In this document: positions 1-64,000 of the stretch, one piece after another
Numbering within the stretch: position 1 is the stretch's first letter
How the letters are laid out: each line of letters opens with the position of its first letter
Assembly: GCA_003246455.1 (NCBI GenBank)
Contig: QKAF01000009.1
Span: forward strand, 85,395-149,394
Length of the DNA stretch: 64,000 bases
Source of the DNA: Bacteroidota bacterium
GTDB lineage: Bacteria; Bacteroidota; Ignavibacteria; SZUA-365
Reading direction: 5' to 3'
Translations under genes and position numbers: made by a program
The notes under the pieces: model-generated
What the model saw: only the letters and a program-made list of their open reading frames with translations
Database searches by the model: none
What the model was told of the DNA's origin: nothing

Positions 1-108
1 CTGCTGCCCAAAACTGGGCTGGGCGTGGGCAGTTTGCGCAACGGCAATAATGAATAATGCCAGCGCACAATGCAGCAAATGGCTGCGAACGGTCAGATAT
101 TTATTCAT
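1..108 (-). CDS. Partial CDS (5' end only): N-terminal signal peptide of a secreted protein that runs off the window start
   Basis: Minus-strand ATG at 106-108 gives MNKYLTVRSHLLHCALALFIIAVAQTAHAQ…, a typical signal peptide ending AHA-Q. The rest of the gene lies upstream of the window. Confidence 0.4.
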   Translation of the reverse strand, partial: MNKYLTVRSHLLHCALALFIIAVAQTAHAQPSFGQQ

Positions 109-445
109 GTGAAGCCTTCTTATTTGTTTGAATACGTTGCTACCGTACCCTCCGGTCAGGCAGATGGTGTGTTTCTTTTTTTACCATGATTGTTATCCAA
201 GATAGTCGGATTGCCAACAATCACAAGTAATTAGTCTAAATAAATACATCCGTCCTGCTGCCGCCCACTGCGTCCACAACAACGTTCCCCCCTCCGCATC
301 ACGGGGGTTTTCTGGTATTGCCCGGGTAGGGACCGGGAGCAATGGCGCGGGGGGAGGACGGTATCGCCGGGTTGTTCCTTGCCGCGGAGGCGCGTACTTT
401 TCTTTTTGTGACAGATTTTTTCATTCCACAGGACGGCACTCCCTC

Positions 446-2737
446 ATGGCAAAATCGGCAGCCCGGCGCGGCAAAGCGGCGAACAAGGAACAACCGGCAG
501 CGTCACACAGGCGCATGGAAACATCACCACTGCCGCCGGCCTCCTTTCGCTGGACCGCCGGTGCCCTCTTCGCAGGACTGGCGCTGCTGCGCCTGGCGGC
601 GGACCGGTTTCCCGAGGCGCGCCTGTGGGGACTGTCTTTCCCGGGCTACCTGCCTTCCTGGATGGAACTTCTGATCGCATTCTTCGGTCTGCTCCTCGCG
701 TCGCCCGCCCTGTATGGATTGTTTCGATGGAAGGCCGATTTCCTTACGCGCATGCCGCCGTTCCTGGTTTCGATCCTGGCAGCCGCGGGCGGCGGAACGC
801 TTTTCTGGCTCCTGCGCATGGATACTTTTTTCCTCGGGGACGGTGCATCATACCTCGCCGAACATTTCCGCTGGGTACGGGGACTGTCGATCTCCGAGGA
901 TGTGCTGTTCTCTCCGGGCTCCGCTCCGCTGACCGCATGGATCCTCGCCAAAGGCGCCGTGCTGTTTTTCGACACCGCACACGCCGGGGCGATCACCGCT
1001 CAGCCGCAGTTCATCTTCCAGCTGACTGCCATCGTCGCCGGTGCGGTGTTCCTGTTCGTCGTCACCTATTCTTCTCTTCGCCGGGATGAGGATACGTCCC
1101 TGCGGATCGGCCGCATCGTCCTGCTTGCCGCCACACCCGGGTTCCTGTTCTTCTTCGGGTACGTGGAGTACTACACCCTGTATTTCACTGCGCTGGCGGC
1201 ATTTTTCATCGCCAGCGTCGCCTGCGCGGAAGGCCGCCTCTCGCCCGTGTGGATGATCGCGGCGTTCATTCTGAGCGCGGCGCTGCACATCATGACGCTC
1301 GTAACGCTGCCCGGACTGGCGCTCGCCCTTGCCTCCCGCGGCGGCGAACCCCTTCGCGGGCTCGTCCGCACGCGCACGCTGCTCGCCGGCGCCGCGGCCG
1401 CGCTGCTGCTTGGCGGCGTGTACTATTTCGCCTCGGGCATTTCCTCGGAGGGCAGCCGCACGATTCTTGCGCTGCAGCCTTTCGGCGAGGAGGGCGCCGT
1501 ACAGCACTATACGCTGCTTTCGGCGGCACATCTCGGTGACGTGCTCAACATGCTGCTTCTTGCGGCCGGACCCGCGCTGCTTCTGCTGGTATTGCTCCGG
1601 CGCCGGGGGACGGCCCTGCGGCCGCAGGACGTCGTCGCGCTTTCACATGTCCTGTTCACCGGCTTCCTGCTTTTCTTCGGCTACACCTGTTTCGGAATGG
1701 CGCGCGACTGGGATGTCAACGCGGGCTTCGGTGTCGCAGTGTCGCTTCTCGCGATCACCCTGCTGACGCGGCAGGAGGAAAGCCCCGCCCGATCGTATCT
1801 CGCGTATCTCGCATCCGGCGCGGCCATCGTCGCCGTCCTCCCCTGGCTGGCGGTGAACATTGACAGCGGAATGTCTGAACACCGATTCAGAGACATCATG
1901 GCACTGGATGATCGGAATGTCACCGGCGATTTCGCGCTCAACGGCTACGAACATCTGCGCAAGCATTATCAGCGCAACGGCGACACGGAACGCGAAGCCT
2001 GGGCGATCATGAAAAAGGTGGAGATGGTCGGCTACCCGGGCGATTTCCGCAAACTGCTGCGAAGCGTCACGATGAACGTGCCTGCCGCGGACCAGCAGCG
2101 ATACATGGATTTCGTCTTCGATGCGCTGAACGAAAAATTCAGGGAGATGTCCCGTCGTGGCAGCGATTCGCTCTACGCGGGGACGAAAAACGAATACGCG
2201 GAAGTCGCCGTGGAAGCGCTGCTGCAGCTGCCGCAGCTCCGGGGATTCGCGAACAGACAGGATGCCTATTTCGACATGCAGATGCAGCGCCTGTCCGAAC
2301 TGCTGCCCGGGCATCCGCTGCTCATCATGGTACGAGAGGATTACCGGTATGAACGCGGCGGGGAGTATCACGATCCCGCGCCGTTCATCAACGCCCTGCC
2401 CTACATTCGAAGCAGCAGCCTCATCGCATCGCGCGCGGGCCGTGCGCTCATCATGACGGATCGCAGACCGGAGGCGGCGATGGTGCTGCAGCGCGCGATG
2501 GAAATTGACACGACCTTCAGCCTGCCGCATTTCCTGCTGGGGTACATCGCCGCGACCGACAATCCTCCTCGTCCCGCGGATGCGATCTCGCATTTCGAAT
2601 CGTTCATCGCGCATCCGGAAGGGCATCAGCTCGGTGATGACGCCGCGGGACAGCGCCTCATCGGCCAGGCGCGCGACATGATTTCACGGATGATGAACCT
2701 TCAGCAGCAGAGTTCCCGTTCGCGATCCGGCGGATAG
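446..2737 (+). CDS. Polytopic membrane protein with a C-terminal soluble TPR-like domain (PMT/ArnT-fold glycosyltransferase-like, possibly DUF2723-type)
   Basis: 763-aa ORF. The N-terminal ~500 aa contain many hydrophobic helices (for example LIAFFGLLLASPALYGLF, FIFQLTAIVAGAVFLFVV). The C-terminal ~250 aa are hydrophilic with TPR-like helical repeats. The family assignment comes from architecture only. Confidence 0.55.
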   Translation: MAKSAARRGKAANKEQPAASHRRMETSPLPPASFRWTAGALFAGLALLRLAADRFPEARLWGLSFPGYLPSWMELLIAFFGLLLASPALYGLFRWKADFLTRMPPFLVSILAAAGGGTLFWLLRMDTFFLGDGASYLAEHFRWVRGLSISEDVLFSPGSAPLTAWILAKGAVLFFDTAHAGAITAQPQFIFQLTAIVAGAVFLFVVTYSSLRRDEDTSLRIGRIVLLAATPGFLFFFGYVEYYTLYFTALAAFFIASVACAEGRLSPVWMIAAFILSAALHIMTLVTLPGLALALASRGGEPLRGLVRTRTLLAGAAAALLLGGVYYFASGISSEGSRTILALQPFGEEGAVQHYTLLSAAHLGDVLNMLLLAAGPALLLLVLLRRRGTALRPQDVVALSHVLFTGFLLFFGYTCFGMARDWDVNAGFGVAVSLLAITLLTRQEESPARSYLAYLASGAAIVAVLPWLAVNIDSGMSEHRFRDIMALDDRNVTGDFALNGYEHLRKHYQRNGDTEREAWAIMKKVEMVGYPGDFRKLLRSVTMNVPAADQQRYMDFVFDALNEKFREMSRRGSDSLYAGTKNEYAEVAVEALLQLPQLRGFANRQDAYFDMQMQRLSELLPGHPLLIMVREDYRYERGGEYHDPAPFINALPYIRSSSLIASRAGRALIMTDRRPEAAMVLQRAMEIDTTFSLPHFLLGYIAATDNPPRPADAISHFESFIAHPEGHQLGDDAAGQRLIGQARDMISRMMNLQQQSSRSRSGG

Positions 2738-3051
2738 TACCGCTTTTTCGCACTGCCTCATCTTCAGGTCATGGAACGGTTATCCCCTCGACACTGTTGT
2801 CGGGATATCGAGTCGTTCCATGACACTTCCAACGCAACACACTGCAGTACCCCACCCGCGTGGAAACACACGGCTGCGATGCCGCACACGCGCGCCGCTG
2901 CAGGCCCCCTGTAAAGACTGTCAGCCGGACAGCCGGACCGGGAGTTCCGTACCGATCCCGCTTCCCGCAATACCCCTTTCCCGTTCGCACGCACCGGGGA
3001 CATTCGCCGATGCGCACGGGAACATTCTCCACTGTACTTCGGGAGAAAATC

Positions 3052-5511
3052 ATGAATACCGCATCAGCATCCGCGGGGAACGCGATTCGCGACCCGCAGG
3101 AAGTCCTGCGCGACCTCCACAGTACCCCGGAAGGGCTCACCGCCGACGAGGTCACGCGCCGGCGTGAGCGGGACGGATACAACGAGCTTCCCGAGAAAAA
3201 GGACAACCCCATCCTTGTTTTCCTGCGATACTTCTGGGGACCCATTCCGTGGATGATCGAGATCGCGACCGTTCTTTCCGCGATCGTCGGTCACTGGGCG
3301 GATTTTGTCATCATTCTCGTCCTCCTGTTCATGAACGGCATCGTCGGATTCTGGGAGGAATTCCAGGCCGGCAACGCCATCGCGGCGCTGAAGGCCCGGC
3401 TGGCGCTCAACGCCCGTGTTCGACGAAACGGCACATGGGCCAGCATCCCGGCGCGGGAGCTGGTCACGGGAGATATCATACGACTGCGCCTCGGGGATAT
3501 CATCCCGGCAGACGCGGTACTGCTGGAAGGCGATGACGTCGAGGTCGACCAGTCGGCCCTGACGGGAGAATCCCTGCCGGTCACGCATTCCCCCGGCGAG
3601 GTAGTATTCTCGGGTTCGGTCATGCGAAAGGGGGAAGTCGAGGCGGTGGTGAGCGCGACAGGCGTCCGGACGTTCTTCGGCCGGACGGCGAAACTGGTCG
3701 AGGACGCGCACACGCAGAGCCATTTCCAGAAAGCCGTTCTGAAGATCGGCGATTACCTCATCATCGTCGCCATCGTTCTCGTCGTGCTCATTTTCTCCGT
3801 GGCCCTGTTCCGCGGCGAGTCCATTCTCGCGACGCTGCAGTTTGCACTCATCCTCACCATCGCCGCCGTTCCCGTGGCGCTGCCTGCCGTGATGTCGGTG
3901 ACGATGGCCGTCGGCGCCCGGCTGCTGTCAAAGAAGAATGCGCTGGTCAGTCGACTTTCCTCCATCGAGGAACTCGCGGGCACGGATGTCCTATGCTCCG
4001 ATAAAACCGGTACGCTCACGAAAAACGAGCTCTCCCTCGGCGACCCCGCGTGTATCGGGGATGCCACGCCGGAAGAGACGGTGCTTGCCGCCGCCCTTTC
4101 GTCGCGCGAGGAGGACCAGGATGCCATCGATATGGCCGTGATCGGGGGCGTCCACGACCGCGGTGCGCTTGCACGCTGCACGATCAGGAAATTCACGCCC
4201 TTCGACCCCGTGCATAAGCGCACCGAGGCCGAGGTCGAAGACGATGAAGGCCGGCGTTTCCGCGTCAGCAAAGGGGCTCCGCAGGTCATCCTCGCGCTCG
4301 TCCCGGATGCGGATGCCATCCGCCCGCAGGTCGAAAGCATTGTCAATGCCTTCGCCGCCCGCGGTTTCCGTTCTCTCGGCGTCGCGCGCGCGGACGGTGA
4401 CGGCGCGTTCCGATTCCTCGGGATTCTCCCGCTCTACGATCCACCGCGGGACGATTCGCGCGACACCATCGCCACGGCGGCGGATATGGGTATCGATGTG
4501 AAGATGGTCACCGGAGATCAGATCGCGATCGCGCGGGAGATCGCCGGGCAGCTCGGGATGAAAAAAAACATCATGGACGCCCGCATCCTCGAGGAGGCAA
4601 AAACGCATGAGGCGGGAGAACTGGCGGAACGCATCGAGCACATCGACGGGTTCGCCCAGGTGTTCCCCGAGCACAAGTACCATATCATCGAGTCGCTGCA
4701 GCAGCGCGGACACATCGTGGCTATGACCGGTGACGGCGTCAATGACGCTCCCGCACTGAAAAAAGCCGATGCCGGCATCGCCGTATCCGGCGCGACCGAC
4801 GCCGCACGATCGGCGGCAGACATCGTGCTGATGACACCCGGGCTCTCGGTCATCATCGACGCGATCCGCGAGAGCCGGAAGATCTTCCAGCGCATGAACA
4901 GCTATGCCATCTACCGTATCGCGGAGACATTTCGCGTCCTGCTTTTCATGACGCTGTCCATCCTGGTATTCAACTTCTACCCCGTGACCGCGATCATGAT
5001 CGTATTTCTCGCCCTGCTGAACGACGGGCCGATTCTCGCCATCGCGTACGACAACGTACGTCCGGGAGCGCGGCCGGAGCGCTGGGACATGCCCATGGTC
5101 ATGGCGATATCCAGCGTGCTCGGGCTCGCGGGCGTGATCGCCTCCTTCGGACTTTTCTTCATCGCGGAACGCGTCATGCACCTGGACGCGGCGGTCATCC
5201 AGACCTTCATGTTCCTGAAGCTTGCGGTCGCTGGTCACCTGACGGTATTCGTGACACGGACCCGCGGACCGTTCTGGTCGTCGAGACCCTCGCCGGTGCT
5301 GTTCTGGTCGGCGGTCCTCACGAAGATTCTCGCGACGCTTGCGGCGGTCTACGGATTCTTCATGACACCGATCGGCTGGGAACTGTCCCTGATCATATGG
5401 GGGTATGCGATCGTGTGGTTCTTCCTCAACGACCGCATCAAACTCGTCGCGTATCGCATCTTCGAACACTCCGGCTCCTGGCTGTTCGCCAGGCACCCAT
5501 CCACACATTAA
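3052..5511 (+). CDS. P-type ATPase, plasma-membrane H+-ATPase (P3A) type
   Basis: DKTGTLT phosphorylation motif and TGDGVNDAPALKKADAGIAV hinge motif are present. Blocks such as GDIIPADA-LLEGD, DQSALTGESLPV, FDPPRDDS and FPEHKY closely match plant/fungal AHA/PMA1 H+-ATPases. ATG at 3052 is preceded by GGGAGAAAA. The ORF upstream of 3052 is low-complexity and probably not coding. Confidence 0.9.
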   Translation: MNTASASAGNAIRDPQEVLRDLHSTPEGLTADEVTRRRERDGYNELPEKKDNPILVFLRYFWGPIPWMIEIATVLSAIVGHWADFVIILVLLFMNGIVGFWEEFQAGNAIAALKARLALNARVRRNGTWASIPARELVTGDIIRLRLGDIIPADAVLLEGDDVEVDQSALTGESLPVTHSPGEVVFSGSVMRKGEVEAVVSATGVRTFFGRTAKLVEDAHTQSHFQKAVLKIGDYLIIVAIVLVVLIFSVALFRGESILATLQFALILTIAAVPVALPAVMSVTMAVGARLLSKKNALVSRLSSIEELAGTDVLCSDKTGTLTKNELSLGDPACIGDATPEETVLAAALSSREEDQDAIDMAVIGGVHDRGALARCTIRKFTPFDPVHKRTEAEVEDDEGRRFRVSKGAPQVILALVPDADAIRPQVESIVNAFAARGFRSLGVARADGDGAFRFLGILPLYDPPRDDSRDTIATAADMGIDVKMVTGDQIAIAREIAGQLGMKKNIMDARILEEAKTHEAGELAERIEHIDGFAQVFPEHKYHIIESLQQRGHIVAMTGDGVNDAPALKKADAGIAVSGATDAARSAADIVLMTPGLSVIIDAIRESRKIFQRMNSYAIYRIAETFRVLLFMTLSILVFNFYPVTAIMIVFLALLNDGPILAIAYDNVRPGARPERWDMPMVMAISSVLGLAGVIASFGLFFIAERVMHLDAAVIQTFMFLKLAVAGHLTVFVTRTRGPFWSSRPSPVLFWSAVLTKILATLAAVYGFFMTPIGWELSLIIWGYAIVWFFLNDRIKLVAYRIFEHSGSWLFARHPSTH

Positions 5512-5522
5512 GGAGTTCGTCA

Positions 5523-6049
5523 TGGCATCGAATAGCAGTCCGGCACAACTGAACGAAGAACAGCGGGAACGCATCCCCGCCCTCATCAGGGATCTCGGCA
5601 GCAGGCAATGGCAGAAGCGGCAGTCGGCTCGCATCGCCCTCGCTGAAATGGGACGACCGGCGGTGGATTTCCTGGCGGAACTGATCGAGCATCCCGCGCA
5701 TGTCTACCGATGGGAGTGCCTCAAAACGCTTGTTCAGATCGCCGATCCCAATGCCCTGGAGCTGTTTCTGCTGGCACTCGAGGACGAAAATTTCGACATC
5801 CGCTGGCTGGCTGCGGAGGGACTGATAAAACTCGGTCCTTCCGCCGCGGTCCCGATGCTCGAATACCTCATGGCGAACATGAGCTCGGAGGCTGTCCGCG
5901 ACGGAGCGCGTCATGTGCTGAAAGCGCTGCGGCATAAGCTGAAAGGGAAAAAAGAGCTCGACGAGCTGATCACCGCGCTGCAGCATACCACCGACGCCGG
6001 CAGCATCAGCATGCGAAGCTATACGCTGCTTCGCCGCCTGCAGTCCTGA
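5523..6049 (+). CDS. HEAT/PBS-lyase-type repeat protein
   Basis: ATG at 5523 follows AAGGAG at 5511-5516. Repeated helical units (LGSRQWQKRQSARIALAEMG…, ENFDIRWLAAEGLIKLG…) are typical of HEAT repeats. It lies 12 bp downstream of the ATPase gene. Confidence 0.7.
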
Positions 6050-6109
6050 GCCGCACTCCGTGTGCGGCCCGGTGCCCGTGTCTGCGTCCATGGACAGCCG
6101 GACGCAGCA
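6050..6109 (+). terminator. Two stem-loops immediately after the HEAT-repeat gene stop (putative terminator region)
   Basis: GCCGCAC-TCCGT-GTGCGGC at 6050-6068 and TCTGCGTCC…GGACGCAG at 6081-6108. There is no clear U-tract. Confidence 0.35.
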
Positions 6110-6330
6110 GTGTTCCCCGCACGCGCTTGCGCCTGACCGGAAAAATGAATAATGTCCGGACGTCATTCTGAAGTATCCGCTTTCATAAGAGTGCAGCCCG
6201 CGTACTCTGCAGGATTGTGACACCGCAGTACCCGCAGTGATGCCGCACGGCCTTGCTCTCTTGCGAGATCCACCGTGACCGTTTTCGTCTGACCTTCCAC
6301 TCCTTTTCATAGAACAGGCCGGAAATCGTC

Positions 6331-7125
6331 ATGAAAACCATCGTCGCCATATTCCTGTTCATGCTGTTCCCACTCACCGTGTCGGCACAGATTCTTTATA
6401 CCGACATTTCACCGGACACGCTCCTCGCCGACGACAACATCACCCCCGGGCAATACCAGCTCGATCTTGACAGCGACGGCAGCGTCGACTTTTTCTTCAT
6501 GCATTTCTTCTATCCCGTACCGGTGTATGTCCTCTCGATATACACCCAGTACAACCAGCCGCACGAGATTCTCGTCGATATGGACAACCGCGTCACCGCC
6601 CTCGAGCGCGGAGACCAGATCGACGAGTCCCGGACCACCTGGCTATGCACCGCTGAAGGGGGACAGAGTGCCGGTCTTTCCTTCGCATCGGGATGGCGGG
6701 GAACCGGGGACCGGTTCATCGGACTGCGCGTCTTCGACGGACAGGGCTGGCGTTATGGCTGGCTCCAGGCGCAGCTGCCTGCCGACGAGAGCTGGATCCT
6801 GCTGAAGGCGTATGCCGTTCAGATGACTTCGGGGACGACCATCAACGCGGGCGACACCGGACTCAACAGCGTTCAGCAGCCCCCTGTCTCCTCCCGGCTC
6901 CGCATTCGCGTCGATGGCCGCTTCGTGGAAGTGGACGCGGAACGGCCCCGCATGCTGAACGTCACGGTGTACGACGTCATCGGGAACGCGCGCCTGCAGC
7001 GAAACACCTTCGGCGACCGAATGTCCGTCGACCTCTCCGCGCTTCCGCAGGGAGTCTATTTTCTCCGCGCACACGACGGAAGGGAGGTCAGCATCCAACG
7101 CCTGATGCTGTACGAACGGCGGTGA
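6331..7125 (+). CDS. Secreted protein with a T9SS C-terminal sorting domain; function unknown
   Basis: Signal peptide MKTIVAIFLFMLFPLTVSAQ. The C-terminal ~70 aa (…LNVTVYDVIGNARLQ…LPQGVYFLRAHDGREVSIQRLMLYERR) have the amphipathic beta-sandwich pattern of Por_Secre_tail domains. Confidence 0.65.
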   Translation: MKTIVAIFLFMLFPLTVSAQILYTDISPDTLLADDNITPGQYQLDLDSDGSVDFFFMHFFYPVPVYVLSIYTQYNQPHEILVDMDNRVTALERGDQIDESRTTWLCTAEGGQSAGLSFASGWRGTGDRFIGLRVFDGQGWRYGWLQAQLPADESWILLKAYAVQMTSGTTINAGDTGLNSVQQPPVSSRLRIRVDGRFVEVDAERPRMLNVTVYDVIGNARLQRNTFGDRMSVDLSALPQGVYFLRAHDGREVSIQRLMLYERR

Positions 7126-7350
7126 TCCGGCCGCGATTTCCCGCGATGCGGCTGCCTCATGCATCGGCCGGGGAACGCATGCCACCCTGACAAAATTGTA
7201 ATCCCCAGTTCAGATTTCCGAAAGATACGCGGACTAGATTGGGGTACACTCCCGGAACGCAACCGCGACCACGGGATCGACGTGGTGTTCCTTGAGGACC
7301 GTTCCGGTTCCTCACGGAACCCATGGCATACCCATTACATGGAGGCCAGA

Positions 7351-9990
7351 ATGCACCTTTCTCGTTACCCTGTGAAAAACCGCGCGGGGATCATAGCCAC
7401 GCTGACAATAGCGCTGCTGGCCTTCCTCTGCCTCGGGCAGCCCGTTACCGCGCAGCTCCACGGATCGTACACCATCGACGGCGCTGTCGCGACCGGCGGG
7501 ACGAACTACCAGACCTTCTCCGATGCGGCTGCGGATCTCGTGCTGCAGGGGCTCAGCGGTGATGTCACCTTCTCGGTGTCTCCGGGCCTGTACACCGAGT
7601 CCTTTACCATTCCCGCGCTCACGTACACGGGAACGTCGACGTACTGGTCGGTTCTTTTCGACGGCGGCGCAGGGAATGCGGCCAGCTGCGTGATTTCATA
7701 CGACATACCGGTCAACAACGAGGCGGTCATCACCCTCGACGGCGCGGATCATGTAACCTTCCGCAACCTTACCATCCGATCGACGAATGCCACGCACGGC
7801 ATCGGGGTTCTTTTCACGAATGCCGCGGATTACAACACGATTCTCGACTGCGCGATAGAACTGCCGGCATCGGGCAGCAGCACATACTGCTCGGGGATTC
7901 TTGCCAGCTCTAAAACCGTCTACTCCGGCACCGGGAATCACGGGAGCTACAATCGCGTGGAGAACAACACGATTACCGGCGGCTTCTACGGCGTCCGGTG
8001 GAACGGCTACGGCAGCGGCGATTTTGCCATTTCCCGCGGCAACCTCTTCATACGCAATACGATTACCGATTTCTATTATTCCGGTCTGTTTCTCTATTTT
8101 GGGGCCGCGGTCACGGCGCGCGGAAACCGTCTCATTGAAAGACCGGTTGCGTCACCGGGCAGCTACGCCGTCTACGCCTGGTACCTCAACGACGGCTCGG
8201 AGATCAGCGGCAACTACGGCCGTGCGCATACCAGCTTCTACGCGTTCAGACTCAACAACGCGTACGATGCCGGGAATCCAGGCAACCGCGCCCGCGTGTT
8301 CAACAACATGATGATTTCCGAGGGAAGCGGTACAATCTACGGTTTCAATCTCGAGTACCCCACCAACACCGACATCCTGTACAATTCCTGCGTCGCGCGC
8401 TCGACGACGGGAACGGTGTACGGATTCCGCAGCTATCGCGCCGCGACAGCGGGCGCGGGGACGGAGCTGCGTTTCCTCAACAACATTTTCAGCTGTTCCA
8501 CCAGCGGTGCGATATACGCCCTGCACGAAACGCCGTCAGGGGCGAACGCCTACAGCGCGTGCGACTACAATCTTTTCCACATGGACGGAAGCGGGACGCT
8601 GCACCGGTACCAGTGGGACGGCCTGACGTACGTGACGCTGCCCGACATGCAGACTGCCGTTCCGGGATTTCACCAGCACACGGCTGAGGCGGACCCGATG
8701 TGGGCCAGCAGTACGGATCTCCACAGTGCGTCGCCCGCTGTCACCGCTGCAGGAACCCCCGTTGCAGGCATCACCGATGACTATGACGGCGACAACCGCG
8801 GCGGCGTACCCTGCATCGGCGCCGATGAATTCGGCACCTGCACCATCACCTGTCCCGCGAACATCGTCGCGGACAACACGACGGGCGCCTGCGGTACGGT
8901 GGTCTCATTCGCTCCCGTCACAAGCGCCGGCTGCGGCCTCGTGAGCAGCACACCGCCCTCCGGATCCTTCTTCCCGGTCGGCTCCACCCCGGTCGTGTGC
9001 TCGACGGAGGCAGGTCCCCAGTGCACGTTCATGGTCACCGTCATCGACACGGAAGCACCGGTGATCGCGGCGCCGAACGTCCGCGCGACGACCGATCCGG
9101 GGCGATGCGACGCCGTCGTGAATTTCACCCCGACCGCCACCGACAACTGTTCCGGCGTCGGCGCAGTCACCTGCACTCCCCCGAGCGGATCGATTTTCCC
9201 GAAGGGCACGACCACTGTATTCTGTACCGTCACGGATGCGCACGGGAACGTCGCGTCGACCAGTTTCGACGTCACGGTCACCGACGCGGAAGCACCGATC
9301 ATTTCCCTGAATGCGCCCACCTCGATCTGGCCGCCGAATCGGAAGTACGTCACGGTTACCGTTGCACAGATGATCGCGGCCGTCACCGACAACTGCGATC
9401 TGCTGTCCGCCGCTGACGTCCGCATCGTAATGGCGACGAGCGACGAACCGGAGACCGGCGGCGGATCGGGAAACACGCTGGACGATATGGTCATCGCGCA
9501 GGACTGTCAGTCGATCGACCTGCGCAGTGAACGCGATGCCACCGAAAACGGCCGCGTTTACAGCGTCACGCTGCACGTCGCCGATCTCTCGGGCAATGCT
9601 GCGACCGCGGTGTACAAGGTATTCATACCGGCCAACAACAGCGGCGCGTGCGTGGAAGACCCGCCCGTGTATTCCGTCGCTTCCCAGTGCGGAGTGGCGA
9701 AAGCACGCGGCACGCGCTCGATCCCGGAAGGCCTTACGCTTGAGCAGAACTATCCGAATCCCTTCAACCCGAGCACGACGATCGTGTATTCCGTTCCTGC
9801 CGATGCGCGCGCCACGGTCCGCATCTTCGACAGCTACGGGCGCCTGGTCGAGACCCTGGCCGACGACGTCGTGACGGGCGGACGGCATTCCCTGATTTTC
9901 GATGCGCGCGACCTTCCCAGCGGAACGTACTTCTGCCGGCTCCAGGCCGACGGGCACGTACTGCAGCGGACGATGACGCTGATCAAGTAA
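7351..9990 (+). CDS. Large secreted right-handed beta-helix protein with HYR-like Ig domains and a T9SS C-terminal domain
   Basis: ATG at 7351 follows GGAGG. Signal peptide …LAFLCLGQPVTAQ. Repeated 'NNTITGGFYGV/NTITD' parallel-beta-helix motifs. Cys-rich ~80-aa repeats (CPANIVADNTTGACGTVVSF…, …NFTPTATDNCSGVGAVTCTPPSGS…) resemble HYR domains. The C-terminus LEQNYPNPFNPSTTIVYSVP… is the canonical T9SS CTD motif. Confidence 0.8.
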   Translation: MHLSRYPVKNRAGIIATLTIALLAFLCLGQPVTAQLHGSYTIDGAVATGGTNYQTFSDAAADLVLQGLSGDVTFSVSPGLYTESFTIPALTYTGTSTYWSVLFDGGAGNAASCVISYDIPVNNEAVITLDGADHVTFRNLTIRSTNATHGIGVLFTNAADYNTILDCAIELPASGSSTYCSGILASSKTVYSGTGNHGSYNRVENNTITGGFYGVRWNGYGSGDFAISRGNLFIRNTITDFYYSGLFLYFGAAVTARGNRLIERPVASPGSYAVYAWYLNDGSEISGNYGRAHTSFYAFRLNNAYDAGNPGNRARVFNNMMISEGSGTIYGFNLEYPTNTDILYNSCVARSTTGTVYGFRSYRAATAGAGTELRFLNNIFSCSTSGAIYALHETPSGANAYSACDYNLFHMDGSGTLHRYQWDGLTYVTLPDMQTAVPGFHQHTAEADPMWASSTDLHSASPAVTAAGTPVAGITDDYDGDNRGGVPCIGADEFGTCTITCPANIVADNTTGACGTVVSFAPVTSAGCGLVSSTPPSGSFFPVGSTPVVCSTEAGPQCTFMVTVIDTEAPVIAAPNVRATTDPGRCDAVVNFTPTATDNCSGVGAVTCTPPSGSIFPKGTTTVFCTVTDAHGNVASTSFDVTVTDAEAPIISLNAPTSIWPPNRKYVTVTVAQMIAAVTDNCDLLSAADVRIVMATSDEPETGGGSGNTLDDMVIAQDCQSIDLRSERDATENGRVYSVTLHVADLSGNAATAVYKVFIPANNSGACVEDPPVYSVASQCGVAKARGTRSIPEGLTLEQNYPNPFNPSTTIVYSVPADARATVRIFDSYGRLVETLADDVVTGGRHSLIFDARDLPSGTYFCRLQADGHVLQRTMTLIK

Positions 9991-10026
9991 TCCCGGGCTC
10001 CGGCAGGGACACCTGCCATTGAACGC

Positions 10027-10064
10027 GAAACGGCAATCACTGATGATTGCCGTTTCCATTTTAC
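10027..10064. terminator. Bidirectional stem-loop terminator between convergent genes
   Basis: GAAACGGCAATC-actgat-GATTGCCGTTTC (12-bp perfect stem) followed by CATTTTAC. It sits between the stop of the 7351-9990 gene and the stop of the 10153-11808 gene. Confidence 0.55.
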
Positions 10065-10152
10065 CGTCCCGCGTCCTCGCGCCGCACACGATTGCATGCC
10101 CTGCACCGCTTCATGCCGGATCGTGAATGACACACGCCGGCGGGATGCTCCA

Positions 10153-11808
10153 TTATCGAAGCAGCATGATTCGCACTGCCGCGGCGCTGCCCGCCGTCGA
10201 CAGGCGCGCGATATACATGCCGGCACCCAGCCGACCGGGATTCCAGCGCACGCTGTGGCTTCCCGCCGCGAAGCGCGTGTCGCGTACGACATCGACCCGC
10301 TGGCCGACGCTGTTAAATATCTCGAGACGTGCCGGGCAGTCGCGCGGGAAGCGCAGTTCGAACAGCGCGCTCTCCCGGACGGGGTTCTGCAGCGCGATCA
10401 GTTCCGGTTTTTCGGGACGCACCTCCACAGGCGACACCGAGACTGTGCTGTAATCGAAGGGCTCGTTGACGAGGTGGTACTGGTCCTCGCTCTGGCCGTC
10501 GTAGTCGCGACGGAGATACGGGCTGAGCAGCGGCGTTCTTTCCTGTTCCGAGAGGAGAATCGGCGTCGGCTCCCCCGCGTTCCAGTCGTACAGGGGAATC
10601 TCATCCGGGATGATGGTCGGACAGAGACCGCGTTCCAGCGCGATGTGGAAGAGTCCGAAGTTGCCGGGTTCGTGTCCCGCGAGCCATGCCCCCACCATAT
10701 CGACGAGAAAAGCGTTCTTGCCGAAGACGAGCACATTGCTCATGAAATCCTGCGGGGTGCCGCCGGGACCCGGGCCGGCGTTGAAACCGTCGCCGTTGTG
10801 GCCGTAAATCCCTTCGATCACATTCAGGCCGACGCTGGTGACGCTGTGCGAATCGCAGGTGCGCTGCGCCCAGGTTTCCATCCAGTACCCGCCCGAGCTG
10901 CGGCCCGGCCGATCCCAGCGCGGTATCCCCTTCGCGAGGTGCTCCGCGTACAGCGCGTCGATGCGCTGCTCGCGATCGGGCTGAAAGTCGACCAGCACGG
11001 AAGGCGGACGCAGGGCCGTCGAATCGAGCCCTTCACAGAAACTGACGTAGGGACTCACCGCCATTCCCTGGAGGTTTTTCACCGTCAGCGTCATCCCCAT
11101 GCCGTGGGTTTTGAATTTCGCGATGTTGAGGAGGAAGGTATCCGCGTCGTTGTAGGGAGCGACATAGCCGATGCGTTTGAAAATGACGCCGTCAGGGACA
11201 TCGCGCCAGATCACCTCCGTGCCCGGCTGCAGCGTTTCGAGCGTCATATCCTTCAGCATCCTGCCGGTGGGGAAATCGAACACGTGACAGCCATGACGCT
11301 GCACGAGCTGTTCGAGCATCGGCCCGGTGACCGCGTACTCGCTCGGGCAGTAGCCGTCCCCCAGCCAGTTCCCCTCGCGCAGGAACATGTTGTGTCCCGG
11401 GAAGCCGCCGTCCCGCAGACCCTGCAGCACGCCGTCCACGAACGGGATGTCGGTCATGATGCCCATGCCGGCCGGCGTATTCCCCGTACCGGAGGTACAG
11501 GTGAGATTCGGCTTGACCGCGACCGCATTGGCGAACGGGATGTCGCCGCCGGTCGCCGCGATGAACAGTTCCCCGGCGAGCGCGGAACCGGCCGAGAATT
11601 TCGCGGCGGTATCGAGCTTGTCGGGCACGTTGGTCCGGCGGATGAACACCGCATCGGGATGCGCGGTGATGAACGGATGGAGCTGAAGCGAATCAGCGGC
11701 CGGGAGTGCATTGCCGCGCATGCGCAGCGGTGAAGCCCCCAGCCTGTTCGCGACCGACAGGCCAGCGCCCGCCGCGATTGCGGTTTCGAGAAATTGCCTC
11801 CGTTTCAT
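10153..11808 (-). CDS. Tat-signal DUF362-like protein with a T9SS-type C-terminal domain
   Basis: Minus-strand ATG at 11808 follows GGAGG. The N-terminus MKRRQFLETAIAAGAGLSVA fits the twin-arginine motif (RRxFL). The central AVKPNLTCTSG block resembles the DUF362 'KPN' core. The C-terminal ~75 aa (…LFELRFPRD…LEIFNSVGQRV…GMYIARLSTAG…) resemble a T9SS CTD. Confidence 0.7.
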   Translation of the reverse strand: MKRRQFLETAIAAGAGLSVANRLGASPLRMRGNALPAADSLQLHPFITAHPDAVFIRRTNVPDKLDTAAKFSAGSALAGELFIAATGGDIPFANAVAVKPNLTCTSGTGNTPAGMGIMTDIPFVDGVLQGLRDGGFPGHNMFLREGNWLGDGYCPSEYAVTGPMLEQLVQRHGCHVFDFPTGRMLKDMTLETLQPGTEVIWRDVPDGVIFKRIGYVAPYNDADTFLLNIAKFKTHGMGMTLTVKNLQGMAVSPYVSFCEGLDSTALRPPSVLVDFQPDREQRIDALYAEHLAKGIPRWDRPGRSSGGYWMETWAQRTCDSHSVTSVGLNVIEGIYGHNGDGFNAGPGPGGTPQDFMSNVLVFGKNAFLVDMVGAWLAGHEPGNFGLFHIALERGLCPTIIPDEIPLYDWNAGEPTPILLSEQERTPLLSPYLRRDYDGQSEDQYHLVNEPFDYSTVSVSPVEVRPEKPELIALQNPVRESALFELRFPRDCPARLEIFNSVGQRVDVVRDTRFAAGSHSVRWNPGRLGAGMYIARLSTAGSAAAVRIMLLR

Positions 11809-11926
11809 CGTCCTGCCTCCGTATGATTGCTGTGTCGCAGTTCCCGATCTTATTCGCTCAATCTCGCAATGGCGCGAACCAAATGCAAAGTTCTTTGACA
11901 CCTCAGCGCGCGCATCGTTCCCTCAA

Positions 11927-11995
11927 ATAAAAAAACACCGGAGAATGCATCTCCGGTGTTTCACTGCTTCCTGACCGGGCCGGCGAAACCGGCCG
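11927..11995 (-). terminator. Stem-loop terminator(s) downstream of the minus-strand beta-barrel protein gene
   Basis: AAAAAACACCGGAGA-atgca-TCTCCGGTGTTTCAC (10-bp stem with an A-tract and U-tract, so it can act in both directions), plus a second GC-rich hairpin GGCCGGCGAAACCGGCC at ~11972-11990. Confidence 0.5.
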
Positions 11996-12017
11996 CGGGA
12001 ATTCACTGCGGCGCGAC

Positions 12018-12719
12018 TTACATTTTCATCGCGACGCCCACCTCGGCCTGCAGGCCGGTGAACACTTTTTGTCCGGTGTACAGGGGATCCTTGAATTCGA
12101 GGAACTGGTATTTCGCGCCAACGCTGATGCCGAACGTCTCCGCGAACATGAAATCCAGGCCCGCTCCGAGATAATACCCGAAACGCACGTAGGTGTCGGA
12201 GGCGCTGACGTTCTGATCGGACGCCTGGTTGATGTCGTACCCGGTGATGCCGAAATACGCGCCGAGACCGGCCATGGCGTAGGGCTGGAGCGGATTGTCC
12301 GGCAGCGGAGCGACCGAGACGCCGATCGTCACGGGTATGATGACCGCGTATGCGCTGTTTTTCTGGATCACATCGAGCACGTCATTCGCGGAGAACTCAT
12401 AGCTGGTGTACCAGCCGCCGACCGAAAGATCCATGTACAGCGGGTGCGAGGCCTGGTTGCGGAAATGGAAATCGATCCCGAGCGCCTGGGACTGGTCGAT
12501 TTTTCCCTGCGTCTCATCGAAAAACTTGTTTTCGAAATCGAAGCCTTTCTCCTTGTCCTTCGGGAACCACGCGCCGACCCGGATCGAGTAGTAATTCTGC
12601 TTCTCGGGCATTTCCTGTTTGATGATGACCTTCGTCTCCCCGGCTTTCTCTTTCTCCTGTGCGACGGCGTACCCGCCGGCAAGGACGACAAGCAGAATAA
12701 CTGCCACAGCTCTCTTCAT
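12018..12719 (-). CDS. Outer-membrane beta-barrel protein (OmpW/porin-like), function unknown
   Basis: Signal peptide MKRAVAVILLVVLAGGYAVAQ. Alternating hydrophobic beta-strand pattern with aromatic residues. C-terminal …AEVGVAMKM, typical of outer-membrane barrels. Confidence 0.65.
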   Translation of the reverse strand: MKRAVAVILLVVLAGGYAVAQEKEKAGETKVIIKQEMPEKQNYYSIRVGAWFPKDKEKGFDFENKFFDETQGKIDQSQALGIDFHFRNQASHPLYMDLSVGGWYTSYEFSANDVLDVIQKNSAYAVIIPVTIGVSVAPLPDNPLQPYAMAGLGAYFGITGYDINQASDQNVSASDTYVRFGYYLGAGLDFMFAETFGISVGAKYQFLEFKDPLYTGQKVFTGLQAEVGVAMKM

Positions 12720-12903
12720 TTCTCCTCCAGATTCGTATATGACGGAATATGCAATGATACGTCATTTCCCCGAAAAAATCGAATGTATTGCGCGGCATCC
12801 GCGCCTTATGCCGCTTCGGTCCGGCGCAGCTCGGACTGATCCCCCTTTCCCCGTTCGGGAATTTTTCGTAACTACACGCACACCGTCAGAGAAAGGCTCC
12901 CGC

Positions 12904-13764
12904 ATGGCATCGCTACGCATCGGCACCTGCAGCTGGAAATATCCGTCGTGGAAAGACCTCGTGTATTCCGCGGACAAAGGCATCGATTTTCTCGCCGAAT
13001 ACGCGGCGAAGTACGACACCGTGGAAATCGACCAGTGGTTCTGGTCGCTGCACGGTCCGGAGAAAATCAGTCTTCCGCGCCCTGACACGGTCAGGGAGTA
13101 TGCCGACGCCGTCCCGGAAGATTTCCGCTTCACCGTCAAAGTACCCAACAGCGTAACGCTCACCCATTTCTATCAGCGGTCGAAGAAGGATCCGCTGACG
13201 GAGAACCCGCACTTCCTTTCGAACGCGCTGTTTGCCCGCTTTCTCGAAACCCTGGAGCCGCTGCGCAAACGGCTCGGGCCGCTGATGCTGCAGTTCGAAT
13301 ATCTGAACCGTCAGAAAATGCCCGACCGGTCGCTGTTTCTCGACAGGCTCGCGGCGTTTCTCGACGGCTGCCCGAAAGAACTCCTGATCGGGGTCGAAAC
13401 GCGCAACCCGAATTATCTCAACCGCGCCTATTTCGACGTCCTCGCTGCGCATCATGCGCATCACGTCTATCTGCAGGGATATTACATGCCGCCCGTATGG
13501 GAAACGGCGGCTGCTGAGGGACCGCGAACGGACGGGGTATCGGTGATACGCCTGCACGGCCCTGACCGGAAAGGCATGGAGGAACGAAGCGGTGAACTCT
13601 GGGATCGCATCATCGAGCCGCGGGATGACGAACTGCGCGCCATCACGGCACTCGTTCAGGCGATGCTCTCACGCGGGGTGGATGTGTTTCTCAACGTGAA
13701 CAACCACTACGAGGGATCAGCGCCGCTCACCATCGAGCGTATCAGGCAGATGCTGCGGGAATAG
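12904..13764 (+). CDS. DUF72 (YecE/UPF0759) family protein
   Basis: MASLRIGTCSWKYPSWKDLVY… The 'IGTCSW' N-terminus is the hallmark of the DUF72 family. Length is 286 aa. The upstream part of the six-frame ORF (12619-12903) is probably not coding. Confidence 0.75.
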   Translation: MASLRIGTCSWKYPSWKDLVYSADKGIDFLAEYAAKYDTVEIDQWFWSLHGPEKISLPRPDTVREYADAVPEDFRFTVKVPNSVTLTHFYQRSKKDPLTENPHFLSNALFARFLETLEPLRKRLGPLMLQFEYLNRQKMPDRSLFLDRLAAFLDGCPKELLIGVETRNPNYLNRAYFDVLAAHHAHHVYLQGYYMPPVWETAAAEGPRTDGVSVIRLHGPDRKGMEERSGELWDRIIEPRDDELRAITALVQAMLSRGVDVFLNVNNHYEGSAPLTIERIRQMLRE

Positions 13765-13872
13765 ACGGCCGAGCATGTCGTCGGCCTGGGACGATGCCCT
13801 GCAGATGCCGAGCGCGAGCACAATCAGGAGCAGGCAACCGAAAACGAAGAGTATGGATATGATGATAACCAT
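13717..13872 (-). CDS. Possible small (51 aa) single-pass membrane protein, antisense-overlapping the 3' end of the DUF72 gene
   Basis: Minus-strand ATG at 13872 lies 6 nt after AGGAGG. The product MVIIISILFVFGCLLLIVLALGICRASSQ… has one strong transmembrane helix. Its last 48 nt overlap the DUF72 gene's 3' end (13717-13764). Confidence 0.3.
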   Translation of the reverse strand: MVIIISILFVFGCLLLIVLALGICRASSQADDMLGRLFPQHLPDTLDGERR

Positions 13873-14258
13873 GACCGCCCTCCTGTATGTAGTCAGATAT
13901 GCGGCATAATGCACAATTCCGGCGAAGAGGTCCAGCCAAATGTTCTTCCGGTCAATATTTTTCGGATTTTTTTTTCGCGAAACCATAAAAAAACGGGATC
14001 TCCATGGACGCATATGGCGATCCCGAACACTCCCCCATCAACCCCGTGACAAGTTCCCGAACTCAGCCTGAAAATGAGTAAGCGTGCCAGGTGTCTGTAG
14101 TGACATGCTGACGGTTTGTAGGTGGGATACACCAGACACGCCGCCTCAGATCCTATTCATCATTCATGTGAGCTTGCATACGGTAATACACCCGCGTGCA
14201 GCCATCTGCAGAAACCTGAAGGCGCATTTCCGTATTTTTTTTCCAATCCAAATACTCT

Positions 14259-15344
14259 ATGTTGCAGGAGATTCCAATCCAGGTAAATTGCGGGCCAATG
14301 AGCCACGAAGAACTACAACAAACCTTCGATTCTCTGCTCCATTCTTCGATCTCGACGGTGCAGCTCAATCGGCTGATCCACCGATCGATACGTGTCGCAG
14401 CCGGTATTCTTCGCTCGCGGTTCCGCCGCTACCTGGTCATCCTCAATGACGCGGGGTACACCGCGGAAAGCGCCGCTTCGCGCTGCGTCGAGAACCTGTT
14501 CCTTCCGAACGAGGACATCCCCTGCGCGAGGCTGACCGATTATCTCCGTTCAGAAAATGTGCTCCGGGGATCCACGCTGAACGGCGACTGTGAACGGGTT
14601 CTGCAGCGCTGCATTTATTTCAGCGTCCAGCAGAACATACCCGAACTGCTCGGGGAATTCGACCCGCAGTATCGGAAGATTCTCCGCATGGTCCTCGAGT
14701 CCATCGCGAAGAATCCCGTCTACCGGCGTCATAAGGGATTTTTTGATGAAATGGTGTCGCGTGCCAGCGACGAAGACATCCGACTGCATCTCCCCGCACT
14801 CACCGCGGACGAGATCATGGCGCGCCTCTCCCGCCGCGCTTCCCCCGACGACGCGACACATGCGCTGATCACCCACGTTTTCGATATCCTGGACGAAGAT
14901 CCCGAGGTGCGGAAAATCCTCCCGATCAGTCAGCTGGTGACGATTTTACGCGATTTCTTCCACCTGTACTGGACCTTCGACAGCGGGGAGGACAGGACGG
15001 AAGGGGAAGAAATGTTCGACACGAGCGATGTCGATCGGCTCATTTCGCCTATTGTGGACGAAATCGCCGGCGGGGTCATCCGGTCGTACCTCAATCGCAG
15101 CGTGATCGGAGCGGACGAAGCAGACCGTCTGGTGTCCGCCGTGCGGTCCATGCTGCAGGACCTGGCCTCGGGTACCGCCGCGCCCTGGTTCGAATACCAC
15201 GAACAGGAATTTCCGGATATTACATATGAAGAATATCGTGAATCCCTGCGCGGACGCTTCGAATACGTGCTCGGCAGCGCGAAAGAGCTTTTTATTCAGC
15301 GATGTCAGAAATATTTCCGCACAGATTTTTCTGCAACTCGATAA
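14259..15344 (+). CDS. Hypothetical cytoplasmic protein (361 aa), first gene of a two-gene cassette
   Basis: Long ORF with coding-like composition. It has no signal peptide or TM segment and no motif I recognise. The downstream zf-HC2 protein starts 16 bp after its stop. Confidence 0.5.
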   Translation: MLQEIPIQVNCGPMSHEELQQTFDSLLHSSISTVQLNRLIHRSIRVAAGILRSRFRRYLVILNDAGYTAESAASRCVENLFLPNEDIPCARLTDYLRSENVLRGSTLNGDCERVLQRCIYFSVQQNIPELLGEFDPQYRKILRMVLESIAKNPVYRRHKGFFDEMVSRASDEDIRLHLPALTADEIMARLSRRASPDDATHALITHVFDILDEDPEVRKILPISQLVTILRDFFHLYWTFDSGEDRTEGEEMFDTSDVDRLISPIVDEIAGGVIRSYLNRSVIGADEADRLVSAVRSMLQDLASGTAAPWFEYHEQEFPDITYEEYRESLRGRFEYVLGSAKELFIQRCQKYFRTDFSATR

Positions 15345-15359
15345 CGGCGCAGGTACTCT

Positions 15360-16223
15360 TTGTTTGAGAAACGAATCGTGATAACGAACCATCCAAATAT
15401 CGAAACCCTTGAGCTTTACGCGCTTCGCCGCAGCGGGCTCCCGACCGAGCAGGCTCTCGTAATCATGGAACACCTGAAAAGATGTTCCTACTGCAGTGAT
15501 ATTATCGAGGAGATTGACGATCTGATGCGGGAAACGGCGCAGGTCGACAACGCCCTGATTGCACGCGAGACCGCGCGGATCATGCGTCTGGCGACGACAG
15601 GCACGCCGGCAGCCCGGAATGAAACGGTGCTGTACCTGATGCCGTCCGCGGAAGCCAGCCCCGCCGACCAGGGCTTCGCCCTGGCCGCGAAAAGCGAAGA
15701 GGCGCAGATCGACTTCCGGCCCATCGCAACCCTGTACAGCGATGACGGACATACACTCCTTCGCATCCTGCACGAGCGTGACCAGGAAACCTATTTCTTC
15801 CAGCTGATGTCGGAGCACACCGATCACATTCCGTACGCCCTGCTCCTCGCCCCGGGGAAAGAGCCGATGATGACCGATCCCGAAGGGGCGTTCCGCATCG
15901 ACGACTCCGAACTCGACATCGTGCAGATCGTCAGCATGTCCGTCTTCTACGCGCTTGACCGCATGAAGGCCGGACGCATTGAAAATTACGAACTCGTCTC
16001 GCACGAAGGTGTGCTTCTCGCATCCGAGGACAGCACGATACACTTTCGCGCCGCGGAGCACGGCATCGACGCCGTGGTGCGCTGGCACGGGGCCGGTACC
16101 ACACCGCCGCGGTATATCGCCGTCGTCGCTCGCGGCATGCACGCGATCGGCGCCGTTGAAAACGATCAGGCTCATCTCGCGATGTCGTCATTCCCCGATG
16201 ACAGCATCGTTCTGCTCTACTGA
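15360..16223 (+). CDS. Putative anti-sigma factor-like protein with an N-terminal zf-HC2 zinc-finger motif
   Basis: The N-terminus …MEHLKRCSYCSD… has the HxxxCxxC zf-HC2 signature of ECF anti-sigma factors. No TM segment is present. Confidence 0.5.
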   Translation: MFEKRIVITNHPNIETLELYALRRSGLPTEQALVIMEHLKRCSYCSDIIEEIDDLMRETAQVDNALIARETARIMRLATTGTPAARNETVLYLMPSAEASPADQGFALAAKSEEAQIDFRPIATLYSDDGHTLLRILHERDQETYFFQLMSEHTDHIPYALLLAPGKEPMMTDPEGAFRIDDSELDIVQIVSMSVFYALDRMKAGRIENYELVSHEGVLLASEDSTIHFRAAEHGIDAVVRWHGAGTTPPRYIAVVARGMHAIGAVENDQAHLAMSSFPDDSIVLLY

Positions 16224-16319
16224 TTGATACAGGACAATTACCGAATACGCAGACAGGCCCCGACGGGGCCTGTCTGCGTATTGATCCGAAAATGCGGAAC
16301 CGAGGATCCGGGCGGGCGG

Positions 16320-18326
16320 TCACTGCACCGGTGTCTCCACGAGGATGGTGACAGTGCGGCAGTAGAAACGTCCTTCCGGAAGGTCATTCGTATACATGTC
16401 CGTCTCGCCGCGTCCGCTCGCGTTCTCCAGGGGAATCTTCAGAGCGCGCGCGGCGGATTTCGCACGTCCGTCAGACAGCGGCTGATTGACGCGCAGTTCG
16501 CCGATGCGGTCGGTGTACCCCGTAATCGTCACCGTCGACGTCGGACTGATGCGCGGCGAGATCATGTTGACGATGCGCATGTTCCGCGTTCCGAGTTCCT
16601 CGGAATTGAAATCAAAGAGAATCAGGTTGTAACGGTCGATCTCCTTGTCTCCGAGCCGCTCCCGGCGCTTCCGCTGGACGGTCAGCTGCTCGACGGGGAG
16701 CCTTCCCTCCTCCGTCGTGAAGGACTGCGCCGCGGCATCGGTCAGGGAGAGCGCGTAACGCAGGTCCGTCGTCGTCCGCGGTATGCTCGCCCGATCCTGC
16801 TGCACCTGCCAGTCAAGTGTCGCCGGTACGGTCTGTTTTCCGTCGAATGCCTTGAGCATGCGGTCGTCCTGGCGGACGGCGAGCGACCACTGGCTTATGC
16901 CCGCGTCGCTGACAACCGCCGGACGGAAGCGAACCCGAGGGGGATTGACGGTTCGGAGCGTATCGTCGATGACGATGGGATCGATGATTTCGGGCATGCT
17001 CGGGTAGATCTCCACGCGCCGGTTTTCCTGGATTCCGTCGATTTCCCCGATGTTCGACGGCTTCTCGGGGAGATTCCTGGCTTCGATCCGCATACGGTTC
17101 GCAGCGATACCCCAGGTACCCGCGAGATAATCACGCACGGACACGGCGCGGCTGCGGGAAAGCGCGGTATCCGCCTGTTCGGCTCCCTCGTCGCTGTTGG
17201 TGCCCACGAGGCGAAGCGTGGCCTCGGGATGCTCACGCATGCGACTGCCGATAATGTTCAGGACGTGATGGTAGGTCGCGAGATTGTCCAGCGGTTTGAG
17301 CGTCGTGTTCGAAAAATCCCCGGTCTCGGCGGAGGTCAGACGCGGGTATCGGTCGGGGAGCGCTGCCTGGTCTTCTTCGAAGAACACGTAGTTGAGCAGG
17401 GGACGCATTTCCGAGGAGATAAACTCCTCGACGCGAATGGTTGCAATCGGACGCTCGACCCCGTCTTCCGTAATCCCGAAAGCTTTCACCTCCGCTGCCA
17501 GTTTCGGCGGCGCGGGCGGCGGGGGCGGAGGCGGAGGCGGGGGTGGCGGGGGCGGGGGCGCAGGCTTCTCTTCCGACGGCCGATAGAGCAGACTGACACC
17601 GAGACGCAGCGTATTGACCTGCCAGTCCAGGTTCGAGACGACCGGGGTGAGGCCGTACGCGAACAGGGCTTCCGGGGCCGCGGTGAGCGTGCCCCTGTCG
17701 TCGAGCGGAAGCTCGTAGCGCAATCCGCCGACGAGGGACGCGGTGAAACTGGACGCGTCAGGGATGTTTCCCGCCGATGCGTTCCTGGTGCGCTGCTGTG
17801 TGTCGACGAACACGCCGCGATCCGGCGGATCGACGATGGTCTCGACCTGTTCGTAGTCCGACGTCACGACGTAGCCCGTCTGCAGACCGCCGAGCAGTGA
17901 CAGCCGGTCGACCAGCCTCCATGCAAGCATCGGTTCGAAGACGATCGCGGCAAGCGCGGCGTCGACCGTATGCTCGAACGTTCCCTCGTAATACGACGGA
18001 GCGACATACAGCATTTCTTTTTCGTCGGCCGTCAGCAGCCCGCTGTAATCGGCATACCCCAGACGCAGAAGCAGAGCGAGTTTCTGCTGCAGCGGGAGCT
18101 CGTACAGCACGCCCAGGGCAAAGCCTGTCCCGTCCCCCTTTTCAAAGCGGGGACAGCAGTTGGGCACGCCTGGCAGCTGCCGGAAATCCGCTGTGTGGTA
18201 GTTGAGGGAGAAATCTCCGAAGATTCCGTAGCGTCCGCGGAGCGCGGCGCCGTCATCGTCGTTCTGTGCAAGCAGGGGCGTTGCCAGAAAAACGGTGAGT
18301 GCGATGCAGAACAGACTGCGTTTCAC
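16320..18326 (-). CDS. OmpA-family outer-membrane protein: N-terminal beta-barrel, poly-proline linker, two OmpA-C-like peptidoglycan-binding domains
   Basis: Signal peptide MKRSLFCIALTVFLATPLLAQ. The linker PAPPPPPPPPPPPPPPPPAPP is encoded by a GGN/CCN repeat at ~17509-17565. The two C-terminal domains show OmpA-C signatures (…TLRLVGTNSDEG…ALSRSRAVSVRDYL…NRRVEI and …VTITGYTDRIGE…LSDGRAKSAARAL…). Confidence 0.85.
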   Translation of the reverse strand: MKRSLFCIALTVFLATPLLAQNDDDGAALRGRYGIFGDFSLNYHTADFRQLPGVPNCCPRFEKGDGTGFALGVLYELPLQQKLALLLRLGYADYSGLLTADEKEMLYVAPSYYEGTFEHTVDAALAAIVFEPMLAWRLVDRLSLLGGLQTGYVVTSDYEQVETIVDPPDRGVFVDTQQRTRNASAGNIPDASSFTASLVGGLRYELPLDDRGTLTAAPEALFAYGLTPVVSNLDWQVNTLRLGVSLLYRPSEEKPAPPPPPPPPPPPPPPPAPPKLAAEVKAFGITEDGVERPIATIRVEEFISSEMRPLLNYVFFEEDQAALPDRYPRLTSAETGDFSNTTLKPLDNLATYHHVLNIIGSRMREHPEATLRLVGTNSDEGAEQADTALSRSRAVSVRDYLAGTWGIAANRMRIEARNLPEKPSNIGEIDGIQENRRVEIYPSMPEIIDPIVIDDTLRTVNPPRVRFRPAVVSDAGISQWSLAVRQDDRMLKAFDGKQTVPATLDWQVQQDRASIPRTTTDLRYALSLTDAAAQSFTTEEGRLPVEQLTVQRKRRERLGDKEIDRYNLILFDFNSEELGTRNMRIVNMISPRISPTSTVTITGYTDRIGELRVNQPLSDGRAKSAARALKIPLENASGRGETDMYTNDLPEGRFYCRTVTILVETPVQ

Positions 18327-18422
18327 GTCATACCTCGTGCAGCGTGGATATTTTCGGACACGTGCGGCATCCGTTTTTACCTGCGTGCCGGTCCCCCCGG
18401 CATGCGATCACTCTGTCAGATC

Positions 18423-21400
18423 TCAGCGGGGAAGCTGGAGCCAGCCGTCACGGAGACTGCTGCGGACCAATCCTTCCCCCCACTCGACCGATTTCAGGTC
18501 GAGCGCAACGCGGTTCCGGCCTTCGAGCACCGCGGCGCGCAGCACGGCGAGGGTCGGACTTCCTTTCTCGTACCGGCCGTCGATGCGGATGAGCTGCTCA
18601 TCTTCCGTTTCAGACAGCACCCGTCCGCCCGAGATCACGCCCAGCGTTTTTTTTTTCACCGCGAAAACCGCTGAACAGCTGCCAGCCCCTGCGGCGTCCA
18701 GTCCGGCCGGTTTGATCAGCTGCAGTGCAATGTCGATGGTATCTCCACGGCGCGCGTTCATGCGCGGCAGACTCACGGTCGCCGATCCAAAACGGATGTC
18801 GCGGACATCCGAGGCCGTTTCACAGCCGGTTTCATTCGCGGTGCGCACCTGGTAGCGGCCGCTGCGGTCCGCGACGAACGTCCGATCGGTCGATCCGCGC
18901 AGCACTTTGCCGTCACGAATCCACTGATAACGCGGAGCTTTGGCGGCGATGAGCGTATCGTGCCGCAGCTGAACCGACGCGACGGGCATCGGTCGCGTAT
19001 AGGTCGTGACAGGGGTCGCCTCCGCCTCGCAGCCACCTTCCCCTGTAACCGTTACGGAAAAGGTGCCGGCCTGGCGGACGCCGAGATACCGCTCCGTTGC
19101 GCCTGTCGACCACCGGTAGGCCGCATACCCCTTCCCTGCGTCGAGGACAACCGAATCGCCTTCGCAGAAGGTCAGCGGACCCAGTGCGGCGATACGCGGC
19201 GTCGGACGTTCAAACACGCGAACCCGCACGGGTGCCGACGTGGCGGCACAGCCACGGGCGTTTGTCCCGGTCACGGTATACTCACCCGCCTTGCGCACGA
19301 GAATGTCAGGCGAAGTCTCCCCGCTCGACCAGGCATAGGAGGAGAGACCCTGCGGCGCACGAAGCTGCACGCTGCCTCCCTCACAGATATCGGTGCCGCT
19401 TTCGGCGGTGATGGCCACGGCGGGAGCTTCGAGCATGTCCACGCGGACACTGTCGACGATCTGACAGCCCTCGGCGTCGGTGATCGTCACCGTATACGCG
19501 ATGTCTCCCAGCGGCGTGAGCAGCGGTGTGGCGATGGAGCGGTCGCTGATTCCGCCCGCAGGGCTCCAGAAGATCCTGTACGGTTTGGTCCCTCCGCTGA
19601 TATTCCCGCCGATGCCGACGGGCTGCCCTTCGCAGGCTTCTATTCTCCGCGCCATCGCGATCCGCAAGGGCTCCGCTACCGCGACCTGCACCGAATCCCT
19701 CGCGCGGCAGCCCCGCGCGTCCGTGATCGTCAGGCGGTAACGCGTGCTGCGAAGCGGCCGAGCATTCGTGGATGCCGATCGTGCATCGGAAAGTCCTTCG
19801 GAGGGCTCCCAGTGATAGGCGTACGGCGGCTGTCCGTCTTTCGCAACGGCACGCAGCGCGGCCTCCCCATCGGAACAGATGCGCTGGTCCTTTCCGGCGT
19901 CGACGGTCGGGACGGGATAGACGGTGACATTAACCGTATCGCGCGTCTCACAGTCATAACGGTTGCGAACGGTAAGAACGTACGCGGTGGACTTCACGGG
20001 TCGCGCAATCGGCTGGGCGGTTTTCGCGGAACTGAGACCGGTTTCGGGCGACCACGAGTAGCGTGCACCGTAAGCGGTGTCGACGCGTGCGGGACCGAGT
20101 CTCAATTCCCCGCCGAGACAGAGGGCATCGTCGTCCCCGGCGTCCGCCTTATTGCACGGCTGTACGGTAACGGTGATTGTCGCATTCACGCGGCAGCCGT
20201 TCGCATCCGTCACGGTGACGGTGTAGGTCGTGGTCTGGATGGGATTCGCCACGGGATTCGGCGCCGTGCCGTCGCTCAGCCCTTCCCGCGGCATCCAGTC
20301 GTAGCGGTACGGCGCGCTGCCCCCGCTGATTCCCAGTTCGATGCGCCGCCCCTGGTCCCGGCAGATTGTCATTTCGGCGGGCACGGAAACGATCGGACGC
20401 GGATAGATGAACACCGTGACCGCGTCGGAATCCGTGCATCCGCGGGCATCCGTGACCACGACCGTGTACTCTGTCGTCTGGTTGGGACTCGCCACAGGGC
20501 TCATGGACGACGGGTTGTCGAGACCGAAGGTTGGCGTCCAGCTGTAGCGAAACGGCGGAGTTCCGCCCGTGGCGGTTTCCCCGACCGGTGTGCTGCTCCC
20601 CGCGCACATGCGGATGTCCGCGCCGGCATGCGCTTCGGGCGACGGAGCGACCAGCACCGACACTTCGTCGGTGGCTGTGCAGCCGTTCGCATCCGTCACG
20701 CTCAGCGTATACACGCGCGAGGCCGACAACGTGACAGTGGGTGAGAGTTCACGCACACTGCTCAGACCCGCGGCGGGACTCCAGAGAATCGAATAAGGCG
20801 GGCGTCCGCCGGAAACCGACCCGTTGAGCACCGCCGGCGTCCCGTTACAGAGCACGACGTCCTCCCCTGCTCCCGCCACCGGCGGGGCGATCACCTCGAC
20901 ATCCACCTTCTGCTCGGCGGAGCAGCCGGCGGCGTCGGTGACGCGCAGGGTGTATGTCGCGCTGATCTGCGGATTCGCCACGGGATTGGCGATGCCGGGA
21001 TTGCTCAGCCCGAGCGGCGGCGTCCAGGAATAGGCGAACGGCGGCGAACCGCTGCGAATGCTCCCGGTCAGTTCGACGGAAGCGCCGGCGCAGATCTGAT
21101 GGCGATCCTTGTACCGCAGCTCGGGACGCGGCTGCACGGTCACACGGACACTGCCGCCGACGGTACAGCCATTGGCGTCGGTCAGGGTGACGCTGTAGGT
21201 GGTATTCCGGTTCGGATTCGCGGTGGGCATCGCACTGCCCGCGTTGTCAAGCCCGGCAGCGGGCGTCCAGCGATAGCGGTACGGGGCAGTCCCTCCGACT
21301 GCTTCGGCCCCGATGCGCACACCCTGTCCGTCGCAGACGTTGACCTCGGCGGCGAACTGAAGCTCCGGCTGCGGATGCAGCGTCACCATGACGGAATCGG

Positions 21401-24400
21401 AAACCGAGCATCCGTTTGCGTCGCGGACGGTAAGAATGTACAGCGCGCTCTGCTCGGGCCGCAGATCCGGCGTCAGCACTGCGGCGGAACTGAGTCCGGT
21501 ACGCGGCGACCACTCGTAGGTATACGGTTTTTTCCCGCCGCTGACACGCGCGTTCAGCTTCGCGGACTCGCCGGCGCAGAGAGCGATATTGTCTCCCGCA
21601 TCCACCACCGGGGGATCGTTCACGGAGACCAGCAGCGTATCCGCGGCGAAACAGCCGTTCGCGTCGGTCACGGTGACGATATACTGTGCGTCGCTGCGTG
21701 CGGTCAGCTGCGGACTCTGGGCGGATGCATTGTCAAGCCCGGCAGCAGGGGTCCAGAGATACCGATACGGCGCGGTGCCTCCGTTCACTTTCGCGAGAAG
21801 CGATGTCGGCGCGTTGGCGCATGCCGTGATGCGGCCGCCCGCGTCGACTTCGATGCCCGGGTGGACGCGAACGTTCAGCGAATCCCGGGAAGAACAGCCC
21901 AGTGCGTCCGTCACGGTAAGAACATAGTGCGTACTGCGCACGGGAGCGGCGATCGGGTTCGGGGCTTCCGGATTGTTGAGTCCCGCTGCGGGAGTCCAGA
22001 GGAAGCGGTACGGACCGCGTCCGCCGCGCACTTTCGACTGCAGAACCACGCTGCTGCCCGGACATACCGCGCGATCCTCACCTGCCTCCGCGATCGGGGG
22101 CTCGGCTACGGTGACGACGACAGTGTCGGTGGTCTGCGCACCCTCCGCGTCCGTGACGGCGAGCACGTATGTGGTCGTCGTACGCGGCGAGGCGGTCGGC
22201 CGGGCATCCTGCGGATTGGAAAGGGATTCGGCGGGGCTCCACGTGTACTGGTACGGGGGCGTACCGCCCGAGGCTTCTCCGCCGAGCTTCGTGCTGCCGT
22301 CGCGGCAGATTGTCGTATCCGGACCAGCGAAGGCCACCGGATCGTTGAATATCACTCTGAGGAGAAACGCATCCGTCAGTCCGGAGAGGTCCCCCTGGAA
22401 GATGTTGCCCACCGTACGGAAGCCCTTGCTTTCCGTGCCGCCTACGACCACCGCGTTGCCCTGCGGGTCCAGGCCGAGCCCGTAGCTGATGTCGTGTGTC
22501 TCACCCCCGTAGAACGTGCCCCAGAGATACCCGCCGGAGGAAGCGAACTGCGCGACGAAAACGTCGTAGCCTCCGCCCTTCCGGTCGAGAAAGGACTTTC
22601 CGGCAAGCGGGAAATTCCGGCTGCCGGTGAAACCGGCCACGAGCACATTGTCGTCGTTGTCGACGGCGAGCCCGGTGGCTTTGTCCACTTCCACGCCGCC
22701 GAGGTAACTGCTCCATCGCAGACCGCCGTTCGGATCCATGCTCGCAACGAAGGCGTCGATCAGTCCTCCCATCCGTTTCTGCACGGGGTTGCCCGCGAGC
22801 GGGAACTGCGTGCTCGCCGTGTACCCGGTGAGCATGAGGTTCCCCTTGCTGTCCAACCCGATGCGCTCGACGCTTTCTTCCTGTTCCCCGCCGAAGTAGG
22901 TGCTCCAGCGGATCTTTCGCTGCCGCCCGTCGAGACGGATCACGAATCCGTCGAAGCTTCCTCCGCCGTAGGCGGACTGGCGATCGAGCGTGATCGCGGG
23001 CAGGTTGGTGCTTTCCGTACGTCCGGCGATATAAATGTCGCCCCCTGGGTCCACCGCGATGGCCGCCGCGAAGTCCATGCTCCACCCGCCGATATACGTC
23101 GCCCACTCGCGAATGCCCTTCGGAGAAAACCGGGCGAGGAAAATATCGTAGTCCCCGTTGTTGCTGGTCTGAATGGCGTCGGGGGTCACCGGAAAATTCG
23201 TGCTGTAGGTTCCGCCCGTCACGTACACCGCTCCGTCGGGCGTCACGGCGATATCGCCGCATTCGTCGGAATAACTGCCGCCGAAGTACGTGGCCCAGCG
23301 GCGGCGGCCGTTCTCGTCCAGCGCCAGGAGGAACACGTCGTAGCGTCCGCCGTTGCGGGGCTGCAGTGCGTCCTGTGTGACGGGCAGATCCGTGCTCGAT
23401 GTCGATCCCGCGACATAGAGCTGGCCGTCTGCGGTGATCGCGATCTGCGGATTCTCTTCAGAAGCGCTGCCGCCGAAATAGGTGGACCAGAGCTGCTTGC
23501 GCTCCCGCGAGAATGCGCTGACGAACACTTCGAAGCTGCCATGCGAAGCGGCCTGCAGGGCACCCGGGGAGACCGGGAAATCGGCGCTGGCGGAGAATCC
23601 GGTGACATAGATCGTCCCCTTCCTGTCCACGACCACATCCCGCGCATAGTCCGAAAGCTTTCCGCCGAGGAAGGTGCTCCACTGAAGGAAGGGATCGATG
23701 ATCAGCGGGAGGGACGGATCCTGTCCGGCAACGAAGAAACCGAGCTGGCCGTCTTCCACCCGCCAGTGCGCCTCCAGCGGCATGCGGGCTTCGTCCTCCG
23801 TCTGCTGGTAGACGAAAGGCGCGGCGTCGCGGAGCAGTCCCGCGGCATGATGGAATTCGAGCCCGCCGTCGGGAGCGAGCGAGGGATCCCCTGCGCCGTC
23901 GAGACGCATGGCGATACGCGAGTAATCCGCTCCCGGGTGCACGATGAATTCATACTTGACGCCGCGCTCTTCCAGGCGGCACACGAGATCGATTCCCGGA
24001 TAGAGGTTCTCGAACGTCACACCGCCGAACAGCGTCACGTCTTCCCTCCCGGCGGGAACGCCGGGGAAATACCAGTGCTGCGGCGCGGAACGCGGCGCCG
24101 TCAGGATCGTGCGACCCGCGCTGCATCCGTCGAAGCGGAGATCGACGCGGTACTGCGCCAGGCCGTTTTGGGAGGACGTACGGCGATCGCGGTCGGCATG
24201 AACGTCGGTCGCGCCGAAAGGCGTTTCGGGGAGTCCGTAATACACCAGGCTCAGGCCGCGCTCGAACACGAACAGGCGGGCGTTGTTCAGCGGCGTACTG
24301 ACGGCGAGGCAGCCGCCTTCCGAAGCGGGGACGCGCCACTGCCCGTGGTTTTCAACAAGGACGAACGGCGCTGCGGGGAGGTTTTCCGGCAGGATGACGG

Positions 24401-24494
24401 TGTGCGGGACCTGTTCTCCGGACGCAGGTGCGGACAGGCGTACGAACACCATGATCGCGGGAAGAACGGAAAGGAATGACGTCTTCAGATTCAC
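18423..24494 (-). CDS. Giant (2023 aa) secreted adhesin-like protein: beta-propeller-type repeats followed by ~14 tandem SprB-like Cys/GGxxPYxYxW ~80-aa domains
   Basis: Signal peptide MNLKTSFLSVLPAIMVFVRLSAPASG. The N-terminal ~700 aa contain ~8 units of YSTYFGG…DIAV…DG.IYV.G.T.S.NFP (SBBP/beta-propeller-like). These are followed by 12 canonical and 2 degenerate units of the form P..AG.D..IC.G....L...V.GG..PY.Y.W.P..GL.....NP.V.P..T..Y.V.VTD..GC…V.V.V.P. The C-terminal ~200 aa are a distinct domain, possibly a sorting domain. Confidence 0.85.
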   Translation of the reverse strand: MNLKTSFLSVLPAIMVFVRLSAPASGEQVPHTVILPENLPAAPFVLVENHGQWRVPASEGGCLAVSTPLNNARLFVFERGLSLVYYGLPETPFGATDVHADRDRRTSSQNGLAQYRVDLRFDGCSAGRTILTAPRSAPQHWYFPGVPAGREDVTLFGGVTFENLYPGIDLVCRLEERGVKYEFIVHPGADYSRIAMRLDGAGDPSLAPDGGLEFHHAAGLLRDAAPFVYQQTEDEARMPLEAHWRVEDGQLGFFVAGQDPSLPLIIDPFLQWSTFLGGKLSDYARDVVVDRKGTIYVTGFSASADFPVSPGALQAASHGSFEVFVSAFSRERKQLWSTYFGGSASEENPQIAITADGQLYVAGSTSSTDLPVTQDALQPRNGGRYDVFLLALDENGRRRWATYFGGSYSDECGDIAVTPDGAVYVTGGTYSTNFPVTPDAIQTSNNGDYDIFLARFSPKGIREWATYIGGWSMDFAAAIAVDPGGDIYIAGRTESTNLPAITLDRQSAYGGGSFDGFVIRLDGRQRKIRWSTYFGGEQEESVERIGLDSKGNLMLTGYTASTQFPLAGNPVQKRMGGLIDAFVASMDPNGGLRWSSYLGGVEVDKATGLAVDNDDNVLVAGFTGSRNFPLAGKSFLDRKGGGYDVFVAQFASSGGYLWGTFYGGETHDISYGLGLDPQGNAVVVGGTESKGFRTVGNIFQGDLSGLTDAFLLRVIFNDPVAFAGPDTTICRDGSTKLGGEASGGTPPYQYTWSPAESLSNPQDARPTASPRTTTTYVLAVTDAEGAQTTDTVVVTVAEPPIAEAGEDRAVCPGSSVVLQSKVRGGRGPYRFLWTPAAGLNNPEAPNPIAAPVRSTHYVLTVTDALGCSSRDSLNVRVHPGIEVDAGGRITACANAPTSLLAKVNGGTAPYRYLWTPAAGLDNASAQSPQLTARSDAQYIVTVTDANGCFAADTLLVSVNDPPVVDAGDNIALCAGESAKLNARVSGGKKPYTYEWSPRTGLSSAAVLTPDLRPEQSALYILTVRDANGCSVSDSVMVTLHPQPELQFAAEVNVCDGQGVRIGAEAVGGTAPYRYRWTPAAGLDNAGSAMPTANPNRNTTYSVTLTDANGCTVGGSVRVTVQPRPELRYKDRHQICAGASVELTGSIRSGSPPFAYSWTPPLGLSNPGIANPVANPQISATYTLRVTDAAGCSAEQKVDVEVIAPPVAGAGEDVVLCNGTPAVLNGSVSGGRPPYSILWSPAAGLSSVRELSPTVTLSASRVYTLSVTDANGCTATDEVSVLVAPSPEAHAGADIRMCAGSSTPVGETATGGTPPFRYSWTPTFGLDNPSSMSPVASPNQTTEYTVVVTDARGCTDSDAVTVFIYPRPIVSVPAEMTICRDQGRRIELGISGGSAPYRYDWMPREGLSDGTAPNPVANPIQTTTYTVTVTDANGCRVNATITVTVQPCNKADAGDDDALCLGGELRLGPARVDTAYGARYSWSPETGLSSAKTAQPIARPVKSTAYVLTVRNRYDCETRDTVNVTVYPVPTVDAGKDQRICSDGEAALRAVAKDGQPPYAYHWEPSEGLSDARSASTNARPLRSTRYRLTITDARGCRARDSVQVAVAEPLRIAMARRIEACEGQPVGIGGNISGGTKPYRIFWSPAGGISDRSIATPLLTPLGDIAYTVTITDAEGCQIVDSVRVDMLEAPAVAITAESGTDICEGGSVQLRAPQGLSSYAWSSGETSPDILVRKAGEYTVTGTNARGCAATSAPVRVRVFERPTPRIAALGPLTFCEGDSVVLDAGKGYAAYRWSTGATERYLGVRQAGTFSVTVTGEGGCEAEATPVTTYTRPMPVASVQLRHDTLIAAKAPRYQWIRDGKVLRGSTDRTFVADRSGRYQVRTANETGCETASDVRDIRFGSATVSLPRMNARRGDTIDIALQLIKPAGLDAAGAGSCSAVFAVKKKTLGVISGGRVLSETEDEQLIRIDGRYEKGSPTLAVLRAAVLEGRNRVALDLKSVEWGEGLVRSSLRDGWLQLPR

Positions 24495-24640
24495 GCGGTT
24501 GACTCAGGAGATTGAATGCACGGAATTACATCCGGTTAACGAAAAAAAGGTACGAAAATTGGCAGTCAATGCACAGATGTCCTTCCCTGCACGTCGGGGT
24601 GCGGGAGAAGGCGCAGGCGGCGCCTCCTCCCTGCCCGGCA

Positions 24641-25705
24641 CTATCGGAGGATCAGCAGCGGCTTCTGTGCAACGGCCGCGCCGGATGCGAGACGAAGGAA
24701 ATACATGCCGGCTGGAAGGCCGCTGATGTTGACGGGCGTCTGCCGCGCTCCGGCACCCGCGTCGAGCACGATGCGCCGAAGCTCGCGTCCGCAATTGTCA
24801 TGCAGCGTCAGAACCGCAGCCCCATCGGCCTTCCATGCGACGACGGTCTGTCCGCCGGCCGCGGGATGCGGGTACACCGAGGTGATGCCGAACGCGTCGG
24901 GTGCGCTCGTGCTCCCAACGGCGGAGGGGAGCTGATGGAACGTGAGGCTGGCGTCGACCACACCCGGAGTCCAGCTTTCCGCATCGAGCGTATCGACGGT
25001 GAGGGACGCACTCACACCGTCTTTCGTCAGGAACATGTAGTTCACCGAACTGGTGATGTCCTCGCTGAGGACCATGCCCGCGATTTCGACGCGGTCGGTG
25101 ATCTGCGACTTGTTGCGGATGCACAGGGCCGGCCAGCTGCCCAGCGCGGTGATCAGTATGCCTTCTGAAACGACGTCGATCTGCATTTCGGTCTGCTGGT
25201 AAAAGCCCTCCATGGGCTGCACCTCGTTGCCGGAGTAGGTCCACGACGCGCCGAGCTGGAGGGGGAACTTGAACGCCGGCTGCTCCGGATCATATTTCAG
25301 GACGTATGGCACGCCTGCCACCTCCGTGGCGAACCCCTGATCGTAGTACCCCGTGTCGTCCAACCGCGAATAGCTGAACGCGATCGTTTCCGATCCGAGA
25401 ATCTGGGCATGCGTCGCGGTCGGGAAGTCGACGGCGTACGGCGTCATGTCCGGGGAGAGGAAGACCGATTGGTAGGTCGACTGTTCGAAACTGAATGACG
25501 AGAAATCGTACACCTGCCCGCCGCCCGAGGCGCCGAGGTCGAACGTGACGCCGGAAAGCTCCGGCGTGGAGAAAATCGTGAGGTCTCTATCTACCAGCTC
25601 ATCTTCCATATCCGCGCGCGTAAACGTCAGCTGCGCATGTGCGGTACCGGCAAACAGAAGGCCGGCAAACAACAGAAAGAAGCATTGTTTCATCGTGGAC
25701 TCCAT
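24641..25705 (-). CDS. Secreted protein with a T9SS C-terminal sorting domain, function unknown
   Basis: Start at MEST-MKQCFFLLFAGLLFAGTAHAQ (ATG at 25705 or 25693). C-terminus …VYPHPAAGGQTVVAWKADGAAVLTLHDNCGRELRRIVLDAG…GMYFLRLASGAAVAQKPLLILR is T9SS CTD-like. The 5' extension of the six-frame ORF is not supported. Confidence 0.65.
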   Translation of the reverse strand: MESTMKQCFFLLFAGLLFAGTAHAQLTFTRADMEDELVDRDLTIFSTPELSGVTFDLGASGGGQVYDFSSFSFEQSTYQSVFLSPDMTPYAVDFPTATHAQILGSETIAFSYSRLDDTGYYDQGFATEVAGVPYVLKYDPEQPAFKFPLQLGASWTYSGNEVQPMEGFYQQTEMQIDVVSEGILITALGSWPALCIRNKSQITDRVEIAGMVLSEDITSSVNYMFLTKDGVSASLTVDTLDAESWTPGVVDASLTFHQLPSAVGSTSAPDAFGITSVYPHPAAGGQTVVAWKADGAAVLTLHDNCGRELRRIVLDAGAGARQTPVNISGLPAGMYFLRLASGAAVAQKPLLILR

Positions 25706-25905
25706 GAATAAATATGTGAGCGGAATGATACGAAAAAGCGGTGCAAAATGGGAATGCAGACCGTGCTCCGGCGCGGTTCCGCGCCCTGCGTGCATCGCGC
25801 GGGGCGGCCGTTCTGGGTTGCATTTCGCACCCTGTCTCTGTAACTTTGTTGATTCTCTGGTTTTCCAAACTGCACACCCCCACCCCATCACCATTCGGAC
25901 CGCAT

Positions 25906-27069
25906 ATGCTTACCGGAAGCGATTTCTACAACATAGACAGTCTGTTTCAGGAAGATGAGCTCATGGTGCGGGACGCCGTGCGGGGGTTTGTCCGCGGCGA
26001 GGTCCTGCCGGTGATCGAGGAAGCCGCCCGTGAGGGACGGTTCCCGATGCACCTGCCCGCGGCGATGGCGGAGCTCGGCATATTCGGTCCGACGCTGCCG
26101 GAGAAGTACGGCTGTGCGGGCGCGAACAACGTCATGTACGGTATCATGATGCAGGAACTCGAGCGCGGCGACAGCGGCGTCCGCAGTTTCGCAAGCGTCC
26201 AGAGCTCCCTTGTCATGTACCCGATTTTCCGCTACGGCACCGAGGAACAGCGCAGCCACTGGCTGCCGCGCCTCGCGCGTGCCGAAGCAATCGGCTGTTT
26301 CGGACTGACGGAACCGGACCACGGCTCCGATCCGGGCGGCATGGAAACGCGCGCAGTGCAGGACGGGGATCACTACGTTCTGAACGGCGCAAAGATGTGG
26401 ATCACCAACGGCACCATCGCGGACGTGGCCGTGGTCTGGGCCAAGCTCGACGGCGAGGTCCGCGGTTTCCTCGTCGAGAAAGGGACTCCCGGTTTCACCG
26501 CACCGGAAATGAAGGGCAAGCATTCGCTGCGCGCGTCGGTAACCTCGGAACTGGTGTTTCAGGACTGCCGGATTCCCGCGGAGAACATCCTGCCGGAAGC
26601 GCGGGGTCTGAAAGGACCGCTGGGCTGCCTGACGCAGGCGCGGTACGGTATCGCGTGGGGAGTCATCGGCGCCGCGGAGATGTGCTACCACACCGCACTC
26701 GACTATGCAAAAACCCGCAAGCAGTTCGGCAAGCCCATCGGGGGCTTCCAGCTCGTGCAGGAGAAACTGGTATACATGGAAACCGAGATCACCAAGGCGC
26801 GCCTGCTCGCGCTGCATCTCGGACGCATGAAAGACAACGGGACGATGACCTTCGCACATGTTTCCATGGCGAAACGCAACAACGTTGACATCGCCCTGCG
26901 CATCGCGCGCATCGCACGCGATATCCTCGGCGCGAACGGAATCCTCGACGAGTACCCGGTCATGCGCCATATGAACAATCTCGAGTCGGTCCGTACGTAC
27001 GAGGGCACGCATGACATTCATACGCTGATCCTCGGCAGCGAAATCACCGACATCCCCGCGTACAGCTAG
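25906..27069 (+). CDS. gcdH: Acyl-CoA dehydrogenase, glutaryl-CoA dehydrogenase-like
   Basis: ATG at 25906 ([14 protein letters not shown]…). Shows the acyl-CoA dehydrogenase fold motifs (…[21 protein letters not shown]…, C-terminal …[13 protein letters not shown]…) characteristic of the glutaryl-CoA dehydrogenase subfamily. Confidence 0.8.
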
Positions 27070-27091
27070 TAACCACAATCGGAATATCATC

Positions 27092-28564
27092 ATGCCGCAG
27101 AAGCGCATCAGAATGGGACTCACGTTTGACGACGTCCTGCTTGTGCCCCGCAAATCGAAAATTCTGCCTCGCGAAGCAGACGTCCGGACCCGTCTCACAC
27201 GGGAAATCGACCTCAACATTCCCCTCCTCAGCGCCGCCATGGATACCGTCACCGAGTCGGAGATGGCCATCGCCCTCGCGCGTGAAGGAGGAATCGGCAT
27301 CGTGCACAAGAACATGCCGATCCACAAGCAGGCCGAAGAGATCGACAAGGTCAAGCGCTCCGAGAGCGGCATGATCGTCAATCCCATCACCATGCGCCCC
27401 GACAAAACCGTCGCGGACGCGCACGAGGTGATGGAGAAATACAGTATCTCCGGCATCCCCATCGTCGACGATGACGAGAAGCTCATCGGCATTCTCACCA
27501 ACCGCGACCTGCGCTTCGAACCCAACCAGTCCATGCTGGTCTACGATATCATGACCAAGGAGAAGCTGGTCACCGCGCCCCTCGGCACGACGCTGGAAGA
27601 GGCGGAATCCATCCTCCAGGAGCATCGCATCGAGAAGCTGCCCGTGGTCGACAAGAACGGACAGCTCCGCGGCCTGCTGACCTTCAAGGACATCATGAAG
27701 AAGAAGCACCACCCCAACGCGGCGAAAGACAGCTTCGGCCGACTGCGCGTGGGAGCGGCGGTGGGTATCGCGAGCGACACGATGGACCGCGTGAAAGCGC
27801 TGGTCGACGCGGCAGTGGACGTCGTTGTCGTCGACACCGCGCATGGACATTCCTTCGGCGTTCTCGAAATGGTCCGAAAGGTGAAGAAGCAGTTTCCCGA
27901 TCTTCAGGTGATCGCCGGGAATGTCGCGACGGCCGCGGCGGTCGAAGACCTGATCAAGGCGGGCGCCGACGCCGTCAAAGTCGGCATCGGGCCGGGCAGC
28001 ATCTGCACCACCCGTGTGGTCACCGGCGTGGGCGTTCCCCAGGTAACGGCGATTCTTGACTGCGCGGAAATGGGCGCAAAATACGGCGTCCCCATCATCG
28101 CGGACGGCGGCATCAAGCAGACGGGCGACGTCCCGAAAGCCCTCGCCGCCGGAGCGGACACGGTCATGCTCGGCAGCATGTTCGCCGGCCTCGAAGAAAG
28201 CCCCGGCGAGAAAGTCCTTTACGAAGGACGCCGCTACAAAATGTACCGCGGCATGGGATCCATCAGTGCGATGAAGGAAGGAAGCAAGGACCGCTACTTC
28301 CAGGATGTCGAAGACGATATCAAGAAGCTGGTTCCCGAAGGCATCGAGGGCATGGTTCCGTATCGCGGCAAGCTCGAGGAAATCGTCTACCAGCTCATCG
28401 GCGGACTTCGCGCCGCCATGGGATATTGCGGCGTCGGCAGCATTCCCGATCTGAAAATCAAAAGCGATTTCATTCAGATCACGACGGCAGGACTCAAGGA
28501 AAGCCACCCGCACGACGTGTTTATTACGAAGGAAGCACCCAACTACCAGGCGGGGAACGCCTGA
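27092..28564 (+). CDS. guaB: Inosine-5'-monophosphate dehydrogenase
   Basis: [22 protein letters not shown]… Tandem CBS domains, catalytic loop [11 protein letters not shown], and C-terminus …[11 protein letters not shown]… Length 490 aa. Confidence 0.95.
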
Positions 28565-28571
28565 GATAGCG

Positions 28572-28697
28572 GTTATCCACAGGGCCGCCGACGGTCATCA
28601 CCCGGTGGCCCTGTTTGCATTTGTCGATTTCGAGCCAGAATCGATGATTATCTGTATTCCTTCACGGTTTTCCACAGTTTCTCATAAGTTATCCACA
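28572..28697. promoter_or_regulatory. Cluster of three DnaA-box-like 9-mers (TTATCCACA ×2 exact, TTTTCCACA ×1) in the guaB–peptidase intergenic region
   Basis: TTATCCACA at 28572-28580 and 28689-28697; TTTTCCACA at 28668-28676. Two exact copies of the DnaA-box consensus within 126 bp. Confidence 0.3.
28579..28622 (+). terminator. Rho-independent terminator downstream of guaB
   Basis: CAGGGCCGCCGACGG-tcatca-CCCGGTGGCCCTG followed by TTTGCATTTG. Confidence 0.5.
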
Positions 28698-28711
28698 ATT
28701 CCGCAACACAA

Positions 28712-29833
28712 GTGACGTCTCGTCGCCCTAGCCGGATCGAACAGACTGCCGACGAGCGCAGACGCGCCGCCGTACGCACGCTTCAGCGACTGCTGCGAAG
28801 CGACGGCCTCGATGCGCTGCTGGTCACACACCTCCCGCACGTCCGCTACCTCACCGGTTTCACCGGTTCCAACGGCTGGCTGCTGGTCCGAAAGCGCTCC
28901 GCGCTGTTCCTGACCGATCCGCGCTACCGTGAGCAGGCGGCAATCGAAGTCACAGCCATGCCCGCAGAGGTGATAGTCGGCCGGACATTTTCCGCGGCCC
29001 TTCGGGACATGCGCCTCCATGAAAAAATGGAGACCCTCGCGATCGAGTCCGATCACCTCACGGCGACGATCGCCTCGAATCTGAAGAAACTTCTGCGTCC
29101 GCTCCGCCTCGTGCCCCTCAGCGGCCTCGTCGAGGAACTGCGGTCGGTCAAACTCGAGGATGAACTCTCCGCCATCCGCCGGGCCATCGCCATCAGCGAG
29201 GCGGCGTTTCTCGACGTCATCCCCCTGCTCCAGCCGGGAGTCACCGAAATCGACATCGCCGCGGAGCTGACCTACCGCCAGCGCCGGCTCGGCGCGGACG
29301 GCGACGCGTTCCCTCCCATTGTCCTGTTCGGACGCCGCAGTTCGCTCATTCACGGCCAGCCCACACGGAGCAGGCTGTCGCGGCGCGCTCCGGTACTCAT
29401 CGATTTCGGCTGCCGGGTAAACGGCTACGGCAGCGATCTGACCCGGACCCTGCATTTCGGGCGAGCGCCCCGCGCTTTTCGCGACGCCTACGCGACCGTC
29501 CGGGAGGCCCAGCAGCAGGGCTGTGACGCCGTGTGCGCAGGGGTACCCGCAGCGGAAATCGACGCGCTCGTGCGCGGGCACATCGACGCCGCGGGGCTCG
29601 GGCTTTATTTCGAGCACGGTCTCGGACACGGCATCGGACTCGAGATGCACGAAGCGCCGCTGCTCTCATGGCGGAATACCGCCCCGCTCGAGCCGGGCGA
29701 AGTCATCACCATCGAACCGGGCGTGTACCTGCCGGGGGCCTTCGGCATCCGCATCGAAGACGACATGCTCGTGACGGCGGACGGGGGGATCGTCCTCTCA
29801 TCCCTGCCGCGCACGCTGCTGGAGCTCGAATGA
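28712..29833 (+). CDS. M24-family Xaa-Pro aminopeptidase/dipeptidase
   Basis: GTG start at 28712. Creatinase/prolidase N-domain followed by the pita-bread catalytic domain with metal-ligand blocks (…IDFGCRVNGYGSDLTRT…, …HGLGHGIGLEMHEAP…, …TIEPGVYLPG…GIRIEDD…). The stop overlaps the next gene's ATG (ATGA). Confidence 0.85.
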   Translation: MTSRRPSRIEQTADERRRAAVRTLQRLLRSDGLDALLVTHLPHVRYLTGFTGSNGWLLVRKRSALFLTDPRYREQAAIEVTAMPAEVIVGRTFSAALRDMRLHEKMETLAIESDHLTATIASNLKKLLRPLRLVPLSGLVEELRSVKLEDELSAIRRAIAISEAAFLDVIPLLQPGVTEIDIAAELTYRQRRLGADGDAFPPIVLFGRRSSLIHGQPTRSRLSRRAPVLIDFGCRVNGYGSDLTRTLHFGRAPRAFRDAYATVREAQQQGCDAVCAGVPAAEIDALVRGHIDAAGLGLYFEHGLGHGIGLEMHEAPLLSWRNTAPLEPGEVITIEPGVYLPGAFGIRIEDDMLVTADGGIVLSSLPRTLLELE

Positions 29834-31215
29834 TTCCCGAGAACCATTCCACGCACCGGGTGCTGGTCGTCGCCTACTATTTCCCTCCGCTCGGTCTCAG
29901 CGGCGTGCAGCGCACGCTGAAATTCGTCAAGTACCTCCCTTCCTTCGGCTGGGAACCCACCGTACTGACAGTCGAAGACCGCGGGTATTTTGCGAAAGAC
30001 GACACCATGCTCGGCGAGATCGACGGACTTCCCGTGACGGTGCTGCGGACGCCTTCCATCGATCCCCTGCATTTCTTCCGGCGCAAGGGCGTGGTGCGCA
30101 TGCCGTCGGCGCGCTCCCTTGGCCTGTTCGCCAAGCTGAGCCAGGTGCTGTTCATCCCGGACAACAAAATCGGCTGGAAGAAACACGCCGTGGAGGCGGC
30201 GCTCGCGCATATCGCCGAGCATCCGGTGGACGCCATCTACGCGACGGCGCCCCCGTATACCGACTTTCTCATCGGTCTCGAACTCAAGCGCCGCACCGGG
30301 CTCCCGCTCATCGTCGACTACCGCGATGCCTGGCTCGAAAATCCGCTGCATTTCTACCTGACGCCTCTGCATAAGGCCCTGCACCATCGGCTGGAGCAGC
30401 GCGTCCTGCGCCACGCGGATCAGATCATCAGCATCAACCGTCCCATAAAGGAGCGCATCCTGAAAGGGAACCGCTTCCTCTCCCACAACGACGTGACGAT
30501 CATCTCGCAGGGCTACGACCAGGCCGATTTCGAAGGGATGCAGCGAAACCGCGCGCGCGACGGACGGATGCGCATCCTCTATGCCGGGACGTTCTACTAC
30601 AACCGGAATCCGCGGGCCTTTTTCACGGCTCTGCGCGCGATCTCGGACAGTTCGCCTGCGCTGGCGCGCGCACTCGACGTCCACATCGTGGGCAGCAAGC
30701 GCGATCAGGATATTGCGCTGCTGCGTGAGCTCGACATCGAGAGCATGGTGACGCTGCATGGATATCTCCCCCATCGCGAAACCGTTTCCCGCCTTGTCGA
30801 CGCGGACGTGCTCCTGCTCGTGATCGGGCGCGGAAAAGGCGAAGACATGATGTCGACCGGGAAGCTGTACGAATACCTCGGCGCGCGGAAACCGGTTCTC
30901 GCCTGCGTTCCCGACGGCGCCGCGCGGCAGGTTCTCGAAAAGGGCGGGGCGGCATTCTTTGCAGACCCCGACGATCCGAAGGATATCGAGGCACGAATCC
31001 GTACCTTGTTTGACCTGCACAAAAATGATAGATTGCCCACGCCTTCGTACGAATATGTTTCCCAATTCGACCGCAGGACGCTCACCGGCAGGCTTGCGAC
31101 GCTGTTCGCAGCAGCTCTCGAACCCGGTCCCCCCGTGACGCGGGTCCGCACCAGAGCCGCCGCGCATTCCGGTGAAGACGCACGACATACTCCCACATCT
31201 TCTGACGCATCATGA
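29830..31215 (+). CDS. Family-4-like (GT4) glycosyltransferase
   Basis: ATG at 29830 (MIPENHSTHRVLVVAYYFPPLGLSGVQRT…), which is the GT-B GT4 N-terminal motif. C-terminal …EDMMSTGKLYEYLGARKPVLAC… matches the E-x7-E-type region. The 5' part of the six-frame ORF (29533-29829) is another frame of the peptidase gene and is not coding here. Confidence 0.8.
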   Translation: MIPENHSTHRVLVVAYYFPPLGLSGVQRTLKFVKYLPSFGWEPTVLTVEDRGYFAKDDTMLGEIDGLPVTVLRTPSIDPLHFFRRKGVVRMPSARSLGLFAKLSQVLFIPDNKIGWKKHAVEAALAHIAEHPVDAIYATAPPYTDFLIGLELKRRTGLPLIVDYRDAWLENPLHFYLTPLHKALHHRLEQRVLRHADQIISINRPIKERILKGNRFLSHNDVTIISQGYDQADFEGMQRNRARDGRMRILYAGTFYYNRNPRAFFTALRAISDSSPALARALDVHIVGSKRDQDIALLRELDIESMVTLHGYLPHRETVSRLVDADVLLLVIGRGKGEDMMSTGKLYEYLGARKPVLACVPDGAARQVLEKGGAAFFADPDDPKDIEARIRTLFDLHKNDRLPTPSYEYVSQFDRRTLTGRLATLFAAALEPGPPVTRVRTRAAAHSGEDARHTPTSSDAS

Positions 31216-32495
31216 AAATTCTTGTCATCGGCAATGGCGGCCGCGAGCACGCCATCTGCTGGAAACTCAGGCACAGCAAGGAAGTCGAACACATCTACTG
31301 CGCACCGGGCAACGCCGGAACGGCGGCGCTCGGCACGAACGTGAGCATCAAGCAGGGCGATATCGACGGCCTCCTGCAGTTCGTCCGCCGGGAGAGCATC
31401 GATCTGACCATCGTCGGACCGGAGGCGCCGCTCGCCGACGGCATCGTCGACACCTTCACCGCGGCGGGACACCGCATTTTCGGGCCGACGAAGGCCGCGG
31501 CACAGCTCGAAACCAGCAAGGCATTCGCGAAGGACTTCATGAAGCGGCATCACATTCCCACCGCCGCATACGAAGTGTTTCATGCCGGAGAAAAAGGCCG
31601 GCTTCGCCGCTATCTCTCCGCCAGCAGCTACCCCGTGGTACTCAAGGCAGACGGCCTTGCGGCGGGCAAGGGCGTGATCATCGCCCAGAGCTTCGAGGAG
31701 GCGATGCGCAACGGGGAAAGCATGCTCGAAGGAAGCGCCTTCGGAGACGCGGGCACCACCCTGGTCGTGGAAGAATTCATGGAGGGCGTCGAGGCGTCGG
31801 TGTTCGCGCTTACCGACAGCGTCCGCTTCGTCACCCTGGCTCCCGCACAGGACCATAAACGCATTCTCGACAACGACCTCGGGAAGAACACCGGCGGCAT
31901 GGGCGCCTTCGCGCCGACGCCGCACGTTCCGACCGAAGTCCTCGCCGATGTGAAAATCCATATCATCAAGCGCGTCATCGACGGGATGCGGGCTGACGGA
32001 ATTCCGTACGCGGGTGTACTGTTCGTCGGCCTCATGCTCACGGAAGATGGCCCGAAGGTGCTGGAATTCAATTGCCGCTTCGGCGATCCGGAGACCCAGG
32101 TGGTCCTGCCCCTGATCGATTACGACCTCGGGGTGCTCCTCCGCGACATCGCCGACGGGAAGCTTCAGCTGAATCGCCTGCCGCTGCACGACGCGAACGC
32201 TGTCTGCGTGGTCATGGCGTCCAGCGGTTATCCCGACGCCTACGATACCGGGAAAGCGATCGCGGGACTCGACGCGATTAACGAAGAAGAAGAAGGAGTG
32301 CTCGTTTTCCACGCGGGTACCCGAACGGAAGGCGGCCGCGTCGTCACCGCCGGCGGACGCGTCCTTGGCGTGACCGCCCTCGCACAGGGCTCCGACCTGG
32401 CCGCGAGCATCCGTCTCGCCTACAGCGCCGTGAACCGTATTCGTTTCGACGGCGCCTATTACCGCACCGACATCGGAAAAAAAGCACTCCAGTAA
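31212..32495 (+). CDS. purD: Phosphoribosylamine–glycine ligase
   Basis: MKILVIGNGGREHAICWKL… with ATP-grasp blocks and …EFNCRFGDPETQ… Length 427 aa. The start overlaps the upstream stop (ATGA), which suggests translational coupling. Confidence 0.95.
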   Translation: MKILVIGNGGREHAICWKLRHSKEVEHIYCAPGNAGTAALGTNVSIKQGDIDGLLQFVRRESIDLTIVGPEAPLADGIVDTFTAAGHRIFGPTKAAAQLETSKAFAKDFMKRHHIPTAAYEVFHAGEKGRLRRYLSASSYPVVLKADGLAAGKGVIIAQSFEEAMRNGESMLEGSAFGDAGTTLVVEEFMEGVEASVFALTDSVRFVTLAPAQDHKRILDNDLGKNTGGMGAFAPTPHVPTEVLADVKIHIIKRVIDGMRADGIPYAGVLFVGLMLTEDGPKVLEFNCRFGDPETQVVLPLIDYDLGVLLRDIADGKLQLNRLPLHDANAVCVVMASSGYPDAYDTGKAIAGLDAINEEEEGVLVFHAGTRTEGGRVVTAGGRVLGVTALAQGSDLAASIRLAYSAVNRIRFDGAYYRTDIGKKALQ

Positions 32496-32520
32496 CGCAT
32501 CACAAGAAACAGAGACCCGC

Positions 32521-32907
32521 ATGAGCAGGCCGCAGAAACCACTCGCTGAAAAATGGGGCATCATCCCCTGGCTGAAAATCCGCATCGACAAGGATCCGGC
32601 CTATCTGAAAGAGCTGATCGTACCGCTGTGCGACGACAACAAGTTCGTCACGCAGGGTGTATGCGATCTGGCATTCGTCGCGCCGACGTCGGCGGCCGAA
32701 TGGAAGCAGAAGGCGCGCCGGCTCAAACCCGCCATCGATCCCGACGGCGTCATCTGGGTCATTTATCCCAAGGATGAATTCCGCGAGAAATACGACTTCG
32801 ACGGGAGCCTTCCCGAGATGGTCCAGATCGTGAAGGAACTCGGATTGAAGAACACCAAGCTGGCAGCCGTCAACGGGGAGCTGACCTCCGCGCGCTTCAG
32901 CCTCTAG
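32521..32907 (+). CDS. Hypothetical protein (128 aa)
   Basis: ORF between purD and the epimerase-like gene on the same strand. No recognisable motif. Confidence 0.45.
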   Translation: MSRPQKPLAEKWGIIPWLKIRIDKDPAYLKELIVPLCDDNKFVTQGVCDLAFVAPTSAAEWKQKARRLKPAIDPDGVIWVIYPKDEFREKYDFDGSLPEMVQIVKELGLKNTKLAAVNGELTSARFSL

Positions 32908-32931
32908 CGCCGGGCAGTGGAAGGCCGACGC

Positions 32932-34023
32932 ATGCGCACACTGCTCACCGTCATCGGAACCCGTCCGCAGTACATCAAGTACGCCGCGCTGTCAGGGCGC
33001 CTCTCCCCGCACTTCCATGAAATCGTGATCGACACCGGGCAGCATTACGACACCGCGCTGTCAGGGCAGTTCAAACAGGAATTCCATTTCGGGGCGGATT
33101 TCCGCACGCTCGAACATTCCGGACTCGAAGGCACTGCGCGCTTCACCGCGATGCTCGACCAGATCGACGCGGCTATCGTCCAGATTCATCCCGACCTCCT
33201 TCTGTGTTTCGGCGACACCGACAGCACGCTCGCTGCAGGCATGGCGGCAGCGCGGCGCGGCATCGCGGTCTGTCACGTCGAAGCGGGCGAACGCAGCCAG
33301 TATGCCGACGGATCGCGGATCGCGGCACGCAAAGTACCAGAGGAATCGAACCGGATGATCGTCGACCATCTCTCCTCCCTCCTGCTCTGTACCGGACAGG
33401 ACGCCGCGGCGAACTGCCGGGAAGAAGCCTGCACGGGCAGCATCGCGGTCACCGGCGACATCATGTACGACCTTTTTCTCCAGGGCAGGGACCAGCTGCC
33501 GCGGGCGTCTGAACTCCTCGCAAGGCACGGATGCCCGGGACCACCGTACTATCTATGCACGGTGCATCGCCCGGTGAACACCGATGACGCCGGCCGCCTC
33601 GCCGGGCTCATGACGACGCTCAACGAACTGCCGCTGCCGGTCCTGCTCCCGCTGCACCCGCGCACGGCGCAACGCATGCGTCAAGCGGGCATCGCTCCCG
33701 GTCCCGGCGCACTGCACCTGCTCCCTCCCCTGTCGCACGGGGAGACGCTCGCGCTGACCGCGGGCGCCGAGCGCGTCCTGACCGATTCAGGCGGACTCAC
33801 CCGTGAGGCGTTTTTCTGCGGCGTGCCTTCGCTCTGTCTCGACGACGTCACCGCCTGGCATGCGATCTGCCGCAGGGGCTGGTGCGATCTCACCGGAGCG
33901 GACGCCTCGGCCATCCGACGCGCACTGGAGCGCCCTGCGCCCGCGGAGCACGACCCTTCGCTTTTCGGAGACGGGAACGCCTCCGCGCGGGTGGTCGAAT
34001 CTCTCGTTGATTTCATCGCCTGA
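32932..34023 (+). CDS. UDP-N-acetylglucosamine 2-epimerase-like (non-hydrolysing epimerase family) protein
   Basis: ATG at 32932 follows GGAAGG. MRTLLTVIGTRPQYIKYAAL…IVIDTGQHYD…CHVEAGERS… matches the epimerase_2 N-terminal Rossmann blocks. It is a divergent member of the family. Confidence 0.75.
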   Translation: MRTLLTVIGTRPQYIKYAALSGRLSPHFHEIVIDTGQHYDTALSGQFKQEFHFGADFRTLEHSGLEGTARFTAMLDQIDAAIVQIHPDLLLCFGDTDSTLAAGMAAARRGIAVCHVEAGERSQYADGSRIAARKVPEESNRMIVDHLSSLLLCTGQDAAANCREEACTGSIAVTGDIMYDLFLQGRDQLPRASELLARHGCPGPPYYLCTVHRPVNTDDAGRLAGLMTTLNELPLPVLLPLHPRTAQRMRQAGIAPGPGALHLLPPLSHGETLALTAGAERVLTDSGGLTREAFFCGVPSLCLDDVTAWHAICRRGWCDLTGADASAIRRALERPAPAEHDPSLFGDGNASARVVESLVDFIA

Positions 34024-34059
34024 ATTCCCCCGGTCTGCCACGCCCTTTCCCCGCTCCCG

Positions 34060-34596
34060 CTACCGTCCCTCTGCCTGCTTTTCCCTTTCCCGTTCCTCCC
34101 ATTTCGCGTCGAAGCGTTTCCGAATGAGATCGAAGAGGTTCGCCAGCAGCGTGATGCTGCCGATGACCAGCACGGAAATGATCCACGGCTTCGCCGCGGA
34201 AAGCATGTCGTAACTCCCCCAGATGAACTCGTGTCCCCAGGGCGAATCGTACCCGAGCCAGATGGTGGCGAGAAACAGAACGATGGTCACCGCGGCGTGG
34301 ACGCCGAGCATGATCCATCGCCTGCGCGTGCTCGGGATCACCGTCATCTGGTATTTGTAGAGAAAAATGAAAAACACCAGGATGCCCAGAATGCCCACGG
34401 AGATCGCCAGCAGCCCCATGATATCGATGTCGCGCGGCCACATCTGAATGTAGGCGAGCGTCCAGAGAACGATCGCCGTCAGGGGAAGCGACGCCGATAT
34501 CGCAATCAGGAACAGGACCTTCACGAGGTGCTGCCTCCGTTCGCCTCCCGCCTGCCGCGGCGCCCGGTTCTCTTCGTTGGTATGCAGTGCTTCCAT
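34060..34596 (-). CDS. Hypothetical integral membrane protein (4–5 TM)
   Basis: Hydrophobic helices (VLFLIAISASLPLTAIVLWTLAYI, LLAISVGILGILVFFIFLY, and others). It is the last gene of a minus-strand run: aldehyde dehydrogenase – PLD – membrane protein. Confidence 0.5.
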   Translation of the reverse strand: MEALHTNEENRAPRQAGGERRQHLVKVLFLIAISASLPLTAIVLWTLAYIQMWPRDIDIMGLLAISVGILGILVFFIFLYKYQMTVIPSTRRRWIMLGVHAAVTIVLFLATIWLGYDSPWGHEFIWGSYDMLSAAKPWIISVLVIGSITLLANLFDLIRKRFDAKWEEREREKQAEGR

Positions 34597-34617
34597 GCGC
34601 GATCACTCCTGCTGTGG

Positions 34618-35904
34618 TTACTTTCCGCCGCCGTCGTCGCGTCGCCGCGAGGTGTAGACGATATCGGGATCGATGGTTGTCGCGTAGGGACCGTCCCAGC
34701 TCATCGCGTACTTCTGATGCAGGAGTTCGCAGAGTCGGGACGAATTGATGAGGAATCCCGCGTTGCGGGAGGAAAGGAAATATTCCGGTGACCAGTTACT
34801 GGTCCCGATCCAGGCGCGGTCGGCATCGACAAGCAGGTACTTGCAGTGCTCGACACGTGCGAACGGGATGAAACCGCGGCTGTGCTCCGGGATCGCGGTC
34901 ACCCGCACGGTAATCCCCGGAACGGTCTGAAGACGCTTGAGATCCTTCTGTTTCCCCGGCGAAAGCGACCAGTCCGACACCATGAGCGATACCCGGACAC
35001 CTCTCGCCGCGGCACGGAGGAGGGCGTCTTCCAGCAGCGGGTAGCTGCCGTAACTGAGTACCTGCAGCTTGACGGAGTCGACCGCCCGGTCGAGCAGTTC
35101 GGCCAGGTCCGAAGCATCCCAGCGGGCGCCCAGGGGGAGCAGCGGCCGGGGGCTGAACACCGGCGCCAGCGTGTCGACGCCGCCCGTTGAAGCGATACCC
35201 AGCGGGAATGCCCCGGGAATCTCTCCTGCGATCACCGCGGCCCGTGACGGCTCTATCCCCCCGGCCAGGGCCCAGTCGAAATCGAACAGGCGAGAGAACG
35301 CATCCGCAGAAAGGCTGTCCCGCACGCGTACGCCGAGTTCATTGATATGGGAAAGTGCGCGCCAATCCCAGTTCTGACTGCCGACGAAGACGTCCCCCCT
35401 GTCGACCACAAAATACTTCGCGTGCTGCACCCCGCCGCCGAGAATCGAGGCGATGTCGAGGATGCGGACCTCGGCGCCGGGCAAGCGGCGGAAGCGCGCG
35501 AGCGTCTCGGGATATACGGATGCGAATTTCTTTTCTGCGATGACGCGCACCCGCACGCCGCGTGCGGCGGCGGTCTCCACCTGCCGGATGACGGGTTCGA
35601 GCGCACCGTCCGGGGTATTGGCAACGTAGAACTGTTCGATATCGATCGTGCGGCGCGCGGCGCCGAGCATTTCCATCCACACCTCGGCCGTATTGCGGAT
35701 GGCGGGATGATCGAGGGCGGTCTCTTCCGGCACACTCTCCACGAGTTCGACGAGCGGAGCGGGCGCGGGACGCTGCGATTCGGCGCAGCCGGGAAGAAGG
35801 AGAATGAGCAGTGCAACCGCTGCGAGGAACGTCCGCGGGCGGCCCTGCCGCAGGAAGCGCGCGGCCCGGTGTACGAAAGGATATCGAGCACCCCCGATGC
35901 GCAT
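34618..35904 (-). CDS. Phospholipase D / cardiolipin-synthase-like protein with two HKD motifs
   Basis: HAKYFVVDRGDVFVGSQNWD and HCKYLLVDADRAWIGTSNWS both match HxKx4Dx6GSxN. Signal/lipoprotein-like N-terminus …LLILLLPGCAES. The start lies 2 nt after the upstream gene's stop. Confidence 0.85.
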   Translation of the reverse strand: MRIGGARYPFVHRAARFLRQGRPRTFLAAVALLILLLPGCAESQRPAPAPLVELVESVPEETALDHPAIRNTAEVWMEMLGAARRTIDIEQFYVANTPDGALEPVIRQVETAAARGVRVRVIAEKKFASVYPETLARFRRLPGAEVRILDIASILGGGVQHAKYFVVDRGDVFVGSQNWDWRALSHINELGVRVRDSLSADAFSRLFDFDWALAGGIEPSRAAVIAGEIPGAFPLGIASTGGVDTLAPVFSPRPLLPLGARWDASDLAELLDRAVDSVKLQVLSYGSYPLLEDALLRAAARGVRVSLMVSDWSLSPGKQKDLKRLQTVPGITVRVTAIPEHSRGFIPFARVEHCKYLLVDADRAWIGTSNWSPEYFLSSRNAGFLINSSRLCELLHQKYAMSWDGPYATTIDPDIVYTSRRRDDGGGK

Positions 35905-35906
35905 GG

Positions 35907-37271
35907 TCAGGCGATCCAGACCGTTTTGATGTTCACGAATTCACGGATGCCGTAATGCGAGAGTTCCCGGCCGTAGCCCGAACGCTTCACCCCGCCGAAC
36001 GGCAGCCGCGGGTCCGACTTCACCAGTCCGTTGACGAAAACACTTCCGGATTCGATGCGCGGGATGAGACGCTCGGCCCGCGCGCGGTCGCCTGTCCAGA
36101 GGCTCGCCCCCAGGCCGAAGAGACTGTCGTTGGCGGCGGCGACGGCTTCCTCTTCGTCCTTCACGGTAATTACGGCCGCCACCGGTCCGAACGTCTCCTC
36201 GTCGAACACCGGCATACCCTTGCGCACGCCGGCCAGGACCGTGGGCATGTAGAACGCGCCGGGGCCGTCGAATCGCCGTCCGCCCGTGAGTACGGTCGCG
36301 CCGAGGGCCACGGATGCGCGCACCTGCGCGTCGAGATCCAGCAGGAGGTCTTCACGCGCCAGCGCGCCGACTTCCGTTTCGTCGCGCAGGGGATCCCCCG
36401 TTTTCATGCCGGCCACCGCGCTGGTGAAGAGACGGGTGAAATCGTCGGCGACACGATCCATGACAATGAAGCGCTTCGCGGCGATGCAGCTCTGTCCGGT
36501 GTTGATCATCCGGGCGGTCGCGCCGGTACGCGCCGCGGCATCGACATCCGCGTCGTCGAGAACGATGAACGGATCGCTGCCGCCGAGTTCCAGCACGGTT
36601 TTCTTGAGCTGCCTGCCCGCATCGGCCGCGACATGGCTGCCGGCGGATTCAGAACCGGTAAGGGTCGCTGCGGCGACCGCGGGATGATCGATCACCGCCT
36701 TCACCGCGCCGGACCCGATGAGAAGCGTCTGGAAACATCCCTCGGGAAATCCAGCGCGCCGGAAAACATCCTCGATCATCAGGGCGCAGCCCGGAACGTT
36801 TGACGCGTGCTTGAGCAGGCCGGTATTCCCCGCCATCAGCGCCGGCGCGGCGAAGCGGAAAACCTGCCAGAACGGAAAGTTCCACGGCATCACCGCGAGG
36901 ACAGGACCGATCGGGTCGAAGCGGACATAGCTGTCGGAGGCGTCCGACGCGAGCGCTTCGCGTGCAAGGATGGCTTCCGCGTTATCGGCGTACCAGTCGC
37001 ACACCCACGCGCATTTATCCGCCTCCGCGCGCGACTGGGTGATCGGTTTGCCCATTTCCAGCGTCATCATGCGCGCGTACTCCTCGCGGCGGCTGCGCAG
37101 TTCGTCCGCGGCGCGATGCATCAGCGCAGCACGGGAAGCGAAGCCGGTTTCCCGCCAGGCGCGGAAGGCTGCCGCAGATGCCGCGATCCTGCGCTGCGTT
37201 TCCTCGCCCGTGAATTCGTGGTACGTTTCGAGAATCTCCCCTGTCGCCGGATTGACGGATGCAAACGGCAT
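35907..37271 (-). CDS. NAD(P)-dependent aldehyde dehydrogenase, succinate-semialdehyde dehydrogenase-like
   Basis: MPFASVNPATGE… The aldehyde dehydrogenase family catalytic Cys block …GQSCIAAKRF…, Glu block …LELGG…, and …PFGGVKRSGYGRE… are present. Alternative starts are at 37283 (ATG) and 37301 (TTG). Confidence 0.85.
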   Translation of the reverse strand: MPFASVNPATGEILETYHEFTGEETQRRIAASAAAFRAWRETGFASRAALMHRAADELRSRREEYARMMTLEMGKPITQSRAEADKCAWVCDWYADNAEAILAREALASDASDSYVRFDPIGPVLAVMPWNFPFWQVFRFAAPALMAGNTGLLKHASNVPGCALMIEDVFRRAGFPEGCFQTLLIGSGAVKAVIDHPAVAAATLTGSESAGSHVAADAGRQLKKTVLELGGSDPFIVLDDADVDAAARTGATARMINTGQSCIAAKRFIVMDRVADDFTRLFTSAVAGMKTGDPLRDETEVGALAREDLLLDLDAQVRASVALGATVLTGGRRFDGPGAFYMPTVLAGVRKGMPVFDEETFGPVAAVITVKDEEEAVAAANDSLFGLGASLWTGDRARAERLIPRIESGSVFVNGLVKSDPRLPFGGVKRSGYGRELSHYGIREFVNIKTVWIA

Positions 37272-37484
37272 GACGTGCTCCATGTTGGTGTGGACGGACA
37301 AACCCCAATTTCATAAAATGCCGCATGAGGGGCAAACCGGGGCATATGCGGGGGCGGAACCTTGTCCAATCCGGGCAGTATAACGAATATTGCGCCGATT
37401 TTTCACACGTATGTCGTTTGTTGCAACTGGCCTCGCAACTCTGTATTTTGACTCTGTTTCGTCATTACTCAACAGCCATCCCCG

Positions 37485-38639
37485 ATGCTCATGAAAACAC
37501 TCGCCACTACCCTTCTTATCGTTGTCGCACTTCTTTCGCCTGTGTCCAAAGCATCCGCCCAGTTCGCCTTCGGCATGCAGTATTGCGTCGATGCCGAGGA
37601 CGCTCACGCGAAAATCACGCTCCCCGCGTCTGCTTTGGTCGATATCATCAAGGAATCGGGCGATGCAATCAGCAGCAAGGATGTCTGTCTCGGGGAGAAG
37701 CCGCAGGGAACGCTCAGCGGTTACCAGGCCGATTTTGACGGAGACGGGACGGAAGAAATGTGGCTGCTGTACCACACCGGCGAGGATGGCGCAGGATGCA
37801 ACGTCACCATGATCATCACCCCGACGGGCGGCGGCAAATACCAGCTGATGGATCTGCTGAGCTTCCCCGGCGGAAAGGCGCTCATCCGTCCGATGGTCGC
37901 GCTCGACGGAGGCATCCAGATGTACCTCCAGAACAGCCACACGCTCGAAGACGGCAGCGAGGAAGTCAAGGGGTCGGTGCTCGCCTATACCCAGACCGCG
38001 CTCATCATCCTGACCTCGTGGACGCAGAAAGCCGGGATGAAGGAAGACACCTTCATCACCGAGCAGGTCGACGCCGTGTTCATCGATCTGAATTTCGACA
38101 ACGTGAAGGAACTGGTTGTCCGCTACAACATGCATGAAACGGGCGGCGGCGCGCCGACCTCGAAGAATCTCGTGGACCAGTACATCCTCACGCTGGACTT
38201 CCTCCCAAACCATCTCCGTTACGGCGTGTACGACTCGGTGGGCTACGATAAGATCCAGGAAGCCGAGACCCTTGCCAAGGCCGGCCGCACGCAGCTCAAC
38301 CGTGACGAGACCCGTATCGAGGGCATCATCAAAATGCGCGAAGCGCTGCAGACCAATCCCTTCATGACGTGGGCACGCGTCCGCCTCGGTGAGTTCCTCC
38401 TTCATGACGGGAAGTACTCCGATGCACAGCTGACGCTGGTGCTCGCACGCGCATTCGATCCGGAATACAACAAGACGTACCGCATTCTCGGTGATACATA
38501 TCTCCGTCTCAATGATCTGCAGAAAGCCCTTGCCGCGTACGAACGGTACATCGAGCTCGGTCCCGAATCCACGTACTACCGGAAGAAAGTCGAGCACAAC
38601 ATCAAGCAGATCACGATTCCGAAAAATCGACGCAAGTAA
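37485..38639 (+). CDS. Secreted hypothetical protein with C-terminal TPR repeats
   Basis: Signal peptide MLMKTLATTLLIVVALLSPVSKASAQ. C-terminal TPR-like helices (…AQLTLVLARAFDPEYNKTYRILGDTYLRLNDLQKALAAYERYIELGP…). Confidence 0.55.
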   Translation: MLMKTLATTLLIVVALLSPVSKASAQFAFGMQYCVDAEDAHAKITLPASALVDIIKESGDAISSKDVCLGEKPQGTLSGYQADFDGDGTEEMWLLYHTGEDGAGCNVTMIITPTGGGKYQLMDLLSFPGGKALIRPMVALDGGIQMYLQNSHTLEDGSEEVKGSVLAYTQTALIILTSWTQKAGMKEDTFITEQVDAVFIDLNFDNVKELVVRYNMHETGGGAPTSKNLVDQYILTLDFLPNHLRYGVYDSVGYDKIQEAETLAKAGRTQLNRDETRIEGIIKMREALQTNPFMTWARVRLGEFLLHDGKYSDAQLTLVLARAFDPEYNKTYRILGDTYLRLNDLQKALAAYERYIELGPESTYYRKKVEHNIKQITIPKNRRK

Positions 38640-38665
38640 CACTACCAGAGAGAAGGATTTCGCCC

Positions 38666-39916
38666 GTGCCTGATTTCAACTTCGCAAAAGGAAACAGAAA
38701 ACGGGATGAAGGAACGTCCCCCGCCGGTGCGGGGCAGCAGTCAACCGGTCAGCAACGACCGGTTTCTGCGCATCCACAGGGCGGACTTCCCGATGCCATG
38801 GATTCCGGTCCCGAGCGCGCAACGCGCCCGGGGCACGGCATTTCGCCGCAGGGAAGCAGCGCGCCGCGGGCTTCGGGCGGCAGCGTGCTGGACAAATATC
38901 CGGAGAGAGATCTTTCCCATCTTACCGGCGCAGGCGCGGCAGCGCCCCGCAGCGGCGGCGTCCCTCCGCCCCCGCCCGACACCGTTCCCGATGAAAGCGG
39001 TTTTGCCGATCCCGTCACCCCGGACGCCGACGCCATTCACGAAGGAGAATCCTCGCCGGTATCCACAGACGCAGCGGAGGCGAAAATGAGCAGTTCGTCG
39101 AGCAAGGGTCCGTTGATCGCCTTCCTGACGATCGCCGCCATCCTGATTCTCGTCGCGTTCATATGGCATATCAACCCGTGGCCGTCGCTGAAGGACAGAA
39201 TCGCGGGTCTGTTCCGGACCGAAGAGCCCGCGACGGTGCAGTCCGTTCCCGCGGCCGGTCCCTCGGCGACCGAGAGCGAACCCGAACCGACACTGCGCGC
39301 GTGGGATTTCTTCCTGCAGGTGTCCTCATGGAAGGAACTCGGGCAGGCCGATCTCGATGCGGAACGCTATCGCGCACAGGGCTTCGATGCGATTGTGGAA
39401 AGCGAATTCATTCCGTCGAAGGGTGGGACCTGGTATCGCGTGCGTCTCGGACCGTATGAAAGCAGCACCGCCGCGCGCGAGTTCCTCGCCGCCAACGCAG
39501 CCGCCCTGCCCAAAGGCATCTATCTCGACAGCGTCCGTCTTTCCGAGGAAGTGCCGATGGCGCCCGCGCCCGCATCGGTCGGGACCGGCAGTCAGAAGCA
39601 ATCTCCGCGCAGCAGCCGCACCGGCACCGCCGCGCAGATTCCTGGAAGGGATTTCGAAGTCATCGAAGAACCGATGAGCGGGTGGGCCGTGAAAGTGTCC
39701 TCCCTCAAAAGCGAAGATCTCGCACGGCAGGAAGCACGGAAGGTGCTCGAACAGGGATACCCCTCGTTCATTACCCGCAAGCGCATCAGCGGGATCACCT
39801 GGTACCGCGTCCTTGTCGGACCTTTTTCCGATAAGCGCGACGCCGACCGCTATCAGCAGCTCCTTAACGTAACGTACGGAAACGACGCCTACACGGTTGA
39901 TCTCTCCGCGAATTAA
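38666..39916 (+). CDS. SPOR-domain (peptidoglycan-binding) protein with a Pro-rich N-terminal region, one TM helix and two SPOR repeats
   Basis: GTG start at 38666 follows AGAAGGA. TM helix LIAFLTIAAILILVAFIW. Two SPOR-like units (FFLQVSSWKELGQADLDAERYRAQGFDAIVE…WYRVRLGPYES and WAVKVSSLKSEDLARQEARKV…WYRVLVGPFSDKRDADRYQQLL). Confidence 0.7.
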   Translation: MPDFNFAKGNRKRDEGTSPAGAGQQSTGQQRPVSAHPQGGLPDAMDSGPERATRPGHGISPQGSSAPRASGGSVLDKYPERDLSHLTGAGAAAPRSGGVPPPPPDTVPDESGFADPVTPDADAIHEGESSPVSTDAAEAKMSSSSSKGPLIAFLTIAAILILVAFIWHINPWPSLKDRIAGLFRTEEPATVQSVPAAGPSATESEPEPTLRAWDFFLQVSSWKELGQADLDAERYRAQGFDAIVESEFIPSKGGTWYRVRLGPYESSTAAREFLAANAAALPKGIYLDSVRLSEEVPMAPAPASVGTGSQKQSPRSSRTGTAAQIPGRDFEVIEEPMSGWAVKVSSLKSEDLARQEARKVLEQGYPSFITRKRISGITWYRVLVGPFSDKRDADRYQQLLNVTYGNDAYTVDLSAN

Positions 39917-40200
39917 TCCCGAAAGACCGCGTTTTGACTGTTATTTTCCTACTTCCGGATTTTTCTTTGGCCTTAGCCCGAAAACCCTTACATTGCAGAA
40001 TTAGGCTGTTTGTTTTGCCGAATTCCAGGCAGAACATGCCGGATTCGCCGTTTCTGTTCCCTGTTTGACCTGTTGTTACCAGATGGCATTTTTCGTGTCT
40101 AATCTGGGAACACTTTACTGACGGACGGTCAATCAATACGTGCACATATTCACTGAATGCTAGATTCAAACTCTTCCACACACCAACAGGAGTTTACATT

Positions 40201-42246
40201 ATGAAGAAACTGTTTCTGTTGGCCTTCCTGGTGCTTGCCGCCGGGATGGCTCAGGCACAGCAGGTGACCGTGAAGGCGCCTGAGGCAGCCAGCTCCACTG
40301 CGATCTCGCAGTCCGCAGCGGCAGCCGTCGACTACAAGATGCAATTCATGCCGATTGACGAGCACACCACGTTTCACCGTGACGGCAAAGTCAACCGTAT
40401 GACCAAGGTCACGGAAAAGCATGGACTGACTGAAATCGGTCTCATGGCCAACACCTACGCGATGATCGGCGACAACCGCAGTCAGATCGCCTACGATCCG
40501 AAAACCAACACTGTTGCAAGCGTGTACCGCGGCAACGACCGCGGCAGCGCGAACGGCGACGGCAACACCCTGTACGTCCGTTACTCCGCCGACGGTGGCG
40601 TGAACTGGACCCCGCAGGGCGACAACGTGGCGACGTCCACGATGCCCCGCTACCCGAACATCTTCCTGCACTGGGACGGCAGCAAGGCGAACACCGCCCT
40701 CATGTGGCCGCAGGTCGACCGTTTCAACGACGGCACCACCGGCTGGCGCGATATCTACTCGATGAAGAGCGATATCGGCAACGCCAACGCCCAGTACGGC
40801 ATTTCCCCGAGTCCGCCTTACTGGTCGATTCCCTACCTGACCGTTCCCGATCAGAGCACGGGCGACCTTTACAACATGGCTCTCGGTATCGAGCCCACTT
40901 CCGCTGAAGCGTCGACCGGCGAAATCTACCTGCTTCGCTCCTCCGACGGCGGTCTGAACTGGGCCCCGGTGACTTTCGATGCGCCGGTGTTCACCGCGGA
41001 CATGGTCCCCAACGGGTATTTCTCCTCGAACCTCCGTCTCGACATCAGCCCCGACGGCAGCACGATGATCATGGCCTTCGCGCTCATCATCGAAAGCGAG
41101 CCCGGCAGCGCGTTCCTTCTCGACGAGAATCATGAGGTCGCATGGCGCATTTCCAACGACAAGGGAATGACCTGGGGTCCGCTCCAGCGCTTCCGCCCGG
41201 CCGACATCCAGAACAAGCCCGCCCCCTTCGACGCGAAGTGGGAAATGTCGTGGGATTTCGACGTTGTGCTCGATTATCAGAATCGCCCGCACTTCCTGAC
41301 CGTCGGTTCCGCAGACATCTATCCGTTCAGCCCGTTCAACGACGCGCCGACGGATTCCACGATCAGCCTCACGAGTGTTGATTCCACCTTCACGACGGAA
41401 ATCACGTATTACGAAGAAGGCGGCAACCGCGAATGGGCAATGTTCCCCATCGGTCCCGCACGCCGCGTGCGCACCGACCGCATGTCCTTCACCGCCGGTT
41501 CCTCCACCAGCGCTCCCGCCATCTTCCGCAACGAGCCCAAGTGGGCCCGCAGCTATGACGGCAAGAAAATCTATGCGAAATGGATCAGCCCGATCACCTC
41601 GTGGCGCGTCGCCCTCGTGGCAGGCACCCCGACGCTGTTCGCAGACACCCTGAGCCAGATCTATGCCAACGGCCGCCATGTCGACAGCCGTGCAGTCTCC
41701 GCATGGACCTACTACTGGCCGTACGGAAACCCCGAGCAGGTCACGAACGAAATGGACAGCCTCATGCGTATGACCGCGATCGAGGAAGTCATGACCAAGT
41801 ACAGCAAGCTGGCCTATTACGCCAGTGACGCCGGCGACCTCCACATGGTATTCGTGGAATGGGGTATCGGCGAAACCGTCGATGACGATCCCGTCAACAC
41901 CGATCAGGTCGTCTGGTACGTGCAGGATGCAAAAGTCCCCGTTCCCGACGTCGCCTCCGTTGAGGAAATCGACGCCACTCCTGGTGACTTCAAGCTCTCG
42001 CAGAACTATCCCAACCCGTTCAACCCGAGCACCGAAATCACCTTCACACTGCCGCAGGCCGGCCAGACAATGCTTCGCGTCTACAACTTGCTCGGTCAGG
42101 AAGTCGCCACGCTGGTCAACGAGTACCGCAACGCAGGCACGCACCGCGCGACCTTCGACGCCACCTCCCTGCCCACCGGCATGTATATCTATCGCCTCGA
42201 GAGCGGTTCCTTCACCGCCTCGCGCAAGATGATGCTCAGCAAGTAA
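40201..42246 (+). CDS. BNR/Asp-box repeat (sialidase-like beta-propeller) secreted protein with a T9SS C-terminal domain – paralog A
   Basis: Signal peptide MKKLFLLAFLVLAAGMAQAQ. Asp-box motifs SADGGVNWTP, SSDGGLNWAP, SNDKGMTWGP (SxDxGxxW). C-terminus LSQNYPNPFNPSTEITFTLP… is a T9SS CTD. Confidence 0.8.
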   Translation: MKKLFLLAFLVLAAGMAQAQQVTVKAPEAASSTAISQSAAAAVDYKMQFMPIDEHTTFHRDGKVNRMTKVTEKHGLTEIGLMANTYAMIGDNRSQIAYDPKTNTVASVYRGNDRGSANGDGNTLYVRYSADGGVNWTPQGDNVATSTMPRYPNIFLHWDGSKANTALMWPQVDRFNDGTTGWRDIYSMKSDIGNANAQYGISPSPPYWSIPYLTVPDQSTGDLYNMALGIEPTSAEASTGEIYLLRSSDGGLNWAPVTFDAPVFTADMVPNGYFSSNLRLDISPDGSTMIMAFALIIESEPGSAFLLDENHEVAWRISNDKGMTWGPLQRFRPADIQNKPAPFDAKWEMSWDFDVVLDYQNRPHFLTVGSADIYPFSPFNDAPTDSTISLTSVDSTFTTEITYYEEGGNREWAMFPIGPARRVRTDRMSFTAGSSTSAPAIFRNEPKWARSYDGKKIYAKWISPITSWRVALVAGTPTLFADTLSQIYANGRHVDSRAVSAWTYYWPYGNPEQVTNEMDSLMRMTAIEEVMTKYSKLAYYASDAGDLHMVFVEWGIGETVDDDPVNTDQVVWYVQDAKVPVPDVASVEEIDATPGDFKLSQNYPNPFNPSTEITFTLPQAGQTMLRVYNLLGQEVATLVNEYRNAGTHRATFDATSLPTGMYIYRLESGSFTASRKMMLSK

Positions 42247-42267
42247 GCTGAACCCCAACCGTCTTTC

Positions 42268-42290
42268 AGGGCCCCGGAGCCCTTTTTTTC
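42268..42290 (+). terminator. Weak terminator after BNR paralog A
   Basis: AGGGC-cccgga-GCCCT followed by TTTTTTT (42284-42290). Confidence 0.4.
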
Positions 42291-42462
42291 GCCCTTCCCG
42301 CCTTCCCGCCCTTCCCGCCCTTCCCGCCTTCACGCCTTCACGCCCTTCCCGCCTTCACGCCCTTCCCGCCTTCCCGCCTTCCCGCCCTTCCCGCCCTTCC
42401 CGCCTTCACGCCCTTCACGCCTTCACGCCCTTCACGCCCTTCACGCCTTCACGCCCTTCACG
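42291..42462. repeat. C-rich minisatellite: ~20 tandem degenerate 8–9-bp units (CCCTTCCCG / CCTTCACG) between the BNR paralogs
   Basis: Direct read: gcccttcccg ccttcccg cccttcccg … ccttcacg cccttcacg. Two alternating unit variants, beginning right after the T-run of paralog A's terminator. Confidence 0.9.
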
Positions 42463-42598
42463 AAGATCCGCTGTAACCACTCATACTTTCTCGTGTCTAG
42501 TCGGGGAACATCGGATGCAGCCGGGGGCCGATCCGCGTTCGCCAGCGACAATCCTTCTCCTACATACAGCCTTTTCCTTACACCAGCCGGAGTTTCCC

Positions 42599-44662
42599 AT
42601 GATGAAGAAACTGGTTCTGTTGGCCGTTCTGGTACTTGTTCCTGGATTGGTCCTGGCACAGAGGGTGAACGTGAAGTCGCCGGAGGCATCGGACAGGAAT
42701 GCCATCGTACAGTCCGCTGCGCGCACCGTCGACTACCGGATGCAGTTCATGCCCGTTACCGAAAAAACGACGCTGCATCGTACGCAGAAGTCCGCGGGCC
42801 TGCGAAAGCCGGCGGAGCGATACGGGCTCACCGAAATCGGAAATATGGCGAACACTTACGCGATGGTCGGCGACAGCCGCAACCAGATCGCATACGATCC
42901 GAACACCAATACCGTTGCGGTGGTCTACCGCGGCAACGATCGCAGCTCAACGAACGGAGACGGGAACACCCTGTACGTCCGCTATTCCACAGATAACGGC
43001 GCGCACTGGACCTCCTCAGGCGACAACGTGGCGAGTTCCACAACACCGCGCTACCCGAACATCTTCCTGCACTGGGACGGCAGTCAGACGGGCACCGCCC
43101 TGATGTGGCCGCAGGTCGACCGCTTCAACGACGGCACCACCGGTTGGCGCGACATCTATTCGATGAAAAGCGATATCGGCAACGGGAACGCCCAGTACGG
43201 CATTGTTCCCGATCCTCCCTTTTGGTCGATCCCTTACCTGACGGTCCCTGATCAGAGCACGGGTGACCTCTACAACATGGCACTCGGCATCGAGCCCACT
43301 TCCGCTGAGGCGTCGACCGGCGAAATCTACCTGCTTCGCTCCACCGACGGGGGGCTGAACTGGACCCCGGTAACTTTCGATGCGCCGGTGTTCACCGCGG
43401 ACATGGTCCCCAACGGGTATTTCTCCTCGAACCTCCGTCTCGACATCAGTCCCGACGGCAGCACGATGATCGTGGCCTTCGCACTGATCATAGAAAGCGA
43501 GCCCGGCAGCGCGTTCCTCCTTGACAAGAATCATGAAATCGCATGGCGTATCTCCACGGACAAGGGTATGACCTGGGGTCCGCTGCAGCGCATGTGGCCG
43601 GGCGACATCAAGAACAAGCCCGCCCCCTTCGACGCGAAATGGGAAATGTCGTGGGATTTCGACGTCATACTCGATTACAAGAATCGCCCGCATTTCCTGA
43701 CCGTTGCCTCCGCCGACATCTATCCGTTCAGCCCATTCAACGACGCGCCGACGGATTCCACCATCAACCTGAGCAGCGTCGACTCCACGTTCGCGACCGA
43801 GATCACCTACTATGAGGATGGCGGGGAACGCGAGTGGCGTATTTTCCCCATCGGACCGGTTCGCCGCGTGCGGATCGACCGAATGTCCTTCACATCCGCC
43901 TCCGCCACCGATTCGCCGGAGATGATCCGCAACGAACCGAAGTGGGCCCGCAGCTGGGACGGGAAAAAGATCTATGCCAAATGGATATCCCCGATGTCTT
44001 CGTGGACCGTCGCCCCGGTGGCCGGCACCCCGACGCTGTTCGCCGACTCCCTCTATCAAATCTACGTCAACGGGCGCCACGTCGACAGTAAATCCGTTCT
44101 CGCATGGACCTACGCATGGCCGTTCGGCTACCCCGACGCGGTGACCCCCGAGATGGACGCCGACATGCGAATGACCGCCACGGAAGACGTGATGACCAAG
44201 TACACGAAGATGGCGTACTACGCCGGCGAGGATGGCTCCCTGCACATCATTTTCGTCGAATGGGGAATCGGCGAGACCCTCGACGACGATCCCGTCAACA
44301 CCGACCAGACCGTCTGGTATTGCGGGACGAGCGGCGAAGGCGCGTTCGTCGTATCGGTGCCGTATGTTCTCGACGTCGAGCAGATCGACGATGTGCCGGG
44401 TGATTTCACCCTTGCACAGAACTACCCCAATCCGTTCAACCCGAGCACGGAAATCACCTTTACGCTTCCGAAAGACGGTCAGACGACGCTCCGCGTCTTC
44501 AACCTACTCGGCCGGGAAGTCGCCACACTCGTCCGTGAGTACCGCAGCGCCGGGACCCATCGCGTGACCTTCGATGCAAGCGCCCTGCCGACCGGCATGT
44601 ACGTCTACCGGCTCGAGAGCGGGCCTTTCACCGCATCCCGGAAAATGATGCTCGGCAAGTAG
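42599..44662 (+). CDS. BNR/Asp-box repeat secreted protein with a T9SS C-terminal domain – paralog B (about three-quarters identical to paralog A)
   Basis: ATG at 42599 (MMKKLVLLAVLVLVPGLVLAQ) follows GGAG. Long blocks match paralog A, for example YSMKSDIGN.NAQYGI…, HFLTV.SADIYPFSPFNDAPTDSTI. Asp-boxes STDNGAHWTS, STDGGLNWTP, STDKGMTWGP. C-terminal LAQNYPNPFNPSTEITFTLP… The 5' part of the six-frame ORF (42515-42598) is not supported. Confidence 0.8.
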   Translation: MMKKLVLLAVLVLVPGLVLAQRVNVKSPEASDRNAIVQSAARTVDYRMQFMPVTEKTTLHRTQKSAGLRKPAERYGLTEIGNMANTYAMVGDSRNQIAYDPNTNTVAVVYRGNDRSSTNGDGNTLYVRYSTDNGAHWTSSGDNVASSTTPRYPNIFLHWDGSQTGTALMWPQVDRFNDGTTGWRDIYSMKSDIGNGNAQYGIVPDPPFWSIPYLTVPDQSTGDLYNMALGIEPTSAEASTGEIYLLRSTDGGLNWTPVTFDAPVFTADMVPNGYFSSNLRLDISPDGSTMIVAFALIIESEPGSAFLLDKNHEIAWRISTDKGMTWGPLQRMWPGDIKNKPAPFDAKWEMSWDFDVILDYKNRPHFLTVASADIYPFSPFNDAPTDSTINLSSVDSTFATEITYYEDGGEREWRIFPIGPVRRVRIDRMSFTSASATDSPEMIRNEPKWARSWDGKKIYAKWISPMSSWTVAPVAGTPTLFADSLYQIYVNGRHVDSKSVLAWTYAWPFGYPDAVTPEMDADMRMTATEDVMTKYTKMAYYAGEDGSLHIIFVEWGIGETLDDDPVNTDQTVWYCGTSGEGAFVVSVPYVLDVEQIDDVPGDFTLAQNYPNPFNPSTEITFTLPKDGQTTLRVFNLLGREVATLVREYRSAGTHRVTFDASALPTGMYVYRLESGPFTASRKMMLGK

Positions 44663-44686
44663 GCAGTCTCCTCCTCACCCTGAAAA

Positions 44687-44712
44687 GGCCCCGGTTTCCC
44701 GGGGCCTTTTTT
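44687..44712 (+). terminator. Strong rho-independent terminator after BNR paralog B
   Basis: GGCCCCGG-tttc-CCGGGGCC followed by TTTTTT. Confidence 0.7.
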
Positions 44713-44845
44713 CACCCCTGCACGCCTTTGCGCCCTCACTCTTCAGTCCCCCTCCCCCCGCTTTCATCTGAACAGAATTCTTGCGATATTTACGGTCCTT
44801 TCGGTCTTGCCGAAAACAGTGAATGCAAACAGCTGACGGGTATCA

Positions 44846-45580
44846 ATGATACGTGGTGTCATCGTTCTTATTATTCCCCTGCTGATCCTTTCCGCCTGCG
44901 GCGGGAAACAGATGAGCATCGAGGAATTCCAGAGCATGGCGAAGGAAGCGGAACAGCAGTCGCAGTCGATTGCCGAAAGGCAGGCAGACATGCGCGCGCT
45001 GCTCCAGGCCTACGATCAGGCAGTCCCGGCGTCGGCGCGGCTGAAGCTGAACCTCGATCCCGAGTGCGGCCTGACGCCCGCGGATTTTGAAAAACTCAGC
45101 GACCGTATCGACGAGGAACAGGATCCGTCCTGCCTCGGGATTCTCGAACAGATCGCCGAAATCCAGGGCGACATCCGTGACCGCTGCGAGCGCCTGCACG
45201 AGATCACGGCGGAGCTGCCGGCGCCGCATCGCGTGGTTTCGGGAGAAAACCACTACACCCTCTGCCTCGACTACCTGATTTCAAAGCATCACCTGAAAGC
45301 GAGAACCGCGGACTCGCTCGTCGCCCGCGTCGGACTCTCGAGCGACATCATCGAAGGATTCCATGTCTGGTTCTACTATCAGAACGGGATTTTCGGAACG
45401 TTCGTCACACAGGGCGATGCGCACATTTCCCCGACGGTATTCGCGAAAGTCGTCAAAAAGCACCTCATCGAACAGGCGCGGCGGCAGGGACATGACGATG
45501 CATTCGAAACCATCCTCGACAGCCTGAAGCGCTCGGGCGCATTGATCGCCAATATCAAGCATCACGCGAACTCTCTCTGA
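44846..45580 (+). CDS. Hypothetical lipoprotein
   Basis: N-terminus MIRGVIVLIIPLLILSACGG has a lipobox LSAC. The rest is hydrophilic, helical, and Glu/Gln-rich. Confidence 0.5.
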   Translation: MIRGVIVLIIPLLILSACGGKQMSIEEFQSMAKEAEQQSQSIAERQADMRALLQAYDQAVPASARLKLNLDPECGLTPADFEKLSDRIDEEQDPSCLGILEQIAEIQGDIRDRCERLHEITAELPAPHRVVSGENHYTLCLDYLISKHHLKARTADSLVARVGLSSDIIEGFHVWFYYQNGIFGTFVTQGDAHISPTVFAKVVKKHLIEQARRQGHDDAFETILDSLKRSGALIANIKHHANSL

Positions 45581-45623
45581 TATTGCGGCTGCGCAGCGGT
45601 GCGGCCGGACTGTTACATATACG

Positions 45624-46313
45624 ATGGAGGCAGTCATGCTGAATCTCACCTACCTCAGCCATTCCTCATTCATACTCGACGACGGGACGCACCGCCTCAT
45701 CATTGACCCGTTCATCACGGGCAATCCGACCTGTCCGGTCAAGGCCGACGACGTCGATGTCCAGTTCATCGTCCTCACGCATGCGCACGGCGATCACCTC
45801 GGTGACGGCCTGCAGCTCGCGAAAAAGCACGGCGCGCTGATCATCGCGGTAAATGAACTCGCCAACTACGCGGCCTCGCAGGGCGCGAAAGCACACAACA
45901 TGCACATCGGCGGCGCATACACCTTCCCCTTCGGTCGGCTGAAATTCACCATCGCACATCACGGGTCCGCTTCCCCCGACGGGACGTACATGGGCGAACC
46001 GGCGGGCGTGGTGATCAGCATGGGCGGGAAGACGGTATATCACACCGGCGATACCGGCCTCTTCCTCGATATGCAGCTCATCGGACAGCGCGATTCCATC
46101 GACTGCATGCTCGCGCCGATTGGTGATAATTTCACAATGGGTGTCGATGACGCGGTCAAGGCCGCGGAATTCGTGCGGCCGGGACTCGCCGTCCCGATGC
46201 ACTACAACACCTTCCCCGTGATCCAGGCAGACCCGCGGATGTTCCAGTCAGGGGTTGAAGCGCTTGGCCTGCGCGCCCGGGTCATGGAATTCGGGGAGAC
46301 GATCGCCCTCTAA
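45624..46313 (+). CDS. Metallo-beta-lactamase-fold metal-dependent hydrolase (UPF0173-like)
   Basis: MLNLTYLSHSSFILDDGTHRLIIDPFITGNP… with the VLTHAHGDHLGD His motif. Length 229 aa. Confidence 0.8.
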   Translation: MEAVMLNLTYLSHSSFILDDGTHRLIIDPFITGNPTCPVKADDVDVQFIVLTHAHGDHLGDGLQLAKKHGALIIAVNELANYAASQGAKAHNMHIGGAYTFPFGRLKFTIAHHGSASPDGTYMGEPAGVVISMGGKTVYHTGDTGLFLDMQLIGQRDSIDCMLAPIGDNFTMGVDDAVKAAEFVRPGLAVPMHYNTFPVIQADPRMFQSGVEALGLRARVMEFGETIAL

Positions 46314-46371
46314 TAGCTTTTTTTTTCTCTAATCGATCTGAAATTCTTTTTTTCGATAAGGGAAATTATCG

Positions 46372-46379
46372 TAATTTTG
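46372..46379 (+). promoter_or_regulatory. Bacteroidota-type -7 promoter element candidate (TAATTTTG = TAnnTTTG) upstream of gdh copy 1
   Basis: Exact TAnnTTTG match ~60 bp upstream of the gdh ATG, inside an AT-rich tract (46314-46438) in an otherwise GC-rich window. Confidence 0.3.
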
Positions 46380-46438
46380 TTGAAGGGAGTTTGCGTTCTC
46401 TTTCACGGTTTTTCAGAAACTTTTGAGAAGGATTCTCA

Positions 46439-47779
46439 ATGTCTACCGCACTGAACGACTTCATGCAGGAAGTCAAAGCCAAGAACCCCGGAGAAGCCGA
46501 GTTTCATCAGGCAGTTGAAGAAGTTGTCGAAACGCTGATGCCGGTTGTTGAAAAGCAGCCGGAATATCGCAAGGCCAAGGTTCTTGAGCGCATGGTCGAA
46601 CCCGAGCGCACCATTTCTTTCCGTGTTCCCTGGGTCGCCGATAACGGAGAAGTCCGCGTCAACCGCGGCTACCGCATCGAGTTCAACAGCGCCATCGGTC
46701 CCTACAAGGGCGGTCTGCGGTTCCACCCGAGTGTCACCCTGAGCATTCTGAAGTTCCTCGGCTTCGAGCAGATCTTCAAGAATTCCCTCACGACGCTCCC
46801 GATGGGCGGCGGAAAGGGCGGTTCGGACTTCGACCCGAAGTTCAAATCGAAAAACGAAATCATGCGTTTCTGCCAGAGCTTTATGAGTGAACTGTTCCGT
46901 CACATCGGCCCGAACACCGACGTGCCCGCCGGCGATATCGGCGTGGGTGGACAGGAAATCGGTTTCATGTTCGGCCAGTACAAAAAGCTGAAAAATTCAT
47001 TCGACGGCGTGCTGACGGGTAAAGGCCTGAGCTGGGGCGGATCCCTCATCCGTCCGGAAGCGACCGGCTTCGGCGTCACCTACTTCGCCAATGAAATGCT
47101 CAAGACCAAGGGCCAGTCCTTCGAAGGCAAGACCGTCGCCATCTCCGGCTTCGGAAATGTCGCCTGGGGCGCGGCGATCAAGGTCAACGACATGGGCGGC
47201 AAGGTCGTCACGCTTTCCGGTCCCGACGGATACATCTTCGACCCCGCCGGCATCTCCGGTGAGAAGATCGAATACATGCTGGAGCTCCGCGCGAGCAACC
47301 AGGACATCGTCGAGCCGTATGCCGAGCGCTTTGGCGTGGAATTCATCCCCAACAAGCACCCGTGGGAAGTCAAGTGCGACGTCGCACTCCCCTGCGCGAC
47401 CCAGAACGAACTCAACGAGGAAGACGCGAAGAACCTGCTCGCAAACGGCTGCATCTGCGTATGCGAAGGCGCGAACATGCCCACCACTCCGGAAGGCGCG
47501 AAGCTGTTCCTTGATGCCGGTCTGCTCTACGGACCTGCCAAGGCGGCGAACGCCGGTGGCGTGGCCGTGTCGGGTCTCGAAATGTCGCAGAACTCCATCC
47601 GCATGAGCTGGTCGCGTGAAGAGGTGGATCAGCATCTGCATCGCATCATGAAGAATATCCACCAATCCTGCCTCGACGCCAGTGCTCAGTACGGCATGGC
47701 AGGGAATTACGTTGCCGGTGCAAACATTGCCGGATTCACGAAAGTGGCCGACGCCATGCTCGCCCAAGGCATCGTATAA
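46439..47779 (+). CDS. gdhA: NADP-specific glutamate dehydrogenase (GdhA type, 446 aa) – copy 1
   Basis: MSTALNDFMQEVKAKNP…[10 protein letters not shown]…[15 protein letters not shown]…[14 protein letters not shown]… are the canonical hexameric GDH (E. coli GdhA-like) blocks. Confidence 0.95.
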   Translation: MSTALNDFMQEVKAKNPGEAEFHQAVEEVVETLMPVVEKQPEYRKAKVLERMVEPERTISFRVPWVADNGEVRVNRGYRIEFNSAIGPYKGGLRFHPSVTLSILKFLGFEQIFKNSLTTLPMGGGKGGSDFDPKFKSKNEIMRFCQSFMSELFRHIGPNTDVPAGDIGVGGQEIGFMFGQYKKLKNSFDGVLTGKGLSWGGSLIRPEATGFGVTYFANEMLKTKGQSFEGKTVAISGFGNVAWGAAIKVNDMGGKVVTLSGPDGYIFDPAGISGEKIEYMLELRASNQDIVEPYAERFGVEFIPNKHPWEVKCDVALPCATQNELNEEDAKNLLANGCICVCEGANMPTTPEGAKLFLDAGLLYGPAKAANAGGVAVSGLEMSQNSIRMSWSREEVDQHLHRIMKNIHQSCLDASAQYGMAGNYVAGANIAGFTKVADAMLAQGIV

Positions 47780-47799
47780 TCCTGCTCCCCCAGGAATGC

Positions 47800-47830
47800 A
47801 AAACCCGGCCGCAAGGCCGGGTTTTGTGTT
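47800..47830. terminator. Bidirectional terminator between convergent gdhA copy 1 and the receiver–PEP-binding gene
   Basis: AAAACCCGGCC-gcaa-GGCCGGGTTTT followed by GTGTTT. Confidence 0.65.
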
Positions 47831-47851
47831 TATGGTCGAATATGCGGCGCG

Positions 47852-50800
47852 CTATGCATGCACTTCGCCGGTCATCTCCTCGTCTTCCTTTTCCTTCTTG
47901 AACACCACCCCTGAACCGCTCTGCCCGTCGACGAGGATCTCGAGACGGTGCGGCGCGCGAACATGACGCACGTACGCGGTTTCGCCGACGATCTCGAGCG
48001 AATCGAGCCACGCCCAGTCGATGGTGTCCTCCGCCTTGTAGTGACGGGTGGTGAAATACGCGATGTGGAAAGAGGTGAGGTTCTGGAAAAAATGCGACCC
48101 CTGCGACGGATCCGGGAGCATATTCGGAAGCGACGTTTCGACGATGGCATGCGCCCCGGAAATCCCCGGGAAGCGGACCGGGATGCCCAGCCAGGGATCG
48201 GCGGAACCCCAGCGCCCCGGACCGATAAGCAGATAGGGACGCTGCTCCTCGACGAGACGCTTGTTGATTTCCGCGATCTCATTGGCCATTTCCTTCGTGC
48301 GCGCATTTTCGAAACTGTCGGGCTTCACGTAGACGATATCCCGCAGCCGGTAAATGCCGTTACCGAGCACGTTCTCGCTCTTCAGCAGCAGTTCCTCACG
48401 CCGGAGGTTTGCGAAGTCGATCTCGACGGTGCCCTCTTCCTTGACCATCGGACGCACCTGGAGGAAATCGAATTCGCTGATATCGTCGAAGTGCCGGCCG
48501 AGCACGCCCGCAAATTCGATTTCCACCGGACAGTTCATCGCCGTTTCGCAGAGTTCCATGAGCAGCCGCAGCACCTTCGCCAGCGGAATATATTCCGACT
48601 GCAGGATCGGCGCGAAATTCACGACGCGGAGTCCTTTCCGGAACGTGCCCTCGTATAGCGAATCGTCCTCTGTGCAGAACGTCGACGCGAGATAGTCGAT
48701 CGTGCCGTACTCCTCGGCGACTTTCATGTCGAGGAAATCCAGGTTTTCGTCCTCGCTCGGATCCTCTTCGAGCGGATGCGACTCGAGGTTCACGGCGAAG
48801 AACTTCTTCTGCGAATTGGTGTAATAGTCCTTCCGCGTGGCGAACTGCGGCATGATCGTCGGATACTGGGGGCAGAACTGCGCGCTGACCCCGCCGTCGA
48901 CGATGGTCTTGCCCAGCCCCACGGCGAGATTCACGATGCCGTCGGCCTGCCGGGCGTCGCCGAACGGGTAGTAGTTGAACGAGCGCGCGACCCCGGAGTA
49001 ATGCGGATAATAATGGTGCTTGTAGCGGCGGCCCGACATCTCCTGGATGATCACCGCCATCTGCTCTTCCTCGAGTCGATGGCCAGTGGCCTCGATGTAG
49101 TTTTTCGCGCCGCGGAGATAGGTCGACGCGTACACGTACTTGATCGCCTGTTCAAGCTCCTGGAATCGCGCGTACGGATCGGGATTGCTGTTCGGAAGCA
49201 TGACCGTGGCATAGATCCCGGCGAACGGCTGATACAGCGTATCCTCGAGAAGACTCGAAGACCGGATCGCGAGCGGATGCTGATTGCGCAGCACGACCGC
49301 GCGCAGATCCTCTTCGATCGTGTTCGGGAAACGGGCGTGCATGAAAAGGCTGACGATTTCCTCGTCGGGGATGTTCTGAATCACCTGCGGAAGCAGGTTG
49401 TTCAGCTCCATGAACTGCACGAAGACCTCGGTACAGAGGATGATGCTCCGAGGAATCTTGATGCGGACATTCGGGAAATACGACGGATGCAGGTAATTCT
49501 TCAGGATGTTGTCGATGAACGCCAGGCCGCGGGCCTTTCCGCCGAGGGACCCCCGGCCGATGCGCAGGAACGTGGCGCGGGAATCGAATTCCTCGTGCGA
49601 GAAATCCGCGATCAGCCCGCGCTCGTCATAGATCACGAGTTCGTCGATTTTCCGGATGATATACCGGCGCAGCGACTCGATGGTCTTGAATTCGGTGATC
49701 TTCACCGGCTTGATTTCCTGCGCCAGCCGGAAACGGGTGCGCGCCAGCAGCCAGTTGCTGAAATGATCCCGCGACGCATGGAAGAGCAGCGAATCGTCGG
49801 GAATCGTATGCAGCCGCTGGCGCAGCTGCCGGATCGTCCGCGCACGGTCGACCTCGGTTCCGTCCGGCATACGGAAGATGAACTCCCCGAAGCCGAAATT
49901 CGTGAGCATGAATTCGCGGACCTCCTGCAGCAGCGTGCGGGAATTCTTGTTCGCGAACGCGGCATCCAGCGCGTCGACCTCGTCGCGAAGATCCTCGCGC
50001 GAGGACTGCACGAGAACGGGGAGCTCCGGACTGTGTTCGCGCACCCGCCGGATGTACTTGAGTCCTGCGAATTCGTCTTCGATATCGTTGATCGGGAACT
50101 TCAGGTCGGTGATGATGCCCAGGAGTTCGTTTCGGTACTTGTGGTAGTAGCGCCATGCCTGCTCGAAATTGGTCGCGTGCAGGATCTTGGGCCGCGCGCG
50201 CTGCCGCAGGAGCTTCTCGGCGAAATTCTTGCCCTCCTCGATCAGCATCTGCCCCTGCTTGATCAGTTCGGTGTAGATCAGCGGCAGGAACGACGAGTAG
50301 AACTGCGGCGAATCCTCGACGAGAATGATGGCGCGAACCCCGAAATCCTTGCAGTCGATGCGCGCATTGGCCAGATCCTCGAGCTGCTTGATAATGGCGA
50401 GAAACAGTTTGCGGTCGCCCGACCAGACGAAGACCCGATCGAACAGATTCAGCGCGCCCTGGTTCATCAGCACCTGCAGTTCCCGGCTCTGGTAGCCGAG
50501 CAGCGCCACGGGCACGTCGGCATGCGCTTCCTTGACCGCCTGACAGAAATCCTGCAGGCGCATGTCGCCGAGGCGCATCATGGTGATGACCAGGTCGAAG
50601 CGGCTCTCATCCATCGCCGCGAGCGCGGCCTCTCCCGAGTAGACCCGCGTGATCGACGGGGCGTAATGCAGATTCAGTTCGAGGTACTCGCTGAAAATCG
50701 CCTCGGTGAGCTGCCCGTCGTCGACCAGGGTATAGAAGTCGTAGCGGCTCGATACGAGCAGGATGTTGTTGACGCGGAAGCGCATCAGATCCTTGAAATC

Positions 50801-50890
50801 CAGGTCGTGCGGACTGATATCCTTGTCGGAAAACCCGAAATCCAGAATGAGGTCGCGCAGCTCGTCGCGCTTGATCCTTTTGCGTTTCAT
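47852..50890 (-). CDS. Multidomain protein: N-terminal pseudo-receiver plus receiver-like (CheY-fold) domains fused to a PEP/pyruvate-binding ATP-grasp nucleotide-binding domain (PPDK_N-like) and a conserved C-terminal module – copy 1 (1012 aa)
   Basis: Minus-strand ATG at 50890 (MKRKRIKRDEL…). Receiver-like segments (…RFRVNNILLVSS…FDLVITMMRLGDM… and …RAIILVEDSP…LGIITDLKFP…PVLVQSS…). PPDK_N hallmark …FLRIGRGSLGGKARGLAFI… and …LAIRSSSLLED…. C-terminal …LLIGPGRWGSADPWLGIPV…SQGSHFFQNLTSFHIAYF…. Confidence 0.8.
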   Translation of the reverse strand: MKRKRIKRDELRDLILDFGFSDKDISPHDLDFKDLMRFRVNNILLVSSRYDFYTLVDDGQLTEAIFSEYLELNLHYAPSITRVYSGEAALAAMDESRFDLVITMMRLGDMRLQDFCQAVKEAHADVPVALLGYQSRELQVLMNQGALNLFDRVFVWSGDRKLFLAIIKQLEDLANARIDCKDFGVRAIILVEDSPQFYSSFLPLIYTELIKQGQMLIEEGKNFAEKLLRQRARPKILHATNFEQAWRYYHKYRNELLGIITDLKFPINDIEDEFAGLKYIRRVREHSPELPVLVQSSREDLRDEVDALDAAFANKNSRTLLQEVREFMLTNFGFGEFIFRMPDGTEVDRARTIRQLRQRLHTIPDDSLLFHASRDHFSNWLLARTRFRLAQEIKPVKITEFKTIESLRRYIIRKIDELVIYDERGLIADFSHEEFDSRATFLRIGRGSLGGKARGLAFIDNILKNYLHPSYFPNVRIKIPRSIILCTEVFVQFMELNNLLPQVIQNIPDEEIVSLFMHARFPNTIEEDLRAVVLRNQHPLAIRSSSLLEDTLYQPFAGIYATVMLPNSNPDPYARFQELEQAIKYVYASTYLRGAKNYIEATGHRLEEEQMAVIIQEMSGRRYKHHYYPHYSGVARSFNYYPFGDARQADGIVNLAVGLGKTIVDGGVSAQFCPQYPTIMPQFATRKDYYTNSQKKFFAVNLESHPLEEDPSEDENLDFLDMKVAEEYGTIDYLASTFCTEDDSLYEGTFRKGLRVVNFAPILQSEYIPLAKVLRLLMELCETAMNCPVEIEFAGVLGRHFDDISEFDFLQVRPMVKEEGTVEIDFANLRREELLLKSENVLGNGIYRLRDIVYVKPDSFENARTKEMANEIAEINKRLVEEQRPYLLIGPGRWGSADPWLGIPVRFPGISGAHAIVETSLPNMLPDPSQGSHFFQNLTSFHIAYFTTRHYKAEDTIDWAWLDSLEIVGETAYVRHVRAPHRLEILVDGQSGSGVVFKKEKEDEEMTGEVHA

Positions 50891-51025
50891 GCATACTCCC
50901 GTTTTGGGGTCAGAACCTATGAATCAATCTACGGATGGAGGCAGCGGAGCGCAAGCTGGGCGCGGAAAAGTTTTTTCCTGACGGGATTTTCCGCATTTTC
51001 GTATTACAGTGATTCGGATTTACTT

Positions 51026-51066
51026 GTAGGGTATTCCCTACATAACTCATGGCGCATTCCCTACAT
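51026..51066. promoter_or_regulatory. Palindrome GTAGGGTATTCCCTAC plus a direct repeat of ATTCCCTACAT in the divergent intergenic region between the receiver–PEP-binding gene (copy 1) and gdhA copy 2
   Basis: Palindrome at 51026-51041. ATTCCCTACAT at 51033-51043 and again at 51056-51066, inside a 388-bp non-coding region that is AT-rich compared with the rest of the window. Confidence 0.3.
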
Positions 51067-51197
51067 CTTGAGATATGGAATGATTGTACTTTTGAGTCAC
51101 GTAATTTCAAATTCATGGGTCTTAAACCCTTTTTCTCGAGCCTGAAAGCGGAACCGGATATCGTCTTCTCCAGTATTGACTGCTATACACTTCATAA

Positions 51198-52622
<1,425 letters not shown>

Positions 52623-52645
52623 TCCCATTCCACCCTCTTCCTTGC

Positions 52646-52684
52646 AAAACGCCCCGCCGCTTCTGCGACGGGGCGTTTTCATTC
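52646..52684. terminator. Bidirectional terminator between convergent gdhA copy 2 and the second receiver–PEP-binding gene
   Basis: AAAACGCCCCGCCGC-ttct-GCGACGGGGCGTTTT followed by CATTCTTT. Confidence 0.65.
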
Positions 52685-52709
52685 TTTCCGATCCTTCCGC
52701 GGCGCGCTT

Positions 52710-55700
52710 CTATGACCCGTTTCGCAGCGTCTGCTTCAGCACCGCCCCGTTGCCGGTGTGGCCGTCCACCAGGATGGTGATATCCTCCGGCGGACGCACG
52801 TGGCGCGTGTGACGCGTCTCCTCGATACAGTCGAGACTGTCGAGCCAGCTCCAGTCGATAGCGTGTTCCTCGTTGTAGTGACGGAGCGTGAAGTACGCGA
52901 TGCGGAAGGACGTGAGGTTCTGAAAGAAGTGCGACCCCTGTGAAGGATCGATGATCATGTTCGGCAGCGTGGTTTCCACGATGGCGCGCGCGGCGGAAAT
53001 GTCGGAGAAAACCACCGGGATGCCCAGCGACGGATCGCTGCTCCCCCAGCGTCCGGGACCGATCAGCAGGTACGACCGGCGCTCGTGCAGCAGGGAGTGG
53101 TTGATCGCACTGATCTCCCCGACCATCTCCCGCGTTTTCATCGCGTCGAACGTGTCCGGCTTGACGTATACGATGTCACGGACTCGCGAAATCCCGTTCC
53201 CGAGCGCCTTCTCGCAGCGGAACAGGAGCTGCTCGCCGGGCAGCGCCTCGATATCGAGATTCGCCCCGGACTCCTGCTTCACCATCGGTCGAAGCTGGAG
53301 AAAACTGAACTCGGCCGGGAGCGGCGTTCCGCTGCCGAGCCGCACCGCGAATTCAATCTCGACCGGCGCGTTCACAGCGGTCTCGCACATGTTGACGAGC
53401 AGCTTGATCACCTGGTTCAGCGGGATGATCTCCGATTTGAGTATGGGAGCGAAAGTCAGGATGCGCGGACCGCTTCGGCTCATTCCCTCGTACAGCCGGT
53501 CATCCTGTCCGGAATACGTGCTGGCCACATGCGTCAGCGTCCCGTGCGCTTCCGCGTCCTTGAGTTCCAGTTCCGCCAGGTTCTGGTCCTCCCGCGGGTA
53601 TTTCCGGATGATATCCGACTGCAGGTCGAGCGCGAAAAACTTCAGCTGGGAATTGTGAAACAGATCCCGTGTCGTGCCGAACTGGGGATACACCGTCGGG
53701 TACGCGGGCGAGAACTGCAGGCTGGTCCCGCCGTCCACGATCGTCTTTCCGAGTCCCAGCGCGAGATTGACGACACCGTCCTTCTGCGTCGCCTTCCCGA
53801 AGGGATAGTAATTGAAAGACCGGGCGACGCCGGAAACGCGCGGATAGAAATACCGTCCGTGCCGCGTTCCCACCATCTCCTGGATGATCACCGCCATCTT
53901 TTCTTCTTCGATGCGGTTCGAAGTCGCCTCGATATAGTTCTTCGCCTGGCGGAAGTACGTGGAGGCGAACACGTACTTGATCGCCTGCAGGAGATTGTGG
54001 AAGCGTACCGAGATGTCCGGACTGCTGTTCGGTATCATGATCGTGGCGTAGATCCCCGCGAACGGCTGGTACATCGCATCCTCCAGCAGCGAGGAGGAGC
54101 GTATCGCCAGCGGGAAACGGGCCTTGTCGAGGATCGCGCGCAGATCGCCCAGGATCGTCGGCGGAAGGTCCGCGTGGAGGAAGGCCCGGAGGATTTCCTG
54201 GTCGGAAACGTTCTGCACAGCGACGGAAAGCAGGTCGTTCTGCTCGACGAATTCCGCGAACACATCCGTTCCGAGCACGATGGTGCGCGGAATGGAGATG
54301 CGCATGTTGGGGAAATAATCGGGTTCGAGATATTTCCGGAGCAGATTGTCCGTGAAGGCGAGACCGCGGCCCTTCCCGCCAAGCGACCCGGAACCGATGC
54401 GAAGGAAAGTGTCTTCCGCGTCATATTCGCCGCGGGCGAAATCCGAGATCACCCCTTTCTGATCCTGCACGAGCTGTTCGTTGATCGCCATGATCAGGTA
54501 CGCCCGCAATTCGTCGATGGAGGGGAACTGGGTGACCTTCACCGGCTTCAGGCGGTTCGACAGTTCGAAGCGCGTTCGCGCCTTAAGCCAGTTGCTGAAG
54601 TGATCGCGCGATGCGTGGAACTCGAGGCAGGCGTCGGGGACGAGGTGGAGACGTTCGCGCAGTTCGCGCAGGTTTCGCGCCCGCGTGACCTCGCTGCCGT
54701 CGGGCATGCGGAAGATGAAATCTCCGAAGCCGAAGTTGTCCTTCATGAAATCGCTCAGCGACTGCAGCAGCATACGCGAGTTCTTGTCGACGAAAGACAT
54801 TCCCTCGCGCTCGATTTCGAGACGCAGTTCGGTGTTGGAAGACTGCACGAGGATCGGGAGTTCGGGATTGTCCGCGCGTACGAGACGGGCCAGTTTGAGT
54901 CCCGCCGGTTCCTCGTCGTTCCCCGCTCCGGGGAATGTCATGTCGGCGATGATGCCGAGCATGGTTCTCCGGTATTTCTCATAGAACGCGACGGCTTCCT
55001 CGAAGGAGCGCGCGAGAAAGATTTTCGGACGGGCCCGCTGCCGAAGCAGCTTGTCCGCGAAGTTCTTCCCTTCCTCGATCAGGTCCTGCACCTGCTGGAT
55101 CAGGTCGGCATACATGAGCGGGAGATACGAGGAATAAAACCACGGCGAATCCTCCACGAGAAGAATCGTGCGCACTCCGAATTCCAGGCAGTCGACGGGC
55201 GCGTTGCGCAGATCCTCGAACAGCTTGATCAGCGCGAGGAACAGCTTCCGGTCGCCCGACCAGACGAATACGTTGTCGAAACAGGTCGTATCGATCGTCT
55301 TGAGGAACATTTCGAATTCGGCGGAGGGAAACGAGAGCAGCACCATCGGAATTTCAGGATGCTGCCGCTTAACCGAAGTGCAGAACGATGCGAGATCCAT
55401 GTCCCCGAGACGCAGCATCGAGATGACGAGGTCGAAATCCTGCGACTCGAGCAGACGCAGGGCCGCTTCACCCGAATTCACCCGGACGATATGCGGCGCA
55501 TAGTGCAGGTTCAGTTCGGTGTACTCGTTGAAAATGGCCTCGGTCAGCTGGCCGTCCTCCACGAGGGTGTAATAGTCGTACAGGCTGGAGACAAGCAGGA
55601 TGTTGTTGATGCGGAAACGCATCAGATCGCGAAAATCGAGCTGCCGCGTGCGCGGAACAGCGTCACCGACCACGTGGAGTCTGATCAGGTCGGTGACTTC

Positions 55701-55727
55701 GTCAATATTTGTGGACCATGACTTCAT
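52710..55727 (-). CDS. Receiver–PEP/pyruvate-binding (PPDK_N-like) multidomain protein – copy 2 (1005 aa), paralog of 47852-50890
   Basis: Minus-strand ATG at 55727 follows AAGAGGA. Same architecture as copy 1 and roughly two-thirds identical to it: …RFRINNILLVSSLYDYY…, …RTILLVEDSP…LGIIADMTFP…, …FLRIGSGSLGGKGRGLAF…, …LIGPGRWGSSDPSLGIPV…SQGSHFFQNLTSFRIAYF… It sits 28 bp downstream of the third dehydrogenase gene on the same strand, suggesting co-transcription. Confidence 0.8.
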   Translation of the reverse strand: MKSWSTNIDEVTDLIRLHVVGDAVPRTRQLDFRDLMRFRINNILLVSSLYDYYTLVEDGQLTEAIFNEYTELNLHYAPHIVRVNSGEAALRLLESQDFDLVISMLRLGDMDLASFCTSVKRQHPEIPMVLLSFPSAEFEMFLKTIDTTCFDNVFVWSGDRKLFLALIKLFEDLRNAPVDCLEFGVRTILLVEDSPWFYSSYLPLMYADLIQQVQDLIEEGKNFADKLLRQRARPKIFLARSFEEAVAFYEKYRRTMLGIIADMTFPGAGNDEEPAGLKLARLVRADNPELPILVQSSNTELRLEIEREGMSFVDKNSRMLLQSLSDFMKDNFGFGDFIFRMPDGSEVTRARNLRELRERLHLVPDACLEFHASRDHFSNWLKARTRFELSNRLKPVKVTQFPSIDELRAYLIMAINEQLVQDQKGVISDFARGEYDAEDTFLRIGSGSLGGKGRGLAFTDNLLRKYLEPDYFPNMRISIPRTIVLGTDVFAEFVEQNDLLSVAVQNVSDQEILRAFLHADLPPTILGDLRAILDKARFPLAIRSSSLLEDAMYQPFAGIYATIMIPNSSPDISVRFHNLLQAIKYVFASTYFRQAKNYIEATSNRIEEEKMAVIIQEMVGTRHGRYFYPRVSGVARSFNYYPFGKATQKDGVVNLALGLGKTIVDGGTSLQFSPAYPTVYPQFGTTRDLFHNSQLKFFALDLQSDIIRKYPREDQNLAELELKDAEAHGTLTHVASTYSGQDDRLYEGMSRSGPRILTFAPILKSEIIPLNQVIKLLVNMCETAVNAPVEIEFAVRLGSGTPLPAEFSFLQLRPMVKQESGANLDIEALPGEQLLFRCEKALGNGISRVRDIVYVKPDTFDAMKTREMVGEISAINHSLLHERRSYLLIGPGRWGSSDPSLGIPVVFSDISAARAIVETTLPNMIIDPSQGSHFFQNLTSFRIAYFTLRHYNEEHAIDWSWLDSLDCIEETRHTRHVRPPEDITILVDGHTGNGAVLKQTLRNGS

Positions 55728-55755
55728 GGATCATCCTCTTCCGCCGGTCGGCTGC

Positions 55756-57042
55756 TCAAACCCAGCCGCGCATCTTGCAGGCTTCCGCGACGCGCGCGAT
55801 CGCGATCATATAGGCCGCGTCCCGCATCGGGATGTTCCGGCGATGCGCCATCTGCGAAACGGCAAAGTATGCATCGGTCATCTTGGTGTCGAGCTTCGCG
55901 ATCACTTCGTCGCGCGTCCAGTAGTAGTTCATGTTGCTCTGCACCTGCTCGAAGTAACTGCAGGTGACGCCGCCGGCGTTTGCAAGGAAGTCCGGGATGA
56001 GCCATATGCCTTTCTCCCGTATGACCGCGTCCGCCGCGGGAGTGGTCGGACCGTTGGCGCCCTCCGCGACGATGCGGACACCGTTCTTCATTCCCTTGAC
56101 CGTGTCGCGGTTCACCTGGTTCTCCATCGCCGCAGGGATGAGGACATCCACTTCCTGCTCGATCCAGGCGTCGCCCGGGAGCACTTCGTACCCGGCATCC
56201 GCGGCCTTGTCGCGGCTGATCTCTCCGTAGGAGTTCGTCATCGCGCGCAGCTGCCTGAGGTCCACGCCGTCTTTTTTTCTCACCGTGAAGGCCGCCTGTG
56301 CTTTCTGATCCCAGCTGGCGACGCTGATCACCTTTCCGCCGTAGGAGTGGAAGAGATCGATGGCGTGCTGTCCGACGTTGCCGAATCCCTGCACCGATGC
56401 GGTACTGTCTTCGATTCGCAGATTCATTTCCGCGAGCGCTTCGCGCACTGCGTAAATCACGCCGTAGCCGGTCGACTCGGTGCGGCCGAGCGACCCGCCC
56501 AGCCCGATGGGCTTGCCCGTGATGAATCCGGGGGCATGTTTCCCCGTGAGCGTCTCGTATTCATCCAGCATCCAGAGCATGTGCTGCGCGGATGTCATCA
56601 CGTCGGGTGCGGGCACGTCGCGGTCGGGTCCGACGCTTTCGACGATATTGCGCACCCAGCCGCGACAGAGTGCCTCCTGCTCTCGCAGCGAAAGGTTGTG
56701 CGGATCGCAGATGACGCCCCCTTTCCCGCCGCCGAGCGGAATGTCGACGACCGCCGTCTTCCAGGTCATCCACATCGAGAGCGCCCGCACGGTGTCGACG
56801 GTCTCCTGCGGATGGAAGCGCACTCCGCCTTTACAGGCGCCGCGCGCGTCATTGTGCTGGATGCGGAATCCGCGGAACACCTGGTAGCTTCCGTCGTCCA
56901 TGCGGATCGGGATGTTGAAGTGAAATTCCTTTGCCGGCGTGCGCAGCAGCGCACGGGTCGCTTCGTCAAGTCCGAGCTGTTCCGCAATCGTATCGAACTG
57001 CTGCTGCGCCATACGGAACGGGTTGAATGCTTCGCCACTCAT
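55756..57042 (-). CDS. Glu/Leu/Phe/Val dehydrogenase family protein, short (~428 aa) GDH type, probably NAD(P)-glutamate dehydrogenase – third GDH-family gene
   Basis: ATG at 57042 follows AGGAGA. MSGEAFNPFRMAQQQFD… with …GACKGGVRFHP…DIPLGGGKGGV…GPDRDVPAPDV… The 5' part of the six-frame ORF (57043-57168) is not supported. Confidence 0.9.
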   Translation of the reverse strand: MSGEAFNPFRMAQQQFDTIAEQLGLDEATRALLRTPAKEFHFNIPIRMDDGSYQVFRGFRIQHNDARGACKGGVRFHPQETVDTVRALSMWMTWKTAVVDIPLGGGKGGVICDPHNLSLREQEALCRGWVRNIVESVGPDRDVPAPDVMTSAQHMLWMLDEYETLTGKHAPGFITGKPIGLGGSLGRTESTGYGVIYAVREALAEMNLRIEDSTASVQGFGNVGQHAIDLFHSYGGKVISVASWDQKAQAAFTVRKKDGVDLRQLRAMTNSYGEISRDKAADAGYEVLPGDAWIEQEVDVLIPAAMENQVNRDTVKGMKNGVRIVAEGANGPTTPAADAVIREKGIWLIPDFLANAGGVTCSYFEQVQSNMNYYWTRDEVIAKLDTKMTDAYFAVSQMAHRRNIPMRDAAYMIAIARVAEACKMRGWV

Positions 57043-57187
57043 GCCTTGTCTCCTGGACGGTACGAAATCGGGTGGAACGGCCGCGCTCCGCAGCCCGCGA
57101 AGATGCGTCCTGAGCAGGCAAGGTATCATTTTTCCCCGGAATTTCCCTATTTTCATCCTGATCTCCACTGTTCACGGGCAGGATGCG

Positions 57188-60100
57188 ATGAACATGAACA
57201 AGAAGGAAAAATCCCTCGGCGACCTGCTGTATGCCCTCGGAGAGCGCGCCAAGGAACTGAACTGCCTCTATCATGTCGAGGAAGTTCTCTCGCGGAACGA
57301 TGCGGCGCAGGAAGAGGTGCTCAATGGAATCATCGCGGCCATCCCGCCGGGATGGCAGTTTCCGGACATCTGCCGCGTCCGAATCCGCCTCGGGAATAAA
57401 TCCTTCACCTCCCCGGAATTCCAGCCCACACAATGGAAGCTCGTTTCCTCCATCGTCGTTCAGGACAAGGTGGAGGGCAGCATCGAAGTCTACTACGCGC
57501 GCGAAGTCGGCACCGCGGACGAGGGGCCCTTCCTGCATGAAGAGCGGAAGCTGATCAACACCATCGCAGAGCGCATCGGACACTATCTCCTCCATCAGCA
57601 GCTCAGGCATGTCTTCAACGAATGGCAGACACTCAAGGAGCAGCTCGCCGAGAACAAGCGGCCGGAGTGGAAAGTCATCCTGGAAATGCTGCGCCGCACC
57701 GATCAGAACCTCTACACGCGCATTTCACGGAAGATGCTGAACCGCCTCTGCTGGTCGGGCATCAAAACCGCCTGCGAATTGATGCAGCGTTTCGGCACGC
57801 GCAACGGGGACAGCCAGGACGTCTTCGGCGAAAGCAACCGTCCCCGGCAGCGCGAGGAGCTCTACAACTTCATGTCGTCGAGCGATGAAATCTTCCAGAT
57901 AGCGGCCGAACATCTCAGCGACGAAGAAATCCTGTCACTGATCCAGAAGTGGATCAAGGACGACAAGGCGTCCTTCCTTGTCAACACGGTCGAGAATCTC
58001 GACACCTCTCTCTCCGAGATCGTCGACGCCATCGGCCGTTTCTACCATATTTTTCCTGAAGGAATTGAACTCTCGCCGTCAACCGAAAAGGGCCTGCGGG
58101 TCTCGCTGATCCGGCGATTCTTCACCGAACAGCTTCCGTACATCAATGTCGCGAAGCAGTACCTCGAGGTGCGCGATTTCGCGGAGCTCGTACGCCGCAT
58201 CATCTTCCATCAGAAAAGCCACGGGAAACTTGGGGGGAAAAGCTCGGGGCTGTTCCTCGCGGGACAGATCCTCATGAAGGAAGGCGGGGAAAGCGGCCGC
58301 TTCCCGAACGTCCGCATTCCGAAGACCTGGTACATCACATCAGACGGCATCCTGAATTTCATCCATTACAATAACCTGGAAGAGGTCTTCAACCAGAAGT
58401 ATCTCGACATCGAGCAGGTGCGCGAGGAATACCCGTCGATCATCCAGGTGTTCAAGAACTCCTATTTCTCCCCGGAATTCATCAAGGGGCTGACGATGGC
58501 GCTGGACGATTTCGGCGACATCCCCCTGATCGTCCGCAGTTCCTCGCTGCTCGAAGACAGCATGAACGCCGCGTTCTCCGGGAAATACAAAAGCCTCTTT
58601 CTCGCGAATACCGGGACGAAAGCCGAGCGGATGGCCGCGCTGCTCGATGCCATCGCGGAAGTGTATGCTTCGACTTTCGGTCCCGATCCCATCGAGTACC
58701 GCGCCGAACGCGGGCTGCTCGATTTCCACGAAGAGATGGGCATCATGATCCAGGAGGTCGTCGGCACGCGCATCGGCCGGTATCTCATGCCGGTATGGTC
58801 GGGCGTCGCGTTCAGTCACAACGAATTCCGCTGGTCGCCGCGCATCAAACGGGAAGACGGCCTGATCCGGCTCGTGCCGGGACTCGGGACGCGCGCGGTG
58901 GATCGCGTGGGAGACGATTATCCCGTGCTCATCGCACCGGGACAGCCGTCGCTCCGCGTGAACATAACACCGGATGAGATTGTCCGTTATTCTCCCAAGA
59001 AAATCGACGTCATCAATCTCGAGAGCAGCAGCTTCGAGACCGTCGATATTCTCGACCTGCTGCGTGAAACCGGACATTCCTACCCGGGCATCAACACCAT
59101 CGTCTCGCAGTATGACGGCGACACCATCCGTCAGCCGTTCGGCTTCGACCTCGATTTCGAAAAGAGCGTGTATGCGGTGACGTTCAACGGACTGATCGCC
59201 AGCACGCGCTTTCTCAAGAATATCCGGGAAATGCTGCTGCTGCTGCAGGAACGCCTCCAGACGCCCGTGGACATCGAATTCGCGTCCGACGGCAGGGACC
59301 TGTACCTCCTGCAGTGCCGGCCGCAGAGTTTCACCCGTCACAATATTCCGGCACCGATCCCGCAGGACATTCCGCGCGAACGGAAGCTGTTCACGGCGCA
59401 GCGCTACATATCGAACGGACACGTGCCCGACATCACGCATATCGTCTACGTCCATCCCGACAGGTACGCCGCCCTGCCCGACCGACAGGCGCTGCTGTCC
59501 GTCGGACGCTGCGTCGGGCGCCTGAACAAGGTTCTGCCCAAGCGCCAGTTCACCCTGATGGGTCCCGGCCGCTGGGGCAGCCGCGGCGACATCAAGCTGG
59601 GGGTGAACGTGACCTACTCCGATATCAACAACACCGCCCTGCTTGTCGAAATTGCGCACGACCTCGGCGGCTACCTCCCCGACCTCTCTTTCGGCACGCA
59701 CTTCTTCCAGGATCTCGTCGAGTCGTCGATCCGCTATCTGCCGCTGTATCCCGACGAGGCGGATGTCCATTTCAACGAAGCCTTCCTGACGCGCAGCAAA
59801 AACATTCTGGCGGACATCCTCCCCGATTACGCGTTTCTGTCCGACACGGTGTTCGTCATCGACGTCAGTGCGAGCAGCGGCGGGAAAATTCTCCGCGTGC
59901 TGATGAATGCGGAAATCGAACAGGCGGTGGGCTATCTCGAGGACCCGGTCAACGTTCAGCCGGAACCGCAGGACTTTCCCGCACCCGTGCAGCGCACCGT
60001 CGAGGATCACTGGGAATGGCGGCTGCGCATGGCCGAACGGCTCGCCAACGATCTCCATCCGGAGGACTTCGGCATCAAGGGACTGTATATCTTCGGGAGC

Positions 60101-60370
60101 ACGAAAAACGGGACAGCGGGGCCGTCGAGCGACATCGACCTGCTCGTGCATCACGACGCGAGCCCCGAGCAGATGCAGTGCATGCAGCACTGGTTTCTCG
60201 GCTGGGGGCAGAGCCTGGCCGAGGTCAACTTCCTCCGCACCGGGTATCGGAATGACAATATTCTCGATATCCACTACGTCACCGACGACGACATCGCGCG
60301 CCGCAGCAGTTACGCCGCGAAAATCAACGCCATCACCGATGCCGCGCGTCCCCTGCGCATTCATCCGTAG
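57188..60370 (+). CDS. Multidomain protein: N-terminal GAF-like region, a PEP/pyruvate-binding ATP-grasp (PPDK_N-like) domain, the shared C-terminal module, and a C-terminal Pol-beta-type nucleotidyltransferase domain (1060 aa)
   Basis: ATG at 57188 (MNMNKKEKSLGDLLYALGERAKELNCLYHV…). The 'ELNCLY' motif is seen at GAF-type sensor N-termini. PPDK_N hallmark …HQKSHGKLGGKSSGLFLA… and …LIVRSSSLLEDS…. Shared module …LMGPGRWGSRGDIKLGV…SFGTHFFQDLVESSIRYL…. C-terminal …LYIFGSTKNGTAGPSSDIDLLVHHD… matches the minimal nucleotidyltransferase motif G[GS]x9-13DxD. It is divergently transcribed from the third GDH-family gene. Confidence 0.8.
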   Translation: MNMNKKEKSLGDLLYALGERAKELNCLYHVEEVLSRNDAAQEEVLNGIIAAIPPGWQFPDICRVRIRLGNKSFTSPEFQPTQWKLVSSIVVQDKVEGSIEVYYAREVGTADEGPFLHEERKLINTIAERIGHYLLHQQLRHVFNEWQTLKEQLAENKRPEWKVILEMLRRTDQNLYTRISRKMLNRLCWSGIKTACELMQRFGTRNGDSQDVFGESNRPRQREELYNFMSSSDEIFQIAAEHLSDEEILSLIQKWIKDDKASFLVNTVENLDTSLSEIVDAIGRFYHIFPEGIELSPSTEKGLRVSLIRRFFTEQLPYINVAKQYLEVRDFAELVRRIIFHQKSHGKLGGKSSGLFLAGQILMKEGGESGRFPNVRIPKTWYITSDGILNFIHYNNLEEVFNQKYLDIEQVREEYPSIIQVFKNSYFSPEFIKGLTMALDDFGDIPLIVRSSSLLEDSMNAAFSGKYKSLFLANTGTKAERMAALLDAIAEVYASTFGPDPIEYRAERGLLDFHEEMGIMIQEVVGTRIGRYLMPVWSGVAFSHNEFRWSPRIKREDGLIRLVPGLGTRAVDRVGDDYPVLIAPGQPSLRVNITPDEIVRYSPKKIDVINLESSSFETVDILDLLRETGHSYPGINTIVSQYDGDTIRQPFGFDLDFEKSVYAVTFNGLIASTRFLKNIREMLLLLQERLQTPVDIEFASDGRDLYLLQCRPQSFTRHNIPAPIPQDIPRERKLFTAQRYISNGHVPDITHIVYVHPDRYAALPDRQALLSVGRCVGRLNKVLPKRQFTLMGPGRWGSRGDIKLGVNVTYSDINNTALLVEIAHDLGGYLPDLSFGTHFFQDLVESSIRYLPLYPDEADVHFNEAFLTRSKNILADILPDYAFLSDTVFVIDVSASSGGKILRVLMNAEIEQAVGYLEDPVNVQPEPQDFPAPVQRTVEDHWEWRLRMAERLANDLHPEDFGIKGLYIFGSTKNGTAGPSSDIDLLVHHDASPEQMQCMQHWFLGWGQSLAEVNFLRTGYRNDNILDIHYVTDDDIARRSSYAAKINAITDAARPLRIHP

Positions 60371-60415
60371 CGAAATTCAGATCGGAACGATTTTCCGGGT
60401 TTTCCCCGGCCCGGC

Positions 60416-61276
60416 TCAGAGCAGTTCCCGCGTTGCGTTCTGCGGAAATTCGGGATCGAAGCGGACCAGCGCGAGCTCGGGACCGCGATGCGCGGCGCTG
60501 TAACACCAGCTGTCTCCGAGTTTTTCCTGCCAGCTTCCGGTGATGGAGGCGGATTCGTGGATATGTCCGTGCAGGGTGATGCGGGGCTGCCGCTTGAGGA
60601 TGAATTTCCTGATCGCGACGCTGCCCACGTGCACGTCCACCGGCGCATGATCGATTTTCCTGCCGTCGAGCGCGGCCCGGTCGAGCGCCGTATTATAGGG
60701 CGGCGCGTGAAAGAGCATGATGGCCTGCGAAAGATCCGTATCCCCGGCAAGCTCCTCCAGGTCGGCCTGTATGGTCGCGTAGCGAATTTCCGACGGATTG
60801 ACCGGAATGCTCCGCCGTCCCTCTTCGGGCGATACGCAGCCCGGATCCACGTAACGCGACACGTCGTACCGCTCCCAGTCCTTGAGCTGGAACGGCGAGG
60901 GCGGCACATAGCTGTATCCATACGCGGTATACCCGCCGATCGAATCGCTGCCGCCGTGCAGATACGTCCACAGCGCGGCAAACCGCGATTCGCGCAGCGA
61001 TGCCTCGACCCGACGCGGGTCGTCGTTCCCGAGGATGAGGAAGACCCGGGGATACTGTTCGCCCAAGGCCTCCGAGAGCCGGCGGAGCTGCGCCGCGAGA
61101 TAATCCTCGATGAAATCCGCGACGACGGGAAATTGTGCCGCGGCCGCGCGATGGGCACCCGGAAGCAGATCTCCGCCGAAGAAAACGGCAGCGGGATGCT
61201 CGCGCTCGATCGCATTGAAAAGCTGTTCGTAACGGCGCTGATGTCCGTGCAGGTCGGAGACGAAAAAACAGTTCAT
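60416..61276 (-). CDS. Calcineurin-like metallophosphoesterase
   Basis: MNCFFVSDLHGHQRRYEQL…VFFGGDLLPG…GNDD… are the classic metallophosphoesterase (MPP) motifs DxH…GD…GNH/D. Confidence 0.8.
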   Translation of the reverse strand: MNCFFVSDLHGHQRRYEQLFNAIEREHPAAVFFGGDLLPGAHRAAAAQFPVVADFIEDYLAAQLRRLSEALGEQYPRVFLILGNDDPRRVEASLRESRFAALWTYLHGGSDSIGGYTAYGYSYVPPSPFQLKDWERYDVSRYVDPGCVSPEEGRRSIPVNPSEIRYATIQADLEELAGDTDLSQAIMLFHAPPYNTALDRAALDGRKIDHAPVDVHVGSVAIRKFILKRQPRITLHGHIHESASITGSWQEKLGDSWCYSAAHRGPELALVRFDPEFPQNATRELL

Positions 61277-61285
61277 AATGGTGCG

Positions 61286-61912
61286 CTACCGTCGCGGCCG
61301 GAAGTAATACTGCAGTGAAAGCGTGGTGAAGGAGAATCCGTCCTTGTCGTCGCCCCGGACCAGGAGGTCCCACTTGTCGGTATTGGTAAACGTCACACCG
61401 AAGAGCGCGCGAACGCCGAGCTGTCTCCATGAGATGATTTCGAACCCGGCGGCTCCGCTGAAGGAGAGGTACCGCAGCGCCTCGGATTCGTAGAGCTCAC
61501 GTCCGACGCGCAGCTCCGGATCGATGACGATGCCGCCTCCGCGGAGCTGCAGGATCGGGAAAAGGCTGCCGCGCAGCATGGGGATGCGCAGTTCGAGCAG
61601 CGCCCCGCCCGTGAGGAACGGCGTATTCGATTCCATGCCGTTCGCCGCGGAACGCATGTACCCGCCCCCGCCGTAGAGCCCGATGGCGAAATTCCGGTGA
61701 ATCACGTATGCGAGTTCGAGATTCGAAACGGGACGGAAATGGTAATCCTTGGACTCCTTCGTCAGGTCGCTCCCGAGAACGCCGGCACCGGCTTCGATAC
61801 CCAGGCGGATCGACCGCACGCGCGGGGCATACGGGTAGCCGCGCATCTGCGCCTCCGCCTGGATCGTGAACAACAGTACGAGAACGGAAGCGAGGGAAAC
61901 GAAGCGTTTCAT
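61286..61912 (-). CDS. Small outer-membrane beta-barrel-like protein, function unknown
   Basis: Signal peptide MKRFVSLASVLVLLFTIQAEAQ. Alternating beta-strand pattern and aromatic C-terminal …YYFRPRR. It lies 9 bp upstream of the phosphoesterase gene on the same strand. Confidence 0.5.
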   Translation of the reverse strand: MKRFVSLASVLVLLFTIQAEAQMRGYPYAPRVRSIRLGIEAGAGVLGSDLTKESKDYHFRPVSNLELAYVIHRNFAIGLYGGGGYMRSAANGMESNTPFLTGGALLELRIPMLRGSLFPILQLRGGGIVIDPELRVGRELYESEALRYLSFSGAAGFEIISWRQLGVRALFGVTFTNTDKWDLLVRGDDKDGFSFTTLSLQYYFRPRR

Positions 61913-62020
61913 GAAAAACTCTTAGATTGGGAGGAGGAACGCGTGCCGGACTTCAGGCAAGAGAAGGTATTGTGCGCGCGAAGTGTGCCGCTAGTATAAC
62001 AAAAATGCGACAGGACCGCA

Positions 62021-62713
62021 ATGAACACTCCCTCACTCTTCGCGACGGAAACACCGCGCCAGGCGCGCGCACGGATGAAACGGGTTCTGACCGCACTGGG
62101 CGCAGTCTTCCCCGCCCCCGCATGCGCGCTGCTGCATGAAAACCCGTTTCAGCTGCTGATCGCGACCATCCTGTCGGCGCAATGCACGGATGAACGGGTC
62201 AACATGGTTACCCCGGCGCTTTTCGCGCGCTATCCGGACGCGGAAGCCATGGCAGCCGCCGATGTCGACGACATCGCCGAGATCATTCGAAGCACCGGTT
62301 TTTTTCAGAACAAGTCGAAAAACATCAAGGGCTGCTGCATGGCGCTGGTTGAGCGGCATGGCGGGAAAGTGCCGAAGACCATGGATGAACTGACCGCGCT
62401 TCCGGGGGTGGGACGGAAAACGGCAAACGTGGTTCTCGGAAACGCGTTCGGCGTGCCCGGCTTCCCGGTCGACACCCATGTGCGGCGCATCGCCAATCTG
62501 CTTCAGCTGACCGATTCGGAAAATCCGGAAATCATCGAACAGCATCTCTGCGCCATCACGCCGGAGTCCGCGTGGACCGAAGCGAGCCACCTGCTGATTC
62601 TGCACGGCCGCGCCACCTGCATCGCCCGGCGTCCCCGCTGCGCGGAATGCGTCATACGCCGCGATTGCCCCAGCGCCCTGGATCAGACACCCCCGAAGGG
62701 GCGGAAGGGCTGA
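62021..62713 (+). CDS. nth: Endonuclease III (DNA-(apurinic or apyrimidinic site) lyase)
   Basis: …FQLLIATILSAQCTDERVN…LPGVGRKTANVVL…PVDTHVRRI… (HhH-GPD). C-terminal 4Fe-4S cluster Cys ligands CIARRPRCAECVIRRDC. Closely parallels E. coli Nth. The start could alternatively be at MKRV (62075). Confidence 0.9.
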   Translation: MNTPSLFATETPRQARARMKRVLTALGAVFPAPACALLHENPFQLLIATILSAQCTDERVNMVTPALFARYPDAEAMAAADVDDIAEIIRSTGFFQNKSKNIKGCCMALVERHGGKVPKTMDELTALPGVGRKTANVVLGNAFGVPGFPVDTHVRRIANLLQLTDSENPEIIEQHLCAITPESAWTEASHLLILHGRATCIARRPRCAECVIRRDCPSALDQTPPKGRKG

Positions 62714-62723
62714 CCCCGCGTTG

Positions 62724-63800
62724 CTACTCCGCCGACAGGCGCAGCAGCTCGACGACCATGACGAGGGCCTTCTCCATGTCTTCGACGTAGATGTGTTCAT
62801 CCGTCGAGTGTTCCAGACGGGCGCCGATACCGACGACGGCCATTTCGATGCCCATGTTGTTGTAGATGGACGCATCGGTGAAACCGGTGATGAACGTCGT
62901 CGAGGCCTCGATGCCTGCCGTCTTCAGGGCCGTCACTGCCGTATTCACCGTCCATGAATCGGCGGGAATGTCCACCGCCTTGCAGAGGTTGTTCGTGGTG
63001 ATCTCGACGGTCGCCCCGTTACTCTCCCCTTCGCGCCGGATGATGCCTTCCATTTCTTCGGCGAGCGCCGCGGCTTTTTCATGCACCAGGCTTCGGCATT
63101 CGGCGAGGAAGCGGACGCGGTCAGGAACGCCGTTGCGGATGATTCCCCCTTCGATCACGCCGACGTTGGCCGTCGTCTCATGATCGAGCCGGCCGAGACG
63201 CAGCGCGCCGATGGCGCGGGCCGCTGCCTGGATCGCGTTGATGCCTTTCTCCGGCTCCATGCCCGCATGCGCCGCGCGACCGGTAATCGTCACGTCGATC
63301 GCGTAGTATGACGGTCCGCCGATGACGATGGTATCGAGCGTATCATTGTCGAGGAGGAAACCGCGCCGCGCGGTAAGCAGGCTGTAATCCAGGTTTTTCA
63401 CACCCAGCAGTCCGATTTCTTCCTGACGGCTGATGGCGATTTCCACCGGGGGACGCACCTCGGCGATGCGAAGCGCCTCGAGCATCTCCGCGATGCCGGC
63501 CTTGTCGTCGGCCGCGAGGATGGTGTTCCCCGCCGAGCGGATGACACCGTCCGCGAGCACCGGCTCGATGCCCACGCCGGGCTTCACCGTATCGGCGTGG
63601 CACGACAGCAGTATCGGGGCTTTCCCCTCGCATCCCTTCGCCGGCAGTTTCGCGACGAGATTGCCGTAGGCATCGGTCTGCGCTTCCGCGCCGAGCGCCT
63701 CGAATTCCTTTTTCAGATAGGCGATCATATCGGCTTCATTCCCCGACTCGCTGGGAATGCGCACCATCTCCATGAATTGCTGAATCATTCGATCGGTCAT
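62724..63800 (-). CDS. M20-family metallopeptidase (peptidase T / acetylornithine-deacetylase-like)
   Basis: MTDRMIQQFMEMVRIPSESGNE… (typical M20 N-terminus). Metal-ligand blocks …LLSCHADTV…, …ADDKAG…, …RQEEIGLLG… ATG at 63800. The 5' extension of the six-frame ORF (63801-63830) is not supported. Confidence 0.8.
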   Translation of the reverse strand: MTDRMIQQFMEMVRIPSESGNEADMIAYLKKEFEALGAEAQTDAYGNLVAKLPAKGCEGKAPILLSCHADTVKPGVGIEPVLADGVIRSAGNTILAADDKAGIAEMLEALRIAEVRPPVEIAISRQEEIGLLGVKNLDYSLLTARRGFLLDNDTLDTIVIGGPSYYAIDVTITGRAAHAGMEPEKGINAIQAAARAIGALRLGRLDHETTANVGVIEGGIIRNGVPDRVRFLAECRSLVHEKAAALAEEMEGIIRREGESNGATVEITTNNLCKAVDIPADSWTVNTAVTALKTAGIEASTTFITGFTDASIYNNMGIEMAVVGIGARLEHSTDEHIYVEDMEKALVMVVELLRLSAE

Positions 63801-63877
63801 GCGTTTTTCCTCAGTTGAAACAAATGGCACTGTGCACGTTCCGGCCGCGGCAGGGCGCCGGAAGCACGGCGGATCCG

Positions 63878-64000
63878 CTAGCGGAACTTCACCGTGACGA
63901 CATCCTCGGTTTCCACGCGGAGACCGGGAATTTTTTTGAGCAGCTCCTTCGCCGCTTTCGGATCCATGTCTTCCGCGTCCTTGAGCTGCGAGAGCATTTC
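63878..64000 (-). CDS. Partial CDS (3' end only) running off the window end; product not identified
   Basis: Minus-strand reading frame …EMLSQLKDAEDMDPKAAKELLKKIPGLRVETEDVVTVKFR ends in TAG at 63878-63880. Only 40 codons are visible. Confidence 0.3.
   Translation of the reverse strand, partial: EMLSQLKDAEDMDPKAAKELLKKIPGLRVETEDVVTVKFR

Follow-up and report, generated by a model that had tools for sequence, protein, structure and literature searches.

Gene pairs at the locus

The stretch of DNA analyzed here, called the window in what follows, spans 64,000 nucleotides from a Bacteroidota bacterium and contains three pairs, each made up of a glutamate dehydrogenase (GDH) gene and a gene for a large protein with a PPDK_N (PF01326) ATP-grasp domain (Table 1). 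One type of pair, gdhA with a receiver-PPDK_N gene, is itself duplicated. The three large proteins are referred to as A, B and C, and an entry from a 214-kb Bacteroidota-like contig (P0121) is 100% identical to A. C starts at position 57188 with an ATG and not with the GTG at 56939, because an open reading frame from the GTG would overlap the divergent GDH gene; a homologue of C from another locus (L045) is likewise 1060 aa long.

Table 1. Genes, domains and conserved sites of the three GDH/PPDK_N pairs; positions are counted from the first letter of the window.
Feature	Position	Strand	Description
GDH1, NADP-specific glutamate dehydrogenase	46439..47779	+	convergent with A; NF006929 746 bits (cutoff 536); Pfam
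Protein A	47852..50890	-	1012 aa; two receiver-like regions, weak DUF5752, PPDK_N ATP-grasp, C-terminal module
C-terminal module of A	47855..48409	-	aa 828-1012; without Pfam match
Invariant His933 codon of A	48092..48094	-	within SQGSHFF
GPGRWGS of A	48203-48223	-	aa 890
PPDK_N (PF01326) ATP-grasp of A	48437..49549	-	aa 448-818; E=4e-37, 128.6 bits (cutoff 27)
GDH2, NADP-specific glutamate dehydrogenase	51279..52622	+	73% identical to GDH1; convergent with B
Protein B	52710..55727	-	1005 aa; architecture as A; 61% identical to A
C-terminal module of B	52713..53246	-	aa 828-1005
His933 codon of B	52929-52931	-	
GPGRWGS of B	53040-53060	-	aa 890
PPDK_N of B	53262..54386	-	aa 448-822; E=1.3e-39, 136.8 bits
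GDH3, archaeal/halo-type glutamate dehydrogenase-like	55756..57045	-	probable ATG 57045; divergent from C
Protein C	57188..60370	+	1060 aa; ~340-aa N-terminal region without assignment, PPDK_N, module, NTP_transf_2
PPDK_N of C	58226..59365	+	E=1.7e-58, 198.9 bits
Module of C	59375..59998	+	ends at nucleotidyltransferase domain
GPGRWGS of C	59561-59581	+	aa 875 (numbered on 1143-codon ORF)
Invariant His codon of C	59699-59701	+	SFGTHFF
NTP_transf_2 core of C	60065..60172	+	PF01909, 33.5 bits (cutoff 21); G-S...D-I-D motif intact
Calcineurin-like metallophosphoesterase	60416..61276	-	PF00149; convergent with C; conserved cluster member

The ATP-grasp domains, at 129-199 bits against PF01326 in A, B and C, are clear members of the group that contains rifampin phosphotransferase (RPH), PEP synthase, PPDK and PigC. 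The domain looks active, since 94 sequences, C included, share without exception the GGK, RSSS..ED, EIEFA and LQxRP motifs, which in PPDK enzymology bind the nucleotide and Mg. In a predicted two-domain model of ATP-grasp and module (pTM 0.88), the ATP-grasp part is matched by Foldseek to RPH, PEP synthase and PPDK structures (5hv1, 2ols and 1kbl; E 3e-13 to 1e-9). Beyond this domain the family departs from these enzymes: it lacks PF00391, the PEP-utilizers_C domain and the rifampin-binding domain, its fusions are to receiver domains, DUF5752 or a nucleotidyltransferase, and its genes are linked to gdh rather than to gluconeogenesis or antibiotic resistance. In A, B and C specifically, Pfam searches detected no PF02896 (PEP-utilizers_C) and no third substrate-binding domain.

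The receiver domain of A and B is recognized by Pfam (PF00072, 49.1 and 38.7 bits; cutoff 30.2). Judging from the residues, the first receiver-like region appears to carry Met at the position of the expected acceptor Asp (DLVITM), and the second appears to retain it (IITDLKFP). C belongs to PF01909, and GLYIFGSTKNGTAGPSSDIDLLV in this protein reads as the G-S...D-x-D catalytic motif.

A C-terminal module with one invariant histidine

A first-pass annotation of the window had pointed out an unrecognized block common to the three PPDK_N proteins, and the strings it quoted occur exactly in A, B and C. The block, estimated there at ~90 aa, is the core of a larger conserved unit of ~185 aa. This unit begins just past the LQxRP motif that closes PPDK_N; in A and B it takes up the rest of the protein, and in C it extends to the nucleotidyltransferase domain. 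The similarity among the three modules is far above chance in BLASTP, those of A and B being 65% identical (E=1e-84) and those of A and C 33% identical over 138 aa (E=7e-18). The module follows PPDK_N directly, with a gap of a few residues, in all 12 proteins scanned; minimal family members consist of these two domains only (e.g., P0248, 586 aa), and the Pfam domains found among the 240 homologues listed are PF01326, PF00072 and PF19027. The family comprises ~2,500 clusters at 50% identity from at least 598 species.

That the module is distinct from catalogued domains was borne out: searches covering the module region gave no match in Pfam, NCBIfam or PDB sequences, and the AlphaFold2 model, one compact alpha/beta domain with a pLDDT of 89, gave no Foldseek match with E<0.01 in PDB or BFVD. 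Literature searches for the module family likewise found nothing.

The same annotation had held that the candidate histidine of the block was not conserved, having probably looked at the H/R/S position of LTSF(H/R)IAYF. The His of S-x-G-(S/T/A)-H-F-F is in fact invariant and present in A, B and C (His933 in A and B; His921 of the 1143-codon ORF of C, equal to His838 of the 1060-aa protein). It is found in 106/106 sequences of one alignment and in 362/363 of a larger one, where R893, G902, E918, S929 and G931 are conserved alongside it, and it is the sole invariant His in the 573-residue ATP-grasp and module core (94 sequences). In the model, His933 is residue 119 and lies where helix 118-126 starts, the helix N-terminal position of the histidine in PF00391, and the invariant residues gather in loops after parallel strands and at a helix N-terminus. 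A-type and C-type modules, only ~30% identical, have in common Gly-rich loops together with Arg, Asp, Glu, Ser and His, a pattern that looks like an active site.

Comparison with the phosphohistidine swivel domain

To our knowledge, every characterized PPDK_N ATP-grasp enzyme works via a swivel-type phosphohistidine domain. The module resembles the PF00391 swivel of PEP synthase, PPDK, PTS enzyme I and RPH in following PPDK_N, as the swivel does in PEP synthase, in having a single invariant His where a helix begins, preceded by a small-residue loop (G-S/T-H), in ending with a VDGxxGxV-like hairpin, and in that the protein offers no other candidate for a His carrier. It differs in its length (~185 aa against the 72 positions of the Pfam model), in the invariant GxGRWGS, E and SxGxHFF that it has instead of GGxTSHAAIxAR, and in the absence of HMM, profile-profile or Foldseek similarity.

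The first-pass annotation had concluded that the module is probably something other than a PF00391 swivel, and this conclusion holds in hmmscan, hhalign and Foldseek, although the histidine argument behind it was wrong. At E<=10, hmmscan against Pfam detected no PF00391 on whole A, B or C or on the isolated modules, whereas the same tool scored E. coli PpsA at 102 bits and PtsI at 85 bits (gathering score 23.1 bits); with filters off, the swivel HMM gave the modules 5 bits at most. The profile-profile comparison that the annotation had proposed, run with hhalign, gave no confident match (0.5% probability for the module, 363 sequences, against a diverse set of 23 PF00391 sequences). Across hhalign runs the probability was 0.1-0.5%, compared with 99.5% for a positive control of EI-type against PpsA/RPH-type swivel domains. 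With relaxed gaps, the score of 58 was ~2 SD above that of column-shuffled templates (46 +/- 5.8, maximum 61.8), and His did not fall on His. The signature GG-x-(T/S)-S-H-(A/S)-A-I-x-A-R, seen in the consensus of 23 genuine swivel domains as GGrTsHaAIvARe.GiPav, has only G-(S/T)-H in common with S-Q-G-S-H-F-F-Q-N-L of the module. The structural comparison, also proposed there, placed no PPDK, EI, PEP synthase or RPH chain among the 50 Foldseek matches listed for the module alone, and none had E<0.01. Nor was a canonical swivel domain encoded nearby, since none was found in the family proteins or within ~8 kb of them, and PF00391 was likewise absent from 4,556 ORFs of a six-frame translation covering the window and ~86 related loci, mostly in other genomes (best E 0.8, filters off). 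Split PPDK_N genes on plasmids, in contrast, adjoin 'PEP-utilizing enzyme' genes.

These results bear on the possibility that the module is a true PF00391 homologue, extremely diverged and with ~50 residues inserted, the proteins then being odd dikinases of the PEP-utilizer type. Its position directly after PPDK_N is that of the PEP synthase swivel, and the model runs through a hairpin, two strands, a Gly-rich loop that bears the His, a helix, a strand and a last VDGxxGxGV hairpin, a succession that can be overlaid by eye on PpsA GAGPVKVI / DVLVTD..DPDW / AIVTN..GGRTCH / PAVVG / VTV..GDTGYVY. Moreover, the two-domain Foldseek alignments cover 650-700 columns with PPDK, as against ~385-470 with RPH and PEP synthase, and therefore probably extend through the PPDK His domain. 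Set against the silent hmmscan and near-silent swivel HMM, the hhalign probabilities far below the control, a relaxed-gap score within the shuffled range and the Foldseek result for the module alone, such an origin seems unlikely. It concerns ancestry, and would be compatible with the phosphohistidine function proposed below.

The first-pass annotation had also suggested a target-binding domain. Nothing was found that favors passive binding; the conserved residues resemble an active site, and the module takes the position of the PEP synthase phosphohistidine domain in proteins with no other His carrier. In that role the module would be a non-catalytic docking domain, presenting GDH or another substrate to the ATP-grasp domain for direct phosphorylation or ligation with no His intermediate. 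The two domains are confidently modelled in a fixed arrangement (pTM 0.88), which would be more in keeping with a lid that binds substrate than with a carrier that swivels, and RPH, itself matched by Foldseek, has a non-His domain, the rifampin-binding domain, after its ATP-grasp domain. Characterized PPDK_N enzymes, however, all use a His carrier as far as we know, for which the module is the sole candidate here, and its Gly, Arg, Asp, Glu, Ser and His lie in loops typical of catalytic or phosphate-binding sites rather than on a docking surface, so that we regard docking as an improbable role. Rigid packing of the module against the ATP-grasp domain, as predicted here, is another difference from the PF00391 swivel, and the high pTM may in itself speak against a swivelling carrier.

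Linkage to glutamate dehydrogenase and a proposed phosphotransfer core

Of 80 loci, drawn from more than 10 phyla, 31 have a GDH gene directly adjacent (<600 bp) to the module gene and 42 have one within 8 kb; the remaining 38 loci have no GDH gene within 8 kb, many of these contigs being short. GDH3-type genes lie directly upstream of module genes in at least 16 loci. Homologues of the metallophosphoesterase occur in 16/80 loci. A collinear arrangement of gdh, a short ATP-grasp and module gene, and a long gene adding the nucleotidyltransferase recurs in 16 loci, and in 12 of these a metallophosphoesterase gene lies next to it. Cultured Parabacteroides merdae has the same GDH context, as do relatives at 47-48% identity, while P0185 adjoins a histidine kinase gene and another PPDK_N gene instead of GDH. 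Gene context thus suggests a GDH-directed modification system. Linkage of this kind fits equally with GDH as protein target, with a small-molecule substrate and with mere co-regulation.

We propose that PPDK_N and the module form a two-domain catalytic core, a distinct and uncharacterized branch of the PEP-synthase/PPDK/rifampin-phosphotransferase superfamily, in which the module would replace the PF00391 phosphohistidine swivel domain with no detectable similarity to it in sequence or fold searches. Its invariant His, which follows a Gly-rich loop and stands where a helix begins, would accept a phosphoryl or pyrophosphoryl group from the ATP-grasp domain, and the GxGRWGS loop, Asp, Glu and Ser, all invariant, would form the transfer site. 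The phosphate would most likely be passed to GDH itself or to something in its immediate chemistry, because linkage of the family genes to gdh extends across phyla. Receiver domains would control the core in A and B, and in C it would act fused to a nucleotidyltransferase. The domain itself, its obligatory fusion after PPDK_N, the conserved residues, the lack of a canonical His domain and the GDH linkage are observed; from them we infer His phosphorylation, the identity of the target and a regulatory role. As a whole, a non-canonical phosphoryl-accepting His domain, standing in for the swivel and linked to GDH, is the best explanation, to which we assign a probability of roughly 45%.

Phosphorylation of a histidine outside a swivel domain is known from succinyl-CoA synthetase and ATP-citrate lyase, where an ATP-grasp domain phosphorylates a His that lies within a Gly-rich loop, at the start of a helix, in an alpha/beta domain of a non-swivel type. 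This is a precedent by analogy; the ATP-grasp subfamily differs, and no succinyl-CoA synthetase chain was among the 50 Foldseek matches listed for the module.

A different role would be that of an allosteric sensor, binding 2-oxoglutarate, glutamate or a nucleotide and gating the ATP-grasp domain. The helix N-terminus and the Gly-rich GxGRWGS loop, which follows a beta-strand, are similar to sites that bind anions or nucleotides, and sensing of 2-oxoglutarate or glutamate is plausible given the GDH context. Yet the ATP-grasp domain would be left with no phosphoryl acceptor domain, A and B already have receiver domains as inputs, and the minimal 580-aa proteins would have no output, which makes a sensor highly improbable.

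Several central enzymes are controlled by covalent modification, as in the cases of GlnE with glutamine synthetase, AceK with isocitrate dehydrogenase and PDRP with PPDK. The loci described here resemble these systems in that genes for ATP-using modifiers (here with NTP_transf_2 and a phosphoesterase) cluster with the gene of a central nitrogen or carbon enzyme; the family is unrelated to them except for the generic pol-beta-type nucleotidyltransferase fold of C, and GDH modification is hypothetical. Bolder still, and doubtful, is a combined proposal in which the module defines a new class of (pyro)phosphohistidine domain and, beside gdh, the short protein, the long nucleotidyltransferase protein and the metallophosphoesterase make up an unknown system for reversible covalent modification of GDH. 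If true, such a system would extend from gut Parabacteroides to Acidobacteriota and Planctomycetota, and the receiver-fused A and B would place it under two-component control.

The family keeps an apparently active ATP-grasp domain and exchanges the swivel for an unrelated-looking domain built around one invariant His, and it may represent either a new solution to His-mediated phosphotransfer or new chemistry for the PPDK_N ATP-grasp class. In one of two earlier accounts for which we know of no molecular explanation, Bacteroides GDH was reportedly inactivated reversibly in vivo; the module family is a candidate for explaining them, provided that the B. thetaiotaomicron gene concerned should prove to be a member. 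The family is sizeable and includes the abundant human-gut Parabacteroides, and its GDH linkage across phyla provides a genetically testable hypothesis, that GDH, an enzyme at the junction of carbon and nitrogen metabolism, may be under post-translational control.

Extent and predicted fold of the shared C-terminal module

The three large PPDK_N proteins of the window, referred to as A, B and C, share a C-terminal domain, the module, which lies downstream of the PPDK_N ATP-grasp domain. The three sequence strings quoted in the first-pass annotation are found exactly in A, B and C, and the region following the LQxRP motif can be aligned across all three (65% identity between the modules of A and B, E=1e-84; 33% across 138 aa between those of A and C, E=7e-18), but the conserved unit comprises ~185 aa rather than the ~90 aa originally described. 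A Pfam scan detected neither PF00391, the swivel phosphohistidine domain of PEP synthase (PpsA), PPDK, enzyme I (PtsI) and rifampin phosphotransferase (RPH), nor PF02896 (PEP-utilizers_C) in A, B or C. The start codon of C is almost certainly the ATG at 57188, chosen because the resulting 1060 aa equal the length of the homologue in locus L045; the mechanical ORF begins at a GTG (56939) and overlaps the 5' end of the divergent ORF of GDH3, one of three glutamate dehydrogenases in the window. Given this ATG for C, the intergenic gap to GDH3 (probable ATG at 57045) is ~140 bp.

Features of the window discussed in the text (nucleotide positions in the window)
Feature	Position	Strand	Description
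Paralogue 1	40201-42246	+	681 aa
Paralogue 2	42515-44662	+	715 aa; adjacent to paralogue 1
GDH1	46439-47779	+	NADP-specific GdhA, 746 bits vs cutoff 536; adjoins A
A	47852-50890	-	1012 aa; Response_reg, weak DUF5752, PPDK_N aa 448-818 (Pfam)
Module of A	47855-48409	-	aa 828-1012; alignment downstream of PPDK_N
Invariant His codon of A	48092-48094	-	His933
First receiver-like region of A	50480-50770	-	~aa 40-136
GDH2	51279-52622	+	NADP-specific GdhA, 780 bits vs cutoff 536; adjoins B
B	52710-55727	-	1005 aa; Response_reg, weak DUF5752, PPDK_N aa 448-822 (Pfam)
Module of B	52713-53246	-	Alignment downstream of PPDK_N
Invariant His codon of B	52929-52931	-	His933
GDH3	55756-57045	-	Archaeal/halo type; adjoins C
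C	57188-60370	+	1060 aa; PPDK_N and C-terminal NTP_transf_2 (Pfam)
N-terminal region of C	57188-58225	+	~340 aa
Module of C	59375-59998	+	Alignment downstream of PPDK_N
Invariant His codon of C	59699-59701	+	
Metallophosphoesterase	60416-61276	-	Calcineurin-like; convergent with C

Outside the module, sequence reading places a Met at the expected phospho-acceptor Asp of the first of the two receiver-like regions in A and B (FDLVITMMRLGDM), which may be a pseudo-receiver, while the second (~aa 186-313), read in the same way, retains the acidic pocket and the Asp (LVEDSP ... IITDLKFP). The N-terminal region of C recurs in 37 of 80 loci without matching any Pfam or NCBIfam entry, a second unassigned conserved region of the system. 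Further upstream in the window, the central regions of the two adjacent paralogues are near-identical, and in L045 their homologue has a type IX secretion signal (Por_Secre_tail) together with faint BNR repeats, which is consistent with a Bacteroidota-group origin of the window.

The AlphaFold2 model built from a 106-sequence alignment presents the module as a single compact alpha/beta domain (mean pLDDT 89.2, pTM 0.87). Counting from A aa 815 as residue 1, a beta-hairpin (residues 20-41) bearing LGNG and IVYVKPD is followed by a long helix (48-67), by the strand YLLIGP (72-77) leading into the invariant GRWGS loop, and by the strand AIVE (99-105); a loop with S-x-G-S/T-H then precedes the helix HFFQNL (118-126), a further strand (130-133) and, last in the module, a three-stranded sheet ending in VDGxxGxGV.

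Comparison with the PF00391 swivel domain

The proposal that the module is a degenerate PF00391 domain began as a by-eye match, in which IVYV, LLIG..DPW, AIVE, G-S-H and VDGxxGxGV find counterparts, in the same order, in the swivel domain of E. coli PpsA, and it was rejected as a demonstrable relationship after profile tests. Searched with hmmscan against Pfam, the isolated modules gave no PF00391 match at E<=10, whereas E. coli PpsA and PtsI scored 102 and 85 bits with the same tool. Single-sequence and profile searches of NCBIfam and PDB sequences likewise yielded no match over the module; the PDB-sequence profile search gave only longin-domain matches at E ~0.1, which were judged spurious.

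For profile-profile comparison, the swivel templates combined the domains of E. coli PpsA and PtsI with those of 41 viral-contig PpsA loci and 13 diverse plasmid genes (PpsA, enzyme I and 'PEP-utilizing enzyme' types). With hhalign, the module alignment (363 sequences, Neff 3.95) matched the full template (Neff 5.2) with a probability of 0.5% and a narrower one with 0.1%, against 99.5% (E=4e-22) for the positive control of EI-type versus non-EI swivel domains, and no signal was obtained against the single PpsA and PtsI sequences. When gap penalties were relaxed for insertions, the score of 58 lay only ~2 SD over that of column-shuffled templates (46 +/- 5.8, maximum 61.8), and His was not placed on His. 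A swivel HMM with all filters off gave the modules at most 5 bits. The viral-contig loci, gathered for this control alignment only, include full-length homologues of PEP synthase, with 49-56% identity over the part of E. coli PpsA that was aligned, on GVMAG-named IMG/VR contigs, which are labelled as giant-virus metagenome-assembled genomes (L017-L019, L021, L026, L027, L029-L031, L033-L036, L042, L044).

Structure prediction had been proposed in the first-pass annotation as a check for the swivel fold. Foldseek searches with the module model returned nothing with E<0.01 and no query-normalised TM above 0.3 among 350,542 PDB chains, and nothing in BFVD. A swivel homologue too remote to detect is nevertheless to be weighed, since the two-domain model (A aa 440-1012) aligns in Foldseek over 650-700 columns to PPDK chains and over ~385-470 to RPH and PEP synthase; judged by length, the PPDK alignments probably extend through the PPDK His domain, which is a weak hint. 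With hmmscan, hhalign, the relaxed-gap score, the swivel HMM and Foldseek of the module alone all giving it no support, such remote homology appears unlikely. The module is no demonstrable member of PF00391, in line with the earlier suspicion of a distinct domain.

The invariant histidine and the search for other candidate carriers

The same annotation had considered the candidate His not conserved, which is wrong for the His of G(S/T)HFFQ. A, B and C all have this residue, which is invariant in 106 of 106 members of the family of module-bearing homologues and kept in 362 of the 363 sequences of a broader set. That set was picked by the pattern G.G.WG, so that the invariance of those four positions there holds by construction, positions outside the pattern being unaffected. 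Across 94 aligned sequences of the ATP-grasp plus module core, C among them, this residue (H494 in that alignment) is the sole invariant His, and no second His is conserved at >=90%. Other invariant or near-invariant residues of the module are G890, G892, R893, W894, G895, D898 (near-invariant), L901, G902, E918, S929, G931 and F935, and those that are invariant lie in loops and resemble an active site. The GGK, RSSS..ED, EIEFA and LQxRP motifs of the ATP-grasp domain are also invariant, and this domain has rifampin phosphotransferase, PEP synthase and PPDK as structural neighbours (E 3e-13 to 1e-9); within the PPDK_N superfamily, this half is unexceptional. In the conserved core of the family, an ATP-grasp domain whose nucleotide-binding motifs are intact is joined to a domain bearing the sole invariant His.

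To our knowledge, phosphate transfer in the characterised PPDK_N enzymes (PPDK, PEP synthase, glucan water dikinase, RPH, phenylphosphate synthase and PigC/RedH) always runs via the His of a PF00391 domain, which lies in cis or is encoded by an adjacent gene. The split form is exemplified on plasmids, where 'PEP-utilizing enzyme' genes adjoin 'PEP/pyruvate-binding domain-containing protein' genes. Near the family genes, an unfiltered search with a diverse swivel HMM detected no trans-encoded swivel domain (best E 0.8) among 4,556 six-frame ORFs from the window and ~86 related loci of <=16-23 kb, mostly from other genomes. In the absence of a swivel domain in cis or nearby, the module, with its sole invariant His, is the sole candidate carrier; the chance that this His acts as a phosphate acceptor is put at about even. 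The confident, fixed packing of the two-domain model (pLDDT 90.4, pTM 0.88) favours instead a non-catalytic substrate-docking domain, close to the target-binding role first imagined, although we regard this as improbable; a role as allosteric sensor is less probable still.

Distribution of the family and its linkage to glutamate dehydrogenase

Among 1.84 billion representatives of 50%-identity clusters, the module profile matches 2,503 at E<=1e-3 and 1,716 at E<=1e-10, and a scan of one genome per species places the family in at least 598 species. Its carriers include, within the Bacteroidota, Prevotella, Alloprevotella, Parabacteroides, Rikenellaceae and Lutibacter, and further Ignavibacteria, Planctomycetota, Acidobacteriota, Desulfobacterales, Gemmatimonadota, Fibrobacterota, Eisenbacteria, Chloroflexota and one Thermoplasmata fragment. 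Protein lengths fall into four groups: ~580 aa, with PPDK_N and module alone (e.g., P0248); ~720-770 aa, with DUF5752 in addition; ~1,000 aa, with receiver domains in addition; and ~1,500 aa, with two ATP-grasp plus module units per chain. In nine representatives of these classes, the module starts where PPDK_N ends and has no other partner in Pfam. Most of the short, apparently stand-alone matches are pieces of full-length genes, either fragments or halves split by a frameshift, as with P0005 and P0208 on one 65.6-kb contig and P0002 and P0198 on one 6.2-kb contig, and give no evidence for a free-standing module. The second module of the double-unit proteins P0241, P0242 and P0243 (1523-1654 aa) is 58-61% identical to that of C, a Rosetta-stone hint that short and long paralogues work together. 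Members are labelled by NCBI 'PEP/pyruvate-binding domain-containing protein', 'response regulator' or 'histidine kinase', the module is annotated in none of the sources checked, and a literature search returned nothing relevant on the family, on DUF5752 or on a link between PPDK_N and GDH.

Strong linkage ties the family to gdh, a paralogue that bears a nucleotidyltransferase domain, and a phosphoesterase gene. In the window, three gdh genes alternate with the three PPDK_N plus module genes, and since GDH1 and GDH2 are 73% and A and B 61% identical, the pair of gdhA and receiver-PPDK_N-module gene appears to have been duplicated in tandem as a unit. A GDH gene lies within 8 kb in 42 of 80 genome loci and less than 600 bp from the module gene in 31; at 1-3 gdh per 3-5 Mb, well under one chance occurrence is estimated for the ~1.1 Mb examined. 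Sixteen loci (L055, L059, L067-L069, L071, L074, L082, L084, L088, L094, L096, L097, L115-L117), from Ignavibacteria, Planctomycetota, Acidobacteriota, Eisenbacteria, Alphaproteobacteria and several unclassified MAGs, show a collinear cluster of a GDH3-type gdh, a short ATP-grasp plus module gene and a C-type gene (N-terminal region, ATP-grasp, module and NTP_transf_2), followed in 12 by a calcineurin-like metallophosphoesterase gene, and this cluster looks like a dedicated system around GDH. Homologues of the metallophosphoesterase, which could be a reversing phosphatase or phosphodiesterase, occupy the same relative place in 16 of the 80 loci, and, beyond the collinear sixteen, four loci (L054, L056, L063, L099) unite a receiver-fused gene, a C-type gene and gdh. 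The linkage persists at 47-48% identity (P0217, P0236) and in cultured Parabacteroides merdae, with gdh oriented divergently to the family gene and two Metallophos genes after the latter (L144 11150-13247); an exception is P0185, which adjoins a histidine kinase and another PPDK_N gene. A tie to gdhA of B. thetaiotaomicron stayed a lead only, the guessed neighbour BT1971 being a catalase and the homology search being dominated by Parabacteroides. In two relatives at 47-48% identity (L046 3697-7974; L050 3475-7790), AlaDh_PNT_N, Sacchrp_dh and Aldedh genes directly precede the receiver-PPDK_N-module gene, with a GDH gene downstream, which suggests a saccharopine-type lysine degradation route. 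Such degradation yields glutamate.

Taking sequence conservation, domain architecture and gene linkage as the basis of all functional statements, we propose that the ATP-grasp domain would load His933 with a phosphoryl or pyrophosphoryl group, that the module would hand this group onward to GDH or a GDH-linked metabolite, that the phosphoesterase would undo the modification, and that the receiver domains of A and B and the N-terminal region of C would set the activity. A complete reversible GDH-modification system of this kind is judged doubtful, and the tentative reading that combines a His acceptor with a GDH-related target is given a probability of roughly 0.45. Of the PF00391 features testable here, the module shares only the invariant His at the N-terminus of a helix directly after the ATP-grasp domain, and we therefore file these proteins, which go unmentioned in the literature searched, as new variant dikinases with a non-canonical His domain.

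Follow-up and report, generated by a model that had tools for sequence, protein, structure and literature searches.

Gene B, which faces a short glutamate dehydrogenase (GDH) gene in the window (the whole 64,000-nucleotide stretch of DNA analyzed here), encodes a real, widespread and unstudied 1060-residue predicted enzyme whose linkage to GDH is nearly invariant. Specifically, B comprises, in order, a GAF-like domain, a helical linker, a PPDK_N ATP-grasp domain, a swivel-like His domain and an MNT nucleotidyltransferase (NTase), with conserved motifs in each domain. The core of the module, consisting of PPDK_N and the new His-bearing domain, is common to B and its paralogous neighbor RR-PPDK_N-2 (component A). 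With respect to function, we tentatively read A and B as a system under sensor control that modifies GDH covalently, through phosphoryl transfer, nucleotidylylation or both, a reading to which we assign a probability of roughly 0.45. The features of the region are as follows (positions are those of the window).

46439-52622, paralogous set adjoining the module: GDH1, RR-PPDK_N-1 and GDH2
46439-47779, forward strand: GDH1, above the NCBIfam NADP-specific GDH cut-off
47852-50890, reverse strand: RR-PPDK_N-1 (Pfam PPDK_N 4.1e-37, Response_reg 7.2e-13)
51279-52622, forward strand: GDH2, above the NCBIfam NADP-specific GDH cut-off
52710-55727, reverse strand: RR-PPDK_N-2, 1005 aa, co-oriented with GDH3 and beginning 28 bp past its stop
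55756-57042, reverse strand: GDH3, 428 aa, short hexameric-type GDH, the conserved partner gene
57043-57187: intergenic region, 145 bp, from which GDH3 and gene B diverge
57188-60370, forward strand: gene B, 1060-aa ORF facing GDH3
57215-57649, forward strand: GAF-like sensor domain of B, residues ~10-154, with an ERxKELxCLY motif at 19-28
57650-58225, forward strand: all-helical linker of B, residues ~155-346, of which 204-226 are disordered (DSSP on the model)
58226-59365, forward strand: PPDK_N ATP-grasp domain of B, residues 347-726, Pfam E 1.4e-58
59375-59947, forward strand: undescribed C-domain of B, residues ~730-920, swivelling beta/beta/alpha-like fold
60005-60367, forward strand: MNT-type Pol-beta NTase of B, residues ~940-1060, PF01909
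60416-61276, reverse strand: calcineurin-like metallophosphoesterase, 286 aa, convergent with B and 45 bp from its stop

Locus organization and linkage to GDH

GDH3 is indeed the third GDH of the region, as the initial annotation had proposed. It matches ELFV_dehydrog (3.9e-71) and ELFV_dehydrog_N (6.9e-52) in Pfam and 1gtm, 1euz and 1bvu in the PDB at E about 1e-117, while GDH1 and GDH2 score 746 and 780 bits against the NCBIfam NADP-specific GDH cut-off of 536. A GTG at 57168, upstream of the GDH3 start, merely extends the ORF, and homologues match the 428-aa form; for B, the second ATG (57194) is an alternative start, at which a 1058-aa database entry identical over its length begins. The ORF coordinates of GDH3 and B thus delimit the 145 bp that had been described as a divergent promoter region. 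The length holds, whereas the promoter label reflects gene geometry alone, because promoter and terminator consensus scans of the interval (sigma-70-type, with Bacteroidota promoters outside that scan) gave nothing above chance. Two sequence blocks in this interval are common to the window and its closest relatives (L002 and L003). The genes around the module are housekeeping genes, and base composition over the region marks no distinct island.

Full-length homologues of B number in the thousands and occur in at least 597 species representatives, and this recurrence of the domain fusion in public genomes rules out an assembly chimera as its source. More than a dozen lineage names are represented at these loci, among them Bacteroidota, Ignavibacteria, Calditrichota, Zixibacteria, Planctomycetota, Acidobacteriota, Gemmatimonadota, Eisenbacteria, Myxococcales, Spirochaetes, Cloacimonadota and Fermentibacteria. 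Of the loci, 71 are testable in having at least 3.6 kb of sequence upstream of B, and in 69 of them a short GDH with 54-93% identity to GDH3 is encoded no more than 3.5 kb upstream of that gene. The usual operon runs from GDH through A (a PPDK_N protein of ~585 aa) to B, often with a convergent metallophosphoesterase next. The A stop roughly coincides with the B start, at an estimated gap of -16 to 0 bp, in 48 of 56 loci, and some proteins of ~1630-1655 aa are A-B fusions. A was not called beside B in 19 of the 69 GDH-carrying loci, at least 3 of these 19 being fusions or probable miscalls. With respect to the metallophosphoesterase (Pfam Metallophos 1.9e-10, motif III reading GNDD), 41 of 80 loci have an orthologue after B (40 of them convergent, 33 no more than 100 bp away), and, by count from the locus listing, the gene is absent from about 40% of loci having downstream sequence.

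GDH, A, B and the phosphoesterase are the only recurring members, with no further biosynthetic genes conserved. PPDK_N paralogues accompany GDHs of both classes, in the window and beyond it; a class of ~790-aa proteins that has the PPDK_N and C-domain core is not adjacent to GDH. Saccharopine-pathway-like genes were seen upstream in two loci (L082 and L083). Taken together, synteny strongly backs a functional link of B to GDH, and since B adjoins the same kind of GDH in more than 12 named lineages, the arrangement probably represents a control system, as yet undescribed, for an enzyme central to nitrogen metabolism. Our literature searches returned no paper on the GDH/A/B module.

RR-PPDK_N-2 (Pfam PPDK_N 1.3e-39, Response_reg 1.2e-09) is 31% identical to B over the ATP-grasp and C-domain and, over 575 residues, 45% identical to the 578-aa A of the canonical operon in L078. 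Judged by its sequence, it is the cognate A component of the module with receiver domains added. Specifically, its N-terminal extension holds a degenerate receiver, a canonical receiver and a weak DUF5752-like match, the second receiver reading as one with the canonical acidic pocket, phospho-Asp, Ser/Thr and Lys motifs. Most A proteins are ~585 aa long without any receiver. Other phyla also show a GdhA-type GDH paired with an RR-PPDK_N of ~1000 aa, independently sampled RR-PPDK_N homologues (45-48% identity) likewise adjoin a GDH, and several members are labelled 'histidine kinase' or 'response regulator' by NCBI. This receiver-fused form beside GdhA-type GDH could correspond to the 'trans-acting gene(s) downstream of gdhA' that, going by the title of a 1996 report by Baggio and Morrison, reportedly affect GDH activity in Bacteroides thetaiotaomicron.

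Domain architecture of B

In the AlphaFold model of B (mean pLDDT 79.8), the N-terminal ~180 residues match GAF domains by Foldseek with probability 0.97-1.00 and E 0.07-0.15. These GAF-containing matches (6oei/3K2N, 6oaq, 6oap, 6ob8, 6ndp and phytochromes) extend over 180-245 aligned columns, one full-length phytochrome matching at a probability of only 0.41, and the modelled secondary structure is alpha-alpha-beta4-long alpha. The 'ELNCLY' motif with which the N-terminus had originally been called GAF-like spans residues 23-28, of which E23, L24, C26 and Y28 are invariant and N25 and L27 are kept in at least 90% of 72 sequences. The model thus supports the GAF assignment at the level of fold only; the sequence profile does not, since Pfam GAF families (PF01590, PF13185, PF13492) gave no match to the isolated N-terminus even at E up to 10. 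N-terminal fragments of the B family carry the NCBI name 'GAF domain-containing protein'. The linker that follows matched no family in a Pfam scan, and from residue ~290 onward B aligns with its RR-PPDK_N paralogue.

The PPDK_N ATP-grasp domain, which had also been recognized at the outset, scores 199.1 bits against PF01326 (gathering score 27) and covers profile positions 3-322 of 328. Its motif residues K351, R450, Q522, D695, E697, Q709 and R711 are invariant in the 72 sequences, and the motifs VRSSxxxED, DIEx and QxRP align to rifampin phosphotransferase (RPH). By Foldseek the best match to the fold is RPH (5hv3, E 4.9e-14), joined by 5hv1, 5hv6, PEP synthase 2ols and HpeI 9goj (5e-14 to 6e-10 for these five entries) as well as PPDK, and the TM-score relative to the isolated RPH ATP-binding domain is 0.71. 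The matches include PPDK mutant entries named K22A and R337A; by analogy with PPDK mutagenesis, the nucleotide- and Mg-binding residues of B (GGK Lys, VRSS Arg, QE, DxE and QxR) are expected to have catalytic roles. B scores just 16-57 bits with the NCBIfam dikinase equivalogs, against cut-offs of 500-1700, and Pfam scans found no PEP/pyruvate TIM barrel (PF02896), rifampin-binding domain or other known substrate domain.

The C-domain after the ATP-grasp, common to A and B, is previously undescribed. It contains an invariant GPGRWGS (792-798) and an FGTH838FFQD motif (H838 codon, 59699-59701), the histidine lying in an invariant G(S/T)H at the N-terminus of a helix within a mobile-looking domain; a small beta-rich subdomain (residues ~860-920) comes after it in the model. 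Comparison with PEP-utiliser domains (PF00391) found no sequence similarity. The module defines a new family of His-bearing domains, which numbers 2189 clusters at 50% identity and follows PPDK_N in 10/10 members sampled.

At the C-terminus, B matches NTP_transf_2 (PF01909) over residues 960-995 with 33.5 bits against a gathering score of 21, and the isolated segment matches at E 3.4e-09 with only the motif-bearing half of the profile covered. The motif reads F-G970-S971-x10-D982-I-D984-L, then L-D1027-I-H1029. Across 72 homologues (55-91% identity), G970, S971, D982, D1027 (the third carboxylate) and H1029 are invariant and the second carboxylate, D984, is kept in at least 90%. Alignment thus bears out both the Pol-beta signature (GS...DxD...D) and the catalytic Asp triad anticipated in the initial annotation. 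One orthologue (L081) has lost the second carboxylate and reads SDINL, and the essential activity may thus be another than that of the NTase. Some apparent B-like proteins stop before the NTase and may be truncated gene calls. The minimal NTase fold matches 8xeh, 8xeo, 2rff, 7bxo, 7ae9 and 1wot with Foldseek probability 0.87-0.99, the closest solved relatives being MNT antitoxins (8xeh, 8xeo, 7ae9, 7bxo). The GlnE (PF03710) and GlnD_UR_UTase (PF08335) models of Pfam matched neither whole B nor its C-terminal segment, so the suggested resemblance to GlnE survives at the superfamily level only, the domain being of MNT rather than GlnE type.

Proposed modification of GDH and competing readings

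In our preferred reading, the module would be dedicated to GDH, with A and B switching its activity by reversible covalent modification. Input would come from a small ligand bound by the GAF-like domain of B and from phosphorylation of the second receiver of A by a two-component kinase. As in PEP synthase, PPDK and rifampin phosphotransferase, PPDK_N would bind ATP and phosphorylate a histidine, here H838 at the helix N-terminus of the swivel-like domain. The swivel-like domain would then hand the phosphoryl group to GDH, and/or the MNT-type NTase would put an NMP on a GDH side chain, with the convergent metallophosphoesterase as the candidate eraser that takes the modification off. What we infer are the phosphorylation of the histidine, the identity of the acceptor (GDH), the chemical nature of the mark and the role of the eraser. 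Support comes from the predicted catalytic potential of the proteins (invariant ATP-grasp motif residues aligned with RPH, and a conserved NTase motif) and from their regulatory character, as the GAF-like and receiver inputs are of the signal-receiving type and are accompanied by no known substrate domain.

It is gene linkage that points to GDH as the presumed substrate, so that the case for its modification is one of gene neighborhood. Counting against it are the SDINL variant, the B-like proteins ending before the NTase, the loci in which A was not called beside B, the metallophosphoesterase absences and the ~790-aa class unlinked to GDH. The module-specific invariant residues of GDH also weigh against it: relative to Thermococcales GDHs, a comparison confounded by phylogeny, they are mostly Cys, Trp and His, and AMPylation or O-phosphorylation sites are expected to be Tyr, Ser or Thr. 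Overall, it is a credible idea, if one held at less than even odds, that these lineages share an unrecognized post-translational control system for GDH, in which two paralogous dikinase-like proteins act on a protein and a phosphoesterase serves as eraser, one paralogue carrying the MNT domain and GAF sensor and the other often being under two-component control.

We consider it unlikely that A and B instead form a metabolic split dikinase and nucleotidyltransferase that activates, by phosphorylation or adenylylation, a small molecule of glutamate/2-oxoglutarate metabolism that GDH supplies or consumes, with the sensor domains as allosteric modules. The substrates of all characterized PPDK_N relatives are small molecules or glucans, and the structural matches of B are to PEP synthase, PPDK, rifampin phosphotransferase and HpeI, with PigC/RedH matching by sequence. 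Split dikinases are also known: HpeI (9goj), presumably one subunit of a two-subunit dikinase, is a separate ~390-residue chain that matches the ATP-grasp domain. Moreover, the beta-rich subdomain could bind substrate, the saccharopine-pathway-like genes fit a metabolic role, and because linkage extends to both GDH classes, what these cases have in common could be the reaction and not the protein. This scheme sits less well with the lack of a recognizable substrate-binding domain in Pfam scans, with receiver and GAF inputs that are unusual for pathway enzymes, with a module in which no other biosynthetic genes recur, and with closest NTase structures that modify proteins.

Decidedly improbable, in our estimate, is that the PPDK_N and His-domain core is an unorthodox autophosphorylating kinase (ATP to His to a receiver Asp or other regulator) that reports nitrogen/carbon status, with GDH being a co-transcribed gene under regulation and not a substrate. 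The receivers of A (the second with canonical motifs), the NCBI labels, the invariant His of a mobile-looking domain and the existence of the ~790-aa class without GDH would all suit such a kinase. Most A proteins, however, have no receiver, the module contains no DNA-binding or other output domain, translational coupling to GDH in distant phyla is tighter than mere co-regulation predicts, and the NTase is left unexplained.

We give very little credence to A and B as ATP-dependent activases or assembly factors without which GDH does not become active, working non-covalently or transiently and not as a reversible switch. A 3-kb RR-PPDK_N gene does lie directly downstream of the GdhA-type GDH1 in the window, and operon coupling implies matched expression of GDH and A/B. 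Against this, short GDHs near GDH3 have been crystallized many times, presumably with no need of such a partner, and sensor domains with a paired phosphoesterase suit a switch better than a maturation factor. Finally, a toxin-antitoxin or anti-phage MNT element fused by chance is effectively refuted by gene context. In its favor are weak PADLOC matches (NTase segment to candidate MNT-like families such as PDC-S09, E 6e-07; phosphoesterase to PDC-S10) and an NCBIfam MntA match (23.8 bits) far under its cut-off of 60. The matches span only ~35 residues of generic NTase motif, and B has no HEPN partner but GDH and the metallophosphoesterase as neighbors, in housekeeping surroundings of ordinary base composition and in a vertically widespread module with fixed GDH linkage.

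Relation to known systems and significance

B resembles PEP synthase, PPDK and rifampin phosphotransferase in its PPDK_N ATP-grasp (conserved K, R, Q, D/E and Q/R motifs) and apparently in the swivelling beta/beta/alpha-like fold that comes next, where the invariant His of B follows Ser/Thr at a helix N-terminus. Unlike in these enzymes, the His domain lacks sequence similarity to PEP-utiliser domains, A and B have neither TIM barrel nor rifampin-binding domain, and GAF/receiver domains, the NTase and GDH linkage are added. PTS Enzyme I, which has no sequence similarity to B, takes its phosphoryl group from PEP via a TIM barrel, whereas B would use ATP via the ATP-grasp. The MNT antitoxins (HEPN-MNT, type VII) share with B the minimal NTase fold and hG[GS]...DxD...D motif and, per PDB titles, AMPylate a protein partner, the HEPN toxin (7ae9, 'mono-AMPylated HEPN toxin in complex with MNT antitoxin'). 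In B, unlike in these antitoxins, there is no HEPN partner and the NTase forms the C-terminal end of a protein of 1060 aa.

In the E. coli glutamine synthetase (GS) cascade, GlnE (GS adenylyltransferase) and GlnD (PII uridylyltransferase) act by reversible nucleotidylylation. The likeness of B to this pair is one of concept, namely a sensor-bearing Pol-beta-superfamily NTase acting on a nitrogen-assimilation protein; its architecture differs, it has a dikinase-like core, and its presumed target is GDH rather than GS or PII. Mammalian GDH (Glud1) is inactivated by SelO AMPylation, for which the proposed site is Y464 in the antenna (PMC12375108). This is a precedent for a GDH switched off by AMPylation, although SelO has a pseudokinase fold unrelated to any domain of B. 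GDH3 aligns end to end with ~420-residue GDHs, which we take to lack the antenna.

GDH stands at the junction of carbon and nitrogen metabolism, and its regulation in bacteria is mostly ascribed to transcriptional control, allosteric effects and partner proteins. To our knowledge, no dedicated GDH covalent-modification enzyme comparable to GlnE for GS has been described, and the module is a concrete, widely distributed candidate for one. B and A would be the first case in which a protein is proposed as the target of a PPDK_N-type ATP-grasp/His-domain enzyme. The proposal is directly testable, since it comes with an obvious substrate, mutants that can be designed (K351, H838 and D982/D984) and a candidate eraser. 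Moreover, the presence of three GDHs with three PPDK_N-type partners in 15 kb suggests reciprocal control of anabolic and catabolic GDHs.

Gene cluster and domain composition of B

ORF listing and family scans revealed a 15-kb cluster of glutamate dehydrogenase (GDH) and PPDK_N genes in the window.

Genes of the GDH/PPDK_N cluster (position, strand, description)
46439-47779, plus strand: GDH1, GdhA type
47852-50890, minus strand: RR-PPDK_N-1, 1012 aa
51279-52622, plus strand: GDH2, GdhA type
52710-55727, minus strand: RR-PPDK_N-2, 1005 aa
55756-57042, minus strand: GDH3, 428 aa, short hexameric type
57043-57187: gap between GDH3 and B, 145 bp
57188-60370, plus strand: B, 1060 aa
60416-61276, minus strand: calcineurin-like metallophosphoesterase, convergent to B

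The presence of three GDHs (two GdhA-type, one short) and three PPDK_N paralogues within 15 kb suggests that anabolic and catabolic GDHs have separate regulators; the same layout is found in the close relatives L002 and L003. None of the genes flanking the cluster is related to it: they encode T9SS-sorted BNR proteins, a metallo-beta-lactamase-fold protein, endonuclease III and an M20 peptidase. The GC content is level throughout the region. Tandem paralogues at 40201-42246 and 42515-44662 have BNR/Asp-box and Reelin-subrepeat-like matches with a T9SS C-terminal sorting domain, which fits a Bacteroidota/FCB-group origin of the window. Taken with the 74-91% identity of the relatives L001-L003, the T9SS domains point to an uncultured Bacteroidota bacterium as the probable source. 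A 2023-aa minus-strand ORF at 18423-24494 is overlapped by a 1126-aa plus-strand ORF.

The observation that a short GDH diverges from a GAF–PPDK_N–nucleotidyltransferase (NTase) protein was confirmed in all its elements, including the 145-bp gap, and the interpretation attached to it in the initial annotation is partly supported. Specifically, PPDK_N occupies residues 347-726 of B (E 1.4e-58), the NTase signature corresponds to NTP_transf_2 (33.5 bits, gathering score 21), and the ELNCLY motif at residues 23-28 is kept across the family. The label of a GAF-like N-terminus is correct at the level of the predicted fold only. No Pfam GAF model matched this region, and in the AlphaFold model of B (mean pLDDT 79.8) it forms an alpha-alpha-beta4-alpha unit for which Foldseek returned GAF domains with probabilities of 0.97-1.00 and weak E values of 0.07-0.15; N-terminal fragments of the family are also named 'GAF domain-containing protein' by NCBI.

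B is a member of both the PPDK_N ATP-grasp and the MNT-type NTase families. The ATP-grasp motifs (GGK351, VR450SSSLLED, Q522E, D695-x-E697 and Q709-x-R711) are invariant in their motif residues and align one by one with those of rifampin phosphotransferase (RPH), and the fold matches RPH, PEP synthase (PEPS), HpeI and PPDK. Among 72 homologues of 55-91% identity, the NTase motif hGS-x10-DxD and a third Asp on a later strand are conserved, with G970, S971, D982, D1027 and H1029 invariant and D984 retained in at least 90%. These motifs rule out a degenerate NTase for B and most of its family, one exception being an orthologue at L081:10404-13172 (51% identical). This protein follows a GDH, is without the GAF-like N-terminus, and reads SDINL against SDIDL in B, the second NTase carboxylate having been lost in that lineage. 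The nearest Foldseek matches of the NTase are MNT antitoxins (8xeh, 8xeo, 7ae9, 7bxo) and minimal NTases (2rff, 1wot). The resemblance to GlnE did not extend to family level: Pfam scans gave no GlnE or GlnD family match, which rules out a GlnE-type identity. B is likewise not a HEPN-MNT antitoxin.

A protein search with B gave 6699 matches. Nearly all of the best 120 are full length (two truncated entries excepted), and almost all carry PPDK_N together with an NTase-type Pfam domain, PPDK_N alone being listed for eight. Counting one genome per GTDB species, the fusion is encoded at no fewer than 597 loci. An assembly chimera is ruled out by thousands of full-length homologues, one of them identical along its entire length. 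The closest relatives (L001-L003) are 74-91% identical, and identity across phyla is 55-60% over 1060 residues; the B family is real, deeply conserved and uncharacterised.

A shared domain with an invariant histidine

Between its ATP-grasp and NTase, B contains a C-domain of approximately 190 residues (730-920) with the invariant motifs GPGRWGS (792-798) and S-F-G-T-H838-F-F-Q-D. It recurs, with motifs GxGRWG(S/T) and G-S-H-F-F, at the C-terminus of the window's two RR-PPDK_N proteins and of the A proteins, paralogues of about 585 aa that consist of PPDK_N and the C-domain and nothing else. A profile of the domain recovered 2189 clusters at 50% identity, of which 1553 have E values up to 1e-10, and the domain directly follows PPDK_N in all 10 architectures sampled.

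Modelled in isolation, the C-domain reached a pLDDT of 89.4. In the model of B, H838 lies at the N-terminus of a helix (838-845), following a Gly-rich loop that is itself preceded by a beta-strand, a placement shared with PPDK's catalytic His (GGMTSH). No homology to PEP-utiliser domains was detected at the sequence level: Pfam returned no match at E up to 10, a PDB profile search yielded only a spurious hit accumulated over the FNIP repeats of Crov588, and hhalign gave no similarity to approximate PEP-utiliser sequences. A search for the canonical GGxTSH motif in the window and 80 B loci likewise yielded no sequence for alignment. With respect to fold, non-homologous domains that share it (DRTGG, LdcA, chaperonin apical and aconitase swivel domains) scored equally well, and the fold evidence for this domain is modest. 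We therefore name it 'swivel-like, His-bearing'; its role as phosphoryl carrier is putative. B differs from the PEPS, PPDK and RPH dikinases in having no third domain and a His domain that is unrecognisable by sequence.

Operon linkage to glutamate dehydrogenase

The genomic context of B was surveyed at 80 loci, all in named genomes or MAGs. Over a dozen lineage names are represented, among them Bacteroidota, Ignavibacteria, Calditrichota, Zixibacteria, Planctomycetota, Acidobacteriota, Gemmatimonadota, Eisenbacteria, Myxococcales, Spirochaetes, Cloacimonadota and Fermentibacteria; the carriers include Melioribacter MAGs (L007, L018, L051). All-against-all clustering of adjacent ORFs identified no conserved families beyond three: a short GDH with 54-93% identity to GDH3, the PPDK_N paralogue A and the metallophosphoesterase. 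All four genes occur together at 33 loci; GDH, A and B without the phosphoesterase at 17; GDH and B at 13; and GDH, B and the phosphoesterase at six. No GDH was called at the remaining 11, and at nine of these the contig breaks off within 2.8 kb upstream, so that the short GDH is present in 69 of 71 testable loci. The two with sufficient upstream sequence and no short GDH are L022 and L057, the latter having a GdhA-type GDH downstream of B instead.

The canonical order is GDH, A and B in the same orientation. In 48 of 56 cases B starts at an estimated distance of -16 to 0 bp from the A stop, implying translational coupling, and A-B fusion proteins of approximately 1630-1655 aa were also found. 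The metallophosphoesterase is convergent in 40 of 41 occurrences, and in 33 its distance from the B stop is at most 100 bp. The complete module is also present in the window, since A matches residues 427-1000 of RR-PPDK_N-2 (45% identity over 575 residues). The window's A has gained an N-terminal extension and its GDH-A pair is inverted relative to B, an arrangement common to L001-L003.

The extension of RR-PPDK_N-2 comprises a degenerate receiver (ILLVSS, with Met at the phospho-Asp position), a canonical second receiver (ILLVEDS, GIIADM, PILVQSS, FVDKN) and a weak DUF5752-like match. Across the N-terminal ~330 residues of RR-PPDK_N-1 and -2, the first receivers are without the acidic pocket and phospho-acceptor Asp (ILLVSS..., DLVISM/DLVITM), and the second appear canonical (ILLVEDS, GIIADM/GIITDL, P(I/V)LVQSS and the Lys motif). 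A search for this receiver-fused class gave 7366 matches. Paralogues of ~1000 aa lie directly beside a GDH at L013, L029, L040, L070, L073 and L079, and tblastn identified most of these GDHs as GdhA-type; at L037 the paralogue and GDH calls overlap, and at L057 the GDH is 3.6 kb off, beyond B. Three further homologues, chosen independently and 45-48% identical, likewise have a GDH nearby: it is adjacent at L081 and L082 and 3.3 kb distant at L083. In the window, GdhA-type genes have 3-kb RR-PPDK_N genes downstream of them; in B. thetaiotaomicron, going by the title of Baggio and Morrison's 1996 report, GdhA reportedly requires one or more trans-acting genes downstream of gdhA for its activity.

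Proposed covalent control of GDH and alternative explanations

What is established for the module is a pair of paralogues with conserved ATP-grasp motifs and a common His-bearing, swivel-like domain, a conserved MNT NTase and GAF-like sensor in B, and linkage to GDH in tight operons spanning phyla, frequently beside a phosphoesterase; A is often under two-component control. Covalent GDH control is the most likely function, and the best explanation, at a probability of roughly 0.45, is sensor-gated covalent modification of GDH. In this model, dikinase-like chemistry would place a phosphoryl group from ATP on His838, from which it would go on to an acceptor; alternatively or in addition, GDH would receive an NMP from the MNT domain. 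The metallophosphoesterase would reverse the mark. By analogy, B may act like GlnE in nucleotidylylating a nitrogen enzyme, and may also act like Enzyme I, a swivelling His domain phosphorylating a protein. As a precedent, AMPylation by SelO inactivates mammalian Glud1 (PMC12375108). Synteny is the evidence for GDH as the putative target. Counting against the model are the L081 orthologue, without the second NTase carboxylate and the GAF domain, and the fact that A and the phosphoesterase are not universal among loci. We found no literature on a GDH–PPDK_N link, and the GDH-centred module appears to be absent from published work; if true, covalent control of this kind would be new for GDH, and it is directly testable.

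A small-molecule dikinase/NTase pathway is doubtful. A protein target is preferred because the input domains belong to signalling types, because a substrate-binding domain is missing, because the solved structures closest to the NTase are, by their entry titles, enzymes that AMPylate a partner protein, and because both GDH classes are paired with PPDK_N paralogues. Despite the receivers and the His-bearing domain, we consider an unorthodox phosphorelay quite improbable, and action of the module as an ATP-dependent GDH activase slightly more so. On the PADLOC scan and the genomic context, a toxin-antitoxin or defence element was rejected and has next to no likelihood.

Across 65 module-linked short GDHs, D65, C112, H115, C126, W244, W293, C361 and Q366 (GDH3 numbering) are at least 97% conserved, W244 lying within a 6-residue insertion. 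At all eight, the Thermococcales GDHs of structures 1gtm, 1euz and 1bvu have other residues, and the positions are possible interface or modification sites. This comparison is confounded by phylogeny, as is the search for Tyr, Ser or Thr residues specific to the module, in which the differences were mainly Cys, Trp and His. Motif III of the metallophosphoesterase is GNDD rather than GNH(D/E), which presumably places it nearer to YfcE/MJ0936 phosphodiesterases than to PPP phosphatases. Its sole NCBIfam match, to phosphodiesterase PRK09453, is weak, and sequence comparison with solved structures revealed none similar to it.

A class of ~770-790 aa with the PPDK_N and His-domain core has no adjacent GDH (L085/L086:6001-8379, protein P0395), so this core may serve other targets; the neighbours of P0395 are a T2SS F protein, hypothetical proteins and HU. 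On two unrelated metagenomic contigs (L082:1697-5974 and L083:1475-5790), AlaDh_PNT_N, Sacchrp_dh and Aldedh lie just upstream of RR-PPDK_N and GDH, and these saccharopine-pathway-like neighbours hint at a connection with the breakdown of lysine or amino acids.

Promoter and terminator consensus scans gave no match above chance; the promoter scan was of the sigma-70 type, which does not cover Bacteroidota promoters. Within 57043-57187, two blocks are kept in L002 and L003, GCAAGGTATCATTTTTCC and, with small sequence differences, TTC(C/G)CTATTTTC...CCTGAT. They are conserved although insertions of 80-150 bp separate them, and may be regulatory sites.
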